A stretch of DNA of 64,000 nt from NCBI GenBank assembly GCA_963782525.1, contig CAWAKC010000007.1:224001-288000 (forward strand). Direction: 5' to 3'. The notes below the pieces were generated by a model. It saw nothing but the letters and a program-made list of their open reading frames with translations. It did not search any database and was not told where the DNA came from. This DNA is from Candidatus Bathyarchaeota archaeon (GTDB lineage: Archaea > Thermoproteota > Bathyarchaeia > Bathyarchaeales > Bathycorpusculaceae). Positions 1-64,000 of this stretch are shown piece by piece. Made by a program: the position numbers and the translations under genes. The first letter of the stretch is position 1. The number at the start of each line of letters is the position of its first letter.

Positions 1-66
1 TCATATCTTGTCTAAACAACGGCTTCTTGTGGTCCACATTTTTGCAGGAGTGAAACGGTGAACTAA

Positions 67-335
67 ATGGTATCTGTAGTAGCGGTGGGTTGTCATCCAG
101 ATGATGTTGAGAGCGGATGTTTTGGTACGTTAACTTTGTATAGGAAAATGAAAGCTGATGTCAAAATCCTTCTATTAACTGGGGGAGAAAATGGTGGAGA
201 CAAAGAGGTCTGGTTAAGGGCACCGAATCCGCATGTTCAGTTATAGGCGCAACTTTAGTCTATGCAGACTTCAAGGATGGCCAAATAAATCAAGATTTTA
301 CCAATCTAACCTGTTCTCCCCCAAAAAACCAGTCA
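67..335 (+). pseudogene. PIG-L/LmbE-family deacetylase, N-terminal fragment (frameshifted, truncated next to IS)
   Basis: ATG at 67 reads MVSVVAVGCHPDDVESGCFGTL...LLLTGGENGG (HPDD motif) and stops at 246. A shifted frame continues TESACSVIGATLVYADFKDGQI up to the IS end. Confidence 0.7.
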
Positions 336-340
336 AACAA

Positions 341-898
341 GTGAACTACTCGCCACTTTCGTGGCGAGCATCTCCAGAAAACCGCGTTCACTTAGTCGAG
401 TTTATTTTCTGTTGATGTATTCTTCGATTTCTGCGCCGGTAACGTCACCTGCAGTCCTCTCAGCGTAACCCTCTGACCACAAATGCCCACCCCAAAGATG
501 CTTCTTAATATCAGGAAACTCGACGAAAAGCACTCTAGCGGAAACGCATTTGAGAACACGCCTTATCTTAGGGATCGACACTTTTGTTGGAGCAGAAACA
601 AACACATGCACATGGTCGCCACCATGAACCCTGGCAACTAACAGTTGACAATCATTCTGATCAACAATCGTCTTAAGTACAGCTTCAAGCCTAACTTTAA
701 CTGAGCCCAAAAGTACCTTGCGCCGGTATTTAGTGGCCCAGATAAGGTGGTAGTTGACTTGGTAAGCACACGTCCGAGCTTTATCCAGTCTCTCATCCCC
801 TTATCCAACGGTGAGAAAACTAAACAAACGCCAAAAACATACGACTTACGGTACGAATACGCATTCATCCTGCCGCGTTAGCGGCAGGTATTCTGCTA
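341..898. mobile_element. IS200/IS605-family element lacking tnpB
   Basis: Terminal hairpins CTCGCCAC-TTTC-GTGGCGAG (349-368, preceded by TGAACTA) and CCTGCCGC-GTTA-GCGGCAGG (869-888, preceded by CATTCAT) flank tnpA. Confidence 0.85.
402..796 (-). pseudogene. tnpA: IS200-type Y1 HUH transposase TnpA with start out of frame
   Basis: The frame of ORF 402-710 extends upstream as RLDKARTCAYQVNYHLIWATKYRRKVL, with HUH motif DHVHVFV, LWSEGY and catalytic Tyr in EEYI. The ATG at 796 (ATGAGAGACTG) is out of frame by an extra GA. Confidence 0.85.
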
Positions 899-1082
899 TG
901 TTTTTTACAAACAACAGAGAGTGTTCTTATTACGGAAACTGCAATCGTGGAAGTTGAAAACAATAATTTACAGAATTTTGGATTGAGCGAAAAGAAGCTC
1001 ATACCTTTGCTACACGGGATTTTGCAGTGAAGCTCTTAAAGCAAGACATCAAATTCATTGCTCTTGATAGATCACGAAAAAA

Positions 1083-1943
1083 TTAGCGCAAACAAGTTCT
1101 TTTTAATATTGCAGAGCCTGTTTCCACTCCGACACCTTCGGCTATAATCGGGCACTTCACCTTCATAAGAAAAAACATTTCCTTATGTTGTATATCATTA
1201 AGAGATTCATAGTTACCTTGACCTTTACTAATCACGAGACTACTGGTTTCAAACTCCTCAAGAAACTCTGATGAGCACTCTCTAAACAGCACACCCGTGC
1301 AATCGGCTCCAATTGATATGACATTGGCAATCTTTGTGATCCCAGCTATTTCAGCATCTTGGAATGTTGCGTCATTCAGAATAGGAGCATCCTTGACTGC
1401 ATAAATCACCTCCACATTCTGCCTCAACAACTCTTCTATCAGTATCCTGTCAAAAACTGTTTCTCCAGCGTTATCTGCAAGATACAACACTTGTTTAGAC
1501 CCAAGAAGTGACCCTTTCAGCTTGCCTACATCGTTTATAGCAAGATCATTACTTAACATGTCTTCAACATCTTTTTCCAAGTTTATGTCCACCTTTGGCC
1601 CGAAATCTATTATGTTGCCAGTAATAGCTACCTTAGCCGCAGCAAGTAATGGATCATCCGCAGCTTCAACAATAGCGGCAAGTTTCGGATAAAGCTCCAA
1701 GGCAGCATGATTATATTTCCCCTTCAACTGGCTATACGGATCAGCGTTGCCTGTGACTTTTTTAATGATTCTGTGCACGTTTGTGGCAAGCTCAGGCGTA
1801 GTTCTATCCCATTGCGCGTTTGAAAGATAATTCATTACTTCTCTAAGAGCAGCCTCTCGCGTAGCCATATCAGTAGAACTCATTTTGGTTGCATCTAACG
1901 CTTGTCTTAACAAGCAAGGAATACACTCAAGATGCACTTTCAC
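1083..1943 (-). CDS. DUF89/ARMT1-like damage-control phosphatase
   Basis: ECIPCL N-terminus, GNIIDFG, YLADNAGE, SKGQGNYES, KVKC motifs. Confidence 0.9.
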   Translation of the reverse strand: MKVHLECIPCLLRQALDATKMSSTDMATREAALREVMNYLSNAQWDRTTPELATNVHRIIKKVTGNADPYSQLKGKYNHAALELYPKLAAIVEAADDPLLAAAKVAITGNIIDFGPKVDINLEKDVEDMLSNDLAINDVGKLKGSLLGSKQVLYLADNAGETVFDRILIEELLRQNVEVIYAVKDAPILNDATFQDAEIAGITKIANVISIGADCTGVLFRECSSEFLEEFETSSLVISKGQGNYESLNDIQHKEMFFLMKVKCPIIAEGVGVETGSAILKRTCLR

Positions 1944-2932
1944 TTTTCAGCTCCTCCTCTATTCGGCAGCTTCCGCATATAATACCTGTTTCCTTCACAC
2001 TCAAGCTCTACAAGTTTGTCTGCAGCCAGAAGTTTCTCAATGATTCGCCAACCTGAATTTGATTTCCTTAAGAACTCCGTAACTGCTTCGTACCGCATGG
2101 GATGTACAGCCATTATGCTCAACAAATCTTCTTCAACATCCCCAATAAACGCAAATGTATTTCCTTCATAACCAATTAAATATTCAACTCTGTCAACGCC
2201 AAGCTTTTCAGAGAAAAGCTGAAAGGCAGCATTTATAACTTCTTCTCGGGCAGGTTTAACCCAATTCTCTGCTGGCGGTCTAGTAGGAACTGCAATATAT
2301 GCTCTATTTAGTTTTTTCAAACTTGCCAAAAAAGTTGCTATTCCTTCAAATTCGTTTCCGTAATCGATATCATCCAGAAGCATAGTTTCAGTTACAATCG
2401 TTCCCTTAAATGCCTCTGCAAAATCTTGGATGCCCGTCAGAATCGCGCTTAATTCTAAGTCTTTATGAGGTCTGTCAATCTTTCTCCACAAAGCGTTGCT
2501 GATAGCATCTACCTTTAAAGAAACATAATCAGCCTTTAGCAAATCTTGCCTAACATCTTTTAACCAGAGTATTGAAGCGTTAGTTAAGACAGCTATAGGA
2601 ATACCCATTCGCCTTAGAAGCGATATTTCTTGACCTATGTTAACATCTAGGGTTGGCTCTCCATCCGACACAAAAGTGAGATAATCAATTTGCTCATTCC
2701 GCTCGGTGGCATTGGCAACTTTTCGCTGAACTTCGTTCAAAATTTCGCATGGCTGGTAGAAGACTTGACGTTCAACAACATTTGCGTTGGTTTTTCCCAG
2801 CTGGCAATAGACACATGAATAGCTGCACGTCTTTGGGGGTATGTTATTTATTCCTAAGCTTTTTCCCAGACGTCTGGATGGAACAGGACCAAAAGCAATG
2901 GACATTGAATCAGATAGTGTATTCATTTCCAA
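1940..2932 (-). CDS. Radical SAM protein (COG0731/TYW1-like family)
   Basis: FGPVPSRRLGKSLGIN, CSYSCVYC, DGEPTL. Confidence 0.9.
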   Translation of the reverse strand: MEMNTLSDSMSIAFGPVPSRRLGKSLGINNIPPKTCSYSCVYCQLGKTNANVVERQVFYQPCEILNEVQRKVANATERNEQIDYLTFVSDGEPTLDVNIGQEISLLRRMGIPIAVLTNASILWLKDVRQDLLKADYVSLKVDAISNALWRKIDRPHKDLELSAILTGIQDFAEAFKGTIVTETMLLDDIDYGNEFEGIATFLASLKKLNRAYIAVPTRPPAENWVKPAREEVINAAFQLFSEKLGVDRVEYLIGYEGNTFAFIGDVEEDLLSIMAVHPMRYEAVTEFLRKSNSGWRIIEKLLAADKLVELECEGNRYYMRKLPNRGGAEK

Positions 2933-3126
2933 GACTTTGTTGCCTCATTTTTCTTGTTTGCTCTTTCAACTGAGCAGGTGTACATTTCAGCGATTTCTTT
3001 TCGACACATGCATCCGTGTTTGGTTTTCCCAATTTAGATAAGCTAATTATTGAGCCATAACCATTTGTTTGGCTTTTGCTCATTTTCACCACGGTATCTG
3101 TTGCTTGTTTAAATTATTTCAAAAAT

Positions 3127-3172
3127 GTTTAATAGCTAAACATTATTAATAGTTTCTGTTTATAAAACAAAC
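3127..3172. promoter_or_regulatory. Operator-TATA-operator module, copy 1
   Basis: GTTTAATAGCTAAAC ... TTATTAATA ... GTTTATAAAACAAAC; 41/46 identical to 13834-13879. Confidence 0.8.
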
Positions 3173-4498
3173 ATGAGCTTAGTCGGAGATCAAACAATGG
3201 ATAACCTTAACGGGAAACAGAACAAACCAAGCGTTTACGATTCACGGGCAAATTGGCCACCCTACACCTACCGAGATTACCCAAACATAAAAGCTGAAAC
3301 GTACAAGGCCTTCACGGAGTTCTTGAATACGGAGAACACGTCAGGTAGACTCATGGAGTTGCAGCCGTGGATTTCAATCTGCGATTCAAAATGCGCGTTT
3401 TGTTATTTCCCAACGACAGCTACAAACAAGGTGCAGATAGAGACGTATCTTCAACTGTTAAAGAAAGAACTGGAAATGTATGCTAAAACAAAGTATGTCA
3501 AGACAAGCATGTTTGACGAGATAGTTTTGGGCGGCGGAACCCCAAGCGTACTCACATCTGAGCAGATGATTGATCTCATAGACTTTTGCAAATCAAACTT
3601 CCCCATAAACAAAGAATACTTCATAAAAGTCTCCGGTTCCTCCAAGACGTTGGCTCTCAAGAAAATTGATAAACTCGCCGAATACGGCGTTTACCAATTG
3701 GATATGGGTGCCCAAACATTTGATGACAAAATCCGAAAACTAATGTGCCTGCCCGACTCCGCGGCAAGCGTGGAAAACGCAATTAAACACGCACGCAAAC
3801 TCGGCTTATGTGTATGCGTTGACTTCATGTACAACTTTCCAACTCAAACAATGGAAAGCTGGATAAACACGCTTAAAAAAGCCATAGAGTTAGATGTAGA
3901 AATTGACGCTTACTCGTTGCACGTTGACTCTGGTACTCCGCTTGAGAAAATGATTAAAACGGGTGTGCTTCCTCCGCCTGGCGACGCGGAATACGAGAAG
4001 GAAATGTACTTGGCTGCGTACAAGCTTTTGACCGAAGCAGGATACAAAGCAGTGGGTCACGACCGCTACAGCCGAGTGGAATGGCACATGCGTGAGAACT
4101 GCCTCAACGGCTGGCCTTGGGGCGGAATCCTCACCACAGGTGCAGGCTGCTTCATGGGTTACCTGCAACGGTTCTCGTACTCTAACATAGATAACGTAAA
4201 TGATTACATGGCAACCGTTAGCTCTGGCAAACTGCCCATTCAACGGCTTTGCGAATCCACGGATGACGACATGATGCGGCGAGAAATGAGCAGGCTTTAT
4301 TTGCGGTTGCCCGTGAGTAAAAAGGAGTTTTTGGAGAAATTCGGCAAACTTCCCGAAGATGTCTTCCCACAGCAGCTGAAGAACCTTAAGGCTAAGGGCT
4401 TAATCGAGGTTGACGGCAAAGAAGTTCGTTTGACTAAGCAGGGTGAAGTGTGGAAGGGCAACATTGCTTGGGAATTCGCACCCACAACTGCTAAATAA
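3173..4498 (+). CDS. HemN/HemW-like (class C) radical SAM protein
   Basis: CDSKCAFCYF, LGGGTPS, GAQTFDD, DFMYNFPTQT, G-GA motif, C-terminal HemN_C-like RLTKQG. Confidence 0.85.
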   Translation: MSLVGDQTMDNLNGKQNKPSVYDSRANWPPYTYRDYPNIKAETYKAFTEFLNTENTSGRLMELQPWISICDSKCAFCYFPTTATNKVQIETYLQLLKKELEMYAKTKYVKTSMFDEIVLGGGTPSVLTSEQMIDLIDFCKSNFPINKEYFIKVSGSSKTLALKKIDKLAEYGVYQLDMGAQTFDDKIRKLMCLPDSAASVENAIKHARKLGLCVCVDFMYNFPTQTMESWINTLKKAIELDVEIDAYSLHVDSGTPLEKMIKTGVLPPPGDAEYEKEMYLAAYKLLTEAGYKAVGHDRYSRVEWHMRENCLNGWPWGGILTTGAGCFMGYLQRFSYSNIDNVNDYMATVSSGKLPIQRLCESTDDDMMRREMSRLYLRLPVSKKEFLEKFGKLPEDVFPQQLKNLKAKGLIEVDGKEVRLTKQGEVWKGNIAWEFAPTTAK

Positions 4499-4521
4499 AA
4501 AAAACAGATAGCGAGACTATG

Positions 4522-5097
4522 CTACTTTGAAGTCTTTGTTAGTAACCCATTTTTTGCAGATACAAAAACAGCGGCTGCAATAGTTGTTGTCCAAAAACCA
4601 TTCTTGTCTCCAGTGGCTGACTGCGTAATATTAGCTGTCTTTATAATTAGCCCCGTTGTTTTGAAGAGTTGTTTGCGTTCATCCCAAGCAGTTTTAGGAT
4701 CAAACTGGATACCCATAGTAGTAGCTAACATAGTAGCGGCTAGGTCTTCTGCATATTCCCCTGCAGCTTCATCCGTTTGCCCAAAGGAGTGGTGTTCACT
4801 GAGATAGCCGTACTGGTTTTTCTCCGATGGGATGGCAACACCGATAGATGATACAAGCAATCTATGTGGTTCCATAGCGGAGTTTCTAGCCAGAACCACA
4901 TAGGTGATTTCTCCGGGCTGCAACATCTTCAAACCCTGCTCTTGTGAAATCAATTTGCATCCAGCCGGAACTATGCTTGAAACATTCACAAGGTTACAAT
5001 ACTGAATGCCCGCATCTCTTAACGCAAGCTCAAAAGACTGCAATTGGTCTCTGTGTTTGCCGACACCCTTAGTCAGAAAAAATAATTCAGGTATCAT
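4522..5097 (-). CDS. pdaD: Pyruvoyl-dependent arginine decarboxylase
   Basis: [21 protein letters not shown] autocleavage site, GYLSEHH. Confidence 0.92.
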
Positions 5098-5968
5098 GAT
5101 TTCCTGCTCCTAGAAATTCACTCATCTTGTTCCACATGTTCTTTATTTCGTCCGATACACCACTCTTGGGCGAGTATTCAACAACTGTTTTTCCATTAAC
5201 CATCGCTTGAGTAACTTCAGGGCTAAAGGGAATGATTCCCACAACTTCAATTCTGTTTTCCTTGCAGAAACTCAAAATCTTGTTAGTATTGCCCGTGTTT
5301 ACATCGTACATGTTTATGCAAACAAAGGGAGCAACATTAAAATGGTCTAGCAGTTGCAGGACTCTTTCAAGATCATGGATACCAGAAAGGGTCGGTTCAG
5401 TAATCACCAACGCAGCATCTACCCCAGTAATAGAAGCTATAACGGGACAGCCAATTCCCGGTGAACCATCGATAATAATTAGATCGCACTTTGCCTTCTC
5501 GGCAAGTATTTTGGCGTTCTGCCTAACCAGAGTGACAAGTTTTCCAGAATTCGACTCACCTGGATGAAGCAGGGCATGCGACATGAAACCATATTTAGTC
5601 TTTGAAATATAGGCCTCTCCAGACACCCTTTCAGCCAAAGTTATAGCATTTTTTGGGCAAACAACTGCGCAGACTCCGCACCCTTCGCAGGCAATAACGT
5701 CAACATTCAAATTACTAGTTATAGCGTCGAAGATACATTTCTCTTTGCATAAACCGCATTTGACACATTTTGTTTCGTCGATGACAGCTACCTTTGACCC
5801 TTTAAACTCTTGCGCTTTAATTATTTCGGGATGCAGAAGCATGTGAAGGTCAGGCGCGTCCACATCACAGTCAGCGACTACAGCGTTTTTTGCCAGAACA
5901 GCAAAAGAAGCGGTTATTGATGTTTTGCCAGTGCCGCCCTTGCCGCTTAACACAGTTAACTGCTTCAT
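5087..5968 (-). CDS. MinD-superfamily P-loop ATPase with inserted 4Fe-4S ferredoxin (COG1149)
   Basis: [18 protein letters not shown], two CxxCxxCxxxC motifs, [13 protein letters not shown]. Confidence 0.9.
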
Positions 5969-6801
5969 TTTGTGGCTAACACCTTGATTTTATTGTAGAG
6001 CACTTGAAATTTATCTGCCCACTCAGGCATTTCCAAGCTAAACGGAATACCTTTAGAGTAGAGTTCAGCTATTCGTCTTTCATAAGGAATTTCCAAAAGA
6101 ATACGGATGCTCTCTTTTCCACAGTAATCATACACTTTTTTGTCACCTATGCCAGCGCGGTTAATAACTACACCAAAAGGAATCCCAACTTTTCGCAAAA
6201 CCTCAACTGCTATCTTCAAGTCATGTAAACCAAAAGGAGTAGGTTCAGTCACTAAAATACAGAAGTCACTGCCTCTAACAGTTTCCACAAATGGGCATGA
6301 GGTTCCAGGCGGAGAATCAAGAATCACATTTTTCTCCTCTGTAATCTGTTTTTTAACAGCTTTTATGACTGGAACAGCCATAGGCTTGCCTACTTCAAGC
6401 TCCCCATAAACAAGAGCCACTCCGTCAGTTGCACCAAAATTCAGCGTACCGATTTTGTGCTTTTCCCAAGTAATTGCCTTTCTTGGGCAAACCATAGCGC
6501 ATCCACCGCAGCTATGGCAGAGCTCTGGAAAAACAAGAATTTTCTCGGAGGCTACAAATATAGCGTTAAACTGGCAGAATTTTGTGCATTCCCCACAAGT
6601 GTTACAAAGGGTTCTATCTACTTTCGGGATTAAAGTGTAAACTGCTTCTTTTTTAGTCATTTCAGGATGCAAAAGCAGATATGCATTGGGCTCTTCAATG
6701 TCACAATCCAAAAGTTGAACGTTACCTACTGAAAGAGCCAGGTTTACCGCTACCGATGTTTTTCCCGTTCCACCTTTTCCACTAGCAACAGACACAATCA
6801 T
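5965..6801 (-). CDS. MinD-superfamily P-loop ATPase with inserted 4Fe-4S ferredoxin (COG1149), partner paralog
   Basis: [28 protein letters not shown] / CHSCGGCAMVC, DSPPGTSCP. Confidence 0.9.
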   Translation of the reverse strand: MIVSVASGKGGTGKTSVAVNLALSVGNVQLLDCDIEEPNAYLLLHPEMTKKEAVYTLIPKVDRTLCNTCGECTKFCQFNAIFVASEKILVFPELCHSCGGCAMVCPRKAITWEKHKIGTLNFGATDGVALVYGELEVGKPMAVPVIKAVKKQITEEKNVILDSPPGTSCPFVETVRGSDFCILVTEPTPFGLHDLKIAVEVLRKVGIPFGVVINRAGIGDKKVYDYCGKESIRILLEIPYERRIAELYSKGIPFSLEMPEWADKFQVLYNKIKVLATK

Positions 6802-6844
6802 TTACTTACCTCTGAATATACACTTAAGAAAAAAATGGAGTTGA

Positions 6845-7237
6845 CTATATCTCTGAGCGTCCCTTTAGTTTTTCATACTCGGCGATTGCCTTTCGCAACG
6901 TTTTTATAGACAGCGTTGCGCAGTCGTGCTTTAACTTTGGCAAACCTCCAAGTTCATCCAATAGGGATTCTTCCGTCATCTTCTTCGCTTGATTAACAGT
7001 CTTGTCTTTCAAGAGCGTAGTCATAGCAGACGCTGAAGCAGCCGAACCAGGGCAGCCTAAATAAAAGAACGTGGCGCCTTCTATTTTGTCTTTTTTGTTG
7101 ATCTTTAGATATAGTTTTATGAGGTCGCCGCATGGACCAAGAAAAGTAGTGACAACACTAGGGTTCTCTAATGTGCCTACGTTAACATTGTTCACGTATA
7201 GATCGATTGCTTTCTTAGAGTACCCTGACTCAATCAT
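6845..7237 (-). CDS. NifU/IscU-like Fe-S scaffold
   Basis: GPCGD, GCPGSAASAS, KHDCA cysteines; frame is open upstream to an ACG at 7273. Confidence 0.88.
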   Translation of the reverse strand: MIESGYSKKAIDLYVNNVNVGTLENPSVVTTFLGPCGDLIKLYLKINKKDKIEGATFFYLGCPGSAASASAMTTLLKDKTVNQAKKMTEESLLDELGGLPKLKHDCATLSIKTLRKAIAEYEKLKGRSEI

Positions 7238-7315
7238 CAGTTTCAGTTCTTCGTCTGATAGTTTCCGTGACGTTTTTCCACCTCCAGAGCCACATCATCA
7301 CCATTGATTTCCACA

Positions 7316-7708
7316 TTAATGGTGATGCTCATGATGTTCATGTTGTTCATGCCCACAACCTTCGGTAAGCTCTTGGAGCTTGTCGTCTTTATAGGCGGCA
7401 ACCACTTTGTCAACCGTGTCTTCATTGGATCTTAGCACTGCAACTCCTGCGTTCTTAAAAATATCAATAGCCTTAAACCCCATATCATGGACAATTACGG
7501 CAGTCGGTTTCAACTCCAAAATGTGGTCTGGTGCAACACCTACGCCACCTGCATGCTCGCTAACGTTTGGAACAGACTTAACGTTTGAAACTTCACCTTT
7601 CTCGTCAAAGTCAACAACGGTATAGTATGGAGCTCTTCCAAAATGCTCTGCTAAACTTGCTTTCAAGCCATTTTGATCTTCTGAAGGGATTACTATTCTA
7701 TCTGTCAA
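7316..7708 (-). CDS. NifB/NifX-family (FeMo-cofactor-binding-like) protein with His-rich tail
   Basis: HFGRAPYY motif; C-terminus CGHEQHEHHEHHH. Confidence 0.88.
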   Translation of the reverse strand: MTDRIVIPSEDQNGLKASLAEHFGRAPYYTVVDFDEKGEVSNVKSVPNVSEHAGGVGVAPDHILELKPTAVIVHDMGFKAIDIFKNAGVAVLRSNEDTVDKVVAAYKDDKLQELTEGCGHEQHEHHEHHH

Positions 7709-7790
7709 TTACCTCACACCTCCATTTCTATTAACTCGAACATGTTCTTAGTTTGCTTAGTCGAAACTCGGTTTAATTTGTTTATGTGCT

Positions 7791-8177
7791 TCATCTTCCC
7801 CCGCCTCGCCCTCGGCCCATTCCGGAATGTTCGCCCACTGTAGGCGTGCCAGTTTTTCCATACTCGCCTTTCTTGAACTTTTCAACAACATCTTTGACAG
7901 TTCCGGATGCGCCGGTCACAATTTCTATGCCAGCCGCTGACAATGCCCCGAAGGCGTTAGGTCCAACATTTCCAGTTATGACCACTTTGACACCTTTGTT
8001 TGCTATGGTTTGTGCTGCTTGGATTCCTGCGCCGCCTGTTGCGCCTGCAGCCATGTTTGGAATTGCTTCAAACTGCATTGTTTCAGAATCCACAACTATA
8101 AGGTAGGGGCATCTACCGAAGCGAGGATCTAACTGCGCTTCCAAATTGTCTGCTGTTGCACTTACACATATTTTCAT
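7791..8177 (-). CDS. NifB/NifX-family protein with Gly/Arg tail
   Basis: RFGRCPY, GAGIQAAQ, TGNVGPNA, GMGRGRGGGR. Confidence 0.9.
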   Translation of the reverse strand: MKICVSATADNLEAQLDPRFGRCPYLIVVDSETMQFEAIPNMAAGATGGAGIQAAQTIANKGVKVVITGNVGPNAFGALSAAGIEIVTGASGTVKDVVEKFKKGEYGKTGTPTVGEHSGMGRGRGGGR

Positions 8178-9115
8178 TTTTTTATCTCCTTATAATGATG
8201 AGTACCCGTATTTTCTAAGAATAGGTCAATCTTCTGGACAATCTCCATGAACGCCTTAGCTGCAGGAGAGGTTTTGTTTTCAGTAATGAAAGTCAATCCG
8301 TTGTCTGAGTCGTTACAGATGCTAGGGTCTATTGGAATACTGCCTAAGAGAGGAACTGACATCTCTTCAGCTATCTTTTTCCCTCCACCGGTTTTAAAAA
8401 TGTTAACTTTAGCTCCGCATTCAGGACAGACAAAACCACTCATGTTCTCAACTATGCCGATTATAGGTACGCCTATTTGCTTGGCAAACGTGACGGCCTT
8501 TTTGACTACGCCTTGCGAAACTTCAGAAGGCATAGTCACAATGACGACGCCGTCCATGTCTGGAATCAACTGGGCAACGCTCAATGATTCGTCTCCAGTT
8601 CCAGGCGGCAGGTCGATGAATAAATAGTCCAGTTCTCCCCATGTTACGTCAGATAGAAATTGTTGGATAGCTTTCATTTTCAATGGACCGCGCCAAATAA
8701 CAGGTGCTTCATCGTTTGGAAGAAAAAAATCCATTGATACAACTTTTATTCCTAGTTTGCCAGTAACTGGAAACATCATTCCCCCTGGCCCGCCTACAAG
8801 CGTCTGCCCTTTAAGGCCAAGCATCTTTGGAATACATGGACCGTGAATATCTGCATCAAGAACCCCGACTTTATCTTTGTGACCTTGCAATGCGAAGGCC
8901 ATGGCAAGATTTGCGGTTACGGTGCTTTTGCCAACGCCACCCTTGCCGCTGATAATTGCTACTTTATGCTTAATTTTGCTCAGTTTCAATTTTAGTTTTT
9001 GCTCTTGTTCATACTGTTGCTTTCTCTGATCCTCGCAACCGTCAGATGTTGAGCATGAATTGCATTTCCCGTCACATTCCTCAGCGACGTTCACCTGCTT
9101 CGTTGTATTTGTCAT
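8174..9115 (-). CDS. Mrp/NBP35 Fe-S carrier ATPase
   Basis: N-terminal CDGKCNSC, SGKGGVGKST, DADIHGP, WRGP, DLPPGTGD, ENMS..CPEC. Confidence 0.93.
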   Translation of the reverse strand: MTNTTKQVNVAEECDGKCNSCSTSDGCEDQRKQQYEQEQKLKLKLSKIKHKVAIISGKGGVGKSTVTANLAMAFALQGHKDKVGVLDADIHGPCIPKMLGLKGQTLVGGPGGMMFPVTGKLGIKVVSMDFFLPNDEAPVIWRGPLKMKAIQQFLSDVTWGELDYLFIDLPPGTGDESLSVAQLIPDMDGVVIVTMPSEVSQGVVKKAVTFAKQIGVPIIGIVENMSGFVCPECGAKVNIFKTGGGKKIAEEMSVPLLGSIPIDPSICNDSDNGLTFITENKTSPAAKAFMEIVQKIDLFLENTGTHHYKEIKK

Positions 9116-9140
9116 TTTTTCACCGTCTAATGCGGAATTA

Positions 9141-9186
9141 GTATATTAGGTAAATAATATTAATACCTTTTGTTTATAAAATAAAC
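9141..9186. promoter_or_regulatory. Operator-TATA-operator module, copy 2
   Basis: GTATATTAGGTAAAT ... TATTAATA ... GTTTATAAAATAAAC; 38/46 identical to 13834-13879; upstream of the Mrp operon. Confidence 0.75.
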
Positions 9187-9616
9187 TAAGTCATTTAGTC
9201 TATAACACTTGGTAACAGTAATACTTCATCAATAGATTCACAGAGTCTATTGCCAATTTCACTTTTCTTGAAATCACAACACCCTTCCAGTCTGTTTTAG
9301 TTACACTTCCTCTGAGCATTCATTATTAAAATTTCACAAATGGAGATATCATACATTGTTACATAATCCTGTGGACTTTCAAGTTGAAACATCGCTCTAG
9401 ATTTAGAGGCCCAGAAACCCTCCTTATTGGGCGTATTAAGTTTCTCTGACATGAAATAGCGCGCTGCCTTGTCCCGATATTAGGTGTCAAAGTAGGTTAA
9501 CTATGATCAAAGGAATCATAATATTACAGGTTTATGAGGGGTTGTAGTTGGAGGGTTACAGTCACACGTAGTTATATTATCGTGCGCGTTAATTCAACTA
9601 TAAAAGATGATATTAT

Positions 9617-9787
9617 ATGGCACACTGTCATGATATGAAAATAGGTCAGGTTTATTTTTGTGAAGAATGTGGACTCGAACTAAAGGTTGAAAAGAACTGC
9701 ACTGTAGACGGTAACCACCCCAAAGGAGTATCTTGTACTCGTTGCGTTCATGTCTGCTGCAACAAAGATATGAAATTAAAAGCGTAA
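9617..9787 (+). CDS. Small Cys-rich desulforedoxin-like metalloprotein (56 aa, absent from the ORF track)
   Basis: MAHCHDMKIGQVYFCEECGLELKVEKNCTVDGNHPKGVSCTRCVHVCCNKDMKLKA; YxCxxCG...CCxxxM pattern. Confidence 0.75.
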   Translation: MAHCHDMKIGQVYFCEECGLELKVEKNCTVDGNHPKGVSCTRCVHVCCNKDMKLKA

Positions 9788-9802
9788 TCAAGCGTTGATG
9801 AT

Positions 9803-9907
9803 ATGTGTGAAGATGTTCCGAAGAAAGATGGTTCTGGAAAAGGTAGAGGGCAGCTTGGGAAAGGTTGCGATAGGAAGCCGCGAAAGAGAAAAGGAAAGAA
9901 TCAATAA
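9803..9907 (+). CDS. Possible 34-aa basic Gly-rich peptide (DUF5320-like start) or remnant
   Basis: MCEDVPKKDGSGKGRGQLGKGCDRKPRKRKGKNQ, directly after the Cys-rich ORF. Confidence 0.3.
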   Translation: MCEDVPKKDGSGKGRGQLGKGCDRKPRKRKGKNQ

Positions 9908-10344
9908 AGTTATCGAGCTTAGGCATATCTGCAACAACAGCTGGACTTTTCGGGCGAGGCACCTTCTACTCTAAAGTTCACAACGCGCGAAATACTCTCA
10001 TGAAGAGTTAATGCTTCGAGAATCAAAACCATCATCTGAACTATTTCGGTAAAGAAAAAAGGGATAGCGGAGACTTCGCGTGCGTAAATATAACAGTCTT
10101 GGCATAAAACTTATACATGAAAATTATGGGAGTCTCCCTCTTTGAGGATTACCCTACAACTACCACACTGAATGCAGATAATCACTTTAATTATACTTCC
10201 CTTTGTTTATTTCCCTTGCGCTTCAGCTGTCAAAACATCCAGCATAACTACACATTCGGCTTTTAAAGCATAAGCAACACGAGCTTATTTGAAATGGACA
10301 AAATTATTCAGCCACACGCCTCGTTGAAGAGCAGGAACTGTTAG

Positions 10345-12423
10345 TTACGAACCTTTTGGTTTGTAAGTACACCATGGTTCCTCTGCTAAGTAGTCACCGT
10401 GCAGTTCAGTAGGTTCATGTAAATCGCCACAGAAATCTATGAAATCGCTAGTCAACCCATAAGCCCGAGCTCGGCAACCGCCGCAAACCTCATTATACTC
10501 ACATTTACCGCATTTGCCTTTCAGTTTCTTGAAATCTCGCAGGTTTCGAAGAACCTCTGAGTTGAACCAGATGTCCTTAAAGGATTTTTGGCGGATGTTA
10601 CCCAGAGCAATCGGAAGATAAGGACAAGGCGTAACTTCTCCAGTAGGGTAGATGCGACAGTAATATAACCCAGCCATGCAGCCTCTGACCCAACGGGTCA
10701 TGTCAATTCCAGTTTCCTGTGCAATACGCATGAACTGGGGTGCACAAGACGGCTTAACGTTAAGATTATACTGCATACTCTTTGAGAATGAAGAAGTGAT
10801 AATCTTTTCGTACATTTCAGGAGTTATATCTTCGATTCTTGCCCCTCTGCCCGTAGGAACTAAAAAGAACAAATGAAAATTCTCTGCGCCCAATTTTTCA
10901 GCTAAGGCAAAGATATCGCCCATTTGAGTGTAATTCTGCCGCGTCACAGTTGTGTTTACCTGAACAACTACTTCATTTCTTTTGAGTGCTTTAATTGCTT
11001 CCACAGCTCGTTGCCAAGAGCCTGTTACTCCTCGAAATTGATCATGCAATTCAGGCACGCTTGAGTCGAGACTGATTGACACCGTAGTTATCCCTGCATC
11101 TTTCAGTTTCCGCGCCACAATATCGTTAATTAGCATGCCGTTGCTCCCCATCGCCATCTTTAAACCGCGCTCTGTACCATATCTGATGAGTTCAAAAATG
11201 TCCTTTCTGAGCAGAGGTTCCCCGCCGCTTAGAATAAGTAAAGGTTTGCTGACTTCGGCAATCTGATGTATAAGCAGTTTTGCAGCATCAGTACTGAGTT
11301 CACTAATGTCTTTCTTTTCATCTGCATTTATGTAGCAGTGTGCACATTTCAAGTTGCATTTTGCTGTCACGTTCCAAGAAATCACCAGAGGAATGAATTT
11401 CGCTTTAGCCTCGTTTGATGGTTGGGCAAGTTTAAGGTGAAATTCGCATTTCCCATCAGAGGACATTCGTTTAGGTCGCGACATTTCAAATGTGAAAGGC
11501 AGAACAGTTTCAAACATAGCCTTTGCGTGGGCAACACAGAAATGATTGCAGAAGAGTTCAGCTGTTCCAGCCTCTGCCTTGAGTCTATCCAATATGTAAT
11601 TATGGCTTCCAAAGATAGGGCAATTCAAAAACCGCATAGAACCCTCTAGCTCAGACATATTCATCTTAAATTCAATATAATGGTCACTTAGCATGATTGT
11701 CTGCAGTTTCTGCCTCGAGATTCCAGCTCTAAGAGTCACGTTGAGGGCGGCAGTTGCCGTTGCCTTTCCAAACTTTTCTTGGACGCTATCCATAACCTTG
11801 CTGACGCGTTCGATCCCAAGATTACTTGTCAAATCAGCCAGAATCAAGAAGCCCTTTATTGTCGCGTATTCTTGCCTCATACGCATATCAATGACATTTG
11901 TCGCCCATTCTAAGAATGTTCTTTGCAACTCAAGTTCAGCGTTAAAATCTTCTCTTTTAAGCATGATTTCAACGGTTTTGGTCTTTTCTGTAAGTTTTTC
12001 GAATAAGGCGATTTTTTCTTCTTCTTCCAGGGTGACTTTGCATAATGTTGGTTTAGAGTTGACCTCTATTTTCAGCTTTTTGGTGAGTTCTTTAACATCC
12101 GAAACAAACGCGTCGAAGAAAGTCAACTCGCGAGCGGTGACGTCAGGTTCATCAAGTCCAAGTTCCTCCAATACAAATTTGGGCTCTGCCTCCATTTTAG
12201 TCACCATCGCCATATGATAAAGCAAAGATCCTTCCATACCAGGATCTGTGTCCTTGCTGTTTCGCGATTCTTCGCCATGAAAAATTTCAGAGACAAACAT
12301 CTGGGCTGTTTCAAAGTTTCCAGAGTGTATTGCTGCTATTGCTTGCTCCATCTTGCGACTTCTTTTTTCTAATAAAACAGCCCATTTGTGGCAATGTGCC
12401 TCATTGTATCTCGTCAGTTCCAT
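10345..12423 (-). CDS. Fusion of unknown N-terminal domains to an AhbD/NirJ-like radical SAM-SPASM domain
   Basis: C-half ISWNVTAKCNLKCAHCY, SGGEPL, CAPQFMRI, GCMAG, PCPYL, KCGKCEYNEVCGGCRARA; N-half about 345 aa with NCP..FCNHFC..KCEF. Confidence 0.85.
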   Translation of the reverse strand: MELTRYNEAHCHKWAVLLEKRSRKMEQAIAAIHSGNFETAQMFVSEIFHGEESRNSKDTDPGMEGSLLYHMAMVTKMEAEPKFVLEELGLDEPDVTARELTFFDAFVSDVKELTKKLKIEVNSKPTLCKVTLEEEEKIALFEKLTEKTKTVEIMLKREDFNAELELQRTFLEWATNVIDMRMRQEYATIKGFLILADLTSNLGIERVSKVMDSVQEKFGKATATAALNVTLRAGISRQKLQTIMLSDHYIEFKMNMSELEGSMRFLNCPIFGSHNYILDRLKAEAGTAELFCNHFCVAHAKAMFETVLPFTFEMSRPKRMSSDGKCEFHLKLAQPSNEAKAKFIPLVISWNVTAKCNLKCAHCYINADEKKDISELSTDAAKLLIHQIAEVSKPLLILSGGEPLLRKDIFELIRYGTERGLKMAMGSNGMLINDIVARKLKDAGITTVSISLDSSVPELHDQFRGVTGSWQRAVEAIKALKRNEVVVQVNTTVTRQNYTQMGDIFALAEKLGAENFHLFFLVPTGRGARIEDITPEMYEKIITSSFSKSMQYNLNVKPSCAPQFMRIAQETGIDMTRWVRGCMAGLYYCRIYPTGEVTPCPYLPIALGNIRQKSFKDIWFNSEVLRNLRDFKKLKGKCGKCEYNEVCGGCRARAYGLTSDFIDFCGDLHEPTELHGDYLAEEPWCTYKPKGS

Positions 12424-12456
12424 CGTACTCCTGATAAAGTTTCCTGCAAAATCACG

Positions 12457-13668
12457 TCAATTTTTCGAACTTGACGCTTGTAGCTGCCCAGAACTATTTC
12501 CTTCAGCGGCTTTTCGCAATAATGCTGCTTTGTCAGTTCTCTCCCATGTGAAGTCAGGATCGTTTCTTCCGAAATGTCCAAACACAGCGGTTTTTCTATA
12601 TATCGGTCTTTGAAGATCTAAGTGATCTATGATTGCTTTGGGTCTCATGTCAAAATATTTTTTTACCAATTCGAGGATTTTCTCATTAGGTATCTTGCCC
12701 GTACGAAACGTGTTTACCATTACTGAGACTGGTTGGGCAACACCTATTGCATAGGATATTTGGGTCTCGCATTGATCTGCCAATCCTGCCGCAACAATGT
12801 TTTTGGCGATGTATCTTGCCATGTAGCAGCCTGAGCGGTCAACTTTTGAAGGGTCTTTGCCTGAGAAACAGCCTCCGCCATGCCTTCCGACGCCACCATA
12901 CGTGTCAACGATGATTTTCCGACCCGTTAAGCCTGAATCTGCTAAGGTTCCTCCGACCACGAATCTTCCTGTTCCATTGACTATGTACTTTGTCTCTGAA
13001 TCCAGCAGGTTGGCAGGTATAACTTTCTTTATCACCTGATTTATGATGTCTTCCCGTATCTTCTCTGCATCAATCTCGGGAGCATGTTGAGCAGCAATTA
13101 CGACGGCATCCACCCTCTTTGGTTTTCCATTAACATATTCAACGGTAGCCTGAGATTTACCATCCGGTCGTAAATAGGGCAATATTCCTTTTTTCCTACA
13201 TTCAGACAGTCTTTCAACAAGTTTATGTGCAAGCATAATAGGTAAAGGCATCAACTCTTTTGTCTCATTTGTGGCATAGCCGAATACCATGCCCTGGTCT
13301 CCAGCCCCCTGTTCATGTCCATTGCTTTCGTTCACACCTACTGCGATATCTGGAGACTGCTCCGTAAAAGAAACTAGGATACCGCAGGTTTCGGAGTCCA
13401 AACCGTCTTTAGCGTTGTCAAAACCTATTTCCTTCAAAGTCTTTCTAACAACGTTTGGGATAGGTACATAGCAGGAAGTTGTGATTTGACCTGTGACTAT
13501 GATGTTGCCTTGCATGATTAATGTTTCACAATCTACCCTTGCTTTAGGGTCTTTGCTAATTATGGCATCTACGACGCTGTCCGATATTTGGTCTGCGACT
13601 TTATCGGGATGACCCTCTGCAACGGATTCAGAGGAAAACATGTGCCGACCATTTATTGTTGAGGCCAT
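12457..13668 (-). CDS. metK: S-adenosylmethionine synthetase, bacterial/eukaryotic type
   Basis: [56 protein letters not shown]. Confidence 0.96.
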
Positions 13669-13833
13669 ATGTAACCCTTCAGCTTTCCTTTTTTACCTTT
13701 CAAGGTAGACCTGAACTCTTTTCCTAGTTTTTTACGCAAGGGGGTTAAGCTTAAATCATATTTAACGTTAAATTCATTCATTCTTGTCACCGTTTTCTGC
13801 TTGATTCATGGTAAGGCGTGCATTTTAAAAACA

Positions 13834-13879
13834 GTTTAATAGATAAACCTTATTAATACTTTATGTTTATAAAATAAAC
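13834..13879. promoter_or_regulatory. Operator-TATA-operator module, copy 3 (metK / Lrp divergent region)
   Basis: GTTTAATAGATAAAC ... TTATTAATA ... GTTTATAAAATAAAC; the two boxes start 31 bp apart. Confidence 0.8.
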
Positions 13880-13890
13880 AGTGAAGATGT

Positions 13891-14460
13891 TTGGACGACA
13901 TAGACAAAAAAATAATTACCCAACTCCAAGTAGATGGACGAACAACATTACAAGACTTAGCTAAAAATACAGGCTTCTCAAGCATGGGAACCAAGAAAAG
14001 ACTCGAGCGACTCATAAAAAATGGAACTATAAAAGTATCAGCCCTACTTAATCCAAACGTCCTCAAACTTCACCCAGCAATCGTAATGCTAGAAATGGAA
14101 AGTGCAGAGGCAATGCAGAACGTTCTAGACCGCTTCGAGGAATGCCCCCGGATAATTCAGATATTCAAAACAATGGGAGGCTACAACTTAATCGCGCTTG
14201 TTGTTGCAGAAACAAAAGAAACCCTCGAGAGTATATCCATGGAAAAATGCTCCTTAAGATGTAGCAAAGGAATACGCCGCTCAGAATTCTACCCCATAAG
14301 TGACACATACTTTTCACCATTCCTTCAAATAAGAGAAAACCTGGCCCAAAAAGAGAGAAAGGTAACACCCTGCAAGGTAGAATGCAATCCCTGCAACCGA
14401 TATGAAACCCAGAAATGCGTAGGATGCCCAACCACAAGCCAATACAAAGGGTCTCTATAG
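13891..14460 (+). CDS. Lrp/AsnC transcription regulator with C-terminal Cys cluster
   Basis: MDDIDKKII..LQVDGR HTH; tail PCKVECNPCNRYETQKCVGCP. Confidence 0.88.
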   Translation: MDDIDKKIITQLQVDGRTTLQDLAKNTGFSSMGTKKRLERLIKNGTIKVSALLNPNVLKLHPAIVMLEMESAEAMQNVLDRFEECPRIIQIFKTMGGYNLIALVVAETKETLESISMEKCSLRCSKGIRRSEFYPISDTYFSPFLQIRENLAQKERKVTPCKVECNPCNRYETQKCVGCPTTSQYKGSL

Positions 14461-15482
14461 ACCGGAGCCATGACATGAGCACTTCTGAGCATGAACACAT
14501 AAAGATTGCAGAAGTCGATAGACTGGAAGTTCTTAGTTTAGTTGATAATTCAATTGATTTCATCTCAACAATAAATAAAAAAGAAGTTAAGTCCTATAGA
14601 CAATGGACAACAAAGGGGATGAGCCGAGGATGCACAGATTATTTACAAATGCCCATTGCTGAACATGGATTTTCAATGCTTGTCAAAGTTTTCAACGGAG
14701 GGCAGTCATTCAACATCTTATTTGATACCGGCGTTAGTCCAGACGGAATTGTTGAAAATGCTAAGCGAATGGGTATAGATTTAAGTGAAATAGATTACAT
14801 CGTACTTTCTCATGGGCACTACGATCATTTTGGCGGATTAGAAGCTGCCATAAAAGCCATTAACAAAACCGATTTGCCCATAATAGTCCATAAAAGCATG
14901 TTTAAACGTCGAGGAACAGCAAACTCAAAAGGAATAATTCGAAAACACCCAGAATTTCCAGCAGAAGAACATTTAAACCCGGCTAAAATCGTCTTTACAA
15001 AAAATCCTCACCTGATAGCCAACAAAACTGCTTTCGTAACTGGCGAAATTCCAAGAAAAACAAGCTTTGAAAAAGGTTACTCGCAAAACAGGATCTTATT
15101 TAACAACAGATGGCAATCCGATTCTGATATTTTGGATGAACGAGCCTTAGTTTTTAATTTAAAAGAAAAAGGATTGATAATTATATCCGGTTGCGCTCAT
15201 GCAGGCATAATCAACACCATACGATACGCCCAATTGATCACAGGAGTAACAAATATTTACGCAGTTTTTGGTGGGTTTCATTTGGCCGGAAAAGAATGCG
15301 AAAAAAGAATAAAGCTAACCGTTAAAGAATTGAAACGAATCAATCCAGAGTTAATTATACCTTCACATTGTACAGGTTGGAGGGCAATAACTAACATAGC
15401 TAAAACGTTACCCAACGCTTTTATCTGGAACAGTGTTGGAAACCTCTATCAACTTAATTTTAATGAAACCAATTTAACTTAG
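14415..15482 (+). CDS. MBL-fold metallo-hydrolase (COG1237/MJ0301-like); true start probably near 14476
   Basis: AEHGFS, LFDTG, SHGHYDHFGG, GCAHAG, GGFHL, PSHCTG. Confidence 0.88.
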   Translation: MRRMPNHKPIQRVSIDRSHDMSTSEHEHIKIAEVDRLEVLSLVDNSIDFISTINKKEVKSYRQWTTKGMSRGCTDYLQMPIAEHGFSMLVKVFNGGQSFNILFDTGVSPDGIVENAKRMGIDLSEIDYIVLSHGHYDHFGGLEAAIKAINKTDLPIIVHKSMFKRRGTANSKGIIRKHPEFPAEEHLNPAKIVFTKNPHLIANKTAFVTGEIPRKTSFEKGYSQNRILFNNRWQSDSDILDERALVFNLKEKGLIIISGCAHAGIINTIRYAQLITGVTNIYAVFGGFHLAGKECEKRIKLTVKELKRINPELIIPSHCTGWRAITNIAKTLPNAFIWNSVGNLYQLNFNETNLT

Positions 15483-15530
15483 AACTTGGAGAGTCCATGT
15501 TTTGACTAAAATAATTACGAGGAAAGAAAT

Positions 15531-18080
15531 ATGCCTAAATCGAAACTTGCAATAGCATTTTTACTCATAATTTTATTTTTTGCTAGTTTTAACGCTACCT
15601 CTTTAATTGGAATAGGCAAGGTAAATGCTAATATCTCTTCAACCTCTGCCACTCTTGAAAGCGATGAGAGCTTGTTTCAGTATGAGTGGCCCCAGTTCCA
15701 AGGCGATTCCTCTTTCTCACGGTCTTCAGCAGGACCAGCCCCAGCAACATCAAATGTTCTGTGGAAAACCAACATAACAGGAATAGAACCCTACCTTGTA
15801 GCTTTTGACGGAAAAATTTTCGTCTGCACTACCACAGGCGTTAGTGCAGTTGACCAATCTGGACAAGTTGTCTGGCACAAAGACATTCCCATGAATGGAA
15901 CATGGCCCGTAGCCTACAAGATTGACAATACACATATGGTTGTTGAAGGCACATGCCTTGACCCGCAAACAGGCAACATCATTTGGACCAGCACACAATT
16001 CTCAGCTGACACAGGCGTTCTATTCGTCGCCAACGTATATAGTCCCGAAGAAAAAATGTTCTACGCCAAAGTCGGTTCCTACATTGACGCTTGGGACTTT
16101 TCTAATCCTTCGGCACCTCCAACTTTGGCTTGGCAAACCTATATTCCCGGCGGCGGCACCACGGGTTCAGGAGTAACGTATGGTGGTGGACTTGTTTTTC
16201 CAGGATCTTTTGAGAATCACCAGATGGCGCTTGATGCCCGAACAGGCAAGTTTGTTTGGGATACGCTAACGAAGGGACCGATGATTTTCAGCGGCTCCCA
16301 CTATGAAGGCAGGTATCTTAGAGGAGGAACAGATGACAATACACTATATTGTTTTAACGCTACAAACGGCGACATCCTGTGGACATACACCCCCAACACT
16401 GACGGATACTTCTGTGTGGGGACTGCAGTAGGTTATGGTATGGTTTATGCGCTCAACAAGGATGGCAATCTTTATGCGGTCAACGTAGAAACTGGCAAAC
16501 TTGCATGGAACTATACAGGTCCTGGTCCACTCATTTTTCCAGGTGCCCCCACGGTTGCAGATGGCAAAGTCTACGCAACAACAGGTCAAAACGCATATTA
16601 CAACAATGAAGTTGGTGCATCACAATTTGCATGTTTAGACGCCTACACTGGACAGGTAATTTGGAAACTTGAGATGGAAGCCCTTGCGCCCAAAGAATCT
16701 GTCATCGTTGCATACGGAACATTATATCTTATTCCAGGTGAAGTGACGACTGCCGTTGATACAATCTCGGGAAACGAGTATTCTACAGTTAATCAGCTTT
16801 GGGCAATGGGCACAACCACAGTTCCCACTAGCAACTGGTCCATGTGGGGAGCGCACCCAACCCACTCATCAACCGCATCCGAAGGACCAAATAACCTTAC
16901 TTTAGCCTGGAAATTCACGACAAACGGGTCCGTTCTATCCTCACCAACCATTGTTGACGGAATCGTTTACTTTGGTTCTCAGGACAAAAACATCTATGCT
17001 GTTGGCGCATGGAGCGGTAATCTGCTCTGGAGTTTCGCAACCAAAGCAACTGTTGAATCTTCAGTTGCTGTCGTGAATGGAAAGGTTTACACGGGCGGAG
17101 ACGACGGCAACGTCTACTGTCTTGACGCTTACAACGGCAACCTCATCTGGACAACCGCTGTCAATGGCAACATGCAAGGTACATTTTCCACTATAGTTAT
17201 GAAATCTTCACCCGCCGTGTCAAATGGCCTTGTGTACGTTGGATCTATGGACGGCAACATGTACGCTCTTGACGCGAACGGCGGCAATGTTGTTTGGAAA
17301 ACGGCAACTCTTGGCTCGATAGAAAATTCTCCTTCAGTCTCTGACGGCGCTGTATTCTTCACTTCCCACGAACCGACAACTGGTATGCTCTACAAACTTG
17401 ACGCTGCTAACGGAGCTGTAATTTGGACTCGGTCAATTCCCTATGTTCCTGTTTTCATCGGTGGATCGGAAATGTTAGGTTCAACATCGGTGGCAGACGG
17501 CATGGTATTTACGTCATCCAATGTTATCACTTATTATGCTGTTAGCGAGGCAACAGGCGAGGTTGTATGGAATTTCACCAACAAGGATGCTGGCGAATTC
17601 ATCTATAATGCCCCGATATACCAGAACGGACAAGTTATTCTCATCGACAAATTCAATATAGCATGTCTCAACGCAAACACTGGAAAAGTTATTTGGAGCT
17701 TTTACACCGGTGATGAATTGTATGTTGCGCCAACATATGCAGACGGCAAAGTCTACGACGTAACTAGCCAACGCCACATATTCGTACTCGACGCTGCTAA
17801 CAATGGTGAAAAACTTGAAACTATGGATATGCCTTCAAGCAGCTGGTCTTCACCAACCATCGCAAACAACAGGCTATATATAGGCTGCAACGACTGGAAC
17901 GTTTATGCCTTTAGGGAAAACGTTACGAACCAACCCTCAACTACAATTTCCTCAAGCAGCTCAACTTTATCATCTGACATGTTAGCGTTGATTGCCATTT
18001 CAGTTGCAGCCGTGGTCATCGCAGTCTCGGCCGTGGGTTATGTAATTAAAAAAAGAAGCAAAAAACCGTTGAGCCTATAG
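15531..18080 (+). CDS. Secreted double PQQ-like beta-propeller protein with C-terminal TM anchor
   Basis: Signal peptide, repeated YALDAxxGxxxW / SSP motifs, Ser/Thr linker, TM plus basic tail. Confidence 0.88.
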   Translation: MPKSKLAIAFLLIILFFASFNATSLIGIGKVNANISSTSATLESDESLFQYEWPQFQGDSSFSRSSAGPAPATSNVLWKTNITGIEPYLVAFDGKIFVCTTTGVSAVDQSGQVVWHKDIPMNGTWPVAYKIDNTHMVVEGTCLDPQTGNIIWTSTQFSADTGVLFVANVYSPEEKMFYAKVGSYIDAWDFSNPSAPPTLAWQTYIPGGGTTGSGVTYGGGLVFPGSFENHQMALDARTGKFVWDTLTKGPMIFSGSHYEGRYLRGGTDDNTLYCFNATNGDILWTYTPNTDGYFCVGTAVGYGMVYALNKDGNLYAVNVETGKLAWNYTGPGPLIFPGAPTVADGKVYATTGQNAYYNNEVGASQFACLDAYTGQVIWKLEMEALAPKESVIVAYGTLYLIPGEVTTAVDTISGNEYSTVNQLWAMGTTTVPTSNWSMWGAHPTHSSTASEGPNNLTLAWKFTTNGSVLSSPTIVDGIVYFGSQDKNIYAVGAWSGNLLWSFATKATVESSVAVVNGKVYTGGDDGNVYCLDAYNGNLIWTTAVNGNMQGTFSTIVMKSSPAVSNGLVYVGSMDGNMYALDANGGNVVWKTATLGSIENSPSVSDGAVFFTSHEPTTGMLYKLDAANGAVIWTRSIPYVPVFIGGSEMLGSTSVADGMVFTSSNVITYYAVSEATGEVVWNFTNKDAGEFIYNAPIYQNGQVILIDKFNIACLNANTGKVIWSFYTGDELYVAPTYADGKVYDVTSQRHIFVLDAANNGEKLETMDMPSSSWSSPTIANNRLYIGCNDWNVYAFRENVTNQPSTTISSSSSTLSSDMLALIAISVAAVVIAVSAVGYVIKKRSKKPLSL

Positions 18081-18367
18081 CCAAGCGGGGGTCTTTTCCG
18101 CTGCAGCTACAACGACGTCTACCTTTCGGTAACATTAAAACTCAATCTCTTCAGGGCATCTGGAACAAAATGCAAAGTAGCGAATTCTTCGCCAACGTCA
18201 GAGACAAGAGTAACCTAAAAGGCAAATGTGACATTTGTGAATACAAGGATATTTGCGATGGACACCGTACTTCGGCGCCGTTCTTCACAGGAGACATCTT
18301 GGGACCTGACCCACAATGGCCTACATCCTCAAAGTGTTACGCGAGAAATAAGCACTCTTACCTATAG
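18081..18367 (+). pseudogene. Orphan SPASM-domain remnant of a radical SAM gene
   Basis: FGNIKTQSLQGIW...LKGKCDICEYKDICDGHR...GDILGPDP with degraded cysteines and no N-terminal part. Confidence 0.7.
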
Positions 18368-18532
18368 CTTGTTCTTAGCTATTGGCTGTTGATTAAGCCA
18401 AAGTCAAACAGTACAAAGAATTTAAAAAAGAGATGCACCTATGAAATATCCACCAATCCGAATAGCAGTTTTATATAAAAAAACGCTTGACTTAAATAAA
18501 CGTATATAAAAACTCGAACGAAGGCAAGCAAT

Positions 18533-20953
18533 ATGAGCCAAGAAAAAAACAAAAAAATTACCCTCAACATTGGCGGCATGAGTTGCATAAACTGCGCTCA
18601 CACCATTGAAAAGGAACTTGCCAAACTAAAAGGTGTAACCCAAGCTACCGTAAACCTCGCTGCTGAACAAGCACTAATAGACTACAACCCCGACCGCATC
18701 ACTCAAAAAACTATCGAAACCGCCATCACCGACGCAGGCTACCATGTAATCCACGAAAAAATCGTCCTTCAAATCGGCGGCATGTCATGCGTTAACTGTG
18801 CCAAAACCATCGAGAAAGCCCTGGGCAACCGCGAAGGAGTCTACAATGCAGTCGTCAATTTTGCCGCTGAAAGCGTCTCAGTTGAATACAACCCCCAGCA
18901 AATCAGCTTGCCAAGCATCAAAAAAACCATCCAGGACAGCGGATACCAAGTAATCGAACAACAACAAAAAACCCATGAGGATACAGCGGGTGAAGAACGC
19001 AAACGCCACATCCGGCACCTAAAAATTCTCTTAGTCACTAGCGTTGCCCTGACTATTCCAATCCTTGTTTTGATGTGGCTCTCACCTCTGCCCATGGAGC
19101 AAAACAACATCCTCATGTTCCTGCTTGCAACGCCAGTTCAGTTCATCGTGGGATGGACCTTTTACGTTGGCACCTACAAGGGGCTGCGAAACAAGACCAC
19201 TAACATGGACACCTTAATTGCCATGGGCACATCCACCGCATGGATCTACAGCACCTTCGTTACTTTTGCCCCAGGCGTTTTTCCAGGGGCTGGAGTATTC
19301 TTCGATACCGCTACCATGATTATGAGCTTCATTTTGCTAGGAAAACTCTTAGATGCCGTAGCTAAGGGCAGAACCTCGGAAGCCATCCGAAAAATCATGG
19401 GTCTCCAAGCCAAAACAGCCCGAGTCATCCGCAACGGTGAGGAACAGGAAATTCCAGTTGAAGACGTACAAGTAGGCGACATCGTCGTGGTTAGACCGGG
19501 AGAAAAAATCCCCGTCGACGGCACGGTTACCGAAGGCTATTCGGCAGTGGACGAGAAAGTCATCACGGGCGAAAGCATTCCAGTCGAAAAGAGAATCGGC
19601 GACCAAGTCGTAGGAGCCACCATGAACAAGACGGGTATGCTCAAGTTCAAAGCCACCAAAGTGGGCAAAGACACAGTTCTTGCCCAAATCATTAGCATGG
19701 TTGAAGATGCGTTAACTTCGAAAGCGCCTATTCAAAGATTAGCCGACATTGCTTCCGGATATTTCGTTCCAGCCATCATAATTACTGCGACACTTTCAGC
19801 AGTGTTATGGTACTTTATTGTCGGAGCATCCTTCATTTTCTCACTCACCGTTTTCATCGCAGTGTTAATCGTGGCTTGTCCTTGCGCTCTTGGACTCGCT
19901 ACTCCGACAGCGATAATGGTGGGTGTCGGAAAAGGAGCAGAAAACGGAATCCTAATAAAAAGCGGCGAAGCATTGGAAGCGGTATACAAGCTTCAAGCAG
20001 TTGTTTTTGACAAAACAGGAACACTAACGAAGGGCGAACCCGAAGTAACCGACATCGCCCCATCTGAACCGTTCGGGGAAACCCAGCTTCTGCAGTTCGC
20101 CGCTATCGCAGAGAAAAACTCCGAGCATCCGCTGGGAGCAGCCATAGTGAAAAGAGCAAAGGAAAAGGGAATTCAAGTTGATGAACCGGAATTGTTCAAC
20201 GCTATCCCTGGATACGGAGTAGAGGTGGAACATAGGGGCGCCAAAATATTGTTGGGTAACCGAAAACTGATGGAGGCAAACAACTTGGACATCAAGGCGC
20301 TTGAGGGGAAAATGTCGGCGTTTGAGGAAGAAGGCAAAACTGCTATGCTCCTCGCCGTTGACAACCAACTTGCGGGTTTAATAGCGGTGGCTGACACCTT
20401 AAAGGAGCACTCCGCCGACGCAGTTAAGACTCTTCAACAGATGGGATTGGAAGTCATCATGATTACGGGCGACAACCAGAGAACCGCCAAAGCCATCGCA
20501 GCGCAGGTAGGCGTTAACCGCGTCTTTGCAGAGGTTCTTCCAAGCGAAAAAGCAACAGAGATAAAGCGTCTGCAATCCGAAGGCAAAGTTGTTGCTATGG
20601 TTGGTGACGGAATAAACGATGCTCCTGCTTTGGCGCAAGCAAACATTGGAATTGCTGTCGGCAGCGGAACAGATGTAGCTATTGAAACGGGAGATATCGT
20701 GTTAATTAAGAATGATTTGAGGGATGTGGTGGTAGCTATTCAGTTGAGCCGCGCTACGATGAAGAAAATTCGCCAGAACCTTTTCTGGGCATTCTTCTAC
20801 AATATAGTCCTCATTCCCTTAGCGGCAGGAGCGTTCTACCCTATTTTACATGTGCTATTCAATCCGGTGTACGCGGCGGCAGCTATGGCAAGCAGCTCAG
20901 TAACCGTGGTTACCAACGCTTCACTCCTCAGGAGATTTAAACCAAAAATCTAG
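18533..20953 (+). CDS. copA: Cu(I)-translocating P1B-type ATPase
   Basis: Two GMSCxxC HMA domains, [26 protein letters not shown] and MAxSS motifs. Confidence 0.95.
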
Positions 20954-20986
20954 TCACAAAATGTCAAGCATTGGAGGTGAAAAAGT

Positions 20987-21175
20987 ATGGCTAAAGATTT
21001 AGTGTGCAACATGGATGTAGACGAGAAAACTGCTAAGTACAAAACTATCTACCAAGGCAAATACTATTATTTCTGTGCTCCGGGATGCAAAAAATCCTTC
21101 GAAGCAAACCCCCAAAAATACATTGGAGGTAACTCGTCAAATCACAGTTGCAATTGCGGTCACGACCAATGCTAA
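20987..21175 (+). CDS. YHS/TRASH-domain metallochaperone
   Basis: DLVCNMDV...YYFCAPGCKKSF, C-terminal HSCNCGH, Shine-Dalgarno GGAGGTGA. Confidence 0.9.
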   Translation: MAKDLVCNMDVDEKTAKYKTIYQGKYYYFCAPGCKKSFEANPQKYIGGNSSNHSCNCGHDQC

Positions 21176-21331
21176 ATCGTTAAGGTTTAGCCTATGACGT
21201 TCTTTTCTTTTGTTTCTTTAAGCTTTTTTCGCTCGGCAAATTTTGGTATTTTTATTCTTTTGATGAGCACCAAATAAGGGACAAACGCGTGCTCAATATC
21301 TTACGAAAATTTATTATATAAAAAGCTCGTT

Positions 21332-21697
21332 TTGAAGTATAGTGAGTCTGATTACTCACTCTTGGCGATAGATATGGAAAATTTGGAATCAAAGAATAAA
21401 CCGCAGACAGAGGCTCCAACTCTGGATGGGTTAATCAAAAGGGAATGGGAAATGATCATTGAACTCCACAAAATGCTCAAAGACCCTGAACTCACAGTAA
21501 CTGAGAGGACACGGGTAGCCACAGTTTTTGCCTTCCACGCAAACACATTGAACAGGATGCTAACCCAAAAGGGCGAAAAAAACCAGTTTGAAGACCAAAA
21601 CTTGGGGGACTATGTGAGAGGCATAGAACCAAGGGTAGCTAGACGTTTTAGGCGTGACTTTAGAGTATGGAAGAAAGCACTTACGTCGAGAAGGTAA
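21332..21697 (+). CDS. Small helical protein upstream of terminase (possible small subunit); likely start 21374
   Basis: Overlaps the TerL start, predicted helical; assignment is positional only. Confidence 0.55.
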   Translation: MKYSESDYSLLAIDMENLESKNKPQTEAPTLDGLIKREWEMIIELHKMLKDPELTVTERTRVATVFAFHANTLNRMLTQKGEKNQFEDQNLGDYVRGIEPRVARRFRRDFRVWKKALTSRR

Positions 21698-23136
21698 TTA
21701 ACGATCCTGAATTCGCGTTCCAAGCCTATAATGATCTTAGGCGAAGACCCAAAGCCTTCAAAGAACTATGCTCTTACCGTGAAGTGACACGCAAACTTGT
21801 ACAAGATCCTGCGTTCTTTGCCATTTTAATGTGCGGCGACGGCTGGCTAAATAAAGCACCCAACCACCAGAAACTTCTTCAAGACCAGAGTTCAAGGCAG
21901 ATCGCTGTTTGTGGAAGAGGCTGGGGAAAAAGCCTTGTTTTTAGCCGAAAAAACCTCTGGCTTCTCTTCACAAAACCCAATTGCGAAAGTCTGATAATCA
22001 GCAGTACTCAACGCCAAAGCATGATCATGTTTGACTATTGCTACTCCACCATAATGGCAAATCCGCTTATGCGCGATATGCTTCAACGTCCTGGAACGAC
22101 GCGCACAGTTATTAAGCTAAAACCCCCGATAAACAGTAAACTCATCGCGTTGCCCTGTTCCCCAGATAAGCTCAGAGGTTATCATCCTGACTGGGTCTTT
22201 CTTGATGAGGCAAGCATTATCCCAACTGAGATGATCACTAGTGAAATCATGATGATGCTCACAAAACCCAGTTCCTCCTTAGTTATGAGCGGAACACCTA
22301 TGGCGTTTGACCACGTTTTTCGCAAAGCTTTCCTGGACACAAAACGCTACTCAATACATCATTACCCAAGCGATTCCAGCCCTCTTGTGAGTCAAGCGCA
22401 ACTCGAGGAATGGCGAGACATGATGACCAAGGAAGAATGGCAAAGAGAAGTTGAAGCGCTCTGGGTCGAAGCAACCCAGACTTTCTTTCCCATGGATCTC
22501 ATAGCAAAATGTATAGACCCTGAACTGGACAATCCAGCTTCCCCAAACCAGTATATCCAAGACATAGAACACATCGACAGCCAACAGTTGATCGGCAGGT
22601 ATTTTGGGGGTTTAGATTTGGGCAAACAAATTGACTTTAGCGTTCTGGTGGTGGTTCAGCTAACAGATGATGGCGAAGTTAGGCTGGTGCATAAGCGCCA
22701 GTTTCCTCTGGGCACGTCCTACCCAGAAGTTATCGCTTACGTAGCCAAAGCCTGTCAAGCCTTCAACTTTGACGGAATGTACGTTGACAAAACGGGTATA
22801 GGCGACGCCGTAGTGGATGAGCTCGAGGGTATAGGTATTCCAGAAGTAAAAGGCGTCTTCTTTACGGACGCAGAGAAAGAGAACATGCTCAACTACCTCA
22901 AATTACTAATGGAGAAAAAACAACTTCGCTTACAAGGCGGGGACAAGCAGCTTATTGCCCAAATTAACGAGCAACAATACGAGTACCTCCAGCCAAGCAC
23001 AGCGCAAGAACACATCCATATGAAATATAGGCACCCCAGAGGCAGACACGACGACCAACTATTTGCTTTAGCGCTAGCCTGTTATGCAACCAAAGAAGCC
23101 CAACCAGAACAGTTCGTTTTCATGGTCCCAAGATAA
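21667..23136 (+). CDS. Terminase large subunit-like ATPase/nuclease
   Basis: Walker A CGRGWGKS, LRG, Walker B VFLDEA, SGTP coupling motif; RNase H-fold GLDLGKQIDFS, VDKTGIG, HDDQLFALAL. Confidence 0.9.
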   Translation: MEESTYVEKVINDPEFAFQAYNDLRRRPKAFKELCSYREVTRKLVQDPAFFAILMCGDGWLNKAPNHQKLLQDQSSRQIAVCGRGWGKSLVFSRKNLWLLFTKPNCESLIISSTQRQSMIMFDYCYSTIMANPLMRDMLQRPGTTRTVIKLKPPINSKLIALPCSPDKLRGYHPDWVFLDEASIIPTEMITSEIMMMLTKPSSSLVMSGTPMAFDHVFRKAFLDTKRYSIHHYPSDSSPLVSQAQLEEWRDMMTKEEWQREVEALWVEATQTFFPMDLIAKCIDPELDNPASPNQYIQDIEHIDSQQLIGRYFGGLDLGKQIDFSVLVVVQLTDDGEVRLVHKRQFPLGTSYPEVIAYVAKACQAFNFDGMYVDKTGIGDAVVDELEGIGIPEVKGVFFTDAEKENMLNYLKLLMEKKQLRLQGGDKQLIAQINEQQYEYLQPSTAQEHIHMKYRHPRGRHDDQLFALALACYATKEAQPEQFVFMVPR

Positions 23137-23150
23137 CAAAGCACAAATCT

Positions 23151-23501
23151 TTATCCTTGCTCAGAAACCGAACTTTTCAAAGCGTCTTCAATCTCACCCC
23201 TCAACTCAGAATCGCGCACCTTAAGCAACAACCCAACCAGACGGCCCGCAATATTTACCTCCACCCCTCCTTCTCCGCGGTAAAATCGCCTTCCCTTGCG
23301 TAACCAATCAACTAAAACCCGAGCCTCAGCCTCAAAACCTTCAATGTTTCTTTCAGGAAAAACCAAAAGCTCACCCTCCACACAAACGCCCATAAACTGC
23401 TCAAAAGCACCAGTTACGGTACACCCTCCTGCAGAAGCTACACTCTTGAAATCACTGTAAAGCTGGGCTTCAAACCTAAAGCCCTTAAAGACCTTAGCCA
23501 A
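23151..23501 (-). CDS. Putative ribbon-helix-helix-like DNA-binding protein (start reassigned to TTG 23501)
   Basis: MAKVFKGFRFEAQLYSDFKSVA...TVTGAFEQFM has a strand-helix-helix pattern; the upstream extension in the ORF track runs through the repeat. Confidence 0.55.
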   Translation of the reverse strand: MAKVFKGFRFEAQLYSDFKSVASAGGCTVTGAFEQFMGVCVEGELLVFPERNIEGFEAEARVLVDWLRKGRRFYRGEGGVEVNIAGRLVGLLLKVRDSELRGEIEDALKSSVSEQG

Positions 23502-23615
23502 CGCACAAACCCCTGTATAAACAAAATATATAAACAAAATATAAACAAAACGCCCAACGTCAACAAACACCTCTCAATCAAACAGTGAATAAGCTAGAGG
23601 AAGCATGTTTCGGGT
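23493..23615. repeat. Copy A of a ~120-bp direct repeat with three TATAAACAAA iterons
   Basis: CTTAGCCAAC...TGTATAAACAAAATATATAAACAAAATATAAACAAAACGCCC...TCAAT..AAAC..GAAGC.TGT..GGGT aligns with 39773-39893. Confidence 0.85.
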
Positions 23616-23745
23616 CCTCATGCAAAAGCTCCCTATATTGTCCATGGTTAAAACACAGTTAAAATTCTTTTTTACAGTTTTAACTCATTCAGAGTGCTCA
23701 GAGACTTAAGAAAAAAAGGGTTTAATTTTGGATAATTAACACAAG

Positions 23746-24558
23746 TTAAGTTGTTTTCTTTATCAAAAGCTCACAAATACCGTCGATGCTTTGAACTGCA
23801 GCGATTTCCTTGTTTTTTAGCGGGGTTTCTCCAAGCATATCTGCCTCGATTACTTTTTGGTCCCATGGCACAAAAGCTAGAACCTCAATGCCGTTTTGGT
23901 CAGCAAAAGTTTGGATAGCATTTTTCTGGGTGTCGTTCATTACGCGGTTACCTATAAGATAGAGTTGTTTCATGCCCGCAGCCATTGCCATATCATGGAT
24001 GTGCTTTGCGATTTCCAGCGATTTCAGGTTAGAATCAGCGACAATTAAGAGGGCATCGACTTCTTTTGCGGTGCCCCTGCCGATGTGTTCCACGCCTGCC
24101 TCCAAATCCAAGACCACTGCCTCGTCGCGTTCCACGATTAGATTCCGCAGGAGCGCTCGGATAACGGCGGTTGGGGCACACATACAGCCTGCCCCCATGG
24201 AGTGAACTGTTCCCATAACAATTAAATTTACGCCAAGAGGGGTAGGAACAGAGTACTGTTTCACGATGTCGTCGACACTGAAGTTCAGATTGTAGACGCC
24301 TGAGTAACCCGTACTCGTTTTTGACTCAATCAAGGGTTTATTTTCTGAAATAGGAACTATCTTACGGGTTTCCTCCGTTGACAACCCCAACGTTAACCCC
24401 AAATTCGGAGAAGAATCCGCATCAATTCCTATAGTTTTTAAACCGCGTTCAGAAAAACCGCGGGCCAAGCCGCCAGCGATGAGAGTTTTGCCAACGCCGC
24501 CTTTACCAGAAACAGCAACCTTCATACAATCACAAACTAAAAATAATTTCATAGTCAA
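23746..24558 (-). CDS. cooC: CooC/AcsF nickel-insertion ATPase
   Basis: MKVAVSGKGGVGKT, IDAD..PNL, GCMC, DLEAGVEHIGRG. Confidence 0.88.
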   Translation of the reverse strand: MTMKLFLVCDCMKVAVSGKGGVGKTLIAGGLARGFSERGLKTIGIDADSSPNLGLTLGLSTEETRKIVPISENKPLIESKTSTGYSGVYNLNFSVDDIVKQYSVPTPLGVNLIVMGTVHSMGAGCMCAPTAVIRALLRNLIVERDEAVVLDLEAGVEHIGRGTAKEVDALLIVADSNLKSLEIAKHIHDMAMAAGMKQLYLIGNRVMNDTQKNAIQTFADQNGIEVLAFVPWDQKVIEADMLGETPLKNKEIAAVQSIDGICELLIKKTT

Positions 24559-24729
24559 ACTAATTTACATTTTCCCTACCCCAAAACATTGGCAACATAA
24601 TTTTTTGGCGCAACAACAGCGCTCTCAGGCAACCTAGTCTACTTTGGCTTAACACATTCGCATTCACGATAGCAAGTACTAGTGCTGGCAAAGGGTATTT
24701 TTTATCTGCCTACTTTAGAGATAAATGGG

Positions 24730-25758
24730 TCAATAGCTGTCTATTTTCTTTTTTTTAATTACTATTATCGTAAGAAGCGTGAAAAGTAGCAGTGGCAGCA
24801 CTGTTAGCCACGAGAGCTCTGGAATTGAAGGAGACGGTGCTGCTGTTGGGCTTGGGGTTAGCATTGGTGTTGCACTAATATTGGGTGTGAAAGTTGCTGT
24901 CGGTTGTTGCGTTGGTATTGATTGAGGCGTCTGAGTAGGTGTGGGTGTTGGAGCGGGGGAAGTTGTCGGCTCTGCAACACTATAGTCTAACAATTCTAAT
25001 GAAAAAGCCAGCGAACCCCCTGGCATATAATCTAGTTCTTTTACTTGTCTGTGTGCCTTTTCTGAGTAATAAATATCTGAGCTTGAGCCTCCGCTGTCTG
25101 TCCTTCTAATCACAAAGGTTTGAAAACTACCGGCTGGCACTTGAACATCCTCAGTTCTTAGCACTGAACAGTTTTGAGTTATTTTTTGGTTACTAGTACT
25201 ATTGGTTAACACGCCATTCAAATAATGTTTAAAAGTTATGGCTTGAGTGGTTGTCGATGACCAGGTTTTTCCAACATAAAGAGGAAAAGCGATGTCGTTT
25301 AATGGTGGATTGCAAATGGTTTCTGTTGTGATTGTTTCGTTAAATGTCGTAGTAGTTGTTTTTATAGTGTTTTCTGTTTTGGGTGTTGTGTAGTCTGTTT
25401 TTGTTTCATATTGTTTGCCGCTAGTTGTCCAGTTGCCTGTGTAACCTGATCCTGAAGTGGTTCCTCCACCTGCCATTGTGAATTCTGTACAATCATAGCC
25501 CGAAGCTGAAACAGAGGTGCTCGTAATCTCCTCAGTCATGGTGCCTTTTAATCCAGAAGGCTGTTGGTAGTTGACGCTTAATGTCCACTTATCGCCCAAG
25601 GTTCTGGAAGGCAATGAAGCAGTTTGACCTGCCACCGATGAAATATTAGGTAAAATTGAGCTTACCAAAATTGCCGCAATTAAAACAACTAATATCGACA
25701 AACTTCTCAAGTTAGCCTTGGGCAATATGAGTCCTTCACATTGGAAACTATAGTACAT
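24730..25758 (-). CDS. Secreted Thr-rich protein with PEF-CTERM-like anchor
   Basis: Signal peptide, VPAGSF motif, PT linker, IPELSWL plus TM plus KKKK. Confidence 0.8.
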   Translation of the reverse strand: MYYSFQCEGLILPKANLRSLSILVVLIAAILVSSILPNISSVAGQTASLPSRTLGDKWTLSVNYQQPSGLKGTMTEEITSTSVSASGYDCTEFTMAGGGTTSGSGYTGNWTTSGKQYETKTDYTTPKTENTIKTTTTTFNETITTETICNPPLNDIAFPLYVGKTWSSTTTQAITFKHYLNGVLTNSTSNQKITQNCSVLRTEDVQVPAGSFQTFVIRRTDSGGSSSDIYYSEKAHRQVKELDYMPGGSLAFSLELLDYSVAEPTTSPAPTPTPTQTPQSIPTQQPTATFTPNISATPMLTPSPTAAPSPSIPELSWLTVLPLLLFTLLTIIVIKKKKIDSY

Positions 25759-26043
25759 TTTTGTCTTAAGCCTTTCTCATGCTAACGGTTTTTCTTCTAA
25801 AGATGCCAAGAATAGGCGACATATCAAAAAGCATGGTATCAACACATTACCGAGACAAAGCCTCCGCTTAGAAGTATCTGGCTCAAATCAGCTTAACTTT
25901 CTTTTTTGCTACTCAATTAAAAACCTTTATTCACTCAGAAAAAACTCAGATTACGTTTTACTTTCCTAATTATTAATTATCGTTTTGTTAGGTGAATAGT
26001 AACCTTTATCTGCAAATAGGTATGAAAGTTATACTGTGAGAAT

Positions 26044-26334
26044 GTGGATCAAGAAAACTCCGACATCGCCGTGGTGGGAACCAAAGGCCAGATAGTTATT
26101 CCTCAACGCTTCAGAAAAGACCTGGCAATAACTCCAAACACCAAAATTATTGTATACCGAAAAGACGACAAACTTGTCCTAGCAAAACTCAAAGTTCCAC
26201 CACTAGAAGAACTAAAAGAACTTTTTGCAGAAATCGACCAACAAAACAAACAAAATAAAAAGCCAACCGAACAAGAGATTCTAAGCGACATTCAAGCTTA
26301 CCGACGAAAAAAGCGAGAAAGCAAAGGCGCATAA
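26044..26334 (+). CDS. AbrB/MazE/SpoVT-family antitoxin
   Basis: VGTKGQIVIPQRFRKDLAI. Confidence 0.88.
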   Translation: MDQENSDIAVVGTKGQIVIPQRFRKDLAITPNTKIIVYRKDDKLVLAKLKVPPLEELKELFAEIDQQNKQNKKPTEQEILSDIQAYRRKKRESKGA

Positions 26335-26335
26335 A

Positions 26336-26745
26336 ATGGTTCGCGTGGTCCTTGACGCTAATCTTTAGTGTCATCTCTTATCGATGAAGGAAAACCGCGA
26401 AGAGTTGTTTTTGAACTTTTAGACAAACATACTGTCGTATTATCTCAGCAAATGCTAGCTGAACTAGCCGATGTAATTTCAAGAGATAAATTTAAGGTTA
26501 CAATATCTCAGGTTGATAGGTTTGTTTCAAGCTTAGTTCGTTTGTCTAAAATGGTGCCAGATAGTGCCCGTTTTAAAGTTGTGTTGCAAGATCCTGATGA
26601 TGACGTAGTTCTAAACACGGTTTATACCGGGAGGGCCGAGTTTATCGTTACAGGGGACAAGCATCTTTTGGAGTTGGGTTCTTTCAAGAAAACTAAGATC
26701 ATAACTGTAAATCAGAGGCAAGACATCTTAATTGATAAAAAATAG
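26336..26745 (+). pseudogene. PIN-domain (VapC-like) toxin, frameshifted after codon 10
   Basis: ATG 26336 reads MVRVVLDANL* and the body continues in another frame (DPDDD..L, IVTGDKHLL). Confidence 0.8.
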
Positions 26746-26922
26746 TTTAAAGTAAGTTTGCTGTTTGTTCGATGCAGTTTTTGATTTCTTTCGGTGTTGC
26801 TGGAGGCGTAGAGTGCGAGTTGGAGTTTCACTTTTTTGTTAGCGCTTTGTGGGTTCATTCATGCAACAACACATCTTAATTATTCTGTTTCAAGATAGAT
26901 GGGAAATAACGGGGATTGACAT

Positions 26923-27159
26923 ATGATTTCAGCAGTTGTTTTAGTTACTACCGATACAGGTGCCCAAGATAAAGTGTTAGAAAACATAAAACTTGTTGAG
27001 GGCGTTGAAGAAGCTCACGCATTATACGGTGTCTACGACCTTCTAATCAAAATTAAGGGCAATTCTGTAGATAAGCTTAAGGAAATTACTAAATTACAAA
27101 TAAAACCGATAGCGGGCGTAAACAGTTATCTGACATTGATGTTAGTTCAAGACAATTAA
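26923..27159 (+). CDS. Stand-alone Lrp/AsnC ligand-binding-domain protein
   Basis: VEGVEEAHALYGVYDLLIKI...IAGVNSYLTL. Confidence 0.85.
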   Translation: MISAVVLVTTDTGAQDKVLENIKLVEGVEEAHALYGVYDLLIKIKGNSVDKLKEITKLQIKPIAGVNSYLTLMLVQDN

Positions 27160-27250
27160 CTATTTGTTGTTGTTTCATTTTGTGACAACATCATTTTATA
27201 TTATTTCAAGCGCTAATACGCTAACCAGACATAGTCCAACAGTAGCAGAT

Positions 27251-27340
27251 AGTTGGGCGGGTCTGGCTGCTAAATAAGGAGAAGGCAATCCCCCTTTCTT
27301 GCTGCATCCTGCTTTAGCGCATGGCTTGGTCCGCTTAACT
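27251..27340 (+). ncRNA. Candidate structured RNA (long imperfect hairpin)
   Basis: AGTTGGGCGGGTC pairs with GGTCCGCTTAACT and TGCTAAA with TTTAGCG, using G-U pairs; TATA-like TTTTATA near 27194; T-run after. Confidence 0.35.
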
Positions 27341-27516
27341 TAACATTTTGGGATAAGAATTGCTTGAAGGCTAATCGCCATTCAATATTAACGGTACTCA
27401 TTTTTTGGATGGTTGACTTTCGAGGAGCAAATAAAATTTCTATATGTTCTTTGTTGAACGGTTAAGTTAGTTGGTCAAAAATTATTTATGCAGAGTGGAT
27501 GTAAGATAGTTAGCCG

Positions 27517-27723
27517 ATGACTGTGAGTAAATCGAAAGCTTCGGATTATTTTGTTGCAGGAATCACTCTCATAGTTTTAGCGGGAGTTATCTGGCTAGTT
27601 GAAAACCTTGCTTTGAATAAAACAGTCGACAACAGTATTTTGCTTTTTATCCCCAGTGTTTTCATTATGCTAAGTGTCACTCATTTTATCGTAGCAAGCA
27701 AGAAATGGTATTCTTCGCATTAA
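27517..27723 (+). CDS. Small 2-TM membrane protein
   Basis: Two hydrophobic helices; own TATA-like element. Confidence 0.6.
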   Translation: MTVSKSKASDYFVAGITLIVLAGVIWLVENLALNKTVDNSILLFIPSVFIMLSVTHFIVASKKWYSSH

Positions 27724-27747
27724 CTTTTTAGCCAAGAGATCAAGCCC

Positions 27748-27963
27748 CTAAGAAGTGGGCTTTTTTGTTTCAGATTTTCCGCTCAGAACAATAACCCAAA
27801 GACCTAACCCAATTAACAGAAAACCAATAATAAAGCCAATAAACGATGAAAAACTTCGATAGTCGTTAGTAGGAAAAGTAATGACGCAGCCAAAATCCAT
27901 CGATACAATTGCGCCACCAATGGCAAAAAGTATTGCACCCAATAATCCAAATACAGATTTCAT
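27748..27963 (-). CDS. Small 2-TM membrane protein
   Basis: Two hydrophobic helices with basic tail. Confidence 0.6.
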   Translation of the reverse strand: MKSVFGLLGAILFAIGGAIVSMDFGCVITFPTNDYRSFSSFIGFIIGFLLIGLGLWVIVLSGKSETKKPTS

Positions 27964-28032
27964 GCTTTCACAATTTTTGTATTGTTTTGATCTTGCTTAA
28001 AAGTTTATAAAATCAGCCCAATTACTTTTTTC

Positions 28033-29589
28033 TTGATTCCCCTAAAATACACCATTATTGATAACCCAATAGCAACAATTACAAAACTTTATACTGCTAC
28101 GACGTCTGAATATAGGTCGGTGCTAATACACACGAATAAGTTGTGGGCGCTCGCAGTTGTAATCTGCACAGTTATGTTTTCAAGCTTGCTTTTTGTTCCC
28201 TTTGCGTGCGCGGATGTGCCTGCTGAACTTTGGGATTTTGCTTCCAACACAACCACTAACAATGTTTCTTGGGAAAGTGGCGTGGTAGTTGATGGAATAG
28301 CCTATGTATGGAACACTGAAACATACACAATACCAGGCGAACAAGCCCGCTACGAATCGATGTTTCCCCTAACACATTCGCTAGGAAACATTTACGCCCT
28401 AAACTCTCAAAACGGCGCCAAACTCTGGAACTACACTGTGACGGGTGATATTCGTTCTTTCCGCGTTCTCGACGGCGTGGCCTATGTTTCTGCAAGTGAA
28501 GGACTTAATATTGATGGAAAATATGGCGGAGGCGGCGTTTATGCATTTGACGCATCTACAGGCACTCAAAAATGGGTATATAAAATTGACGGCGACATTA
28601 TTAGGTGCTCAATTAGCAATAGCACGATCTATGTCTTCTTTCATGCTTCAGGCGATTACAGTTCTTTGCTTTGCGCAGTCAATGCAACTAATGGCAAGGA
28701 ACTTTGGAGGTGGAACGCTGGCTACTACGTTTTTCCTTCAATGTTTACCTTTAGTGATGAAGCACTCTTCTTTAGTATTAACCACCAAAACGATTATCGC
28801 TATTATGCTGTCAGCACGAGAGATGGCAACTTGCTTTGGAGCACACCAATAAACGGATCTGTAAACTGGTATTCCACAATTGGTGACGGCGTCGTCTATT
28901 TTAGCTCAACCCAAACAACCTACGCCTTAAACACCCAAGACGGCAATCAACTCTGGAGTTACCGGGCTGCAAGTTACGGCATAAGCGATAGCGGCATCCT
29001 CTACAACACAGTCGGCGACAACGTTTATGCCTATGATGGATTAAAAGGAAATCAAGTTTGGAATTACTCCACCGACGGTAGAACGATCCTATCTCTTGCA
29101 CGCATTGATAACGCGGTTTATTTTAGTACAAACGGCACCTTAACCGCCTTGAACATTGCAGACGGCACACCATTATGGAATAGCAGCACAGATGTAAATG
29201 GAACATTAAGCATCAGCGATGGCAGCTTTCGTTACTATAGCTTTGGCGCTTATGCTAGTGTTAATGGCGGAGTCTTTTATTATTATTCGGGAAAAACGCT
29301 TCATATCTTAGATGCGATAAATGGTAACAGCCTTTGGAATCACACAATTAGCAGTGACCAGTCGTTTGTTACAGTTGCCGACGCCATTGCTTTCTATAGT
29401 GGAAATAATTCAATTCATGCTTTGAGTTTTCCCACAGTTTCGCATCCTTCATCTAGTCCAACAGCAGCTCCTAATGGGACATCAATGAACTTGGTGTCAT
29501 TTAACCCGGCATTGATAATTGGGTCAATTGTCGTTGTGATTGTAGCATTATTAGTCATAGTTTTTGTTAGAAACAGAACTCGGAAATAA
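28033..29589 (+). CDS. Secreted PQQ-like beta-propeller protein with TM anchor
   Basis: Repeated YALNxxxGxxLW motifs; C-terminal TM plus RNRTRK; true start probably downstream (~28120). Confidence 0.82.
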   Translation: MIPLKYTIIDNPIATITKLYTATTSEYRSVLIHTNKLWALAVVICTVMFSSLLFVPFACADVPAELWDFASNTTTNNVSWESGVVVDGIAYVWNTETYTIPGEQARYESMFPLTHSLGNIYALNSQNGAKLWNYTVTGDIRSFRVLDGVAYVSASEGLNIDGKYGGGGVYAFDASTGTQKWVYKIDGDIIRCSISNSTIYVFFHASGDYSSLLCAVNATNGKELWRWNAGYYVFPSMFTFSDEALFFSINHQNDYRYYAVSTRDGNLLWSTPINGSVNWYSTIGDGVVYFSSTQTTYALNTQDGNQLWSYRAASYGISDSGILYNTVGDNVYAYDGLKGNQVWNYSTDGRTILSLARIDNAVYFSTNGTLTALNIADGTPLWNSSTDVNGTLSISDGSFRYYSFGAYASVNGGVFYYYSGKTLHILDAINGNSLWNHTISSDQSFVTVADAIAFYSGNNSIHALSFPTVSHPSSSPTAAPNGTSMNLVSFNPALIIGSIVVVIVALLVIVFVRNRTRK

Positions 29590-29700
29590 AATTTTCAAAA
29601 ACTTGGTTAGATAGGACCAGCAATTGGAAGCATTTCTGGATCCATTTTAATGCTCTGCGAAGTTGCTTGGAATAAGGCAATTTTTCATGAGCACCAAAAG

Positions 29701-30960
29701 TCAACTGTCTGAGTTAGGATAGTGTTTGATTCTCAATGTTACTAATGCTAGAGTAATTGATATCATCAAAGCGGTTATCGCCCAGGGGAATAGTTCTGGA
29801 ATAGGAGGAGTCGCTGTTGGAGTTGAGCTTGGTTGGACTTGAGTTAAACTGATTTTTGCCATCCAAGCGATTGGAATTGGTTTACTTGTATCTGATCCAG
29901 CTATAACATAGCTGCCATCAGGTAACTGCACAAGAGCATAAGCCTCATGGTTTTCTCCAAAGACCACTTCCGACTGTTCATTCCCTGAGGAGGCACTTGC
30001 AATAACAAGTTTGGTTCCGACAAGTGCAAAGTCTCCAATATTGTTTTTAGTCATGAATCTTGCTTGGCCAGCTCCATAGTATTTTGTCCATTGTGAATTT
30101 CCTAAAGCATCGGTTTTGACTGTGGCAAGGTTTGGTCCGCCGCCATTGCTGCGTAGCCACATCCAACCGCCCAAAGCGTAGCCACCATCACTTGTTTGAA
30201 TCACTGAAAAGGCGAAATCTTCATCTTGACTTCCGTAAGTTTTGCTCCACTTCAAATCACCGGTAGAGTTTGCTTTTATAAGCATGTAGTCGGGCAAATT
30301 ACCGATACCTCCAGCCAAAGCATAACCTCCGTCGCTTGTCTGGATAATCGAATTTACCTCTCCATCTCCAAGAGTCTTATTCCACTGTTCATTACCCAAA
30401 GCATCAGTTTTAACTAGCCAAATAGTTCCTTTGTTTCCGACGAGGTTGGTTTGACCTATCATTGCATAGCCACCATCGTTAGTTTGAGTTAAGGCTACCG
30501 CTGAGCTGAATCCTGACCCGCTGTAGGTTTGATTCCAGAGTATGTTGCCTTTGCCATCGATTTTTTCGAGCCAATAGTTCCCTGCATATTGACCAAATAT
30601 GGCATATGCGCCATCGTTGGTTGCAATTAGCCAGTTGCTGTAAAGATTCCCTTTGGCAGCATAAGTTTTATTCCATTGTAGGTTGCCGGTTGCGTCTACT
30701 TTGACAACTTCAATATTTGGTATGCTATTTGGCGAAAGGGCGGTTGAACCCGCTAAGAGAAATCCGTCATCAGCAGTTTGAACTATTGAGTCAACTTCAA
30801 TTAAGCCGCTTCCAGTAAATGTGCGATTCCACGTTATTGTCGGGACCATGGAAACGTCGGATGCTGACACATTTATCTGGAAAGCAAAGGAAGGCGTTGC
30901 ACAATAAGTCAGGGTCAATCCAAAAATCAGCATTATCAAAAGGGCACTTGGCGATTTCAT
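29701..30960 (-). CDS. Secreted beta-propeller-like repeat protein with PEL anchor
   Basis: Repeated QTxDGGYALxG / KTDxxGNxQWxKTYG units; IPELFPW plus TM. Confidence 0.82.
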   Translation of the reverse strand: MKSPSALLIMLIFGLTLTYCATPSFAFQINVSASDVSMVPTITWNRTFTGSGLIEVDSIVQTADDGFLLAGSTALSPNSIPNIEVVKVDATGNLQWNKTYAAKGNLYSNWLIATNDGAYAIFGQYAGNYWLEKIDGKGNILWNQTYSGSGFSSAVALTQTNDGGYAMIGQTNLVGNKGTIWLVKTDALGNEQWNKTLGDGEVNSIIQTSDGGYALAGGIGNLPDYMLIKANSTGDLKWSKTYGSQDEDFAFSVIQTSDGGYALGGWMWLRSNGGGPNLATVKTDALGNSQWTKYYGAGQARFMTKNNIGDFALVGTKLVIASASSGNEQSEVVFGENHEAYALVQLPDGSYVIAGSDTSKPIPIAWMAKISLTQVQPSSTPTATPPIPELFPWAITALMISITLALVTLRIKHYPNSDS

Positions 30961-31044
30961 CCTAACCCTCCAATTACACCATAGTGCGCCTTCTTCTTAT
31001 CGTTTGCTGGATAAAGATAAAACACTTTTTCAAAACTTAATTCC

Positions 31045-31139
31045 TTATTTTAGTCCTTCTCTTTGCTTTAAATAAACCATCATAACAGTAAACAATAGTG
31101 CAAAAACCATAATTATCCACAGACTGGAAATTCTGGAAC
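31045..31139 (-). pseudogene. Orphan PEF-CTERM tail without an ectodomain
   Basis: VPEFP, then frameshifted SLWIIMVFALLFTVMMVYLKQREGLK*. Confidence 0.65.
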
Positions 31140-31226
31140 TTGAGTGCGAGACAATAAAAAATGATAACTTTCAAGTATGTACTTGAACAGTTGAAATTAC
31201 CCTCGAAGAGCCCACCTATAACATAC

Positions 31227-31721
31227 TCAATATTTTAACCAACGCTCTTTCAATACTTCATCAATTAATGCTTTGGTTTCTTCCATTCGCTTCAAATGCC
31301 TTTGTCCTATAAGAAGCCAATTAACCTGAAGGTCACCAGCCTTAATTGAATTCTGGTTCTGCACAAAAGCCTCTTTCGCATCTCTTACTCTTACAGCTTC
31401 ATAATCAGTGCCTTTTATTTTGCCATATACTTTAGTTAGCTTTTTTAATTGATCGGAATCTAAAAGTTGTAGTTGTCCGCTGGCAACGGCTAAATCCCAC
31501 ACGTCAGGATAAAGTTTGTAGGCATCACCAGTTAAGCTTTCTTTCAAGCTATTAAGCTCACAAGAAATATTCTTTAGCAATTCTTTTTTTGTATGTTGCG
31601 CTTTTCTCCAATCAATAACTCGGTCAAGCATGAAAGCCAGAAAAACTCCAGAAAATGTAACTACTAATTCGAGTAATAGAGCTACTTGATTGATACTTTC
31701 AGACATCTTGTTAACTTTCAC
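31227..31721 (-). CDS. Hypothetical protein with N-terminal TM helix
   Basis: 164-aa ORF, one TM segment then helical domain. Confidence 0.7.
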   Translation of the reverse strand: MKVNKMSESINQVALLLELVVTFSGVFLAFMLDRVIDWRKAQHTKKELLKNISCELNSLKESLTGDAYKLYPDVWDLAVASGQLQLLDSDQLKKLTKVYGKIKGTDYEAVRVRDAKEAFVQNQNSIKAGDLQVNWLLIGQRHLKRMEETKALIDEVLKERWLKY

Positions 31722-32159
31722 TTTAGCTAAATATTTCTACGCTATTTAGTTTTAAGTGTTTGCTGTGAAAGAAGATGGTTGAATAGGGGGTGGAATTGAG
31801 GTTAACGTTGGACTCCATAGTACGGTTAAGTAGAAAATGGATAAATTCTGACATTACTAATCAAAAATGGTGGTGTTAGCTTCTGTTAGCTTATTTTACT
31901 AACATTTAACGTCAATAGATGGTTAATCTTTCGTATTCAAATACTTGCCACCATCATTTGTTGGAACATTCAATATATCATATATTATTTTGAATGCCGA
32001 TAAAGCTGTCGACCAATTTAATGGTGAATTATTGATATTTGATGCTAAATAGGCTAAATCCAGAAAAAGTCGTAGATACTTCAAGATTCTTATTAACCTT
32101 AGTTTCCCATGTTTCCATGTTCTTGTAGTCTTCAAAGACTAAGAAACTAACAGTTTTCA

Positions 32160-32579
32160 TTATTTGCTGTTTTGCGCTGGATATTGGCATTCTTTTAATT
32201 CTATCAAAGAAGGTATAGGAATGCCTTGATTTATTTTTTGAAATAATTCATCAACTATTTTTAGGCAGTTATCTCTCTGTGCATTTAGCTGTATTAGTCT
32301 AGGCTTTATAAAATAAACAAGGGTATAAACCAATATCATAAAAATAACTATATTTAGAAGACTTGCTAAATCGGAACTAGCTTTCAAATTAATTAATTGT
32401 GAATATACTGTTCCCTGAAAAAATAAAGTTGCAAGAAAAATAAGATATCCAATAATAAAACCGTAATGAATCGAATAAGATATGTTCACTCTTGTTTGAA
32501 AATAGCTCATTAAAGCTTGAACTCTTTGCAACTCCACCTCTCTATCGACAACCATAGCTTTTTGTTTTTCATTAGCCAT
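32160..32579 (-). CDS. Hypothetical 2-TM membrane protein
   Basis: 139-aa AT-rich ORF with two hydrophobic segments. Confidence 0.65.
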   Translation of the reverse strand: MANEKQKAMVVDREVELQRVQALMSYFQTRVNISYSIHYGFIIGYLIFLATLFFQGTVYSQLINLKASSDLASLLNIVIFMILVYTLVYFIKPRLIQLNAQRDNCLKIVDELFQKINQGIPIPSLIELKECQYPAQNSK

Positions 32580-32664
32580 GCTTACGCTATTTCTACGTTA
32601 TGAAGTTTTAAGTTTTTGCATCGTAGTATAAGTCTTAAAAGACAATGCTCTATTAGTTAACACT

Positions 32665-33369
32665 ATGGCTATTCAACCGTTTGGAGTAAAAGTTAAAGAA
32701 AAACACAACAGAAAGCTTTCGTTTGAACAAATTATTAGTATAGTTCTAAGCATTGCGCTTCTTTTCTCTACTGTCTATTATGCTAGCCAAAATGATAATT
32801 TGCAAAAATCAAATGCTGATTTGCAAAACTTACTCTATAACTATACACCTTTCATATTTTCAAATTATTCAAGCTCAAATCTTCAGAATATATTCTTCTC
32901 AATTAATGATTCAGTCATTTTGTTTGATGGGTGGGTTAACGTTGATTTGAAAGTTGTTTCCCCTTATGATGGGATGTTGAATTTAGACGTTAAAAATTTG
33001 AATTTTACAGATATGAATGGCTCATACGATATAATACCGTATTATTTCAACGTGAGTCTTCTTCAGTATTCAAAGGCTTCAATCGCTGGAGCAAATAATC
33101 ACCAATATTTTATCTCTAAAAATGTTATGAATCCAATAGTTGATAAAATCGAGGTTCAAATGTACGTCTATCTAAATACTGGAGTCCTTCAGGATGTTTT
33201 CAAGGATGTTGGAGTAAATAGCACACTTGGCGTGGGTTTCCCTTTAGGTGATATGACCTTTCAAGCTACCCTTTTTGAAACTCAAATAAACAGAAACTAT
33301 ACTCAGAATTTTATTGAGGGAATACATTGTGAAATTAATAAAAACCCTCAACGGATTATTATTGGGTAG
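32665..33369 (+). CDS. Hypothetical membrane-anchored exported protein
   Basis: N-terminal TM, short coiled coil, Asn-rich with several NxS/T sequons. Confidence 0.7.
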   Translation: MAIQPFGVKVKEKHNRKLSFEQIISIVLSIALLFSTVYYASQNDNLQKSNADLQNLLYNYTPFIFSNYSSSNLQNIFFSINDSVILFDGWVNVDLKVVSPYDGMLNLDVKNLNFTDMNGSYDIIPYYFNVSLLQYSKASIAGANNHQYFISKNVMNPIVDKIEVQMYVYLNTGVLQDVFKDVGVNSTLGVGFPLGDMTFQATLFETQINRNYTQNFIEGIHCEINKNPQRIIIG

Positions 33370-33555
33370 ATTTATAACTTGAAATAGACATTTTGCTCTT
33401 GCTTTTTTTCATCTTCCTATTTGCTGTCTTATTACTGCTGACAACAAATTGTATGAAACAGCAAAAGACCACTTCAGCGTTCTAAATATAAAAGAATATA
33501 AATAAAGTTCTAAAATTATAGCGTTGAAACTTCCTTAACTAAACTTGATTTATAA

Positions 33556-34509
33556 TTAGTCAAGTTTCTCGACTAATTCAGTTTTGGGTTTGTACTTCTT
33601 GAAGTAAACCAGTAAGCCTACACCTACAATGAGTGCTAATGTTCCAGAAGCTATAATTACCAACAATGTTGGCAATGGTGAGGTTCCTATTGTGTTTGGA
33701 CTGAAGACAATAACAGCACCATGAATAAATGGAAAATTTTCATTTTCTTGAGAAATTACCAATTCATTTGAATTAGTGTAGTTTAATGGCGTTAGTGTCC
33801 CATTAGTATGTATAGAATAGGCTTGTATCTTATTTGAAAACGGTTCAACTTGTATATTGAATTTTTCAGGTAAATATTCGAACCAAGAATAGAGAGGATA
33901 TGAAATATTGCTACACCCATAACGCCCATAAATTGGAATTATTAATGCGTAATCTCCCAAATAGCCATAAGATGAACTGGTTTTTGGAATAGGTTGTTCA
34001 TAGTGAACTGTCACAAGAAAATCGCTTGGAACTGGAGAAACTGTCCAATTGACTTCCGCTAGATTGGCATCAAAAATATGGAAAAATCCCTTGTTATCTA
34101 TTTGCCATTTAATTTCTTGGTTATTTATCTTTACTGATAGGTTAGTTATATTTGTTGGAATTGGATAGTGAGCTTCTAATGTATTTTGTGTGACTGTAAC
34201 AGTTACATAAGGTGAGGGGTCTGTTACCAAGCCCATCCCGCTGTTTCGAGCAACATAACTATCTCCGAAACCGTAGATGGTATGCATATGATATTCTGCA
34301 TCAACATTCGCCCAAAATACTCCACTGGAACTTGAAATTGAAGCATGAATATTCGTTCCAGAAACTCCGACCTTCGGGGGAATCTCCGTATACATGGGGT
34401 TTGCTCTAACCGTATTAAAACTTTGAAGTTCGATTGAAATTAAAAGAACCATTGCTAAGAATATGGCTGTCGATATTCTCTTGATGGCAAGGTTTCTTTT
34501 TCTACGCAA
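33556..34509 (-). CDS. Secreted protein, ANP / VYFKK-anchored family
   Basis: Signal peptide ending VRA-NP; SPLPT plus TM plus LLVYFKKYK. Confidence 0.8.
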   Translation of the reverse strand: MRRKRNLAIKRISTAIFLAMVLLISIELQSFNTVRANPMYTEIPPKVGVSGTNIHASISSSSGVFWANVDAEYHMHTIYGFGDSYVARNSGMGLVTDPSPYVTVTVTQNTLEAHYPIPTNITNLSVKINNQEIKWQIDNKGFFHIFDANLAEVNWTVSPVPSDFLVTVHYEQPIPKTSSSYGYLGDYALIIPIYGRYGCSNISYPLYSWFEYLPEKFNIQVEPFSNKIQAYSIHTNGTLTPLNYTNSNELVISQENENFPFIHGAVIVFSPNTIGTSPLPTLLVIIASGTLALIVGVGLLVYFKKYKPKTELVEKLD

Positions 34510-34671
34510 AATTGCACCCGTTGGTTCATTTTTTTAGTATTAGTTTTTAATGTTTTAAGGTGTTAGTGCGGGTATTATTTGGATTTCAATTTGTATACTT
34601 GCCTTATTAACCGACTGGAAATAAAGGCTTATCGTAAACTTCATTGTCTAAAGTCTTTCAAAGTTTCTTAA

Positions 34672-35838
34672 CTATCCAGTATTACGTTTATGCTTCTTGA
34701 AGTAAATCAGCAAACCGGCGACCACAAACACCGCAGCTGCTATCGAAACAGTGCCAACAGTTAAAGTTGGAAAGGTCTCAGATCCCGCATTGGGATGCGT
34801 TGGACTTGGCGAACCAGTCGATGTAGGATTTGGCCCAATCAAGGCGGAAAATGGAAATATTACAGGATAATGATCGATGGCGGTTCCTAGAACTGCGGTC
34901 CCTGTTTTGGTGGTACCGTTTGCATAATTATCAGAGTAGTTTGTGCTGTCGATGATCGCATAAGGTATGTCGCCTATTCCCAAATGGCCCAATTCCGTAG
35001 CATTAGGGTACTTTGACAGGTAATCACTCCAGTAGTTTCCGACAGAACCGTTGTCCCATTGTCCTGCGGGAGATAGTGGAACTATATTTGATACGAATGG
35101 CACGCCGATTGGAACATGGAGTATCTGCGAATTGTTTATGAAATTGTTAGAATAAAGTAGTTGGAATCCGGCGCTGTTTACATTCGCACTTTGAGTGCCC
35201 AGAGTCAGTACCACAGTGTTGTTTGTAACGTTGTTCTCTATGATTGTTGTTCCGTTGCTGTTTAGGATGTCGAGCGCCCAGTTGTTGTTTGTTATGTGGT
35301 TTTGCATTATAAGGTTGTTGTCTCCTTGCAAACGAGTAGCTCCTGTGTCGATAAGAATCGCGGCGTCACTGCTGCCCGACATACTGTTTCCACTCACGAG
35401 GTAATCATCGGCGTATATTGCGATGGCTTGATAATTGCCCCTGAACACGTTTCTTGTTATGGTGTTGTTGTTGAAAGCGCCGTAGACTCCAGCTTTCCAA
35501 CTAGTCACTTGCAGGTTTTCGACGGTTACGTTGCTAGCCATTAGAGTTATTGCTATAGCGTTCTGACTTATGCCAGGACCTTGAAGAGTATGGTTGGCTC
35601 CGTCCAACACGATATTCCCTTTTTCTACGGTTATGGAGCTGTTAAGATCCGCAGTTATTCTGTAGGTGTTTCCTTTCATTTGCATGGCAACGCCAGAAGG
35701 TGTGACGCTTCCGTCTGCTTTGATGGTTATTCCTGTAAGAGATTCAGCTTTAACAGACTGAAGGGTAATTACACAGGATGCCATCAGGAAGATAAGAACA
35801 AACAGTAGGGTGAAGCCTTTACTCATATTCATCCACAT
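34672..35838 (-). CDS. Secreted NosD/CASH-type parallel beta-helix protein
   Basis: ITIKADGSV, NIVLDGANHTL, Asn ladders, GNYWSDY, IDHYP; ETFPT plus TM plus LLIYFKKHK. Confidence 0.85.
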   Translation of the reverse strand: MWMNMSKGFTLLFVLIFLMASCVITLQSVKAESLTGITIKADGSVTPSGVAMQMKGNTYRITADLNSSITVEKGNIVLDGANHTLQGPGISQNAIAITLMASNVTVENLQVTSWKAGVYGAFNNNTITRNVFRGNYQAIAIYADDYLVSGNSMSGSSDAAILIDTGATRLQGDNNLIMQNHITNNNWALDILNSNGTTIIENNVTNNTVVLTLGTQSANVNSAGFQLLYSNNFINNSQILHVPIGVPFVSNIVPLSPAGQWDNGSVGNYWSDYLSKYPNATELGHLGIGDIPYAIIDSTNYSDNYANGTTKTGTAVLGTAIDHYPVIFPFSALIGPNPTSTGSPSPTHPNAGSETFPTLTVGTVSIAAAVFVVAGLLIYFKKHKRNTG

Positions 35839-35886
35839 TAATTATGATATAATTAGTGATAAAAGAGTTCTTTTCAAGGTTCTTGA

Positions 35887-36714
35887 TTAATTCAGTATTA
35901 GCTTATGTTTCTTAAAGTAAACCAGTAAACCCAAACTAATGATAATGGCAATTACTACAAGTGCAATAACTGTAAATGGAAATGATGTCTCAGGCGCTTT
36001 AGCAGTAAAATTTATTGTCTCTGATTTTGTCATATCTCCAAAAGTATTATTGCCAAAAACAACTATGCTGTGATTTCCAGAACTTAGTCCTGTTAAAGTT
36101 TTATTTCCACCTATAGTCACATTGGCTAAATTATCTAAGCTGTAGCCTAACCATGAAGTTGGCTGGTCAACTGTGAAATTCAAAGGAAAAGTTGAAAATG
36201 TTATGTTAGCACTCTGGTCTGTCAGAAGCTTAATTGAGGGAGCTTCATGCGTGATAAAGTAGACTTGAGATGAACTGTCCATAAAGAAAACAAAACTAAA
36301 CATATCATAAACACTTCCTTCTGCCTTAACTGTTAGGCTGTGGTTGCCTGCTGCTAAGTTAGGTGCAACAAAGGAAGTATAATACTGAGAAGTGCCATGC
36401 TCACCTTTCACAAGAATAAAACCTGCGTGTGGAATACTAACACTCTCGTCATCTATTTTGTAAGTCACATCAACGATATCAGAATCATAGCTACTGTATT
36501 GTGGTCCTTTAACGCTAAAGGTAATATTGAATGCCCCTGAGTAGTTAGCGTTGTTTTGTGGGCTGCCTATAGAAATAATTGGTGGAACCGCGCCTTTTGG
36601 AGGGTCAATCTGAGGTGTAAAACCGTAGGGGTTAGCATCCACGCCCTCAATCGCTTGTATCCCAATCAGCAATGAAAGAGCAAACACTATAGAAAAACTT
36701 ATTGTTCTCTTCAT
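35887..36714 (-). CDS. Secreted Ig-like-domain protein, ANP / VYFKK family
   Basis: VDA-NPY; SPQN, LNFTVD, YSLD, TLTGLSSGNHSI; FPF plus TM plus LLVYFKKHK. Confidence 0.82.
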   Translation of the reverse strand: MKRTISFSIVFALSLLIGIQAIEGVDANPYGFTPQIDPPKGAVPPIISIGSPQNNANYSGAFNITFSVKGPQYSSYDSDIVDVTYKIDDESVSIPHAGFILVKGEHGTSQYYTSFVAPNLAAGNHSLTVKAEGSVYDMFSFVFFMDSSSQVYFITHEAPSIKLLTDQSANITFSTFPLNFTVDQPTSWLGYSLDNLANVTIGGNKTLTGLSSGNHSIVVFGNNTFGDMTKSETINFTAKAPETSFPFTVIALVVIAIIISLGLLVYFKKHKLILN

Positions 36715-37616
36715 TTTTTCCCCTTCATTCTCTTAAAATAAACGATTAAGCCAACAGTAGCTAGCGCAACCGCAAACATTGAAGCTAGAACCCAGAGCAT
36801 TGAAAACTGCAAAGGACTCGAAGAATCAGTTTCTACTTTGAAAAAAAGGATGCCTGAAGTGCCTACATACCCAAATGTGTCTGTTGCACAGACCGTAATG
36901 TTATGTTGCCCGTTGGATAAGCCAGTTAGAGTTGTGTTTCCTTTAATTGGTACAGGGTCTTGTCTATCTAGGCAGTAAGTCAGTTTTGGAACCGAGCGGT
37001 CGACTGTAAAACTCAAAGGAAAAGTAGAATTCGTTAAAGAACCATTCTGAAATGATACAAAACTGATTTTGGGGCTTGTATGCACCAAGAGTCCTGCTGC
37101 TGATGAGTTGACATAGAATTTTACCGATATTGGCTTTTCCAAATTAAACGTATATTCGGTTCCATTTTTGTTATAATCGCCGTGTCCATTTGCAACAATG
37201 TTTAAAGTACGATCTCCAGCTGGGATTCCACTAATGTTGAAGTTATATTGCAAGAAACGATTCTCTCCAACGGGATCCACACCAGGCGGAAAAGGACTCC
37301 ACTTTGCGTTTGACATCCAATCGCCCTGATATGTGGTGACTATGTTTAGATTTGTCGTAAGCCCCTCAGGTTGGTTTATTGTTTCATTGAAACAAAAATT
37401 AATGGGTCCATCGGAAAATGAAGCATTCTCCATCGGAGAAGTAACTCTGATGGTTATATTGACGTTATCGGGTGCAGGTACATCAACTGGAAACTTGAAT
37501 CCATAAGGATTAGCCTTGACAGACACAAAGGGGGCATCCACTTGCTCAACAACTTGAATTCCAACAACTAAAAGAAGAGCAAAGACTCCTGCAAATATGG
37601 CGTATCTTCTCTTCAT
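36711..37616 (-). CDS. Secreted Ig-like-domain protein, ANP / VYFKK family
   Basis: VKA-NPY; SPMEN, LSFTVD, GNTTLTGLSNGQHNI; TM plus IVYFKR. Confidence 0.82.
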   Translation of the reverse strand: MKRRYAIFAGVFALLLVVGIQVVEQVDAPFVSVKANPYGFKFPVDVPAPDNVNITIRVTSPMENASFSDGPINFCFNETINQPEGLTTNLNIVTTYQGDWMSNAKWSPFPPGVDPVGENRFLQYNFNISGIPAGDRTLNIVANGHGDYNKNGTEYTFNLEKPISVKFYVNSSAAGLLVHTSPKISFVSFQNGSLTNSTFPLSFTVDRSVPKLTYCLDRQDPVPIKGNTTLTGLSNGQHNITVCATDTFGYVGTSGILFFKVETDSSSPLQFSMLWVLASMFAVALATVGLIVYFKRMKGKK

Positions 37617-38203
37617 GGCTGCCCCTTTCTTCTCCTAAAGTAAACCAATGAGATTGAAGCAACAGCCACTATTACAATCACAATAGCCAGGATATAGACT
37701 ATAGAGGGATTTAACGCAACTTGCATTTTGGGACCTGTGTTAATTGTTGGAATGTTTTGGCTTGTAGTTGGAGTAGCTGAATTAGGGATAATGCCTACTG
37801 TAAACAGCCAATTGGCTGATAACACCTTTCCTTCTGAGTCAGTTGCATAAGCATTGATTGTGTGGTTTCCTATCATTAGGTTGTGTAAGTTTTCCGTGAT
37901 AGAATATATCTGATGATTATTAGGCAAATCGGACTTAAACCAAGTTGTGTATTCTAAATTGGTAGATGTAATATTTGCCTCTCCGTCTAGGCTATAGCTA
38001 ATTGAAACAATTGCTTGAGCATCCATTGAAATATGTACCTCTACGGTGAAAGTGTAGTTGTTCCCATTTGGATAAGTTGGGTTATAACCCCTAACGTATA
38101 CTGAGGGAATTGGGTAAAAGTTAGCTTCTAACATAGGTATTGATGATAACACTGCAATTGCTGACAGTAGGATGATTGTTGTTGCCAAGAGTTTCTTTGG
38201 CAT
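37613..38203 (-). CDS. Secreted single Ig-like-domain protein with TM anchor
   Basis: LEA-NFY; YSLDG, GNHTINAYATD; LVYFRRRK. Confidence 0.8.
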   Translation of the reverse strand: MPKKLLATTIILLSAIAVLSSIPMLEANFYPIPSVYVRGYNPTYPNGNNYTFTVEVHISMDAQAIVSISYSLDGEANITSTNLEYTTWFKSDLPNNHQIYSITENLHNLMIGNHTINAYATDSEGKVLSANWLFTVGIIPNSATPTTSQNIPTINTGPKMQVALNPSIVYILAIVIVIVAVASISLVYFRRRKGQP

Positions 38204-38329
38204 ATACCGTTCCTGTCATATTATGAAGTTGAGTTTGCTTAAGTGGTTTTTTGTCAAACTTTCTTGCCTAAAGTTAGTCAAGATAGTTTTACAAGAAGTC
38301 TTTTATCCGCAACCAACCCTAACCTTAAT

Positions 38330-39023
38330 CATGGGCAGTACAAGCAAGAGCTTCTCGGTACTTCTTGTCGTTATCTTAGCAGTATCAAGCCTAATAATGG
38401 TTGAATCTGCCTCTGCCCAATCAATACCTACACCATCTGTTCCAGAATTTACTGTAACGCTTATCGCTTCTCCTCCTGACAGCCATTTTGTAAATAAAAC
38501 AATAGAGTTGGCAATCAAAAATCAACCCTCCTTTCCTAAAAATGGGTTTTTCTATAATGTTCGCATAAGAATTAACGATGGTAATTGGGGTCTTCTCTAC
38601 CCTAACAATAATAGTGTGCCAAACCAGTCCGATGGTGAATATACAATCTTATCATACAGTTCAGGATATCTTGGGGTTGAATACCAATATCTTTTAGGAT
38701 ATAAGGTAGAGAACCTGACTGCAGATGATAAAATAGATTTTCAAGTACAAGCCATGGTTGGGTCTATATACCGAGTTTTTAACCCTAATGCAACAAACCA
38801 ATTAGAAATGTATCCATATATTTTTACTGGAGAAACAAGTGATTGGAGCAACACACAAACAATAACCATACCTGAAACTTCCACCTCACCCGCACCAAAT
38901 CCAACACCAACTCCTACCCTTTCAGAGTTTCCAGCTTTGGCAATTTTGCCTTTGTTTATTTCTTTGCTCTCTGTGGGTTTGCTTTATAGAAAGCATCGAA
39001 AGACCGCTCGATTCAGTGAGTAG
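38330..39023 (+). CDS. Secreted protein with VPEF near the N-terminus and SEFP anchor (start reassigned to ATG 38330)
   Basis: MGSTSKSFS signal, SIPTPSVPEFT, DFQVQA, GETSDWSNTQTITIP, LSEFP plus TM plus KHRKT. Confidence 0.8.
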
Positions 39024-39139
39024 CTTTTTCATTCTTATGTGGTATGTGACAGGTTGAGACGGTAGAGATGATGATTGAGATAGACTAAATCTGAGAGATT
39101 ATTCTCCTTATTTTAGATAGAGTACCAGACTACATTCAT

Positions 39140-39688
39140 TTAATCAAGTTTTGAATCTATTGTGAAATAAACCTTGGTTTGAGCTAAATGGTCGAGGTCA
39201 TTAGCTTTCAAGTCTCCAAAAACTGTTATCCTGTGAGCGCCTTCGGACAGTTTTTGCAGAGTAATTGTTCCTGTGATTATTCCCACATATTGGTCATTTA
39301 GAGACCTTGGTTGTTCAATTACGGGAAACGGAAGGCTTTCTTGACCATCGAGGCTATAATTCATAAACAATTCAATGTTACTTGCACGTATTACTTGACC
39401 AGTGATATTCAGAGACAATATGTTTGAGCTGTAGGTTGTGTTAACTGGGGAAGTTATAGCAAAGAAGCTCAAAGGCTCGTCAAATGATGCGTTAGTTGTT
39501 GAAGATGAAGTCGGAGAGGGACTTGGGGAAGTCAATTGTGAAGTGGCATTCGGAGAGGGAGATGGATGGGGAGTTGGAGAACTATCGGTATGCTCGGAAA
39601 TTGGTAAAAAATATACTCCCAAGGCGATTATAGCCACTATCGAAACTAACAGAACTAATAAGGCAAAAGCTATAATTCTTTTATTCAT
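39140..39688 (-). CDS. N-anchored Ig-like-domain protein
   Basis: N-terminal TM, SP/TP linker, ITSPVNTTY, YSLDG, LSEGAHRITV. Confidence 0.8.
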   Translation of the reverse strand: MNKRIIAFALLVLLVSIVAIIALGVYFLPISEHTDSSPTPHPSPSPNATSQLTSPSPSPTSSSTTNASFDEPLSFFAITSPVNTTYSSNILSLNITGQVIRASNIELFMNYSLDGQESLPFPVIEQPRSLNDQYVGIITGTITLQKLSEGAHRITVFGDLKANDLDHLAQTKVYFTIDSKLD

Positions 39689-39772
39689 TTTGCATTAACA
39701 CTTTACTCAGAAGAAAATGGTTTGTTAGAAGTTAAAACGTTTTCTAATAAATTTGGCTTCTAACGCATATAT

Positions 39773-39893
39773 CTTAGCCAACAGGAACCGCTTTGTATAA
39801 ACAAAATGTATAAACAAATCATATAAACAAAACGCCCGCCGTTCGCAAACCCCTATCAATTAAACGGTCTGATAAACAGAAGCTTGTCGGGGT
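39773..39893. repeat. Copy B of the ~120-bp iteron-bearing direct repeat
   Basis: CTTAGCCAAC...TGTATAAACAAAATGTATAAACAAATCATATAAACAAAACGCCC; retains the TTG GCT AAG start codons but not the gene. Confidence 0.85.
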
Positions 39894-39943
39894 TTAATAA
39901 ACACGACGCAGATTCCGGCATTTTAGGTTAAGTCGGCTACCGA

Positions 39944-40459
39944 TTAGCAGGTATCTGAGGGTTTCATTTGCTTCAGCATGGTTTTCCGTGGAAGAAAACC
40001 GTATTTTGCATAGAAACAGAAAGCTTCCTAGTTGCCAGAGGCTACCTCAACGATTTTTGCCACTGCTCCTTCCTGATCCATCCAGCAGAGCGCTTTTTTC
40101 ATAAGTGAATCCCCTATTCCCGAGCCCCGGTAGTTAGCGCCAACAAAAATGGATTCAGCCTCACCTATCATTTCTTGATTGAGGCTGCTAACGCAATACC
40201 CAACATTTTGGCCTGTCACTTCATCGACAGCTAAGTCAACTCTCATTTTTCCAGAAGCGGCTTTTTTTATTAAATCTGCCTTTCGCTTCTCAAAAGTCAT
40301 ATCTTTATAGTGCTGCTTAAAATTGGTCGATAAACCTAAATGGTGACTGTTTAGGGCGTCCCACAAAACCCTGATTTGATCAAGCAAAGCGTCGTCACCA
40401 TGAATGAACTCGACACTTCGTTTATTCATCAAATAACCTACCCACTCAAGAGCAATCAT
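39944..40459 (-). pseudogene. GNAT acetyltransferase with an in-frame TAG
   Basis: ESIFV..NYRGSGIG motif A; after TAG (40028-30) the frame continues EAFCFYAKYGFLPRK to TAA at 39944. Confidence 0.8.
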
Positions 40460-40535
40460 TCCCTCAGCAAGTTTAAAGCTTTATTTCCCCGAAAACCCCA
40501 CCTAAACTAGCAAAAAACTCGGTTGAACTTTTAAA

Positions 40536-41351
40536 ATGCCGGACAATAAAACAGAAAAAACCCAAAACAACAAAAACCAAGACGAAGAAATCGGCGTTTA
40601 CAGCGACCTATTTTCTGCAAAAACTAACGTTGAGGGACAGGATGGCGGAGTGGTTTCATCGCTTTTGGTTAGGGGTTTTGAGGAAGGATTGTTTGATGCG
40701 GCTATTGTCGTTCGCCGAGGAGTTGGATATAGCGCGGAAGCAGTCGTAGCCACGAACGCAAATGAAGTCTTGGCGGCGAAGGGAACCAAATACCTCAAAG
40801 TTAATGTCACAAAAAAACTGCGAGAACTAATCAGCCAAGGAAAAAAACGAATTGCGATAGTTTGTACACCCTGCGAAGCCAAAGCAGCAAGAAAGATCCA
40901 GCAAACCCTCAAAAACGTTTGCGAAATCACGATTATCGGGTTATTCTGTTTTGAAGCCTTCAATAGCACAAAAATAAAAGAAGAAGCGAAAACGCGGCTG
41001 GGAGTTGATTTAGATAGAGCTCAAAAAACTCAGGTTAGACAAGGCAAGTTCACAGCGTTTGCTGAAGGAAAAGAGTACAGTTGCAGAGTAAAAGACTTGG
41101 ACTCGGCGGCGGAAAAGGTTTGCAGTTACTGCATTGATTTTACCGCTCAGTTTGCGGATATCTCAGTCGGTTCAGTGGGCAGCAAAAAAGGATACTCAAC
41201 CGTAATTGTACGGTCAAAGGCTGGAGAAAAACTGATAAAAACCCTAGAGACAACCAAAGAAGTTGCTGATAAGGAAGAAATCGCTAGATTATCCAAGTTT
41301 AAGCGGGAACGAGCTGAAAAAAGCTTAGCTACCTTAGACAAAGCGAAATAA
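40536..41351 (+). CDS. Coenzyme F420 hydrogenase/dehydrogenase beta subunit (FrhB/FdhB-like)
   Basis: GQDGGVVS, GTKY, TPCE, IGLFCFEAF, CSYCIDFTAQFADISVGSVGS. Confidence 0.9.
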   Translation: MPDNKTEKTQNNKNQDEEIGVYSDLFSAKTNVEGQDGGVVSSLLVRGFEEGLFDAAIVVRRGVGYSAEAVVATNANEVLAAKGTKYLKVNVTKKLRELISQGKKRIAIVCTPCEAKAARKIQQTLKNVCEITIIGLFCFEAFNSTKIKEEAKTRLGVDLDRAQKTQVRQGKFTAFAEGKEYSCRVKDLDSAAEKVCSYCIDFTAQFADISVGSVGSKKGYSTVIVRSKAGEKLIKTLETTKEVADKEEIARLSKFKRERAEKSLATLDKAK

Positions 41352-41467
41352 TGCTTGTTTTCCAGTATACTGCATCATAAACCGTTAAACTGAAAAGCTC
41401 AATCCTGCGCATGCAAAAGCCTTTTTAACCCAAACATCTTACCCCTTTAACCTGAGATGAAATCTCC

Positions 41468-42193
41468 ATGAAAATACTAAACGAGTTTGTGCCAACACGT
41501 AAATTCTTAAAGCTAGCAGATGAACTCAAAGACTTAGTTGATGGATGGAACGTAACTGACAGCGCAGCAGGTTTCCCAGCCGCAAGCGGCGTAGTCGTAA
41601 GCTGCTTACTCAAAAATAAGTACCCAGAAAAATATGTCTGCCCAATCTTCATTTTACACTACAAAGGACCAGTTGAAGTTGGAGGCTTAGCCTTAGCGTC
41701 CGACATAATCGGCCTAGACGGCTTAGCAGTCACAATGGGAGACAAACCCAAGTACGGCGAACCTATAACAATGCTGCCTAGCTCTGAGGCTGCAAGAGAC
41801 TTCATACGCAATACAGTTAAAACCAAGAACCTAAAACTCGGCTGCCTAGTAACAGCAAGACGCACCATAGAAGAAACACTTTGTCGTGTACGCGAGCCAT
41901 GGGACTTCGTATACTTCATGCGACTACAGGACTCATCGTTCGAAGCACTCAAAGCAGTATCCGCAGAATGCAAAAAACTCAACAAACCACTCTTCGCATA
42001 CTTCCTAGTTGGAACAGCCAAAAACGTTGAAACCGTCAAAATGATCGGCTGGCCAACGGCTGCAACAATGGAAACAGTTGAAGAGAAAGCATCACAACTT
42101 GTCGGGTTAGTCGACGGCATCATCGCAACATGTGCAGGTGACGCTGAAGGCGACAAACTGATGCTACAGAAACTGCAGAAGTTCAGAAGCTAA
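41468..42193 (+). CDS. Short MetF/MTHFR-like TIM-barrel flavoprotein
   Basis: NEFVP, DGWNVTDSAAG and TMGDKPKYG resemble MetF motifs. Confidence 0.55.
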   Translation: MKILNEFVPTRKFLKLADELKDLVDGWNVTDSAAGFPAASGVVVSCLLKNKYPEKYVCPIFILHYKGPVEVGGLALASDIIGLDGLAVTMGDKPKYGEPITMLPSSEAARDFIRNTVKTKNLKLGCLVTARRTIEETLCRVREPWDFVYFMRLQDSSFEALKAVSAECKKLNKPLFAYFLVGTAKNVETVKMIGWPTAATMETVEEKASQLVGLVDGIIATCAGDAEGDKLMLQKLQKFRS

Positions 42194-42332
42194 ACGCCTA
42201 ATCATCGAGACCACTTTGGTCTCTCCCCAAATATTTAAAATCCAATCTTTTTAATTTTTTATGTTTTTCAACTTTCCGAGATAAATTTAAGTTCTATCGC
42301 TTGATAAGCAACTCCAAGAAGAGGCAAAAAGT

Positions 42333-43091
42333 GTGAACCCTGTCCAAGTATTCGCTGTAGAAAATTTACCGCTAATAAAACAAGGAGACAACCTGGGCAA
42401 ACTTATCGTTGAAGCTGCTAAAAACCAGAGCAACCCAATCCAGCCAAATGATGTCGTCGTGGTTACGCATGTGGTTGTTTCGAAATCGGAAGGAAACGTA
42501 ATCAACCTAGACCAGGTTAAGCCCTCAGAAAAAGCCAAGGAAATAGCACAAAAAACCAACAAGGACCCCGCCTTAGTCGAGGTCATCCTGCAGGAAACAA
42601 AGGATATCGTGCGTGTCGGTCAGAACAGCATAATAACTGAAACCGTAAGCGGCATAATCTGTGCTAATGCCGGCGTTGACCGTTCCAACGTTTCAGGCGA
42701 CAGAAACGTTGTGCCTCTACCAAAGAACCCGAATGCCTCAGCAGAAGGCATCAGAAAAGTAATTAAACGCTTAACAGGCGTTAATGTTGCGGTTATTGTT
42801 TCCGACACACATGGCAGACCGTTTAGGCTAGGCGAAATTAATGTAGCAGTTGGCGTGGCTGGGTTCAAGCCGATAAGAGATAGGAGGGGCGAAAAAGACC
42901 TCTTTGGCTACACGCTGAGGATAAAGCAGACTGCCATCGCCGATGAGCTTGCTTCAGCTGCTGAACTTGTAATCGGGCAAGCCAACGAGGGCATCCCAGT
43001 TGCCATCATACGTGGATACAACTATCAAACCGACGAAAACGCGGGTGCCACTTCGCTAACCAGAGCTAAAGAGAGAGACCTCTTCAGGTAG
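42333..43091 (+). CDS. cofE: Coenzyme F420-0:L-glutamate ligase
   Basis: PLIKQGD, VVSKSEG, CANAGVDRSN, DTHGRPFR, ADELASAAELV, DLFR. Confidence 0.93.
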   Translation: MNPVQVFAVENLPLIKQGDNLGKLIVEAAKNQSNPIQPNDVVVVTHVVVSKSEGNVINLDQVKPSEKAKEIAQKTNKDPALVEVILQETKDIVRVGQNSIITETVSGIICANAGVDRSNVSGDRNVVPLPKNPNASAEGIRKVIKRLTGVNVAVIVSDTHGRPFRLGEINVAVGVAGFKPIRDRRGEKDLFGYTLRIKQTAIADELASAAELVIGQANEGIPVAIIRGYNYQTDENAGATSLTRAKERDLFR

Positions 43092-43154
43092 ATAATTCCC
43101 AAACCTTCAATAACTCAACCGTGTAAAATAGCTGAAACCCAGCAGGCTGAAACA

Positions 43155-43484
43155 ATGGAAACAAACACACCCAAAGAATTCTTCGACACAACCCTACCGG
43201 CGAGGTTTAAACCTGAAAAAGCCAAAGGTATCGACGTCACCGCACAAATAAACATAACTGGGATTGAAGGCGGCAACTGGACAGTCACTATTAAAGACCA
43301 AAAACTTTTGGTAGAAGAAGGAACTCATGCATCTCCGAGTTTAACTTTGAAGATGAACGAAAACGATTTTTTAGACTTGGTTAATGGAAAGTTAAGTGCT
43401 GAAAAAGCCTTCTTTACAGGCAGAGTACATTTCAAGGGCGACATAGGCTTAGCACTCAAACTGCGGGATGCCGGCTTCTTATAA
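43155..43484 (+). CDS. SCP2 sterol/lipid-binding domain protein
   Basis: GGNWTVTIKD...AFFTGRVHFKGDIGLALKL. Confidence 0.88.
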   Translation: METNTPKEFFDTTLPARFKPEKAKGIDVTAQINITGIEGGNWTVTIKDQKLLVEEGTHASPSLTLKMNENDFLDLVNGKLSAEKAFFTGRVHFKGDIGLALKLRDAGFL

Positions 43485-44022
43485 ACCGAGTTTTTTAACC
43501 ACTTCAACGGGCAAGTCTTCTTCTCCTACTTTGAAAGTTTGGGGCTCATCAATTTTCATAAGCTCAAGAAGCTCAACTGCAGAGAGCTCTCCGATGAGGC
43601 GCATTATTTCTTTTTTGGCTACCGCTGTAGTGTTCTTTGAAAGCATATTTATTCTTGTACAACTCGCCCGCATAGGCGCAGATTTCGGATTTCTTCAAGA
43701 AATATTGGACTTTTTTTGTTTTGAAGTTTACGTCGAAGGTTATTGGTCCTGCGCGACAAGTTTCAGGCTTAACCTGATGCACGAAGCACCGTTTGGTTTC
43801 TTTGCTGTTGAAAACGCAGAGAACCTGTTCATCCACTGAAGGGTAGGAATAACTCTCTTTTGTGAATGGTTTATCAACTTTGATTTTTTGCTTGTTGAGG
43901 TATTCTTTTATGATTTTTTTTCGGCTCTCGCTTAACGGTGGTTTTGCGTCTTGGCAGCAAATAATCTTGCATTCACTGCACACATCATATGAGTAGGTGG
44001 TTCCTTTGTTGTCTTCAGGCAC
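43479..44022 (-). pseudogene. YkgJ/CxxCxxCC Fe-S cluster protein, frameshifted near 43630
   Basis: CSECKIICC, CVF, CFVHQVKPETCRAGP; a protein-like C-terminus (AVAKKEI...IDEPQTFKV) lies in the other frame. Confidence 0.7.
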
Positions 44023-44038
44023 AGTGATTCACCTGTTT

Positions 44039-45304
44039 TTAGAGGTAGGGTTGATTATCGGCTAGGCTCTTAATAAGAGTTGAATATACATCGACGATTG
44101 CCTCATGGAAATCTGTTTTTTCTGCGCGTCTTTGAACGTTTGCGCGTATGCGTTCTGAGAGGCAGCCTTCGTCTATGCGCTTCTTTTCAAGCCAGAGGTA
44201 TTTTTTCTCGTCTTCATCTGCATGTTCCTGAGCTAATTTAAAGTAGTGTTGGCATACCTGCCGAGCCGTTTTGCCATGGGGGCTATAGACGGCTGCGTTT
44301 AACCCATTCACAATGATTGCGTTGAAGTCCTTGACTAAAAGCTCATGGGGCAAAAGAGCGATGCTTGAAGCGATCATACCTCTAAGAGCAGCACGCACAA
44401 AACAGGCAAGCGCCACATCCGACTTGACGCATTCCTGCTCATCCATAACCCGCACTTCTAGGGCACAACGGTCAAAACGGAAAATCACACCTCTCGAATT
44501 CACCCATTCCCGATTCAGCAATGTTTTGTCTGCTCCCGCACTCTCTAAATCTTGTGAATACCTTCCAATAACATTCTGCGTGTATTGGCTTAGCGACGTT
44601 GCATACTCAGGGATTACATCTCCAGTTATTGAGGGCACTTCCTTTTGGTTAGCCTTATAGAATTGAAGCCTATTGTCAACATCCGGACCTTCTTTGCCTT
44701 CAAAAATTGGGGACGAAGCTGCGATTGCGGGCAGGTAGGTGCAGAGGTTGACAAGTTGGTTGTGGGTTTGGATGGCGTCGGGTTCTTTTTGGTAGGGCAG
44801 ATTGAGATGGAAGCTTTGGATGTTTAGCCATCCATGCTGGTTTAGGTTGAAGATTTTGCCGTATTGCTGGTAGATTCTTTTGTGGTAATGGGGCCACACT
44901 TTGGTGTCTTGCAATTTGAGGAAAGGATGCATACCTGTTCCGAGTAGGCGGGCGCCGTGTTTGTGAACAATTTGGTTTAACGTTGTGACGGCGGTTTGCA
45001 TGGTTTCCTCGAATTCAACGGGCGACTTGAAGGGCTGGTTGGCTTTGATTTCCATAACATGCAGTTGCAGTTCTTTGCCGAACGTAAACTTGGGCATTTC
45101 AATGAAATTTATGATTTTTCCACAGGTTGCTTTGATGATTTTGTCGCTGATTGGCAAAACTTGGAGGTCTTGACCAACCAATGAGTATTCATGCTCTGGA
45201 CCGAGAACTTCTAACGGTTTATACGTTGTTTTTGCCCCTTTTTTTCGTTTAGCGTTAACTTGGAATGCTCTTATAGGTATAGTTAATTTTAAATATAACT
45301 GCAC
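44039..45304 (-). CDS. Glutamate--cysteine ligase family 2 (GCS2) carboxylate-amine ligase
   Basis: GPEHEY, ELQLHVME, GTGMHP, HGWLNIQSFHLN, ASSP, NSRG..RFDR..EVRVMD. Confidence 0.9.
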   Translation of the reverse strand: MQLYLKLTIPIRAFQVNAKRKKGAKTTYKPLEVLGPEHEYSLVGQDLQVLPISDKIIKATCGKIINFIEMPKFTFGKELQLHVMEIKANQPFKSPVEFEETMQTAVTTLNQIVHKHGARLLGTGMHPFLKLQDTKVWPHYHKRIYQQYGKIFNLNQHGWLNIQSFHLNLPYQKEPDAIQTHNQLVNLCTYLPAIAASSPIFEGKEGPDVDNRLQFYKANQKEVPSITGDVIPEYATSLSQYTQNVIGRYSQDLESAGADKTLLNREWVNSRGVIFRFDRCALEVRVMDEQECVKSDVALACFVRAALRGMIASSIALLPHELLVKDFNAIIVNGLNAAVYSPHGKTARQVCQHYFKLAQEHADEDEKKYLWLEKKRIDEGCLSERIRANVQRRAEKTDFHEAIVDVYSTLIKSLADNQPYL

Positions 45305-45327
45305 GAATAACGCCTTCTAATTACCTG

Positions 45328-46035
45328 GTGTCAAATGAAGTGTTGGTCGTCTCTAACATCGACCTTAAAGATGATTTACAGACGTTAAAACCGTCACAGT
45401 TTCTTGAATCATCGATTAAAGACACCACTATCAACATAAATTATGAGTACCGCTACCTCAAGACTGGCTACTATGTGTCTTTGCACGCGGAAGTTTTGGG
45501 AAACAACGTTATTCCCTCATGCGAGAACATAATCGACTCAAGCAGAACCCCAATTCTACTTTTGCGCGCGACAAGAGCAAAAATTCCCACCGCACCATTC
45601 CTCGTTACCGATTCGGTTACGAAAATAATGGCTGAGCTCAAGCTGCCCGTCGTAGTTTTTGCGGTTAACCCCTTCATCTACGAAGGCTACCAAGTAGCAA
45701 AAAACAAGAGCGCCTTGTACCGAGCCATGAAAAGTTTAGGAATGAACTACAAATTCACCGTTTGTGCACAGCCGCTGATGGGTGAAATGTTCACGGTCAA
45801 ATCTTTCTTGGGAAAAAGCCAAATTGAAGATGAACAAATTAGCGCTATCACGGAAAAGGTTTATGAACTCTTCAAGATTCCAATCTGCAAAGTACACGTT
45901 CAGAAAGCAGAGGGAAAAGCTTTCCTGTGTGGTCTTGAACCTTTGAAAGAAAAAGAACTGTCTAAAAAGGATAGGGAGTTAATCTCGAAGGAGATTATGC
46001 TGATTTCTCAGCAGGGTGAACACATCGGTGTCTAA
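45328..46035 (+). CDS. RLAN (RimK-like ATP-grasp N-terminal) domain protein
   Basis: ININYEYRYLKTGYYVSLHAE..GNNVIPS. Confidence 0.85.
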   Translation: MSNEVLVVSNIDLKDDLQTLKPSQFLESSIKDTTININYEYRYLKTGYYVSLHAEVLGNNVIPSCENIIDSSRTPILLLRATRAKIPTAPFLVTDSVTKIMAELKLPVVVFAVNPFIYEGYQVAKNKSALYRAMKSLGMNYKFTVCAQPLMGEMFTVKSFLGKSQIEDEQISAITEKVYELFKIPICKVHVQKAEGKAFLCGLEPLKEKELSKKDRELISKEIMLISQQGEHIGV

Positions 46036-46906
46036 GATCGCTTGCTTTGTCGAGAAATATAATTTTACTGACCCCCGAGAGGAAGGCGCCCTTCAAAACT
46101 TCAAGCGTGCAGCCGAAGGGTCGGGGCACGAGTTTAGTTTTCTTTTCCGAGAAAACATCGAAGACATACCCAACTACGACGCCGTTTTCATCAGAGCAAC
46201 AACTGACCCGTTGTTCACCTCGTATATTGTCTCTAAAACGGCTTGGGAACTGGGCTTAAAAGTCGTCGACGACCCTGAATCCATCAAAATCTGCGGCAAC
46301 AAAATCCACCAATACGCCTTATTCGAAAAGTATAATGTCCCACGCATTCCCACAGTTTTCCTAAACAAAGATGAGCTGCACCACAAAAAAATCACCGAAA
46401 TCTTCGACGAACTCGGCAAACCCGTCGTCATTAAAGCGCCTTACACGAGTTTTTCGCGATACGTTGAGAAGGCCGCTTGCGAAACAAGCTTTCGAGAAGT
46501 TGCCAAACGATTCTTCAAAAAATCCGATGTCCTCGCCATCCAAAAGTTTACCCCAACGGGATTCGACTGGAGAGTCGGCGTACTAAACAATGATATCCTA
46601 TACGTTTGTAAGTACATGATTCCCAAGGGCAAATGGAAACATGGCGCCAAACTCCGCGGCAAACCAACGGTGATCTGGGGCAGAACCGTCAGCTCTGAAA
46701 AAAGGGATATGCCTGCGCGGCTTCGAGAAGTTGCGCTCAAAGCCTGTAGCGTGGCGGGTAAAGGACTCTACGGCGTGGACATCAAAGAAGTCAACGGCGA
46801 CTATGTGGTCGTGGAAATCAACGATAACCCAAGCATCTACGCAGGCTACGAAGACTCAATGGATAAAGATATCTACCAACGTATCATCAACTACCTCTCC
46901 GAGTAG
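46016..46906 (+). CDS. RimK-family ATP-grasp ligase
   Basis: YDAVFIRATT, DDPESI..CGNK, PVVIKAP, FDWRVGVL, YGVDIK, EINDNPS. Confidence 0.9.
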   Translation: MNTSVSKIACFVEKYNFTDPREEGALQNFKRAAEGSGHEFSFLFRENIEDIPNYDAVFIRATTDPLFTSYIVSKTAWELGLKVVDDPESIKICGNKIHQYALFEKYNVPRIPTVFLNKDELHHKKITEIFDELGKPVVIKAPYTSFSRYVEKAACETSFREVAKRFFKKSDVLAIQKFTPTGFDWRVGVLNNDILYVCKYMIPKGKWKHGAKLRGKPTVIWGRTVSSEKRDMPARLREVALKACSVAGKGLYGVDIKEVNGDYVVVEINDNPSIYAGYEDSMDKDIYQRIINYLSE

Positions 46907-46972
46907 TGCGGCGTTTTCGACACCTATTTATTAGAACAAACATTTATCCCATGTACACAGGAGACATTTCGC

Positions 46973-47932
46973 TTGCCCAAAGAATCACCTAAAATCGCCG
47001 TGAAAGATTACGAACTTACGGAGAAAATGTCGGTTGACGAGCTTGTTGACCAGATGGATGCTGCGTGGGGGTTCACCGCGGGCAAGCTTGCCACAGGTGT
47101 TAGCATTATGGAATCGATGATTAACGCCAAGGGCTGCGTCAAATTCCTCTCTTTCCCCGCCGACATCGTTGCCACTGGCACACGAGGCGTCGTCCGCGAA
47201 CTGGTTAAACGCAAACTCGTCGACGTCCTAATCACTACATGTGGAACCCTTGACCACGATGTGGCACGCTGCTGGAAAGACTACTACAAAGGCAGCTTCA
47301 TTATGAACGACAGCAAACTCCACCAAGAAGGCCTAAACCGCCTCGGCAACGTCCTAGTTCCAAACGACAGCTACGGTATAATAATCGAGAAAAAAATCCT
47401 TCCAATGCTCGAAACCCTGTACAAAGAAGGCAAAAAAGAACTCTCCACCACCGAACTCTGCCGAGAAATCGGACTACGATGCTGCAACGAGTCTTCAATT
47501 CTGTATTGGGCAGCCAAAAACAACATCCCAGTCTTCATCCCAGGCATAACAGACGGTTCTGTCGGCTACCAACTCTGGTTCTTCAGTCAAGACCACAAAG
47601 ACTTCAGAATCAACCTGTTGAAGGATGAAGGAGACCTAAACAACATCGTCTTCGACGCCAAAAAATCAGGTGCCCTCATAGTAGGCGGCGGTATATCTAA
47701 ACACCACACGATTTGGTGGAACCAATTCAAAGACGGCTTAGACTACGTCGTATACATCTCAACGGCAGACGAATGGGATGGTAGCCTCAGCGGCGCACGC
47801 CCAAGAGAAGCAGTTTCATGGGGAAAAATCAGCGAAAAAGCCAAACGCATCATGATAGAAGGCGACGCAACAGTAATAATGCCCATAATGGCAAGCTCGC
47901 TTCTGACTCGTTTGAACAATAAGAAAAAATAA
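46973..47932 (+). CDS. dys: Deoxyhypusine synthase (canonical archaeal type)
   Basis: NRLGN, TDGSVG, GGGISKHH, DGSLSGARPREAVSWGK. Confidence 0.92.
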   Translation: MPKESPKIAVKDYELTEKMSVDELVDQMDAAWGFTAGKLATGVSIMESMINAKGCVKFLSFPADIVATGTRGVVRELVKRKLVDVLITTCGTLDHDVARCWKDYYKGSFIMNDSKLHQEGLNRLGNVLVPNDSYGIIIEKKILPMLETLYKEGKKELSTTELCREIGLRCCNESSILYWAAKNNIPVFIPGITDGSVGYQLWFFSQDHKDFRINLLKDEGDLNNIVFDAKKSGALIVGGGISKHHTIWWNQFKDGLDYVVYISTADEWDGSLSGARPREAVSWGKISEKAKRIMIEGDATVIMPIMASSLLTRLNNKKK

Positions 47933-47952
47933 AAAAACTAAAAATTGGGCGT

Positions 47953-49023
47953 CTATTGCACGCCTTTGAATAGCCAGCTCATGTCTGGTCCTTTCCGCTT
48001 TTCTGGTACCCTTTCAGCGAGTGCATGGCATATGAGTGGCAACGCAATCGTCGCGTCGCAGTAGCAAACTGCTCTGGTTCCGGTTTGGCTGTTGATTTTG
48101 CCCCAGCTGATTGCCTCTTCGAGAGTGCAACCGCTTAAGCCGCCCCATTGTGGACTGTCAGTGGTGATTTGAATGGCATATTTGTGGGGGTAGTAATATT
48201 CTTGTAGAGATTTACGTAAACCACCTTTTCTGCCTTTGACGCCTTTGTCTTCAGTCATTGGAGAAACGGAGATGGCTATGAGTTGGGTGAGGTCTTTTGG
48301 GACGCCACCGCCTATGTAGACGACGCCGACTTCCTTGGTTTTTGTGCCGATGCTAACAAACTGATCAAATTCTTTGACCGAGTCGATGTGGACGTTGTGT
48401 CCCTGGTTTTTGGCTAAGAGGAAAGTTTCACCGTAGGCGCTGTCAACCATGGCTGGACTAAAGATTGGAACGCCATTGGCTGCGGCAACTGCGGAGATGG
48501 CGGGAATTTTTTTCTTGCCCAAATATTTGCCTAAGAGGTAGAGGAATTCTGCTGAGGTGTAATTGTAGTCTTGTTTGCAGGTCATAACGAAGTCTGTGAC
48601 AAGGGTTTCCATTTCGCGGTAATCGGTTTCTTTTCCGTAGACATCGTAGTATCGGTTGACGTCATCGTGGAGCAATTGCTCATCGTTTACCATATGGTTG
48701 CCTTGATAGTAGCCCAAACCCATAGCGTCAACGATGTCTTCGCTAACGTTTGCGCCCGTGGAAACGAGCACATCAATAAAACGGTTTTCCATAAGCCAAT
48801 TAACAATCGTCCATTGACCAGCTGTACTCATGGAACCTGCAAACCCCATGGCGATCACAGTGTCTTTTGAATTAATCATGTTTTCCCAGACGTCAACTGC
48901 TTCGCCAAGTTTGCGTCCTTGATAGGCGGTTTTGCCCATTTCTTTTAAAAGTTGCGAGATTGGTTTTTGTTTAGTAACTTTGATTGGTTCAAGTTTCTTA
49001 CTGAAATATGAATCATTACTCAT
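47953..49023 (-). CDS. Second DHS-family enzyme (homospermidine synthase/SpeY-like)
   Basis: STGAN, NRYYDV, GGGVPKD, DSPQWGGLSGCTLEEAISWGK, CDATIALP. Confidence 0.85.
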   Translation of the reverse strand: MSNDSYFSKKLEPIKVTKQKPISQLLKEMGKTAYQGRKLGEAVDVWENMINSKDTVIAMGFAGSMSTAGQWTIVNWLMENRFIDVLVSTGANVSEDIVDAMGLGYYQGNHMVNDEQLLHDDVNRYYDVYGKETDYREMETLVTDFVMTCKQDYNYTSAEFLYLLGKYLGKKKIPAISAVAAANGVPIFSPAMVDSAYGETFLLAKNQGHNVHIDSVKEFDQFVSIGTKTKEVGVVYIGGGVPKDLTQLIAISVSPMTEDKGVKGRKGGLRKSLQEYYYPHKYAIQITTDSPQWGGLSGCTLEEAISWGKINSQTGTRAVCYCDATIALPLICHALAERVPEKRKGPDMSWLFKGVQ

Positions 49024-49109
49024 TAGGATGCACCGCGTTCTACATTATTAGGGTTGTATATGAAATTTGTTATTATATGCAAAGCTTACATGTATGGGAT
49101 AAATGGGTA

Positions 49110-49799
49110 TTAGCTCTTAATTTTTAGCCAAACGCTTCTTTTAACAAAAATAAACGAAGTAACACCTGTAATAAAAGCTGAGGCAGTAACGATGAGGTTG
49201 GCAGTAGTGGCGGATGCTGGGTTAAAAAACATGGCTAAAGAGATTGCAACAAAAATGTAAAAGGTGATTGCTCCAGTTATTATATGGACAACGGAGACGA
49301 GTTTTCCGCCCTGCCCAACCTTCTCCTTAAGCCAGTTTAAGGAAGACTCAACTTTTCCATGAACATCCGGCAGGTCATCTAAAACCAAAGCCAATCCACC
49401 AAGCAAGAGAACCCTACCAGCATTTACGTCTATACGTGTACTATTTACGAAAAAGATGTTTGGCAGATAAACAGGTGTAAAGAAAACAATGTAGAGGGAG
49501 GAAAAAATCAAAACCAGAAAACCGTAAAAATAATGGTGAAAAAACAACCTGCCCGTATGCAGGGAACGGCCAAGTCCAGCGCTTGGAAAAATGTTAATCA
49601 CCGCTGTTGCAATTAGCACCCAAAAAAAGGCGGCGCTGAAAAGGTAGGGTGCAAACGGCTGCCAATTGTGGTATCGCCAGTAGAAGCCAGATAAGATTCC
49701 TGCCGCGCAGCCTATTGAGACGAGGGCATTGAAGACTAGGGTTACGCTGAATATTTTTTTGCATATGACCCAACAATGCGCAACTTTTGGATTCGTCAT
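49110..49799 (-). CDS. Multi-pass membrane protein
   Basis: About six hydrophobic segments; HHYFYG and LDDLPD motifs. Confidence 0.75.
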   Translation of the reverse strand: MTNPKVAHCWVICKKIFSVTLVFNALVSIGCAAGILSGFYWRYHNWQPFAPYLFSAAFFWVLIATAVINIFPSAGLGRSLHTGRLFFHHYFYGFLVLIFSSLYIVFFTPVYLPNIFFVNSTRIDVNAGRVLLLGGLALVLDDLPDVHGKVESSLNWLKEKVGQGGKLVSVVHIITGAITFYIFVAISLAMFFNPASATTANLIVTASAFITGVTSFIFVKRSVWLKIKS

Positions 49800-50021
49800 C
49801 GAAACTATTCCCTCTGCCCCTTGTGAAGAAATTACAATTTAATGAATCTGAGTTGTTTTTGAAGGTTACGGCAAAAAGGGATTAAACAAGTGACTAAGCC
49901 ATGTTGCTTTAACTTAGATTGCATAGTTCTAAACACCATAAGGGGTAGATTTCTTCAGAAAACATGAAAAGCATAACTTAAAAAGTAACACGCCATAACA
50001 GATGAAGCTTGGTGTCACCCC

Positions 50022-50303
50022 TTGAAAAACTCTAAAATCATAAGCAAATTAGCCCGTTACTTCTCAATCGTATCCTTTGTTTTCGTCATTTTATCCGCAA
50101 TCATAACATTTTATCTTTTACAAATTGGAAGCCCCACCGCACCAATCGAATACGTTGTGTTTGTTATTTTATCAAGTATAGTTCCATACCTGTTCATAGC
50201 GGTGCTTTCATTGGTAATTGCCATTTTGGCGGGTGGAATGAAAACAGATAGCTCAGAAAAAGAGGCGCAATCTCCAGCCCAGCCTGAAGCGGTTAACGCC
50301 TAA
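50022..50303 (+). CDS. Small 2-TM membrane protein
   Basis: Two hydrophobic helices. Confidence 0.65.
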   Translation: MKNSKIISKLARYFSIVSFVFVILSAIITFYLLQIGSPTAPIEYVVFVILSSIVPYLFIAVLSLVIAILAGGMKTDSSEKEAQSPAQPEAVNA

Positions 50304-50374
50304 TTATTTTCTTTTGGAACTAATTCTAGAAAACACAAAAAAGGGAAAAAAGACCTAAATTCCCTCGCCAACAC

Positions 50375-52324
50375 TTACATTTTTTCTGGCGCAACCACGC
50401 CAATCAAGTTTAGTGCGTTATGTATAACGGTTTTTATGGCTTCTGTGAGCGCTATGCGTGCGTCGCGTAACTCCTGCGAATCTGCTTTGATAACCGGCAA
50501 TGCGTTGTAGAATGTGTTGAACTTGTCCGCTAACACGTTCGCGTAGTCTGCTATCATGTTGGGTTTGAGGTATTCTGTAGCTTCGATGAACATATCTGGG
50601 AACCCTGCGAGATTCAATATGAGTTCGCGCTCGAGCTTTTCGGTTAGCAACTCGTAGGCTGGTTTTTCAGGTTCACGAGCAGCTTTACGTAGAATGCTAC
50701 AGGCTCTTGCATGGGTATATTGAACGTAGGGTGCGCTATTGGTTTCGAAGTTGAGGACGCGTTCCCAAGTGAACACTACAGGCTTTGACGGGTCAACATC
50801 CACGAGTGCATAGCGAACCGCTCCCAACCCGACGAACTCGGCGATTTTATGTTTCTCCTCCTCTGACAGAATCGGGGACCGCTTCGAAACTTCTTCGTAA
50901 GCCCGTTGAACCGCTTCGGTCAAAACCTCATCGAATGTGATGTAGTGCCCTCTTCTGCTGCTCATCTTGTAACCCGGTAAGGTGACCAGGTTATAGGCAA
51001 AATGCACCAGATTCTCGGCGAATTCGCTGTAGCCCATTGCATACAGAGAGATTTTTAGCTGCAACTGTGCCAAAGACTGCTCCATACCGATAACGTTAAT
51101 GACTTTTTGGGCTTTTTTAAACTTCCAGAGGGTGTAGGCGATGTCGCGGGTGGTGTAGAGTGTGGTTCCGTCAGCGCGTCCAAGAGTTAATGGCGGAACT
51201 TCGTTGTTCGGGCTTAAACCCAACTTTGCCTTCAACCCAAGGGTCTGAACAACTTTTTCTGCGTCAAACTCCAAAACACCCTTCTCATTGTAAACAAAAG
51301 GGGTCGCCCTCAGCTTCGCCAACACATCGTTTACTTGCGTACTCCAGACAAAGTCGCTTTCCCAATCCCACGAATCGTAGGTAACGCTAACGCGTTTCAT
51401 GGTTTCGCGGAACCCTTCGAGGCATAGGTCGCTGACATCACGGATGAGTTTTTTGGCGTTTGGTTCGCCGTCTTCGTAGGCGCAGTTTAAACGTTTGATT
51501 TCTTCTTCAGGGTTTTCATCTTGGCTGATTTGCGCAGTTAATGCTTCAAAGAGCACTGGATATTTTTCTTTAAGCTCAGCGGCTATGGACATCCATTCAT
51601 CGATTTCCTTGTTTGCCTTAACTAAATCATCAGCTGAATGGATGGCTATGGCGTTTTCGCGGACTTTTTTGAGGCGGTTAATTTCGACTAGGCAGCTGGT
51701 TACGGTGTAGATTTTTCCGACGAAAAGGTCTGCTTTCTCGGTTGGTTTTGGTCTTCCTATCTTAGCATAACCATATGCGACAACAGATGATTGTCGTCCA
51801 ACATCGTCAATGTAGTAGTGCCTTGAAACCTGATGCCCACGATACTGGAGAATCCGCGCTAAAGCATCACCCAACATAGGGTTGCGTGCCTGACCAATGT
51901 GGATTGGATGCAGCGGGTTAACGCTGGTGTGTTCCACTATGATTTTTTTGGGTTCCTCAGTCTTGACAAAGCCGTAATCAACCCCCAACTTCTTAACCGA
52001 ATCTAAAGTTAGTTCGGAGAATTTTGCGAATTTAACGTGGAAGTTTATGTATCCTGCACCTGCAGGTGCAACCTTCTCGATAAGATTGAAGCTTGATTTG
52101 TCCATGGCATCCACAAGCTGCTGAGCTAAAGCGAGTGGTTTCTGGCCAAGTTTCTTTGCCAACTCAAAACAGAGCGATGAGGCAAGCTGTCCGTAGTCGA
52201 TGTTGGGTGTCTTGTTTAGGGTGAGGGTTGGTTGTTGGATTTCTGGCAGGGTTTTCTTTAGCGCATTGGCTAGGGCTGTTTGGCATTCTTGGCGAAACTG
52301 ATCGAAGGGATTCTGTGAGACCAT
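50375..52324 (-). CDS. argS: Arginine--tRNA ligase (archaeal type)
   Basis: EHTSVNP..PIHIGQARN, YTTRDIAY, KMSSRRG, YVQYTHARACSIL, ends PEKM. Confidence 0.96.
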   Translation of the reverse strand: MVSQNPFDQFRQECQTALANALKKTLPEIQQPTLTLNKTPNIDYGQLASSLCFELAKKLGQKPLALAQQLVDAMDKSSFNLIEKVAPAGAGYINFHVKFAKFSELTLDSVKKLGVDYGFVKTEEPKKIIVEHTSVNPLHPIHIGQARNPMLGDALARILQYRGHQVSRHYYIDDVGRQSSVVAYGYAKIGRPKPTEKADLFVGKIYTVTSCLVEINRLKKVRENAIAIHSADDLVKANKEIDEWMSIAAELKEKYPVLFEALTAQISQDENPEEEIKRLNCAYEDGEPNAKKLIRDVSDLCLEGFRETMKRVSVTYDSWDWESDFVWSTQVNDVLAKLRATPFVYNEKGVLEFDAEKVVQTLGLKAKLGLSPNNEVPPLTLGRADGTTLYTTRDIAYTLWKFKKAQKVINVIGMEQSLAQLQLKISLYAMGYSEFAENLVHFAYNLVTLPGYKMSSRRGHYITFDEVLTEAVQRAYEEVSKRSPILSEEEKHKIAEFVGLGAVRYALVDVDPSKPVVFTWERVLNFETNSAPYVQYTHARACSILRKAAREPEKPAYELLTEKLERELILNLAGFPDMFIEATEYLKPNMIADYANVLADKFNTFYNALPVIKADSQELRDARIALTEAIKTVIHNALNLIGVVAPEKM

Positions 52325-52409
52325 GAACTTTTTTCTCCAATTGCTGTGTTAAGAGTAACTTGACTAGTTATGTTTTTTAAATGTGAAAGCGTACTTATGT
52401 GTCTAATGG

Positions 52410-53276
52410 ATGCAGTTAGCGATGAAAACAAAAATAGTCTATTCAGAGAAATGTTTAGGCTATGGCACATGGCACATAGAAGGACCCCAACGAGTAAAAG
52501 TCGCACATGACATTTTGAAGGGTAAGGGTTACGGGTTTATGGAGCCAAAGCCAGCAAACGACGAAGAACTCTTAACAGTTCACGACGCTGATTACCTCTT
52601 TAACATAAAAAAGGGATTGGTTGAAGATTCGGACACCCCAGCATACGCCAATATCTACGAGTTCGCAAGACTCTCCGTTGGCGGAGCGCTATTGGCCAGT
52701 AAAATCAACGGTTTTTCTCTTATGCGTCCACCTGGACATCACGTGGGAAGATATGGGGCAGCTTTGGGTTCTACAACTCGGGGTTTCTGCTACCTAAACA
52801 ACATCGCCATAGCCGTCAAAGAATCAAGAAAACGCACATTAATCTTGGACATCGATGGACACCACGGAAACGGGACACAGGAAATCTTTCAAGGGGATGA
52901 AAAAGTTGCTTACATATCGCTTCATCAATCACCCAATTACCCTGGAACAGGCCACTTCACCGAAGGCAACTGCATCAACTACGCATTGCCAAGCAATTTA
53001 GGCGGAAAACAATACATAGAAACACTCGACAAAGCATTAGGCACGATTGATTTAGCCAAGTTCGAAGCAGTTGCCGTTTCCGCGGGCTTCGATACCCACC
53101 AGGGCGATTTAGCAAGTTTAGGCTTACTCGACAAGGATTATTTTGAGATTGGAAAAAGAGTTGCCCAACTTAAAAAACCCGCATTCTTTGTACTGGAAGG
53201 CGGTTACGTTGGTGAAAAGGTTGGGTTGGACATTGATAGTTTTTTGAGGGGTTATGAAGAAAACTGGAAAGAATAG
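52410..53276 (+). CDS. Histone deacetylase / acetylpolyamine amidohydrolase family
   Basis: RPPGHH, GFCYLNN, DIDGHHGNGTQ, SAGFD, LEGGY. Confidence 0.92.
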   Translation: MQLAMKTKIVYSEKCLGYGTWHIEGPQRVKVAHDILKGKGYGFMEPKPANDEELLTVHDADYLFNIKKGLVEDSDTPAYANIYEFARLSVGGALLASKINGFSLMRPPGHHVGRYGAALGSTTRGFCYLNNIAIAVKESRKRTLILDIDGHHGNGTQEIFQGDEKVAYISLHQSPNYPGTGHFTEGNCINYALPSNLGGKQYIETLDKALGTIDLAKFEAVAVSAGFDTHQGDLASLGLLDKDYFEIGKRVAQLKKPAFFVLEGGYVGEKVGLDIDSFLRGYEENWKE

Positions 53277-53287
53277 AGAGATTGTTT

Positions 53288-53905
53288 CTATTTTTTTGCT
53301 TTTACTTTTTTGTTCAAAGCTTCTAGTTTTTCTGTTATTACCCCTGAACGCTTCTCTGCAATAGCCAGAAATGGTTTCCAGTCCTTGTTCTTGATGCTAA
53401 CGGTTATTTTTTCAATTTGTTCTGACAAAGTTGATAATGAGTCGTTAAAACGTTTTTCTGCTTCTGCATCCGAATCCACAATTGCTAATGCTTCTTCTGG
53501 ACAAGATGAAACGCATTGTGGCTCACCCTTACAAAGGTCGCATGCGATCGCCTTTCCAGTATCTGCATGTATAGTTATTCCGCCGTGATCACAAGCTTGA
53601 ACGCACCAGTCGCAACCTTTACACTTATTTTCGTCGATTATTAACAGGCCTGTATCCTCTGCTTGTGAAAGCGCCCGTTCCGGACATGCTTTTACACATT
53701 TCGCATCTTTGCAGCCTCTGCAAGACAATGCAAAGTTGAGCACTGGCGCCATCCGAACTACTCTAATTCTGGAGCGGATTGGATTCCAAGTGTTTTCACC
53801 TTTTTCTACGGTGCAAGCATATTCACAAATCCCGCATCCAATGCATTTGCCTGGGTCAACTGAAATGAATTTTCGTTGTTGAGTTTTAGCAGACATTGTT
53901 ACCAA
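53288..53905 (-). CDS. 4Fe-4S dicluster electron-transfer protein (HycB/CooF-like) with helical tail
   Basis: Four Cys clusters: CIGCGICEYAC, CRGC..CVKACP, CKGCDWCVQAC, CDLC..CVSSCP. Confidence 0.88.
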   Translation of the reverse strand: MVTMSAKTQQRKFISVDPGKCIGCGICEYACTVEKGENTWNPIRSRIRVVRMAPVLNFALSCRGCKDAKCVKACPERALSQAEDTGLLIIDENKCKGCDWCVQACDHGGITIHADTGKAIACDLCKGEPQCVSSCPEEALAIVDSDAEAEKRFNDSLSTLSEQIEKITVSIKNKDWKPFLAIAEKRSGVITEKLEALNKKVKAKK

Positions 53906-54672
53906 ACCTTCTTCGGCGTTAAAGTAACACTGTGCATCATTTGCTTTTAACCGTTACTTAAAAAAACCACCAATTCCAAGTAAAAACCAGATAACCAATG
54001 GTTGAACTGAAGTGTTCAGAAAAAACTATAGAACCCTTATGTATAGAGTTAAGGGCTAAAAATAGTCAAAACGGGCTATTTTTGTGGAGGTCTGGGCGGC
54101 CAAGGCGTTTCAGAATGAAGTTTTCCGCCTGAAGCCCAATTCTCCTTGGACTCCTCAGAAATTATGATTGTAGTTGCTTGACTTGGAATACCTAGGCTCT
54201 CCATCACTTTGGTATTCCTTCAACCATTTTCTTCTTATTCTCTAAGCTCATACCGGCCCATACTGTAACTTGCAAAACAGGCACAAACATCACCAAAATA
54301 TCAAGACACGCGCATAATAATAAAATTTTTTATAGTGTGAGGGGTGTGATTTTGAACCCTCAGAAGACCCGAGGATTACTGAGAATTAATTAGCCCGCGA
54401 TAGGCGCCTTTTTTATAGATGGATTTGGAAAGAACAAAAACAGTTGCGAATGGTTTATTGTTGTTCTTTCAACTCTACTGAACTGAAAGAAGAAGGTTAG
54501 AAAATTTGCTCTTCTTCTACCCATTAAATGGTTATTTTCATTTATCGGTAAAACACTCATGGAAGACAGGCCATCGAAGTACCGAAGGCACCTAGTTAAA
54601 GGCAAATGTTGGTGCGGAGGGAGAGCTTTACACTGTCGTTGAAAACTATCATCTCACAGATGCTTATCAAAA

Positions 54673-55041
54673 CTATCTTGACTCGTCGTCTTCAACATCC
54701 ATGGCTTCGCGAATTAACTCAACATCCCGAACGAGCATCTTCTTGTTAGTAGCCTTTAAAACCAAACGTTCTTGCCAGCCGCAATCGGGGCACTCATAAC
54801 TCGGAGGCAGCATCCCTAAGTGACCCCACATATCGCCTCCCGTGCTTTTTGCTCTCTGAACTTTAGGGCTCTTACATTTGGGGCATACCTGAATATCGAG
54901 GCGAATCCCCTGCTTTTCTAGCTCTTCTAGAGCCTGAGTGACCTCAACCGCTTTTTGGATTGCTGCTTCTTCTTGCACCTGTTCAAGTGCAGAGAGCTGC
55001 TGCTTCCTTCGTTTTTTCTTCCGTACTTGGGGGTCAGCCAT
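54673..55041 (-). CDS. Zn-ribbon protein with basic N-terminus
   Basis: CPKC...YECPDCG. Confidence 0.75.
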   Translation of the reverse strand: MADPQVRKKKRRKQQLSALEQVQEEAAIQKAVEVTQALEELEKQGIRLDIQVCPKCKSPKVQRAKSTGGDMWGHLGMLPPSYECPDCGWQERLVLKATNKKMLVRDVELIREAMDVEDDESR

Positions 55042-55303
55042 TTCTCACTCAACTTATACAGCCTGAATAATGGTTAGCTTTAAGAAAAAGTTTTCTGGCA
55101 CAATAATTTACAATTAGTACAGTGGTTTAAAGAATGTAATAAATAGTTGAATTGCGAACCTTTGCAGGATTCTATTTGAACCTAAAAACTGCTGCCGAAA
55201 CAATATTACTCATCATGCTGGCGCTTTCCGTCTGCTTCACAGCAGCATCTTCTACGTCCAACACAGTTCTTTCACACAGACGGATATGAAGTTAATTTAA
55301 CTT

Positions 55304-55536
55304 GTGAGGCACGAAACGAGAGCCAAAATTCTGACAATTTTAGCTCGAATGGCTCAGCTCTTCATAAGGACATAGCACACAGTGTTGGAATTTCTTCGCA
55401 AGCTTTGACTTGGCGGATAAATCAACTCAAAAAGACAGGATTAATCAACGCAGAAAAAGCAGATATAAACATCAAATACAGTTTGAATGATGCAAAGGCG
55501 ATAAAAGTTATCCTCATTCTAACCAATACCTTTTAA
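55304..55536 (+). pseudogene. Winged-HTH regulator remnant
   Basis: RHETRAKILTIL, frameshift, then HKDIAHSVGISSQALTWRINQLKKTGLI...IKYSL. Confidence 0.65.
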
Positions 55537-55820
55537 ATGAATTGGGTTAAAGCTTCTTTGAACATACTTACTTTAAAAAATTGAGCTACACATTTCTTTT
55601 GCGTTAGCCTAGAATACGATTGCTGACACTTTTCAAGAAGTTTATGGCTCACTCAATTGTTTTAGCAAAGGATACTTATTGATTCACAAAACCTTTTGTA
55701 AAAAATGACAGTTCAAACGCTCAAACAAAATCTGAAACAACCCTCGTTTTGATGTTGTTTTTCTACAGTTTTACGCTCAGAACAGGCTTAAAATGAGCAT
55801 AATTACCGTCTGAAGAAGAG

Positions 55821-55905
55821 TGCGGAGGGTGGGATTTGAACCCACGAACCCCTGCGGGATAGGAGCCTCAGTCCTACGCCTTTGGCCATGCTGGGCGACC
55901 TCCGC
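55821..55905 (-). tRNA. tRNA-Leu(GAG)
   Basis: GCGGAGG/CCTCCGC acceptor stem, TAGGA-CTGAGGC-TCCTA anticodon arm, long variable arm, GGTTCAAATCC T-loop; no encoded CCA. Confidence 0.96.
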
Positions 55906-56066
55906 GTTGTGTTGCGGAAATATAGGAACAGGGCTCATTTAAAGGCTTTACTTTATGTTTGGGCGGAAGTGTTTTAGGTTGAGTTTGTTATAGTGTTTTA
56001 TGCGGTTGTAGTGGTAAGGTTTAAACCACAGCAACCCATAACGCTGTTATAAAATAAGGTGTTAAA

Positions 56067-56999
56067 ATGAAAATCAACAAAACAGTCCTCGAAACAATAG
56101 GAAAAACACCCCTCGTCCAAATAAACAAACTAACCCAAGGCGCAGGCGCAACCGTCGTCGCCAAATTGGAAGCCAGAAACCCAGGCGGCAGCGTCAAAGA
56201 CCGCATCTGCCTAAGCATGATAGAGGAAGCAGAAAAACAAGGCATAATAAAACCCGACGCAACCCTCATCGAACCCACAAGCGGCAACACCGGCATCGGC
56301 TTAGCCATGGTCGCAGCAGTAAAAGGCTACAAACTAATCCTCACCATGCCCGAAACAATGAGCATAGAACGCCGCAACCTCCTAAAAGCATATGGAGCTC
56401 AGCTCGTCCTAACCCCAGGACCAGAAGGTATGGGCGGAGCCATAAAAAAAGCTGAAGACCTCGTCAAAGCCACACCTAACAGCTTCATGCCCCAACAATT
56501 CAAAAACCTAGCCAACCCCAAAATCCACAGGGAAACGACTGGACCAGAAATTTGGGAAGACACCGACGGCAAAGTAGACATCGTCGTCGCGGGAGTGGGG
56601 ACGGGCGGAACCATAACAGGCATAGCCCAGTCCATCAAGCCCCAGAAACCGGAGTTTAAAGCGGTCGCGGTTGAGCCTGCTTCATCGCCTGTGTTGAGCG
56701 GGGGACAGAAAGGACCACACAAAATCCAAGGAATAGGCGCAGGCTTCAGACCCGACGTGTTAAAACTTGACTTGGTAGATGAAATATTCAAGGTAACAGA
56801 TGACCAGGCACTGCAAACGGCAAGGCAGCTAGCTCAAAAAGAGGGCTTACTCGTCGGCATATCGTCTGGAGCCGCAGCTTACGCTGCCATAGAAATCGCG
56901 AAACGCCCCGAAAACAAGGGTAAACTCATAGTCGTTATTCTCCCTGATACGGGCGAACGTTACTTAAGCACCGTTCTCTTCCAAGAACCAACTGGCTAA
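56067..56999 (+). CDS. cysK: Cysteine synthase A (O-acetylserine sulfhydrylase)
   Basis: [41 protein letters not shown]. Confidence 0.96.
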
Positions 57000-57074
57000 A
57001 ACATCCAAACCGCGTCGAAAAGACGCTTTTCTTATATTCCCCCCTTTTCACATAGTCTAACTAAGGGAAACCAA

Positions 57075-58139
57075 ATGTCCGCAAACCCAAACCAGCCTAT
57101 ACCGAAAGAATGCCATGAATGCAAAGACAAAAACTTGATGAACGATTGCTGGAATCCAGACCGCATGTTAGCCACGCTTATGCATAATCATGACAAAGTG
57201 GAACAAGACTGGGTTGAAACTCGAGTGCCAAAGCTAGTAGACGAAATCATGACTAGTTACCAAAAATATGGTGGTATGGACCATCTTGAAGGGCGAGACC
57301 TGCCTTCAAAAAAAGTGGTCATCGAAGTTTTAGAAGATTTATTCATGGTTCTTTTTCCCGGCTACCTAGGCGATTCAGAAATCACCAAAGCCAACATAAA
57401 GTATCATTTGGGCACCACTTTAACCTCTGTTTCCACCCGACTCACGGAGGAAGTCGAGCGGAGCCTAAAGTACATCTGCAGAAAAATCAGCGGATGCCCA
57501 CAGGACGTATGCCAAAAACGCGCTCACGTAGTAGTTAAGGAGCTGCTTGAAAAACTTCCGGAAATCCGCGCAATGCTAAGCGGCGACATCCAAGCAGCCT
57601 ACAGCGGCGACCCAGCAGCAGTAAGCACCGAAGAAGTCATCTTAAGTTACCCCTGCGTGTTGGCAATAACTACTTACCGAATAGCACATGAACTCTACCT
57701 GGCCGGAGTACCCTTAATTCCCCGCATAATGAGCGAACATCTGCACTCCTTAACAGGCATCGATATTCATCCAGGCGCAAAAATCGGCAAAAACTTCTTC
57801 ATCGACCACGGAACAGGCGTCGTCATCGGCGAAACCGCAGAAATCGGCGACAACGTAAAACTCTACCAAGGCGTAACATTGGGTGCACTGAGTTTTCCAA
57901 AAGATGAGAAGGGCAACATAATCAAAGGACGCAAACGCCACCCAACCGTCGGAAATAACGTTGTCATTTACTCAGGTGCAACGTTGCTTGGAGCGGAAAC
58001 TGTCATCGGCGACAATGTAGTCATCGGCGGAAATGTCTGGATAACGGGTCCTGTCGCGCCTGGAACAAAAATCACCATTGCTCAACCAGAACAAAAATAC
58101 AAGATGGAAAATCACCACTCAGAAAAAACTAAGCCCTAA
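57075..58139 (+). CDS. cysE: Serine O-acetyltransferase
   Basis: [36 protein letters not shown]. Confidence 0.93.
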
Positions 58140-58150
58140 ATTGTAGGGCT
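58132..58150. terminator. Hairpin between convergent cysE and Lrp genes
   Basis: AGCCCTA-AATTG-TAGGGCT. Confidence 0.35.
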
Positions 58151-58155
58151 CTGTT

Positions 58156-58626
58156 TTAGAGCAGTCGGAAGTTTTCTTTCACAGTCGTTAAGACTACATG
58201 AGTGTTTGTGCGTTCAATGTATGGGAGTGAGAGCAGTTTTTTGGTGAAGGCGCCTAGGTCTTCGCGGCTTTTGAATTTTGCGACGATGATGGCGTCGGTT
58301 AAGCCCGTGACGTCGTAGACTCCGCAGACGTTGGGGATTTTGGCTATTTCGTTTTCGGTTTCGACGAGCCTGCCTTTAGAAACGGTGATTTCGGTGACTA
58401 CTGTTAGTTGGTAGCCCAGTTTTTCATGGTCCAAAATAACAGAGTATCCTTTGATTAAGCCGTCATCTTCCATCTTTTTTATTCTGGATAAGACTGTGCC
58501 GACTGAAACGCCAACGTTCTTGGCGATTTGTCTGCTTGAGAACCTTGCATCCTCCAATAGACCTTTAAGTATTTTTACGTCGGTTTCGTTTAATTCCATA
58601 ACTATCTTTCCTGCACGTTCTTTCAA
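58156..58626 (-). CDS. Lrp/AsnC transcription regulator
   Basis: LNETDVKIL..LLEDARFS HTH; VYDVTG. Confidence 0.92.
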   Translation of the reverse strand: MKERAGKIVMELNETDVKILKGLLEDARFSSRQIAKNVGVSVGTVLSRIKKMEDDGLIKGYSVILDHEKLGYQLTVVTEITVSKGRLVETENEIAKIPNVCGVYDVTGLTDAIIVAKFKSREDLGAFTKKLLSLPYIERTNTHVVLTTVKENFRLL

Positions 58627-58809
58627 TTAAAGCCTATTTTTTGGGACAGCCTTTTGATAATCATATGATTAAGTTAATAAAAGTTTAGTAATTTGGGCTA
58701 AGCAACGGAGCCTTAATTAACGCAACAAACCGAAAAAACATGTTTTTAGCTGTAAATAGATAGTAATCTTAAATTATAGCCTAAACCCCAATAGTTCTGA
58801 GCCACTGCA

Positions 58810-60360
58810 ATGCAAGCGAAATACGATACCATACTCGTCTTGGACTTCGGCGGGCAATACTGCCATCTTATAGGCAGAAGAATCAGAGAGCACGGCGTTT
58901 ACTCAGAAATCGTTCCACACGACATCTCACCCGAAGAAGTGGCGACTCTAAACGAGAAATTCAACGTTAAAGGCTTAATTTTTTCAGGCGGACCCTCAAG
59001 CGTCTACGATCTAAATGCACCTAAACTTCACCCACGCATCTTAGAGGTCAACCTGCCAATTTTGGGCTTGTGTTATGGGCATCAACTTTTAGCACAAATC
59101 ACGGGAAGCAAGGTTGAGCCTGCAGCTTGCAAAGAATACGGCATTGCACAAGTGGCAATCGACAAGCCAGTGGGCGTTTTGGAAGGGTTAGGTGATACTG
59201 AACAGGTTTGGATGAGTCATGGCGACACAGTCTTTGCGCCGCCAGCTGAATTCGAGGCACTCGCTCACACCGACAACTGCCCTGTCGCCGCATTTCGCCA
59301 CAAAACAAAACCAATCTACGGCCTACAATGGCACCCCGAAGTTATCCACACCCCAAACGGCATGCGCATGCTCCAAAACTTCATATTCCAAGTCTGTAAG
59401 TGCCAAGCCAACTGGCAGATGGAAGACCTCATACCGAAAATAGTCAAAGAACTCCAAACCGAAACAGGTGGAAGCACAGCGATAATAGGGTTAAGCGGCG
59501 GTATTGATTCCAGCGTCGCCACCGCACTTGCTGCACAAGCACTCGGCGACAGGTTAACTGCAGTCTACGTTGACCATGGTTTTATGCGGGAGGGCGAAAC
59601 AGAACAAATCCGCGAAGCCTTCGGAAAATTTAACATACGCTTCATCGTTGCCAACGCTCAAGAGCGGTTCATGGCTAAACTAAGGGGAGTCAGTGAACCT
59701 GAAACTAAGCGGAAGATTATGGGAGAAGAGTTCATCAGAGTTTTTGAGGAGTTTGCAATCGAATCAGGCGCCGAATACCTCATCCAAGGTACTATCTACC
59801 CAGACAGAATCGAGTCAGGCTTCAGGAAAAACTCAAATAAAATCAAGTCTCACCACAACGTTGCAGGTTTACCAGAGAAGATTAAGTTCAAAAAAATCCT
59901 CGAGCCCCTCCGCGACCTATACAAAGACGAAGTCCGAAAGGTTGCCAGAATGCTGGATTTGCCTAAAGAAATCGTGAATCGCCAGCCGTTTCCAGGACCA
60001 GGCTTAGCAGTGAGGATAATCGGCATTTTAGATGAGGAAAAAGTCTCAATCGCCAAGAAAGCCGACAAAATTGTCCGAGAAGAAATCGAGAAGAACAATT
60101 TAGCGGATAATCTTTGGCAATACTTTGCTGTGTTAACTGATACTAAAGCCACTGGTGTAAAAGGTGATGCACGCGCGTACGGCTACGTTGTGGCTGTTCG
60201 GGCGATGGAGAGCCGCGAGGCTATGACCGCCAGCTTCGCCAAGATACCATACCCAGTTTTGGAAAAGATTTCCACCCGAATAACAAACGAGATTCCCCAG
60301 GTTACCCGAGTGGTTTACGATGTTACTCATAAGCCTCCCGCAACCATTGAATGGGAATAA
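58810..60360 (+). CDS. guaA: GMP synthase (glutamine-hydrolysing), single-chain
   Basis: LDFGGQY, GLCYGHQ, QWHPEV, SGGIDS, KSHHNV, PFPGPGL, KPPATIEWE. Confidence 0.96.
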   Translation: MQAKYDTILVLDFGGQYCHLIGRRIREHGVYSEIVPHDISPEEVATLNEKFNVKGLIFSGGPSSVYDLNAPKLHPRILEVNLPILGLCYGHQLLAQITGSKVEPAACKEYGIAQVAIDKPVGVLEGLGDTEQVWMSHGDTVFAPPAEFEALAHTDNCPVAAFRHKTKPIYGLQWHPEVIHTPNGMRMLQNFIFQVCKCQANWQMEDLIPKIVKELQTETGGSTAIIGLSGGIDSSVATALAAQALGDRLTAVYVDHGFMREGETEQIREAFGKFNIRFIVANAQERFMAKLRGVSEPETKRKIMGEEFIRVFEEFAIESGAEYLIQGTIYPDRIESGFRKNSNKIKSHHNVAGLPEKIKFKKILEPLRDLYKDEVRKVARMLDLPKEIVNRQPFPGPGLAVRIIGILDEEKVSIAKKADKIVREEIEKNNLADNLWQYFAVLTDTKATGVKGDARAYGYVVAVRAMESREAMTASFAKIPYPVLEKISTRITNEIPQVTRVVYDVTHKPPATIEWE

Positions 60361-60471
60361 TACCGAGTTTCAACATTTTGATGACTTAAAAACCGACGAT
60401 ACGACCTACGTCCTATAGGTTTCTGTATAGAACTGCTATTGGATCCCTGATGGGTTGGTAAAATTCAGCCG

Positions 60472-61593
60472 GTGGTTCATAATTGTTTATATAAAAACGC
60501 CTCAATAGTCTTAAGCCATACCAAGGTGACACCTCTGAAAGCATTGATTCTAGCAGGCGGCTTCGCTACAAGACTACGACCCCTAAGTTGCTCCAGACCC
60601 AAAACCCTTTTCCCCATAGTCAACAAACCACTGTTACAGTGGATTTTTGAACGATTAGCCGAAGGCGGAGTAGACGAAGCCATTCTCGCAGTCAACGCAC
60701 TAACAAAATTTTACATCCAACAACATAAACCGTCAAAATGCGGTTTAAAAGTTCGGTTTTCCGTTGACCCACCCAAGATGCCGCTGGGTACAGGTGGTCC
60801 ACTGAAAAAAGCAGAAAAGCTGATTGGCCATGATGAACCGTTTATCATGTTGAACGGCGACATTTACGCTGACATAAACTACCGCGAACTACTTGAGGCG
60901 CACAGAAAATCAGGTGCCTTGGCAACTATTGCGCTCAGCAAAGTTGAGGACCCATGCAGTTTTGGCGTGGCAGACCTAAAAGGCAATGTCATCAAACGGT
61001 TCGTGGAGAAACCGCCTAAGGGTCAAGCGCCCAGCAATCTCATAAATGCTGGTGCCTACGTTCTCAGCCCAGAAGTGTTCGCTTATATTCCAGAAGGAAG
61101 AGCGGTTTCTATCGAGCGCGAAGTCTTCCCAAAACTAGCGGAGGAAGGCAAACTATGTGGCCACTGCATCAATGGGTTATGGATAGATATTGGCAAACCC
61201 CATGAATACTTGGAAGCAAACAAGATTGTCCTCGATTCTCTGGCAAAAACCAAACAAGCTAACCCTGAACCATTTGTGAGAGCCCCTGTTGCCCTGGACG
61301 ACGGCGTTGTAATAGGCGAAAAATCAGTTATAGGACCCTACGCGGTATTAGGTAAGAACGTCAAAGTCGGCAAAAACGTCCAAATCTCCAATTCAGTCAT
61401 CTTTGCAGAAGCTCACATAGCGGACGGTGCCATCCTCAACGGAGCAATAGTTGGCGAAGGCGCAAAAATTGGCAAAGGCGTTAAGCTTTCAAAGGGCTGC
61501 GTTGTAGGTGACCTCTCTAAGGTAAAAGACAGCATTCATATGCATGATGGACAAGTAGTTTGCCCCGCAAAAGAAGTCACTGAAACGTTTTAA
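60472..61593 (+). CDS. NDP-sugar synthase (mannose-1-phosphate guanylyltransferase-like)
   Basis: LAGGFATRLRPL..PK, PLGTGG, NGD, FVEKP, WIDIG, C-terminal hexapeptide repeats. Confidence 0.92.
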   Translation: MVHNCLYKNASIVLSHTKVTPLKALILAGGFATRLRPLSCSRPKTLFPIVNKPLLQWIFERLAEGGVDEAILAVNALTKFYIQQHKPSKCGLKVRFSVDPPKMPLGTGGPLKKAEKLIGHDEPFIMLNGDIYADINYRELLEAHRKSGALATIALSKVEDPCSFGVADLKGNVIKRFVEKPPKGQAPSNLINAGAYVLSPEVFAYIPEGRAVSIEREVFPKLAEEGKLCGHCINGLWIDIGKPHEYLEANKIVLDSLAKTKQANPEPFVRAPVALDDGVVIGEKSVIGPYAVLGKNVKVGKNVQISNSVIFAEAHIADGAILNGAIVGEGAKIGKGVKLSKGCVVGDLSKVKDSIHMHDGQVVCPAKEVTETF

Positions 61594-61635
61594 AACCTAG
61601 AGTTGTTTGATAGATAACTACTGAGTTGAATTTAC

Positions 61636-63006
61636 ATGAGTGCACGAAAGCTTTTTGGAACAAACGGAATTCGCGGCCTTGTCAACGTTGAATTAACGCC
61701 TGAAATGGCCATTAAAGTTGGAGCGTGTATTGGAACTTTTTTTGGAAAAAACAAAAACGTACTTTTGGGCTATGATGCCCGAACCAGCGGACCCATGTTT
61801 GCAAAAGCCGTGATTTCTGGCTTAATGTCTGCAGGAATTAACGTTTACTTTGCAGGAATGGCATCTACGCCTGCCATCCAGTTTGCCACTAAAAACCACA
61901 AGATGGACGGCGGCGTAATAATCTCTGCTTCGCATAACCCGCCAGAATACAACGGCATCAAGGTAATCTGGAGCGATGGCATAGAAACCTCCCATGAACA
62001 AGAAACCGAAATAGAAGACATTTACTTTGACAACAAAATCGTTTACGCCCCATGGGACAAGCTGGGAGCTAAACGTGAACTGCCAGGAATCAACGACGAA
62101 TACAAAGACGCCGTCAAAAACCATATCGATGCCGAAAAGATAGCGGCTAAACACTTCCATGTCGTAGTCGACGCAGCCAATAGCGTCGGAGGAATCGCAT
62201 TGCCCCCACTGTTAAGAGAAATAGGCTGCAAAATCACAACTATAAACGCAAACATCGACGGAACCTTCCCAGGCAGACTACCTGAACCGCGTCCCGAAAG
62301 CCTCGGCGACTTATCGGCAACCGTTAAAGCCCTCGGCGCAGACTTGGGCGTTGCCTTCGATGGAGACGCAGACCGCTCCATTTTCACAGATGGAAACGGC
62401 ACCATCTACTGGGGTGACAAAACCTTCGCAGTTGTAATAAAGCAATACCTTTTGAAGCATCCTGGCGCAAAAATAGTTACCCCCGTCAGCTCATCTACCC
62501 TGATAAAAGATACCGTAGAAACCTACAAGGGCAAGCTGATCTGGACCAAGGTCGGCAGTGTAACTGTTTCGCAGACGATGAAAGCAGAGAACGCTGATTT
62601 AGGAGGCGAAGAAAACGGCGGAATCTTCTATCGTCCTCATCAAGCAGTTCGCGACGGAGCCATGACAACCGTACTCCTGCTGAATATTATGGCGGAAACT
62701 GGAAAATCTCTTGAGCAACTCGTTGCTGAGCAGCCGCAGTATTTTATTGAAAAAGGAAAAATCGATTGTTCAGATGATAAGAAAGCGATTTTGCAGCAGA
62801 AAATCTACGAGCAAGTTAAGAAAGAGAACGTCAGCACCATCGACGGTGTAAAAATTTGGTTTAGCGACGCAAGCGCTATTTTGATTCGTCCCAGTGGTAC
62901 GGAACCAGTTTTTCGTTTGTATGCTGAAGCTAAAAACCAGCAGAAAGCACTTCAACTAGTCGAAGACTACAGCGCAAGACTTAAAAAAATCCTCCAAACC
63001 ATATAA
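61636..63006 (+). CDS. Phosphohexomutase (PGM/PMM/GlmM family)
   Basis: LFGTNGIRG, SASHNP, FDGDADR, GGEENGG, IRPSGTEP. Confidence 0.94.
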   Translation: MSARKLFGTNGIRGLVNVELTPEMAIKVGACIGTFFGKNKNVLLGYDARTSGPMFAKAVISGLMSAGINVYFAGMASTPAIQFATKNHKMDGGVIISASHNPPEYNGIKVIWSDGIETSHEQETEIEDIYFDNKIVYAPWDKLGAKRELPGINDEYKDAVKNHIDAEKIAAKHFHVVVDAANSVGGIALPPLLREIGCKITTINANIDGTFPGRLPEPRPESLGDLSATVKALGADLGVAFDGDADRSIFTDGNGTIYWGDKTFAVVIKQYLLKHPGAKIVTPVSSSTLIKDTVETYKGKLIWTKVGSVTVSQTMKAENADLGGEENGGIFYRPHQAVRDGAMTTVLLLNIMAETGKSLEQLVAEQPQYFIEKGKIDCSDDKKAILQQKIYEQVKKENVSTIDGVKIWFSDASAILIRPSGTEPVFRLYAEAKNQQKALQLVEDYSARLKKILQTI

Positions 63007-63039
63007 CAACCCCCTACTTTGTTGGGAAGAGAACCGCTG

Positions 63040-64000
63040 ATGCCCCAAGTTCTAAACCTAAAACCCGAAGAGGTAGATTCGAACGAGAAACGCTCAAAGT
63101 ACACTGTAAGCGTGGTCGGATGTGGGCAAAAAGGAATTCTTTATGCGAATGCTTTTGCGGAAGCAGGGTTTAGAGTAATTTGTACGGACGCTGATGCGAG
63201 TGTTGCCAAGAAAGTGGCGAAGGGAAAAATAGCGAGCGCACAAGTTGAAGCGAAACTAAAAAGTTACATCACCAGCGGACAAATAACTGTTAGTTCTGAG
63301 CGCAAAGACGCTGTTTCCCAAAGCGATATCATCGTCATAGCTGTCGGAGCTAAAGTTGATGAACAGAAAAAAACGGATTATTCTCAGATAGTTAGCGCTG
63401 CAAAACAAGTCGGAGCCGCCTTACATCAAGGTACACTTGTCATGTACGGCGGCATAGCTGGCTTTGGCTTTATCGAGGGTGCGATGAAGGAAACCTTGGA
63501 GAATACTTCAGGTTTTAAAGTTGGCACAGATTTTGGTTTAGCCTATAACCCAATCCACACTGCGGATGCTTTGATGGAAAATTTGGAGTTGAAAGTTGCG
63601 GCGACCGACCCAACCAGCTTAAACGCAGCATCCACCATCCTCAAAACGTTAACAAAAAGAATCAAAGAAGTCGCCGACCTCAAAACCGCTGAAATAGCCA
63701 CTCTCTTCACCGTCGCAAAGCAAGACTCCAACCGCGCCTTAGCCAACGAATTGGCAATTTTCTGCGAGAACGCAAACATCGACTATTTCAAAGTCCTAAA
63801 TCTTCTGGACCTCAACGACCCTTACTTTTACCCCACCATCGTCGATGAAGAAAGCAAGCATGAAGCATACTTGTTACTTGACAGCGCAGAAAACATTAAC
63901 GCTAAGCTTCGGCTTACCACGTTGGCCAGGCAGATAAACGAGGATATGGTTAAGCACGCAGTTAATTTGACGGCGGATACGCTTAGCAGGTGCGGTAAAC
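63040..64000 (+). CDS. Divergent nucleotide-sugar dehydrogenase homolog (partial, runs off the window)
   Basis: VSVVGCGQKG Rossmann start, DFGLAYNP, AEIATLF..DSNRALANELA, LARQINE. Confidence 0.8.
   Translation, partial: MPQVLNLKPEEVDSNEKRSKYTVSVVGCGQKGILYANAFAEAGFRVICTDADASVAKKVAKGKIASAQVEAKLKSYITSGQITVSSERKDAVSQSDIIVIAVGAKVDEQKKTDYSQIVSAAKQVGAALHQGTLVMYGGIAGFGFIEGAMKETLENTSGFKVGTDFGLAYNPIHTADALMENLELKVAATDPTSLNAASTILKTLTKRIKEVADLKTAEIATLFTVAKQDSNRALANELAIFCENANIDYFKVLNLLDLNDPYFYPTIVDEESKHEAYLLLDSAENINAKLRLTTLARQINEDMVKHAVNLTADTLSRCGK

What the first reader, a model, noticed from the sequence alone, without database searches (positions are those of the whole stretch)
21258..23615. Intact orphan terminase module with no portal, capsid or integrase
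Seen: a small helical ORF overlaps a 489-aa TerL that keeps Walker A/B, the coupling motif and the nuclease aspartates, followed by a convergent RHH-like gene. The module sits between copA/YHS and cooC. Established: in tailed viruses and GTAs TerL is normally next to portal and head genes. None is recognisable in 64 kb, yet this ORF is unbroken while several neighbours are frameshifted. Inference: a domesticated ATPase-nuclease (satellite-like packaging hijacker, dispersed GTA component, defence factor, or the DNA-cutting enzyme serving the adjacent cassette array) rather than a simple decayed provirus.
Basis: partly seen in the sequence, partly recalled or inferred. Interest (0 to 1): 0.75.

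Follow-up and report, generated by a model that had tools for sequence, protein, structure and literature searches.

The report
Stand-alone virus terminase module in Bathyarchaeia
A virus DNA-packaging enzyme, its small partner gene and a small regulator sit alone in this archaeal chromosome, and the same trio is kept intact in dozens of related species, so it is probably a working virus-derived module and not viral debris.

Summary
Window 21258-23667 carries a small helical ORF ("sA") that overlaps a 489-aa large terminase (TerL), followed by a convergent gene with an RHH-like N-terminus ("c19"). No portal, capsid, tail or integrase gene was recognised in the 64 kb.

The module is not unique. 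This genome has four more TerL loci: two intact, two broken. A TerL of this family was found in 32 of 41 related genomes. The window's own subfamily gave 45 loci in species-representative genomes. Of the 41 with a called TerL ORF, 37 have an intact TerL and 38 have sA, and none has head or tail genes within 10 kb.

Within groups that share flanking genes, TerL dN/dS is 0.05-0.12, similar to the neighbouring host gene cooC (0.03-0.08). That argues against plain decay.

The origin is viral. Two viral-collection contigs (TerL 65-75% identical) place sA-TerL at the end of an array that includes tail genes. This genome has no homologue of those structural genes.

Best reading, inferred and not shown: an accessory terminase-only module that acts on the DNA or procapsids of related tailed viruses, either to interfere with them or to be transduced. 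This is a new variant of a known kind. The function is untested.

The parts
21258..21373 (+). Left edge of the conserved block, with the non-coding leader. An A/T-rich TATA-like stretch (TTTATTATATAAAAAG, about 21310-21325) lies roughly 50 nt before the ATG at 21374.
   Evidence: DNA similarity to the closest relatives starts at 21258 (L072) or 21287 (L074); upstream DNA differs or carries a 6.5-kb insertion. Sequence read. The promoter role is inferred.
21374..21697 (+). sA: a small helical protein in the TerS position (107 aa from the conserved ATG; the open frame begins at the TTG at 21332). It overlaps the TerL start by 31 nt.
   Evidence: ORF. Present next to TerL in 38 of 41 genome loci. 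Alignment. dN/dS 0.23. AlphaFold model has three helices, pLDDT 85.5. No Pfam, PHROG or PDB fold match. It occupies the slot of the HTH-bearing c1 protein of the paralogous arrays.
21667..23136 (+). TerL: full-length large terminase (N-terminal ATPase plus C-terminal RNase H-like nuclease), 489 aa.
   Evidence: 146 of 489 positions are invariant in 39 sequences, including all ATPase and nuclease motifs. dN/dS median 0.107, and 0.05-0.12 within groups that share flanks.
23151..23501 (-). c19: convergent gene of about 116 aa with an RHH-like N-terminus and a conserved alpha/beta C-terminal domain. The open frame extends to a GTG at 23570.
   Evidence: Homologues near TerL in 22 of 41 genome loci and within 6 genes in 21 of 43 loci. 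dN/dS 0.27. Model pLDDT 79. RHH domains align to residues 1-45 at Z 5.3-6.0, and RHH antitoxins lead a non-significant Foldseek list.
23502..23667 (-). A/T-rich region upstream of c19, and the right edge of the conserved block.
   Evidence: Similarity to L072, L073 and L074 ends or is interrupted at 23665-23667. L072 and L074 carry an insertion of about 870 bp exactly there. Sequence read.

Best explanation
The locus is a stand-alone terminase module. It consists of a virus-derived large terminase (ATPase plus nuclease), a small helical partner in the small-terminase position, and an RHH-type DNA-binding protein.

Origin (well supported): it descends from the packaging end of a family of tailed-virus-like elements of Bathyarchaeia. 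In those elements, sA-TerL (or c1-TerL) closes a co-directional array that includes tail-tube-like, neck and tail proteins. The module has since been kept as a 2.4-kb accessory unit in host chromosomes that hold none of those structural genes.

Mechanism (inferred, not shown):
1. The RHH protein keeps the pair under transcriptional control.
2. A related tailed virus infects, or is induced, and supplies concatemeric DNA and empty procapsids.
3. sA-TerL then cuts DNA and competes for the incoming portal.
4. This lowers the virus's yield, so it acts as interference or defence.
5. If the module also cuts at a site of its own in the chromosome, it loads the module and adjacent host DNA into the borrowed capsids. 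That would be satellite-like or lateral-transduction-like spread.
For: Shown:
(1) Intact TerL with invariant catalytic motifs.
(2) The module recurs. There are 45 loci in species-representative genomes. 41 have a called TerL ORF, 37 of those are >=480 aa and 38 have sA, and none has tail or head clusters within 10 kb. Of 38 assessable metagenome contigs, 35 are solo.
(3) Purifying selection acts on copies that share flanks, so it acted after they became solo: dN/dS 0.05-0.12, against 0.03-0.08 for the host gene cooC. Solo copies of the paralogous subfamily give a median of 0.112 over 16 pairs.
(4) Viral ancestry. L031 and L117 (TerL 75% and 65% identical) carry tube-like, chaperone, Neck1-like and tail genes, then c4-c11-sA-TerL. 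The paralogous subfamily has the same 12-gene array in 7 genome loci, 8 counting L031. In the tree, L031 nests inside 45 solo rows, and in subfamily B full and solo forms are interleaved.
(5) The host lacks the cognate structural genes: 0 tblastn hits for 11 structural clusters, and no Phage_capsid or Phage_portal family hit.
(6) Distribution is patchy, as for an accessory gene. Strong sA matches occur in 7 of 301 genomes of the class, all in one family. Neighbours vary and often include MazE-PIN pairs, wHTH and ParA genes.
(7) Weak hint of expression: contigs from four RNA libraries of four studies cover parts of sA, TerL and c19 at 90-99% identity. The tool warns that DNA can be present in such libraries.

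Inferred: compatibility with the portals of circulating viruses, a cut site, repression by c19, and any effect on viruses.
Against: No step of the mechanism was observed.
- sA has no detectable homology to any TerS family and no HTH domain.
- No pac-like site was identified in the window's clade.
- c19 is near TerL in only about half of the loci.
- No integrase, replication gene or helper-sensing gene typical of satellites lies in the window.
- Viruses with this terminase are few in the collections searched: 2 contigs from one metagenome project.
- Stable positions within sub-clades fit vertical inheritance as well as transduction.
- Many neighbours are ordinary metabolic genes, not defence genes.
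Confidence: 0.38

Rival explanations
1. A capsid-independent, host-recruited ATPase-nuclease. sA-TerL works in the cell without any capsid. It might cut invading viral or plasmid DNA at terminase recognition sites. Or it might act as an abortive-infection or toxin-like nuclease restrained by the RHH protein c19.
For: Purifying selection is as strong as on a neighbouring host gene. Distribution is patchy and accessory. MazE-PIN pairs recur nearby, and one relative sits beside a Piwi-domain gene. The top structural matches of the c19 N-terminus are RHH antitoxins: DinJ, RelB, TacA, VapB. No structural genes are found in the genome.
Against: The whole TerL is conserved, not only the nuclease. This includes the N-terminal region and the coupling motif used for translocation. 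c19 is convergent, not co-transcribed, and is absent from about half of the loci. No PADLOC scan was run.
Confidence: 0.25
2. A selfish mobile or addictive module. The pair spreads or persists for its own sake, for example by cutting empty target sites and being copied in by repair (homing-like), or by post-segregational killing.
For: It is a sharply bounded 2.4-kb block, with insertions or unrelated DNA exactly at both edges in close relatives. Its chromosomal context differs between sub-clades. Some genomes carry several TerL matches, up to 8.
Against: No terminal repeats or target duplications were found. The only flanking repeat (17 nt at 21258 and 29682) is at chance level, and close relatives are contiguous across the second copy. 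Paralogues within a genome are only about 30% identical, so this is not a recent burst. Positions are stable within sub-clades.
Confidence: 0.15
3. A functionless remnant of a decayed provirus. Its intact frames reflect recent decay, and its low dN/dS reflects evolution while it was still inside active viruses.
For: Ancestry from tail-gene arrays is clear. Two of the five TerL loci in this genome are already broken, and 4 of 41 subfamily loci have truncated TerL. A single thaumarchaeal TerS-TerL pair was read in print as a likely relic (PMC6563490, passages read).
Against: Copies that share flanks, and so were already solo in their common ancestor, still show dN/dS 0.05-0.12 out to dS about 1.4. 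37 of 41 genome loci are intact. 35 of 38 assessable metagenome loci are solo and nearly all have a full-length TerL.
Confidence: 0.07
4. The packaging part of a dispersed gene transfer agent whose head and tail genes lie elsewhere in the genome and are too divergent to recognise.
For: Archaeal head and tail proteins often escape profile searches. The putative head-side genes of the full arrays (c15, c14) themselves have no Pfam or PHROG match. GTA-like elements have been proposed for Thaumarchaeota (PMC6563490).
Against: tblastn with every structural cluster from the related full arrays finds nothing in this genome. There is no Phage_capsid or Phage_portal hit. The module is patchy within the genus, unlike a fixed GTA.
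Confidence: 0.07

Closest known systems
Large terminase (TerL) of tailed viruses (Pfam Terminase_6N/Terminase_6C; PHROG 2; PDB chains titled 'Phage terminase large subunit' such as 5m1q, 5m1f, 4zni)
   Same: Both domains, the domain order, the length and the catalytic motifs. A small gene overlaps its 5' end, as with TerS-TerL pairs.
   Different: It stands in a cellular chromosome with no portal, capsid, protease or tail genes in 64 kb or anywhere in the genome. It is conserved in that solo state across species.
The TerS-TerL pair of the integrated element NitKor-E1 in Ca. Nitrosopumilus koreensis AR1 (Krupovic et al. 2019, PMC6563490; passages read)
   Same: An archaeal TerS-TerL pair with no other tailed-virus gene, lying beside toxin-antitoxin genes. 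The authors called its function enigmatic.
   Different: That was a single case inside an element with an integrase, and the authors read it as a probable relic. Here there is no integrase. The pair recurs in dozens of species, with a selection signal. I did not compare the sequences with NitKor-E1.
Phage satellites that redirect packaging (PICI-type small terminases, recalled; PLE of Vibrio cholerae acting on the helper's large terminase, bioRxiv 10.1101/2024.04.22.590561, search listing and abstract start only)
   Same: Host-resident genes that interfere with a helper virus's packaging motor and gain transfer by it. This is the working model proposed here.
   Different: Known satellites carry integrase, replication and regulatory genes and as a rule only a TerS or an inhibitor (recalled). 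This unit has 2-3 genes and carries a complete TerL.
Gene transfer agents, and lateral transduction from chromosomal pac sites (GTA-like thaumarchaeal elements discussed in PMC6563490; lateral transduction papers PMC8575950 and PMC12829572, search listings only)
   Same: Terminase-driven packaging of host DNA, starting in the chromosome.
   Different: GTAs encode their own heads and tails. Lateral transduction starts from a complete prophage or PICI. Here only the terminase is resident.

Membership tests
Large terminase (TerL) | N-terminal P-loop ATPase domain with Walker A and B motifs | tested here: met
   phrog_2 at 2.4e-35 over residues 69-476. A PDB TerL ATPase-domain chain matches at 1.2e-5. 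CGRGWGKS and D180-E181 are invariant. Pfam Terminase_6N alone is below its cut-off: 16.6 against 22 bits.
Large terminase (TerL) | C-terminal RNase H-like nuclease domain with conserved acidic residues | tested here: met
   Terminase_6C at 29.3 bits, above its 22.6 cut-off. PDB TerL nuclease domains match at 7.5e-11. D317, D374/D380 and D462-D463 are invariant.
Large terminase (TerL) | Encoded within a head-morphogenesis module (portal, capsid) | tested here: not met
   None found in the window or the genome. The Portal_Mu search is uninformative because its control matched nowhere. The feature is met in the relatives L031 and L117 only as far as tail genes go.
Large terminase (TerL) | ATP-driven DNA translocation into a procapsid, and DNA cleavage | not testable with these tools
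   Needs biochemistry.
Small terminase (TerS) | Gene immediately upstream of, or overlapping, terL | tested here: met
   31-nt overlap. The same position holds in 38 of 41 genome loci.
Small terminase (TerS) | Sequence or fold similarity to a known TerS family | tested here: inconclusive
   No Pfam or PHROG family. No Foldseek match at E <= 0.001. hhalign against the c1 partner of the paralogues gives probability 0.3%. A weak BLAST link (E 3e-6) joins sA to the C-terminus of a 324-aa protein upstream of TerL on the viral contig L118.
Small terminase (TerS) | N-terminal DNA-binding helix-turn-helix plus an oligomerisation core | tested here: inconclusive
   The model is a three-helix unit with a basic C-terminal helix and no separate HTH domain. 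The paralogous c1 protein does have a Myb/GcrA-like HTH. Oligomeric state was not tested.
Ribbon-helix-helix DNA-binding proteins | N-terminal strand-helix-helix unit of about 45 residues | tested here: inconclusive
   RHH domains of PutA, DinJ, VapB12, TacA, RelB and NikR align to residues 1-45 at Z 5.3-6.0, rmsd 2.3-3.6. This is below the tool's Z 8 guide. There is no Pfam hit. The monomer model shows the first 11 residues as coil.
Gene transfer agent | Resident head and tail genes that serve the terminase | tested here: not met
   (genome 95.8% complete).
Phage satellite (PICI-like) | Integrase, replication and regulation genes bounded by att sites | tested here: not met
   No integrase or primase family among 69 window ORFs. 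The only tRNA gene is 32 kb away. No convincing flanking repeats.
Type II toxin-antitoxin pair | Antitoxin and toxin co-transcribed and always together | tested here: not met
   c19 is convergent to TerL and lies within 6 genes in only 21 of 43 loci.

The most novel reading that the evidence does not exclude
Bathyarchaeia harbour a widespread class of capsid-less, terminase-only elements. These would be the smallest conceivable virus satellites: a small partner, a complete TerL and a regulator. They would parasitise the procapsids of related tailed viruses. In doing so they would blunt infection and also launch headful packaging from the chromosome, making the adjacent variable islands highly transferable. 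Several such modules of different specificity per genome (three intact here) would then form a repertoire matched to different circulating viruses.
Probability: 0.22. Interest if true: 0.85.

Novelty: new variant of a known kind. Interest (0 to 1): 0.62.

Why it matters
Terminases are treated as hallmark genes of tailed viruses, and a lone one is usually annotated as prophage debris. In this lineage, lone TerS-position/TerL pairs are common, sometimes several per genome, and as constrained as neighbouring host genes.

If they act on viruses, this would be a new way for archaeal hosts or mini-satellites to exploit the packaging motor. It would also be a possible engine of gene transfer in an abundant, uncultured sediment and peat lineage.

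There is a practical point too. Provirus predictors that score TerL as a hallmark gene will over-call viruses in these genomes.

Tried and rejected
- Complex prediction of TerL with sA gave no verdict. It counts neither for nor against binding.
- Foldseek found no significant PDB match for sA or c19.
- Profile comparison of sA with the c1 partner of the paralogues was not significant, probability 0.3%.
- The 17-nt repeat TTTTGATGAGCACCAAA at 21258 and 29682 looked like att sites. It occurs only twice at up to 1 mismatch in the whole genome. 4 of 100 shuffles reach the window's count of matches at up to 3 mismatches. Close relatives are contiguous across the second copy. I dropped it.
- The Portal_Mu family search is uninformative because its control matched nowhere.
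- ESM Atlas look-ups of the 462-aa and 339-aa upstream genes of the full arrays gave only 'hypothetical, mostly Uroviricota' clusters. These are leads that they are viral, not proof that they are portal or capsid.
- Earlier notes of this scan held nothing for this genome or sequence.
- Literature: the phrase 'orphan terminase' gave 0 papers. 'Bathyarchaeia + terminase' gave 18 papers. In the two I opened for passages, terminase appears only inside proviruses or viruses. 'terminase + GNAT + ABC ATPase + archaea' gave 3 papers (2 listed), none opened. So I found no printed description of conserved solo terminase modules, but the search was limited to these terms and to this library.
- RNA-library contigs leave 23504-23875 uncovered in all four runs. 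This is not evidence of anything.
- Both structure-prediction jobs went to sA and c19. The putative portal and capsid proteins of the full arrays were therefore not folded.
Full report
**What is there.** The window is G000:C7:224001-288000.
- A small ORF runs from 21332 (TTG) to 21697. It overlaps a 489-aa ORF (21667-23136) by 31 nt.
- A convergent ORF follows at 23151-23570.
- The large ORF is a complete large terminase. It matches PHROG 2 at 2.4e-35 and Pfam Terminase_6C above its cut-off.
- A profile of its subfamily matches solved 'Phage terminase large subunit' chains: nuclease domains at 7.5e-11 and ATPase domains at 1.2e-5.
- A Pfam scan of 69 window ORFs and a PHROG scan of 20 unassigned ones found cellular genes, an IS200-type transposase and a MazE-PIN pair. 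They found no portal, capsid, tail or integrase gene.
- G+C content across the module (0.42-0.47) does not stand out from its surroundings.

**The module is not alone in the genome.** The TerL protein finds five loci in this 2.87-Mb, 95.8%-complete genome.
- The window copy.
- Two other intact genes, of 490 and 482 aa, at about 30% identity: C7:54-1526 and C6:14068-15516.
- One frameshifted copy on C1 and one fragmented copy on C3.
- Three of these paralogous loci (C1, C7, C6) have an upstream 154-188-aa protein, 'c1'. It has a Myb/GcrA-like HTH and a helical C-terminus. None was seen next to the C3 fragments.
- Two loci also have a downstream ABC-ATPase fused to, or split from, a GNAT domain.

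**It is not unique to this assembly.**
- 32 of 41 related genomes have a match to this TerL family, with up to 8 matches per genome.
- For the window's own subfamily ('A'), a scan of one genome per species returned 45 loci, all titled Bathyarchaeota or Bathyarchaeia, Crenarchaeota or uncultured archaeon.
- ORF clustering gave a TerL ORF in 41 of them. 37 are >=480 aa and 38 have the small ORF 'sA' directly upstream. 22 have a homologue of the convergent gene 'c19' nearby.
- Within six genes of TerL in 43 loci, sA occurs in 40 and c19 in 21. No other gene cluster occurs in more than 6.
- None of the 41 loci has a homologue of the tail and head-side clusters described below.
- A metagenome scan found at least 439 relatives, of which the best 80 were kept. 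8 gave no TerL ORF and 34 had less than 2.5 kb upstream.
- Of the remaining 38, 35 are solo. One is the same contig as L031. Two keep only two small upstream genes, c4 and c11.
- An sA profile finds strong matches (E < 1e-38) in 7 of 301 genomes sampled across the class, all in the window's own family. So the module is accessory and patchy.

**Where it came from.**
- Two contigs of the viral collection carry subfamily-A TerL inside a co-directional array: L031 (7 kb, TerL 75% identical) and L117 (11.7 kb, 65% identical). Both come from one metagenome project.
- The array is: a Phage_tube_2 / 'minor tail' protein, a tail-assembly chaperone, an HK97-gp10 / Neck1-like protein, an unassigned 182-aa protein, a 693-763-aa tail protein, c4, c11, sA and TerL. 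In L117 the ABC-ATPase/GNAT protein follows.
- The paralogous subfamily 'B' shows the same order in seven genome loci (eight counting L031). It is extended upstream by genes of 120-149, about 465 and about 340 aa with no Pfam or PHROG family.
- The nearest ESM Atlas clusters of those genes are mostly labelled Uroviricota. This is a lead only.
- In a maximum-likelihood tree of 83 TerL rows, subfamily A is one clade with support 99. It holds 45 solo rows and L031, which nests inside.
- In subfamily B, full arrays and solo pairs are interleaved, and full arrays occupy the deeper branches.
- Further TerL types in these genomes sit in the classical order, TerL followed by genes of about 480 and 300-420 aa.
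- So the solo pairs derive from tailed-virus-like elements, more than once.

**Not debris.**
- In 39 subfamily-A sequences, 146 of 489 positions are invariant.
- Pairwise Nei-Gojobori dN/dS, for pairs with 0.05 < dS < 1.5, has these medians: TerL 0.107 (75 usable of 741 pairs), sA 0.23 (93 of 780) and c19 0.27 (99 of 253).
- Low dN/dS between solo copies could be inherited from a time inside active viruses. I therefore looked at copies that share chromosomal flanks, and so were already solo in their common ancestor.
- There, TerL gives 0.05-0.12 out to dS 1.46 in the window's group, 0.055-0.081 in a second group, and 0.079 for the one usable pair of a third. The adjacent host gene cooC gives 0.03-0.08.
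- Solo copies of subfamily B give a median of 0.112 over 16 pairs.
- Decay does happen: 2 of 5 loci in this genome are broken and 4 of 41 subfamily-A loci are truncated. That makes the intact majority more telling.

**No resident virion genes.**
- tblastn with every member of the structural clusters from the related arrays found nothing in G000. This covers both the full type (c29, c15, c14, c7, c13, c5, c12, c8) and the classical type (c16, c23, c22).
- Only c4 and c11 were found, beside the C6 paralogue.
- The Phage_capsid and Phage_portal family searches were negative while their controls matched. The Portal_Mu control matched nowhere.
- Divergent structural genes cannot be excluded.

**The two small proteins.**
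- sA models as three helices with a basic C-terminal helix, at pLDDT 85.5.
- It has no match in Pfam, PHROGs or the PDB and no significant profile similarity to c1.
- It sits exactly where c1 sits in the paralogous arrays. It is therefore a positional TerS equivalent, not a demonstrated TerS.
- c19 has the sequence pattern of a ribbon-helix-helix N-terminus. RHH domains align to its first 45 residues at Z 5.3-6.0. That is suggestive but under the tool's guide value.
- Its C-terminal 60 residues form a conserved helical/beta unit with only generic matches.

**Boundaries and context.**
- Against the closest relatives, DNA similarity begins at 21258-21287 and ends at 23665-23667.
- One relative has 6.5 kb inserted at the left edge. 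Two have about 870 bp inserted at the right edge.
- The 2.4-kb block therefore behaves as a unit.
- Positions are stable within sub-clades and differ between them.
- Recurrent neighbours are MazE-PIN pairs, HTH_45 wHTH and ParA genes, mixed with ordinary metabolic genes.

**Expression.** Contigs assembled from four RNA libraries of four studies cover parts of sA, TerL and c19 at 90-99% identity. This is a weak hint only. The contigs come from relatives, and DNA can be present in such libraries.

**Interpretation.**
- Firmly supported: a virus-derived, catalytically intact terminase pair with a DNA-binding neighbour, kept by selection as an accessory chromosomal module in a genome without cognate virion genes.
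- How it works is inferred. I favour action in trans on related tailed viruses, through packaging interference and/or capsid hijack with transfer of adjacent DNA.
- Two observations lead me there. The whole motor is conserved, not just the nuclease. And virus-like elements with 65-75% identical terminases exist in the environment.
- Rivals are a capsid-independent defence or toxin-like nuclease, a selfish homing or addiction module, a dispersed GTA, and plain decay. The last two are the least compatible.

**Comparison with print.**
- The nearest precedent is the single TerS-TerL pair of NitKor-E1 in a thaumarchaeon. Its authors called it enigmatic and probably a relic (PMC6563490, passages read).
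- Two Bathyarchaeia papers mention terminases only within proviruses or viruses (passages only).
- With the searches, I found no description of conserved solo terminase modules. Supplements were not consulted.

Noticed in passing
G000:C7:54-1914(-), C6:13641-15516(+), C1:446411-448511(+), C3:76040-76908(-) (loci L008, L009, L007, L010): Four more TerL loci in the same genome, at about 30% identity to the window copy. Two are intact and have an upstream HTH-bearing small gene. One is frameshifted and one is fragmented.
   Followed up: partly
L047:1165-11912 (G014:C1), also L046, L057, L048, L054, L032, L051, L117: A conserved co-directional array of about 12 genes, ending in small gene, TerL, and a protein of about 480 aa that fuses an ABC-type ATPase to a GNAT domain. 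The three upstream genes (about 120-149, 465 and 340 aa) have no Pfam or PHROG family. Whether this is a compact provirus or a GTA-like element is open. One genome has two copies.
   Followed up: partly
L010:8089-9540(-) and L009:10800-12253(+): The ABC-ATPase/GNAT gene also sits beside the degraded or partial TerL loci of this genome. In C6 it is next to a DndD-like SMC protein, an Sp-DndD small protein and a ResIII helicase. In C3 it is next to a DUF790 protein and an XPB-type helicase.
   Followed up: no
upstream of sA in L031, L082, L084, L085, L087-L089, L092, L101, L105: One to three direct copies of a motif close to TATTTGGATCATAT lie 30-80 nt before the sA start in about ten loci of the subfamily, including the tail-gene contig L031. 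The motif is absent from the window's own clade. It could be an operator or a terminase recognition site.
   Followed up: no
window 31000-40000: A low-G+C stretch (0.30-0.40) holding about ten ORFs, most with no Pfam or PHROG family (the ORFs at 34672-35838 and 35887-36714 do match NosD and Big_7). A 32-nt repeat at 31732 and 32588 is never seen in shuffles. I found no link to the terminase module.
   Followed up: partly
window 26044-26745: A MazE-type antitoxin gene followed by a PIN gene that lacks the first 31 positions of the PIN_3 profile, so it may be truncated. Intact MazE-PIN pairs recur next to the terminase module in other species.
   Followed up: no
L024:4562-7386(-) (G019:C9): In one species the terminase module lies two genes from a 506-aa Piwi-domain protein with a 433-aa partner, and next to a ParA/wHTH set.
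   Followed up: no
L118:8386-9360(+): On a 32-kb viral-collection contig that also has an integrase and a Cas4-like exonuclease, a 324-aa protein upstream of a 44%-identical TerL has a C-terminus weakly similar to sA (E 3e-6). This is a possible long form of the small partner.
   Followed up: no
window 402-710(-): An IS200-type Y1 transposase ORF (102 aa, E 1.3e-22). It starts at profile position 23, so it may be 5'-truncated.
   Followed up: no

Follow-up and report, generated by a model that had tools for sequence, protein, structure and literature searches.

A palindromic DNA motif that recurs at gene boundaries in an archaeal surface-protein gene array is most probably (roughly 0.78) the dyad-symmetric operator of a transcription factor controlling a surface-protein regulon. 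The window, a 64,000-nt stretch of one contig (C7) of an uncultured archaeal genome (here G000), carries this array within an island that varies between strains. The putative operator lies immediately before the BRE/TATA elements of promoters driving genes or short operons for secreted, membrane-anchored surface proteins, and judged from its sequence context it would be bound by a dimeric transcription factor restricted to the lineage. The proximal site ends 8 to 9 nt before the TATA box, and a second, usually better site is often present 24 or 34 to 35 nt further upstream. The sequence-only reading had proposed an integron-like cassette recombination site, with an operator just upstream of TATA boxes as the alternative. 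It is the alternative that fits, since the motif lies at a fixed distance from TATA, an outcome which that reading had itself set against recombination.

The consensus is the palindrome TTAGTCAAG-N4-CTTGAC(TAA), 19 to 22 bp overall. Its dyad symmetry is compatible with a dimer, and many copies have perfect 9-bp arms around a 4-bp spacer (e.g., TTAGTCAAGAAACCTTGACTAA in relatives G036 and G038). The motif clearly exceeded background: six matches to the consensus first proposed (≤3 mismatches) were found in the window, four of them inside the array, versus a mean of 0.50 (maximum, 3) in 100 dinucleotide shuffles. When the genome was scanned with a 19-nt PWM derived from its own matches, and hence trained on the same genome, 21 matches reached ≥20 bits, versus 1, 1, 2, 3, and 0 in five order-3 Markov genomes; at ≥22 bits the counts were 13 versus 0.

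All eight copies originally quoted were found, with coordinates exact or at most 1 nt off, but they were of unequal quality. Four are strong: 38253..38271 (−, TTAGGCAAGAAAGTTTGAC, 26.1 bits, the strongest), 38274..38292 (+, TTAGTCAAGATAGTTTTAC, 20.9 bits), 34657..34675 (−, 19.2 bits, overlapping the stop codon of gene 34672-35838), and 33524..33542 (−, TTAGTTAAGGAAGTTTCAA, 17.4 bits). Two are degenerate and lie in promoter context, namely, 35872..35890 (−, TTAATCAAGAACCTTGAAA, 7.2 bits, overlapping the stop codon of gene 35887-36714) and 33556..33576 (−, PWM score −2.5), a palindrome with a 3-nt spacer that is the source of an in-frame LVEKLD* ending. Both score low because their spacer is one base shorter; they are part of the same promoter/gene-end module as the strong copies. 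The remaining two were rejected, as their support is limited to a 9-nt half-site: TTAGCCAAGAGA at 27728..27739 (+, 1.2 bits) shows half-site resemblance only, and TTAATCAAG at 39140..39148 (+) scores below 0. The former adjoins a hairpin-plus-T-run between convergent genes. The latter corresponds to the region around the stop codon of gene 39140-39688 (...DSKLD*), and the G010 orthologue ends in the same way.

The five array genes (33556..38203, −) encode secreted proteins that combine a signal peptide with a hydrophobic anchor at the C terminus; the anchor ends in ...L(L/I)VYFK(K/R)xK, a motif present in 33 ORFs genome-wide. A NosD-like beta-helix gene (34672-35838; Pfam NosD, 1.6e-09) and a Big_7 Ig-like gene (35887-36714; Pfam Big_7, 6.5e-06) are accompanied by three further genes for secreted, anchored proteins at 33556-34509, 36711-37616, and 37613-38203. 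On the opposite strand, gene 38331-39023 (+) encodes a secreted, anchored protein (MGSTSKSF...) whose homologues in relatives are also found behind motif pairs.

The back-to-back copies at the divergent junction (38253-38292) proved to be real and are conserved in the syntenic G010 locus. On the minus strand, 38253..38271 is the proximal site of the three-gene operon 38203->35887; downstream of it follow a TATA-like CTTAAGC at 38243-38237, whose CTTAA starts 9 nt beyond the core, and then the ATG at 38203. The same layout, with the ATG 46 to 49 nt after the site, recurs in at least 7 paralogous MPKKLL... genes of G000 and was also seen in G002, G010, and other congeners. On the plus strand, 38274..38292 serves gene 38331-39023: the BRE/TATA (AAGAAGT CTTTTATCC) occupies 38293-38308, TATA starts 8 nt beyond the core, and ∼27 nt separate the ATG from the TATA centre. 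This short distance suggests that the mRNA may be leaderless, and a metatranscriptome contig (X20, record 18) starting at 38330 gives a weak hint on the transcript start.

Farther into the array, 34657..34675 is the distal site of a pair whose degenerate partner (34633-34651; PWM score −2.9) precedes a TATA-like CTTTATTTCC at 34626-34617, upstream of gene 34509->33556; the 24-nt spacing agrees with that of tandem pairs elsewhere. Copy 35872..35890, which belongs to a repeated gene-end module, is followed by AAGAACTCTTTTATCAC (TATA at 35865-35856) and then by the ATG (35838) of the NosD-like gene. Gene 33556-34509 has the pair 33524..33576 (−) at its end; a TATA-like box (33520-33510) follows, with no ORF of ≥60 aa downstream, and by its sequence this is a putative orphan promoter. 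The block containing it (33429-33622) is 94% identical in G010, although the neighbours differ.

Geometry was analysed at 87 unique exact-core sites, 12 in G000 and 75 in relatives' loci (174 flanks), many of which are paralogous or orthologous promoters and hence non-independent. Of the 174 flanks, 43 had a TATA-like pentamer starting 8 to 9 nt from the core, and 25 had one at 32 to 33 nt; a smaller peak (17) was present at offsets 18 to 19, and most remaining offsets had between 0 and 5. The peaks reported at 8 to 9, 32 to 33, and 43 to 44 nt correspond to a fixed position relative to BRE/TATA. A phased TATA was present at 57 of the 87 sites and was then followed in 52 cases by an ORF of ≥60 aa within 160 nt. 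Among these 52 downstream ORFs, 47 passed a signal-peptide heuristic, versus 433 of 2452 ORFs of G000. With the pentamer list used, 30 sites were without a phased TATA, including most of those in genus g25, where promoter architecture may be different. At loci picked by the motif alone (G042, G066, and G109), 19 of 31 sites preceded signal-peptide ORFs (hand count). Tandem pairs were frequent, with the second site 24 or 34 to 35 nt from the proximal one, spacings that amount to non-integer helical turns.

Of 120 genomes of the genus, 108 contained the 14-mer core (856 matches, versus 7 for a reversed control). When 151 genomes were drawn from across the class, enrichment was seen only in this genus and in the related genera g18 (6 matches) and g25 (12 to 26 in all three genomes). 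G000 has 12 exact-core copies, and none of the 120 genus genomes tabulated exceeds 27.

The site borders BRE on its upstream side, and TATA is poor (CTTAAGC) at several target promoters; on these grounds we consider it somewhat more probable (∼60:40) that the factor is an activator helping to recruit TBP/TFB than a repressor occluding BRE. A 93-aa winged-helix-like neighbour was tried as the cognate factor and failed both the distribution and the adjacency tests, and no recurring transcription factor family was found among 65 scanned motif neighbours. A full-text literature search with the half-site and core strings returned only unrelated primers and aptamers.

Operator placement would also account for the resemblance to cassette junctions. 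Overlap of the motif with stop codons, as noticed earlier, was confirmed. One frame of the consensus palindrome contains TAG and TAA, and a second contains TGA, so that two of three frames are closed; because the sequence is palindromic, both strands are equally affected. Upstream ORFs therefore end in the motif (KLD*). In a compact array the next promoter would begin at the end of the previous gene, so that upstream ORFs would run into the palindrome and terminate there, giving rise to an apparent junction motif and to KLD* endings.

The conservation had also been attributed to the DNA level, and such a use does exist: elsewhere in the genome, outside the window, an element with a DDE transposase inserts into the motif. 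This 1676-bp member of the IS1182 family and its 131-bp MITE both enter the palindrome at its 4-bp centre, in G000 as well as in relatives. The transposase has the domains DUF772, DDE_Tnp_1, and DDE_Tnp_1_6 (E = 7.7e-16, 1.3e-11, and 2.4e-12), the six 1676-bp copies are 99.9 to 100% identical across the 1554-nt transposase gene, and the inverted repeats are GAGACYGTGTRAAAA. In G000, 12 of 13 elements (6 IS, 7 MITE) show a perfect 4-bp duplication, and 17 of 26 element ends have a TTAGTCAAG-like half-site at a distance of exactly 4 nt (background rate, 0.0017); in relatives, all 16 readable IS copies have a half-site flank. Of the 12 copies in relatives for which both ends are visible, 4 have 4-bp flanks that do not match each other, as does 1 of the 6 IS copies of G000, although both flanks resemble motif halves; this is the expected trace of recombination between copies. 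Copies also lie within surface-gene clusters (G035:C1 and G038:C45). A transposase does, then, recognize this sequence, and the motif may have a DNA-level role.

These observations could mean that the motif is primarily a transposition target or hot spot of this family, with recombination between inserted copies reshuffling promoter-to-promoter segments and operator function perhaps coexisting. We regard this as distinctly unlikely. No IS or MITE end was found on the window's contig, most island breakpoints lie away from motif centres, and the motif occurs without the IS, being present in 108 of 120 genomes, versus 43 of 120 with an IS match. Moreover, targeting of short inverted repeats is a family trait (IS1272; PMC5678879), and the motif may be no more than the most frequent of the suitable palindromes. 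A dual role, as operator and as entry point for IS1182-type elements and MITEs whose insertion and interelement recombination would switch surface operons off or on and reassort promoter-to-promoter segments, is an unlikely but tentatively conceivable extension. If true, it would constitute a transposon-driven system of cell-surface diversification in an uncultured archaeon.

It is very improbable that the similarity is nothing more than promoter sequence passed down within a gene family that expanded recently, with no dedicated factor. Many targets are indeed paralogues, and conserved 5' regions reach beyond the motif (e.g., AAAAAACCACTTAAGCAAACTC). However, the palindrome is kept while flanks and downstream families differ (MPKKLL..., MGxxxKS..., NosD-like, PQQ-like, and others), it persists in other genera as well, and dyad symmetry and tandem phasing would not be expected from descent alone.

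As anticipated, strain comparison showed the array to be variable, with cassette-like gains and losses. The region 24600..40500 is a strain-variable island flanked by conserved core genes: nearly all of it is missing in G002, G012, and G008, G035 is without 31038-39662, and G010 has different genes between retained promoter patches. Contigs 90 to 99% identical to parts of the island were present in peat and permafrost metagenome runs. Variation in cassette-sized units, mixed gene orientation, and the orphan promoter and gene tail would suit a crossover site at which a dedicated recombinase, integron-like or other, excises, inserts, or inverts surface-protein cassettes. Of ∼10 mapped breakpoints, one (38282) does lie at the motif centre, within copy 38274-38292. 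The remainder, however, fall in anchor-tail, signal-peptide, or TATA-proximal sequence or in motif-free places. The largest indel (G035 junction 31037|39663) is motif-free, with its right edge inside gene 39140-39688, as are the outer island borders, and junction 36637|38233 lies 20 nt downstream of the motif. The sole clean single-cassette indel (1101 bp, 33584->34686) crosses over in homologous coding sequence, fusing two paralogous anchor tails in frame, with junctions 8 to 11 nt outside motif copies. Tyrosine recombinase (PF00589) had eight matches in G000 and none on the window's contig; those nearest the other motif clusters are tens of kb off. Together with the fixed TATA distance, a promoter of its own for each supposed cassette, and the presence of the motif at single, nonarrayed promoters in 108 of 120 genomes, these findings leave site-specific cassette recombination barely credible. 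Island turnover appears best explained by recombination among repeated modules rather than at the motif: ordinary recombination among modules of 120 to 150 bp (anchor-coding tail plus promoter) would produce the gains and losses.

Equally implausible is an RNA-level or 3'-end element of the upstream gene (a hairpin terminator, stabiliser, or REP-like repeat), for although a palindrome with 9-bp arms often overlaps or follows stop codons and the pair 33524-33576 lies between convergent genes without a downstream ORF, the copies are phased to the downstream TATA and not to the upstream stop, number 12 to 26 per genome and not hundreds, and include many proximal ones of poor symmetry (CTTTAC), which would make for a weaker hairpin; an Rfam scan of the window gave no match other than a tRNA, and a promoter role is favoured because the divergent promoter 38253-38292 has no co-directional upstream gene.

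The operator reading would thus define a conserved operator and a regulon of ∼15 surface-protein promoters in an uncultured archaeal genus, and the operator offers a concrete bait for finding its regulator. It also illustrates that a stop-codon-bearing promoter element can mimic a cassette junction in a compact genome. Homing of an IS and its MITE to the operator centre could underlie some of the plasticity and on/off variation in these surface-gene islands.

Dimeric archaeal regulators that bind just upstream of BRE/TATA include Ptr2 of Methanocaldococcus jannaschii and TrmBL1, whose sites lie upstream of BRE. Like operators of this type, the motif is a dyad-symmetric site of 16 to 22 bp that abuts BRE from upstream, is often in tandem, and marks a coherent promoter set; unlike them, the regulon here comprises surface proteins of an uncultured archaeal genus. 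To our knowledge, its sequence equals no archaeal operator.

Integron arrays, too, consist of unrelated accessory genes whose boundaries carry a recurring imperfect palindrome. In contrast to integrons, the array has no IntI-type recombinase close by, its units are oriented both ways and carry their own promoters, and breakpoints lie mostly off the repeat. We also agree that the motif does not fit attC: that site (RYYYAAC ... GTTRRRY) lies at the 3' end of promoterless, co-oriented cassettes, whereas TTAGTCAAG-N4-CTTGAC lies 8 to 9 nt before TATA.

The IS resembles bacterial elements that target REP/BIME sequences in homing to a repeated genomic palindrome (PMC1525189). REPs are high-copy and extragenic, whereas the target here is a low-copy promoter operator with fixed TATA phasing. 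The motif was rejected as a REP/BIME itself, with too few copies (12 in G000 and ≤27 in any of 120 genus genomes) against the over 100 per genome given in PMC2817692. REPs also come with an associated Y1 (RAYT) transposase; the three Y1_Tnp matches, one of them at 408-767 of the window, do not adjoin motif copies.

A close parallel for the insertions is IS1272. In PMC5678879, IS1272/IS1182-family targets are short inverted repeats with 9- to 12-bp arms and 4- to 6-bp spacers, and IS1272 is reported to replace the target repeat without duplication and to accept varied sequences. The element described here shares the transposase family domains and an inverted-repeat target, with 9-bp arms and a 4-bp spacer. 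It differs from IS1272 in that both arms are kept and the 4-bp spacer is duplicated, nearly all copies lie in one sequence family, the promoter operator, a 131-bp MITE has the same target, and the host is an archaeon. Inverted-repeat targeting by the IS1182 family is thereby extended to archaea and to a defined sequence.

The 2.87-Mb archaeal assembly studied here (G000) comprises 12 contigs, and the window is positions 224001-288000 of contig C7. Neighbors in the ESM Atlas were archaeal and, where assigned, Thermoproteota, with scores no higher than 0.86, a mere lead to the lineage; PF12942 (archaeal AmoA) gave no match, nor did its control. All eight motif strings that the sequence-only reading had quoted from the surface-protein gene array were present in the window. 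Its consensus, with up to 3 mismatches allowed, matched the window six times, compared to 0.50 expected matches and a maximum of 3 among 100 shuffles; four of the six lay within the array. A 19-nt position weight matrix (PWM) was built from genome-wide matches, with G000 itself as the training genome and its relatives as the independent test. At a threshold of at least 20 bits, this matrix matched G000 21 times, versus 1, 1, 2, 3, and 0 times among five order-3 Markov genomes; raising the threshold to 22 bits left 13 matches versus none. Six of the eight proposed copies held up: 38253 (minus strand, 26.1 bits), 38274-38292 (plus strand, 20.9 bits), 34657 (minus strand, 19.2 bits), 33524 (minus strand, 17.4 bits) and, in promoter context, 35872 (minus strand, 7.2 bits) and 33556-33576 (-2.5 bits). 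The last two scored low solely because their spacer is one base short. The remaining two, at 27728 (1.2 bits) and 39140 (below 0 bits), turned out to be half-site look-alikes only.

The motif is best read as a predicted transcription-factor operator, in view of its TATA phasing, dyad symmetry, arrangement in tandem pairs, genus-wide conservation ahead of one functional gene class, and occurrence in many genomes free of the insertion sequence (IS) described below. An operator just upstream of TATA boxes had been the alternative in the sequence-only reading, and it fits the fixed phasing. We analyzed 87 unique sites with an exact core. G000 contributed 12 and relatives' loci 75; of these loci, L053-L112 were selected by the motif alone and L019-L047 by target-gene homology, so that the latter are biased. 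Of 174 flanks, 43 had a TATA-like pentamer starting at a distance of 8 to 9 nt from the core and 25 had one at 32 to 33 nt, with minor peaks at 18 to 19, 43 to 44, and 52 to 53 nt; most remaining offsets had 0 to 5. A phased TATA was present at 57 of the 87 sites, 52 of which were followed by an open reading frame (ORF) of at least 60 aa. A crude signal-peptide heuristic was passed by 47 of these 52 ORFs, versus 433 of 2,452 ORFs in G000. By the pentamer list, a phased TATA was absent at 30 of the 87 sites, including most sites of G216, a member of another genus (g25) in which promoter architecture may differ from that in the other genomes. In the window, copy 38253 carries CTTAAGC at offset 9, and copy 38274 carries CTTTTATCC at offset 8, with the TATA centre preceding the ATG at 38331 by ∼27 nt, a distance that a leaderless mRNA would be expected to show. 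A peat metatranscriptome contig from a related strain starts at 38330; since contigs cannot fix transcript starts, this is a weak hint that the transcript of the 38331 gene begins there.

The same motif/promoter layout was found in the congeners G002 and G010 and also ahead of surface-gene homologues in eight further relatives (G005, G008, G012, G036, G038, G042, G044, and G046), where the motif forms a clean palindrome, TTAGTCAAG-N4-CTTGAC(TAA), followed directly by GAAAAnnCTTTTTA (BRE/TATA). Of 120 genomes from the genus, 108 contained the 14-mer CAAGAAASYTTGAC, which gave 856 matches versus 7 for the reversed control. Sites in paralogous or orthologous promoters are not independent. The 14-mer superseded a narrower pattern, RYAAGAAASYTTGAC, which omits the GTCAAG copies and was found in 6 of 31 genomes. 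In a class-wide draw of 151 genomes, CAAGAAASYTTGAC was enriched only in this genus and in two others: g18, from the same family (6 matches), and g25, from a different family within that order (12, 15, and 26 matches; 3 of 3 genomes).

Genome-wide, the best motif copies in G000 were all intergenic and aimed at the first gene of surface-type genes or operons. By regular-expression heuristics, the array proteins begin with a signal peptide and carry a hydrophobic anchor at the C terminus, where they end in ...LVYFK(K/R)xK; an NCBIfam search found no C-terminal sorting-signal family among them. Pfam matches comprised a NosD-like beta-helix and a Big_7 Ig-like domain in the array, and a PQQ-type beta-propeller nearby (gene models came from our own ORF heuristics). 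In seven or more paralogues starting with MPKKLL, the site lies 46 to 49 nt from the ATG with AAAAAACCACTTAAGCAAACTC between, while a second promoter type has AAGAAGTCTTTTATCC after the site and a site-to-ATG distance of 38 nt. Tandem motif pairs are frequent, with a spacing of 24 nt. One such pair (contig C11, position 12106 in G000; locus L105 in G042) precedes a conserved small ORF of ∼63 aa (...NHY(I/V)INHR(I/L)LI(Q/R)MQKD...) near a proteasome beta-subunit gene, which is among the few motif targets without a secreted product. In the window, a motif pair with a TATA-like box at 33510-33576 forms an orphan promoter with convergent genes on either side and no ORF of at least 60 aa downstream. 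G010 retains this block at 94% identity, with the adjoining gene truncated to a 175-aa tail.

Overlap with stop codons follows from the motif's composition. On either strand, one frame of the consensus palindrome contains TAG and TAA and a second contains TGA, so that an ORF entering a site stops in two of three frames; in the array, the end of the preceding gene is the start of the next promoter. In frame, CTTGACTAA reads L-D-stop, and this explains the two KLD-stop endings; the second of them, at 39140, involves no motif copy.

The predicted operator would be bound by an activator. We favor this step, which we infer from the position of the site, abutting the BRE from upstream, and from the weak TATA of several target promoters. 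A 93-aa ORF in G000 (C10:181820-182098), winged-helix-like by eye only and without a Pfam family, was considered as the regulator and rejected on distribution and adjacency. It adjoins a motif pair, is 85 to 95% conserved in close relatives, and has a homologue (54% identity) that likewise lies next to a motif in G066. Of 120 genus genomes, 76 had a match to it; with this query, it was missing in the motif-rich G061, G065, and G077 and present in the motif-free G054 and G067, and a motif was within reach in only 1 of 30 loci. Among 65 non-secreted motif neighbors, picked by eye from 91 ORFs by dropping 26 spurious- or low-complexity-looking ones, a Pfam scan revealed no recurrent transcription-factor family, each family matching at most two of them. 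A literature search covering the main text of articles gave no relevant match to the motif strings.

A 517-aa ORF that adjoined motif copies three times proved to be the transposase of a 1,676-bp IS, which its domains (DUF772, DDE_Tnp_1, and DDE_Tnp_1_6) place in the IS1182 family. Six copies are present in G000 outside the window (C1:376857-378532, C10:83118-84793, C11:10415-12090, C11:110654-112329, C3:306452-308127, and C9:120402-122077). Four of them split the motif exactly in its 4-bp spacer, which is duplicated (GTCAAG-AAAC-IS-AAAC-CTTGAC); the motif taken is usually the distal site of a pair ahead of a surface gene. The fifth copy adjoins a half-site, and the sixth, on C9, lacks a duplication, perhaps reflecting recombination. 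Exact matching of the inverted-repeat (IR) core yielded 26 ends in G000, equivalent to 13 elements: the six IS copies and seven 131-bp miniature elements (MITEs; C1:53452-53582, C1:373567-373697, C1:373726-373856, C11:62591-62721, C12:44910-45040, C3:191286-191416, and C3:313057-313187). A fuzzy search, which gives many chance matches, was used for relatives' loci only. The MITEs share the terminal repeats of the IS and lie mostly in motif or motif-like sites, two of them adjacent in neighboring sites at C1:373.6-373.9 kb. A perfect 4-bp duplication flanks all seven, and 12 of the 13 elements overall. Seventeen of the 26 ends lay exactly 4 nt from a TTAGTCAAG-like 9-mer (at most 2 mismatches; background frequency, 0.0017), and 11 of 13 elements had at least one such flank. 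One MITE lies inside the proximal operator of the gene at C1:53639, which explains why the remaining site there is an odd 226 nt from the ATG. In the genus, 43 of 120 genomes had IS matches (E of at most 1e-20). From 18 relatives' copies aligned over at least 1,000 nt, we left out L129 (contig consisting of the IS only) and L134 (66% identity, unreliable ends); all 16 retained copies were flanked by a motif half-site. Both ends were visible in 12, with 4-bp flanks identical in 8 and different in 4; mismatched flanks in which each side is a motif half would be the expected trace of recombination between copies in different operators.

The motif may have a weaker DNA-level role, in which operators would act as landing pads for the IS and MITEs and recombination between elements would reshuffle islands; however, the exact IR core search found no IS or MITE end on the window's contig (C7). 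The segment from ∼24.6 to 40.5 kb is a variable island, bordered on both sides by conserved core genes. It is almost wholly absent from G002, G012, and G008 (about 70 to 78% flank identity). In G010 (91 to 93% flank identity), only patches 33429-33622, 35908-36637, and 38233-38449 are present, with other genes between. In G035 (about 90%), 31037 is joined straight to 39663, with no motif on either side of the junction and its right edge inside the gene 39140-39688. Metagenome contigs of related strains provided further joints, from sequencing runs in which related sequence made up at most 0.15 each; gaps in cover were not counted as absence. Joint 33584 to 34686 removes exactly one gene unit and connects two paralogous anchor tails without shifting the frame, 8 to 11 nt beyond the motif copies. 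A module of 120 to 150 bp, anchor-coding sequence plus motif, recurs at the three gene ends at 33.5, 34.6, and 35.8 kb. Joint 36637 to 38233 reproduces the G010 arrangement, breaking 20 nt downstream of a motif, joint 31138 to 38168 has 1,180 other letters between its sides, and a homology break at 38282 coincides with the exact centre of copy 38274-38292. The integron-like cassette-recombination site proposed in the sequence-only reading is not supported, since only one of about ten mapped breakpoints fell at a motif centre and none of the eight tyrosine-recombinase family matches in G000 lay on C7 or beside other motif clusters. The remaining breakpoints are consistent with unrelated deletions or with recombination among repeated modules.

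Other features of the window were noted in passing. The 518-aa PQQ-propeller gene (28033-29589) is replaced by other DNA in G035, and its G010 orthologue (L048, G010:C7, reverse complement of 5175-6458) is broken into ORFs of 208 and 158 aa and may be a pseudogene. Two small adjoining ORFs at 26044-26745 have N termini resembling, by eye, an AbrB/SpoVT-type antitoxin and a PIN-type toxin; a different PIN-like pair lies inside the island in G010. The genome has three copies of an IS200/IS605-type Y1 transposase (PF01797), including one at 408-767 (minus strand; E = 1.9e-32), for which the nearby 441-aa ORF at 3173-4498 could be the TnpB partner. The sole Rfam match in the window was an 85-nt tRNA (55821-55905, minus strand).

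A paralogous IS of about 1,623 bp (C3:201407-203030, C3:230983-232606, and C5 at about 86.7-88.2 kb), with a transposase 41 to 46% identical, has another short palindrome (AACCCC-GAAA-GGGT type) at its flanks, again with 4-bp repeats. A preference for inverted-repeat targets therefore seems to characterize the family, and the two flank types suggest that each IS subfamily has its own palindromic target. Our literature search, covering the main text of articles, returned nothing relevant on IS targeting operators or transcription-factor sites in archaea. A further analogue is provided by bacterial IS that target REP palindromes (PMC1525189). IS1272, also of the IS1182 family, is reported to insert at inverted repeats with 9- to 12-bp arms and 4- to 6-bp spacers (PMC5678879). 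The IS described here resembles it in having an inverted-repeat target; IS1272, however, reportedly replaces its target inverted repeat without duplication, whereas here the 4-bp spacer is duplicated.
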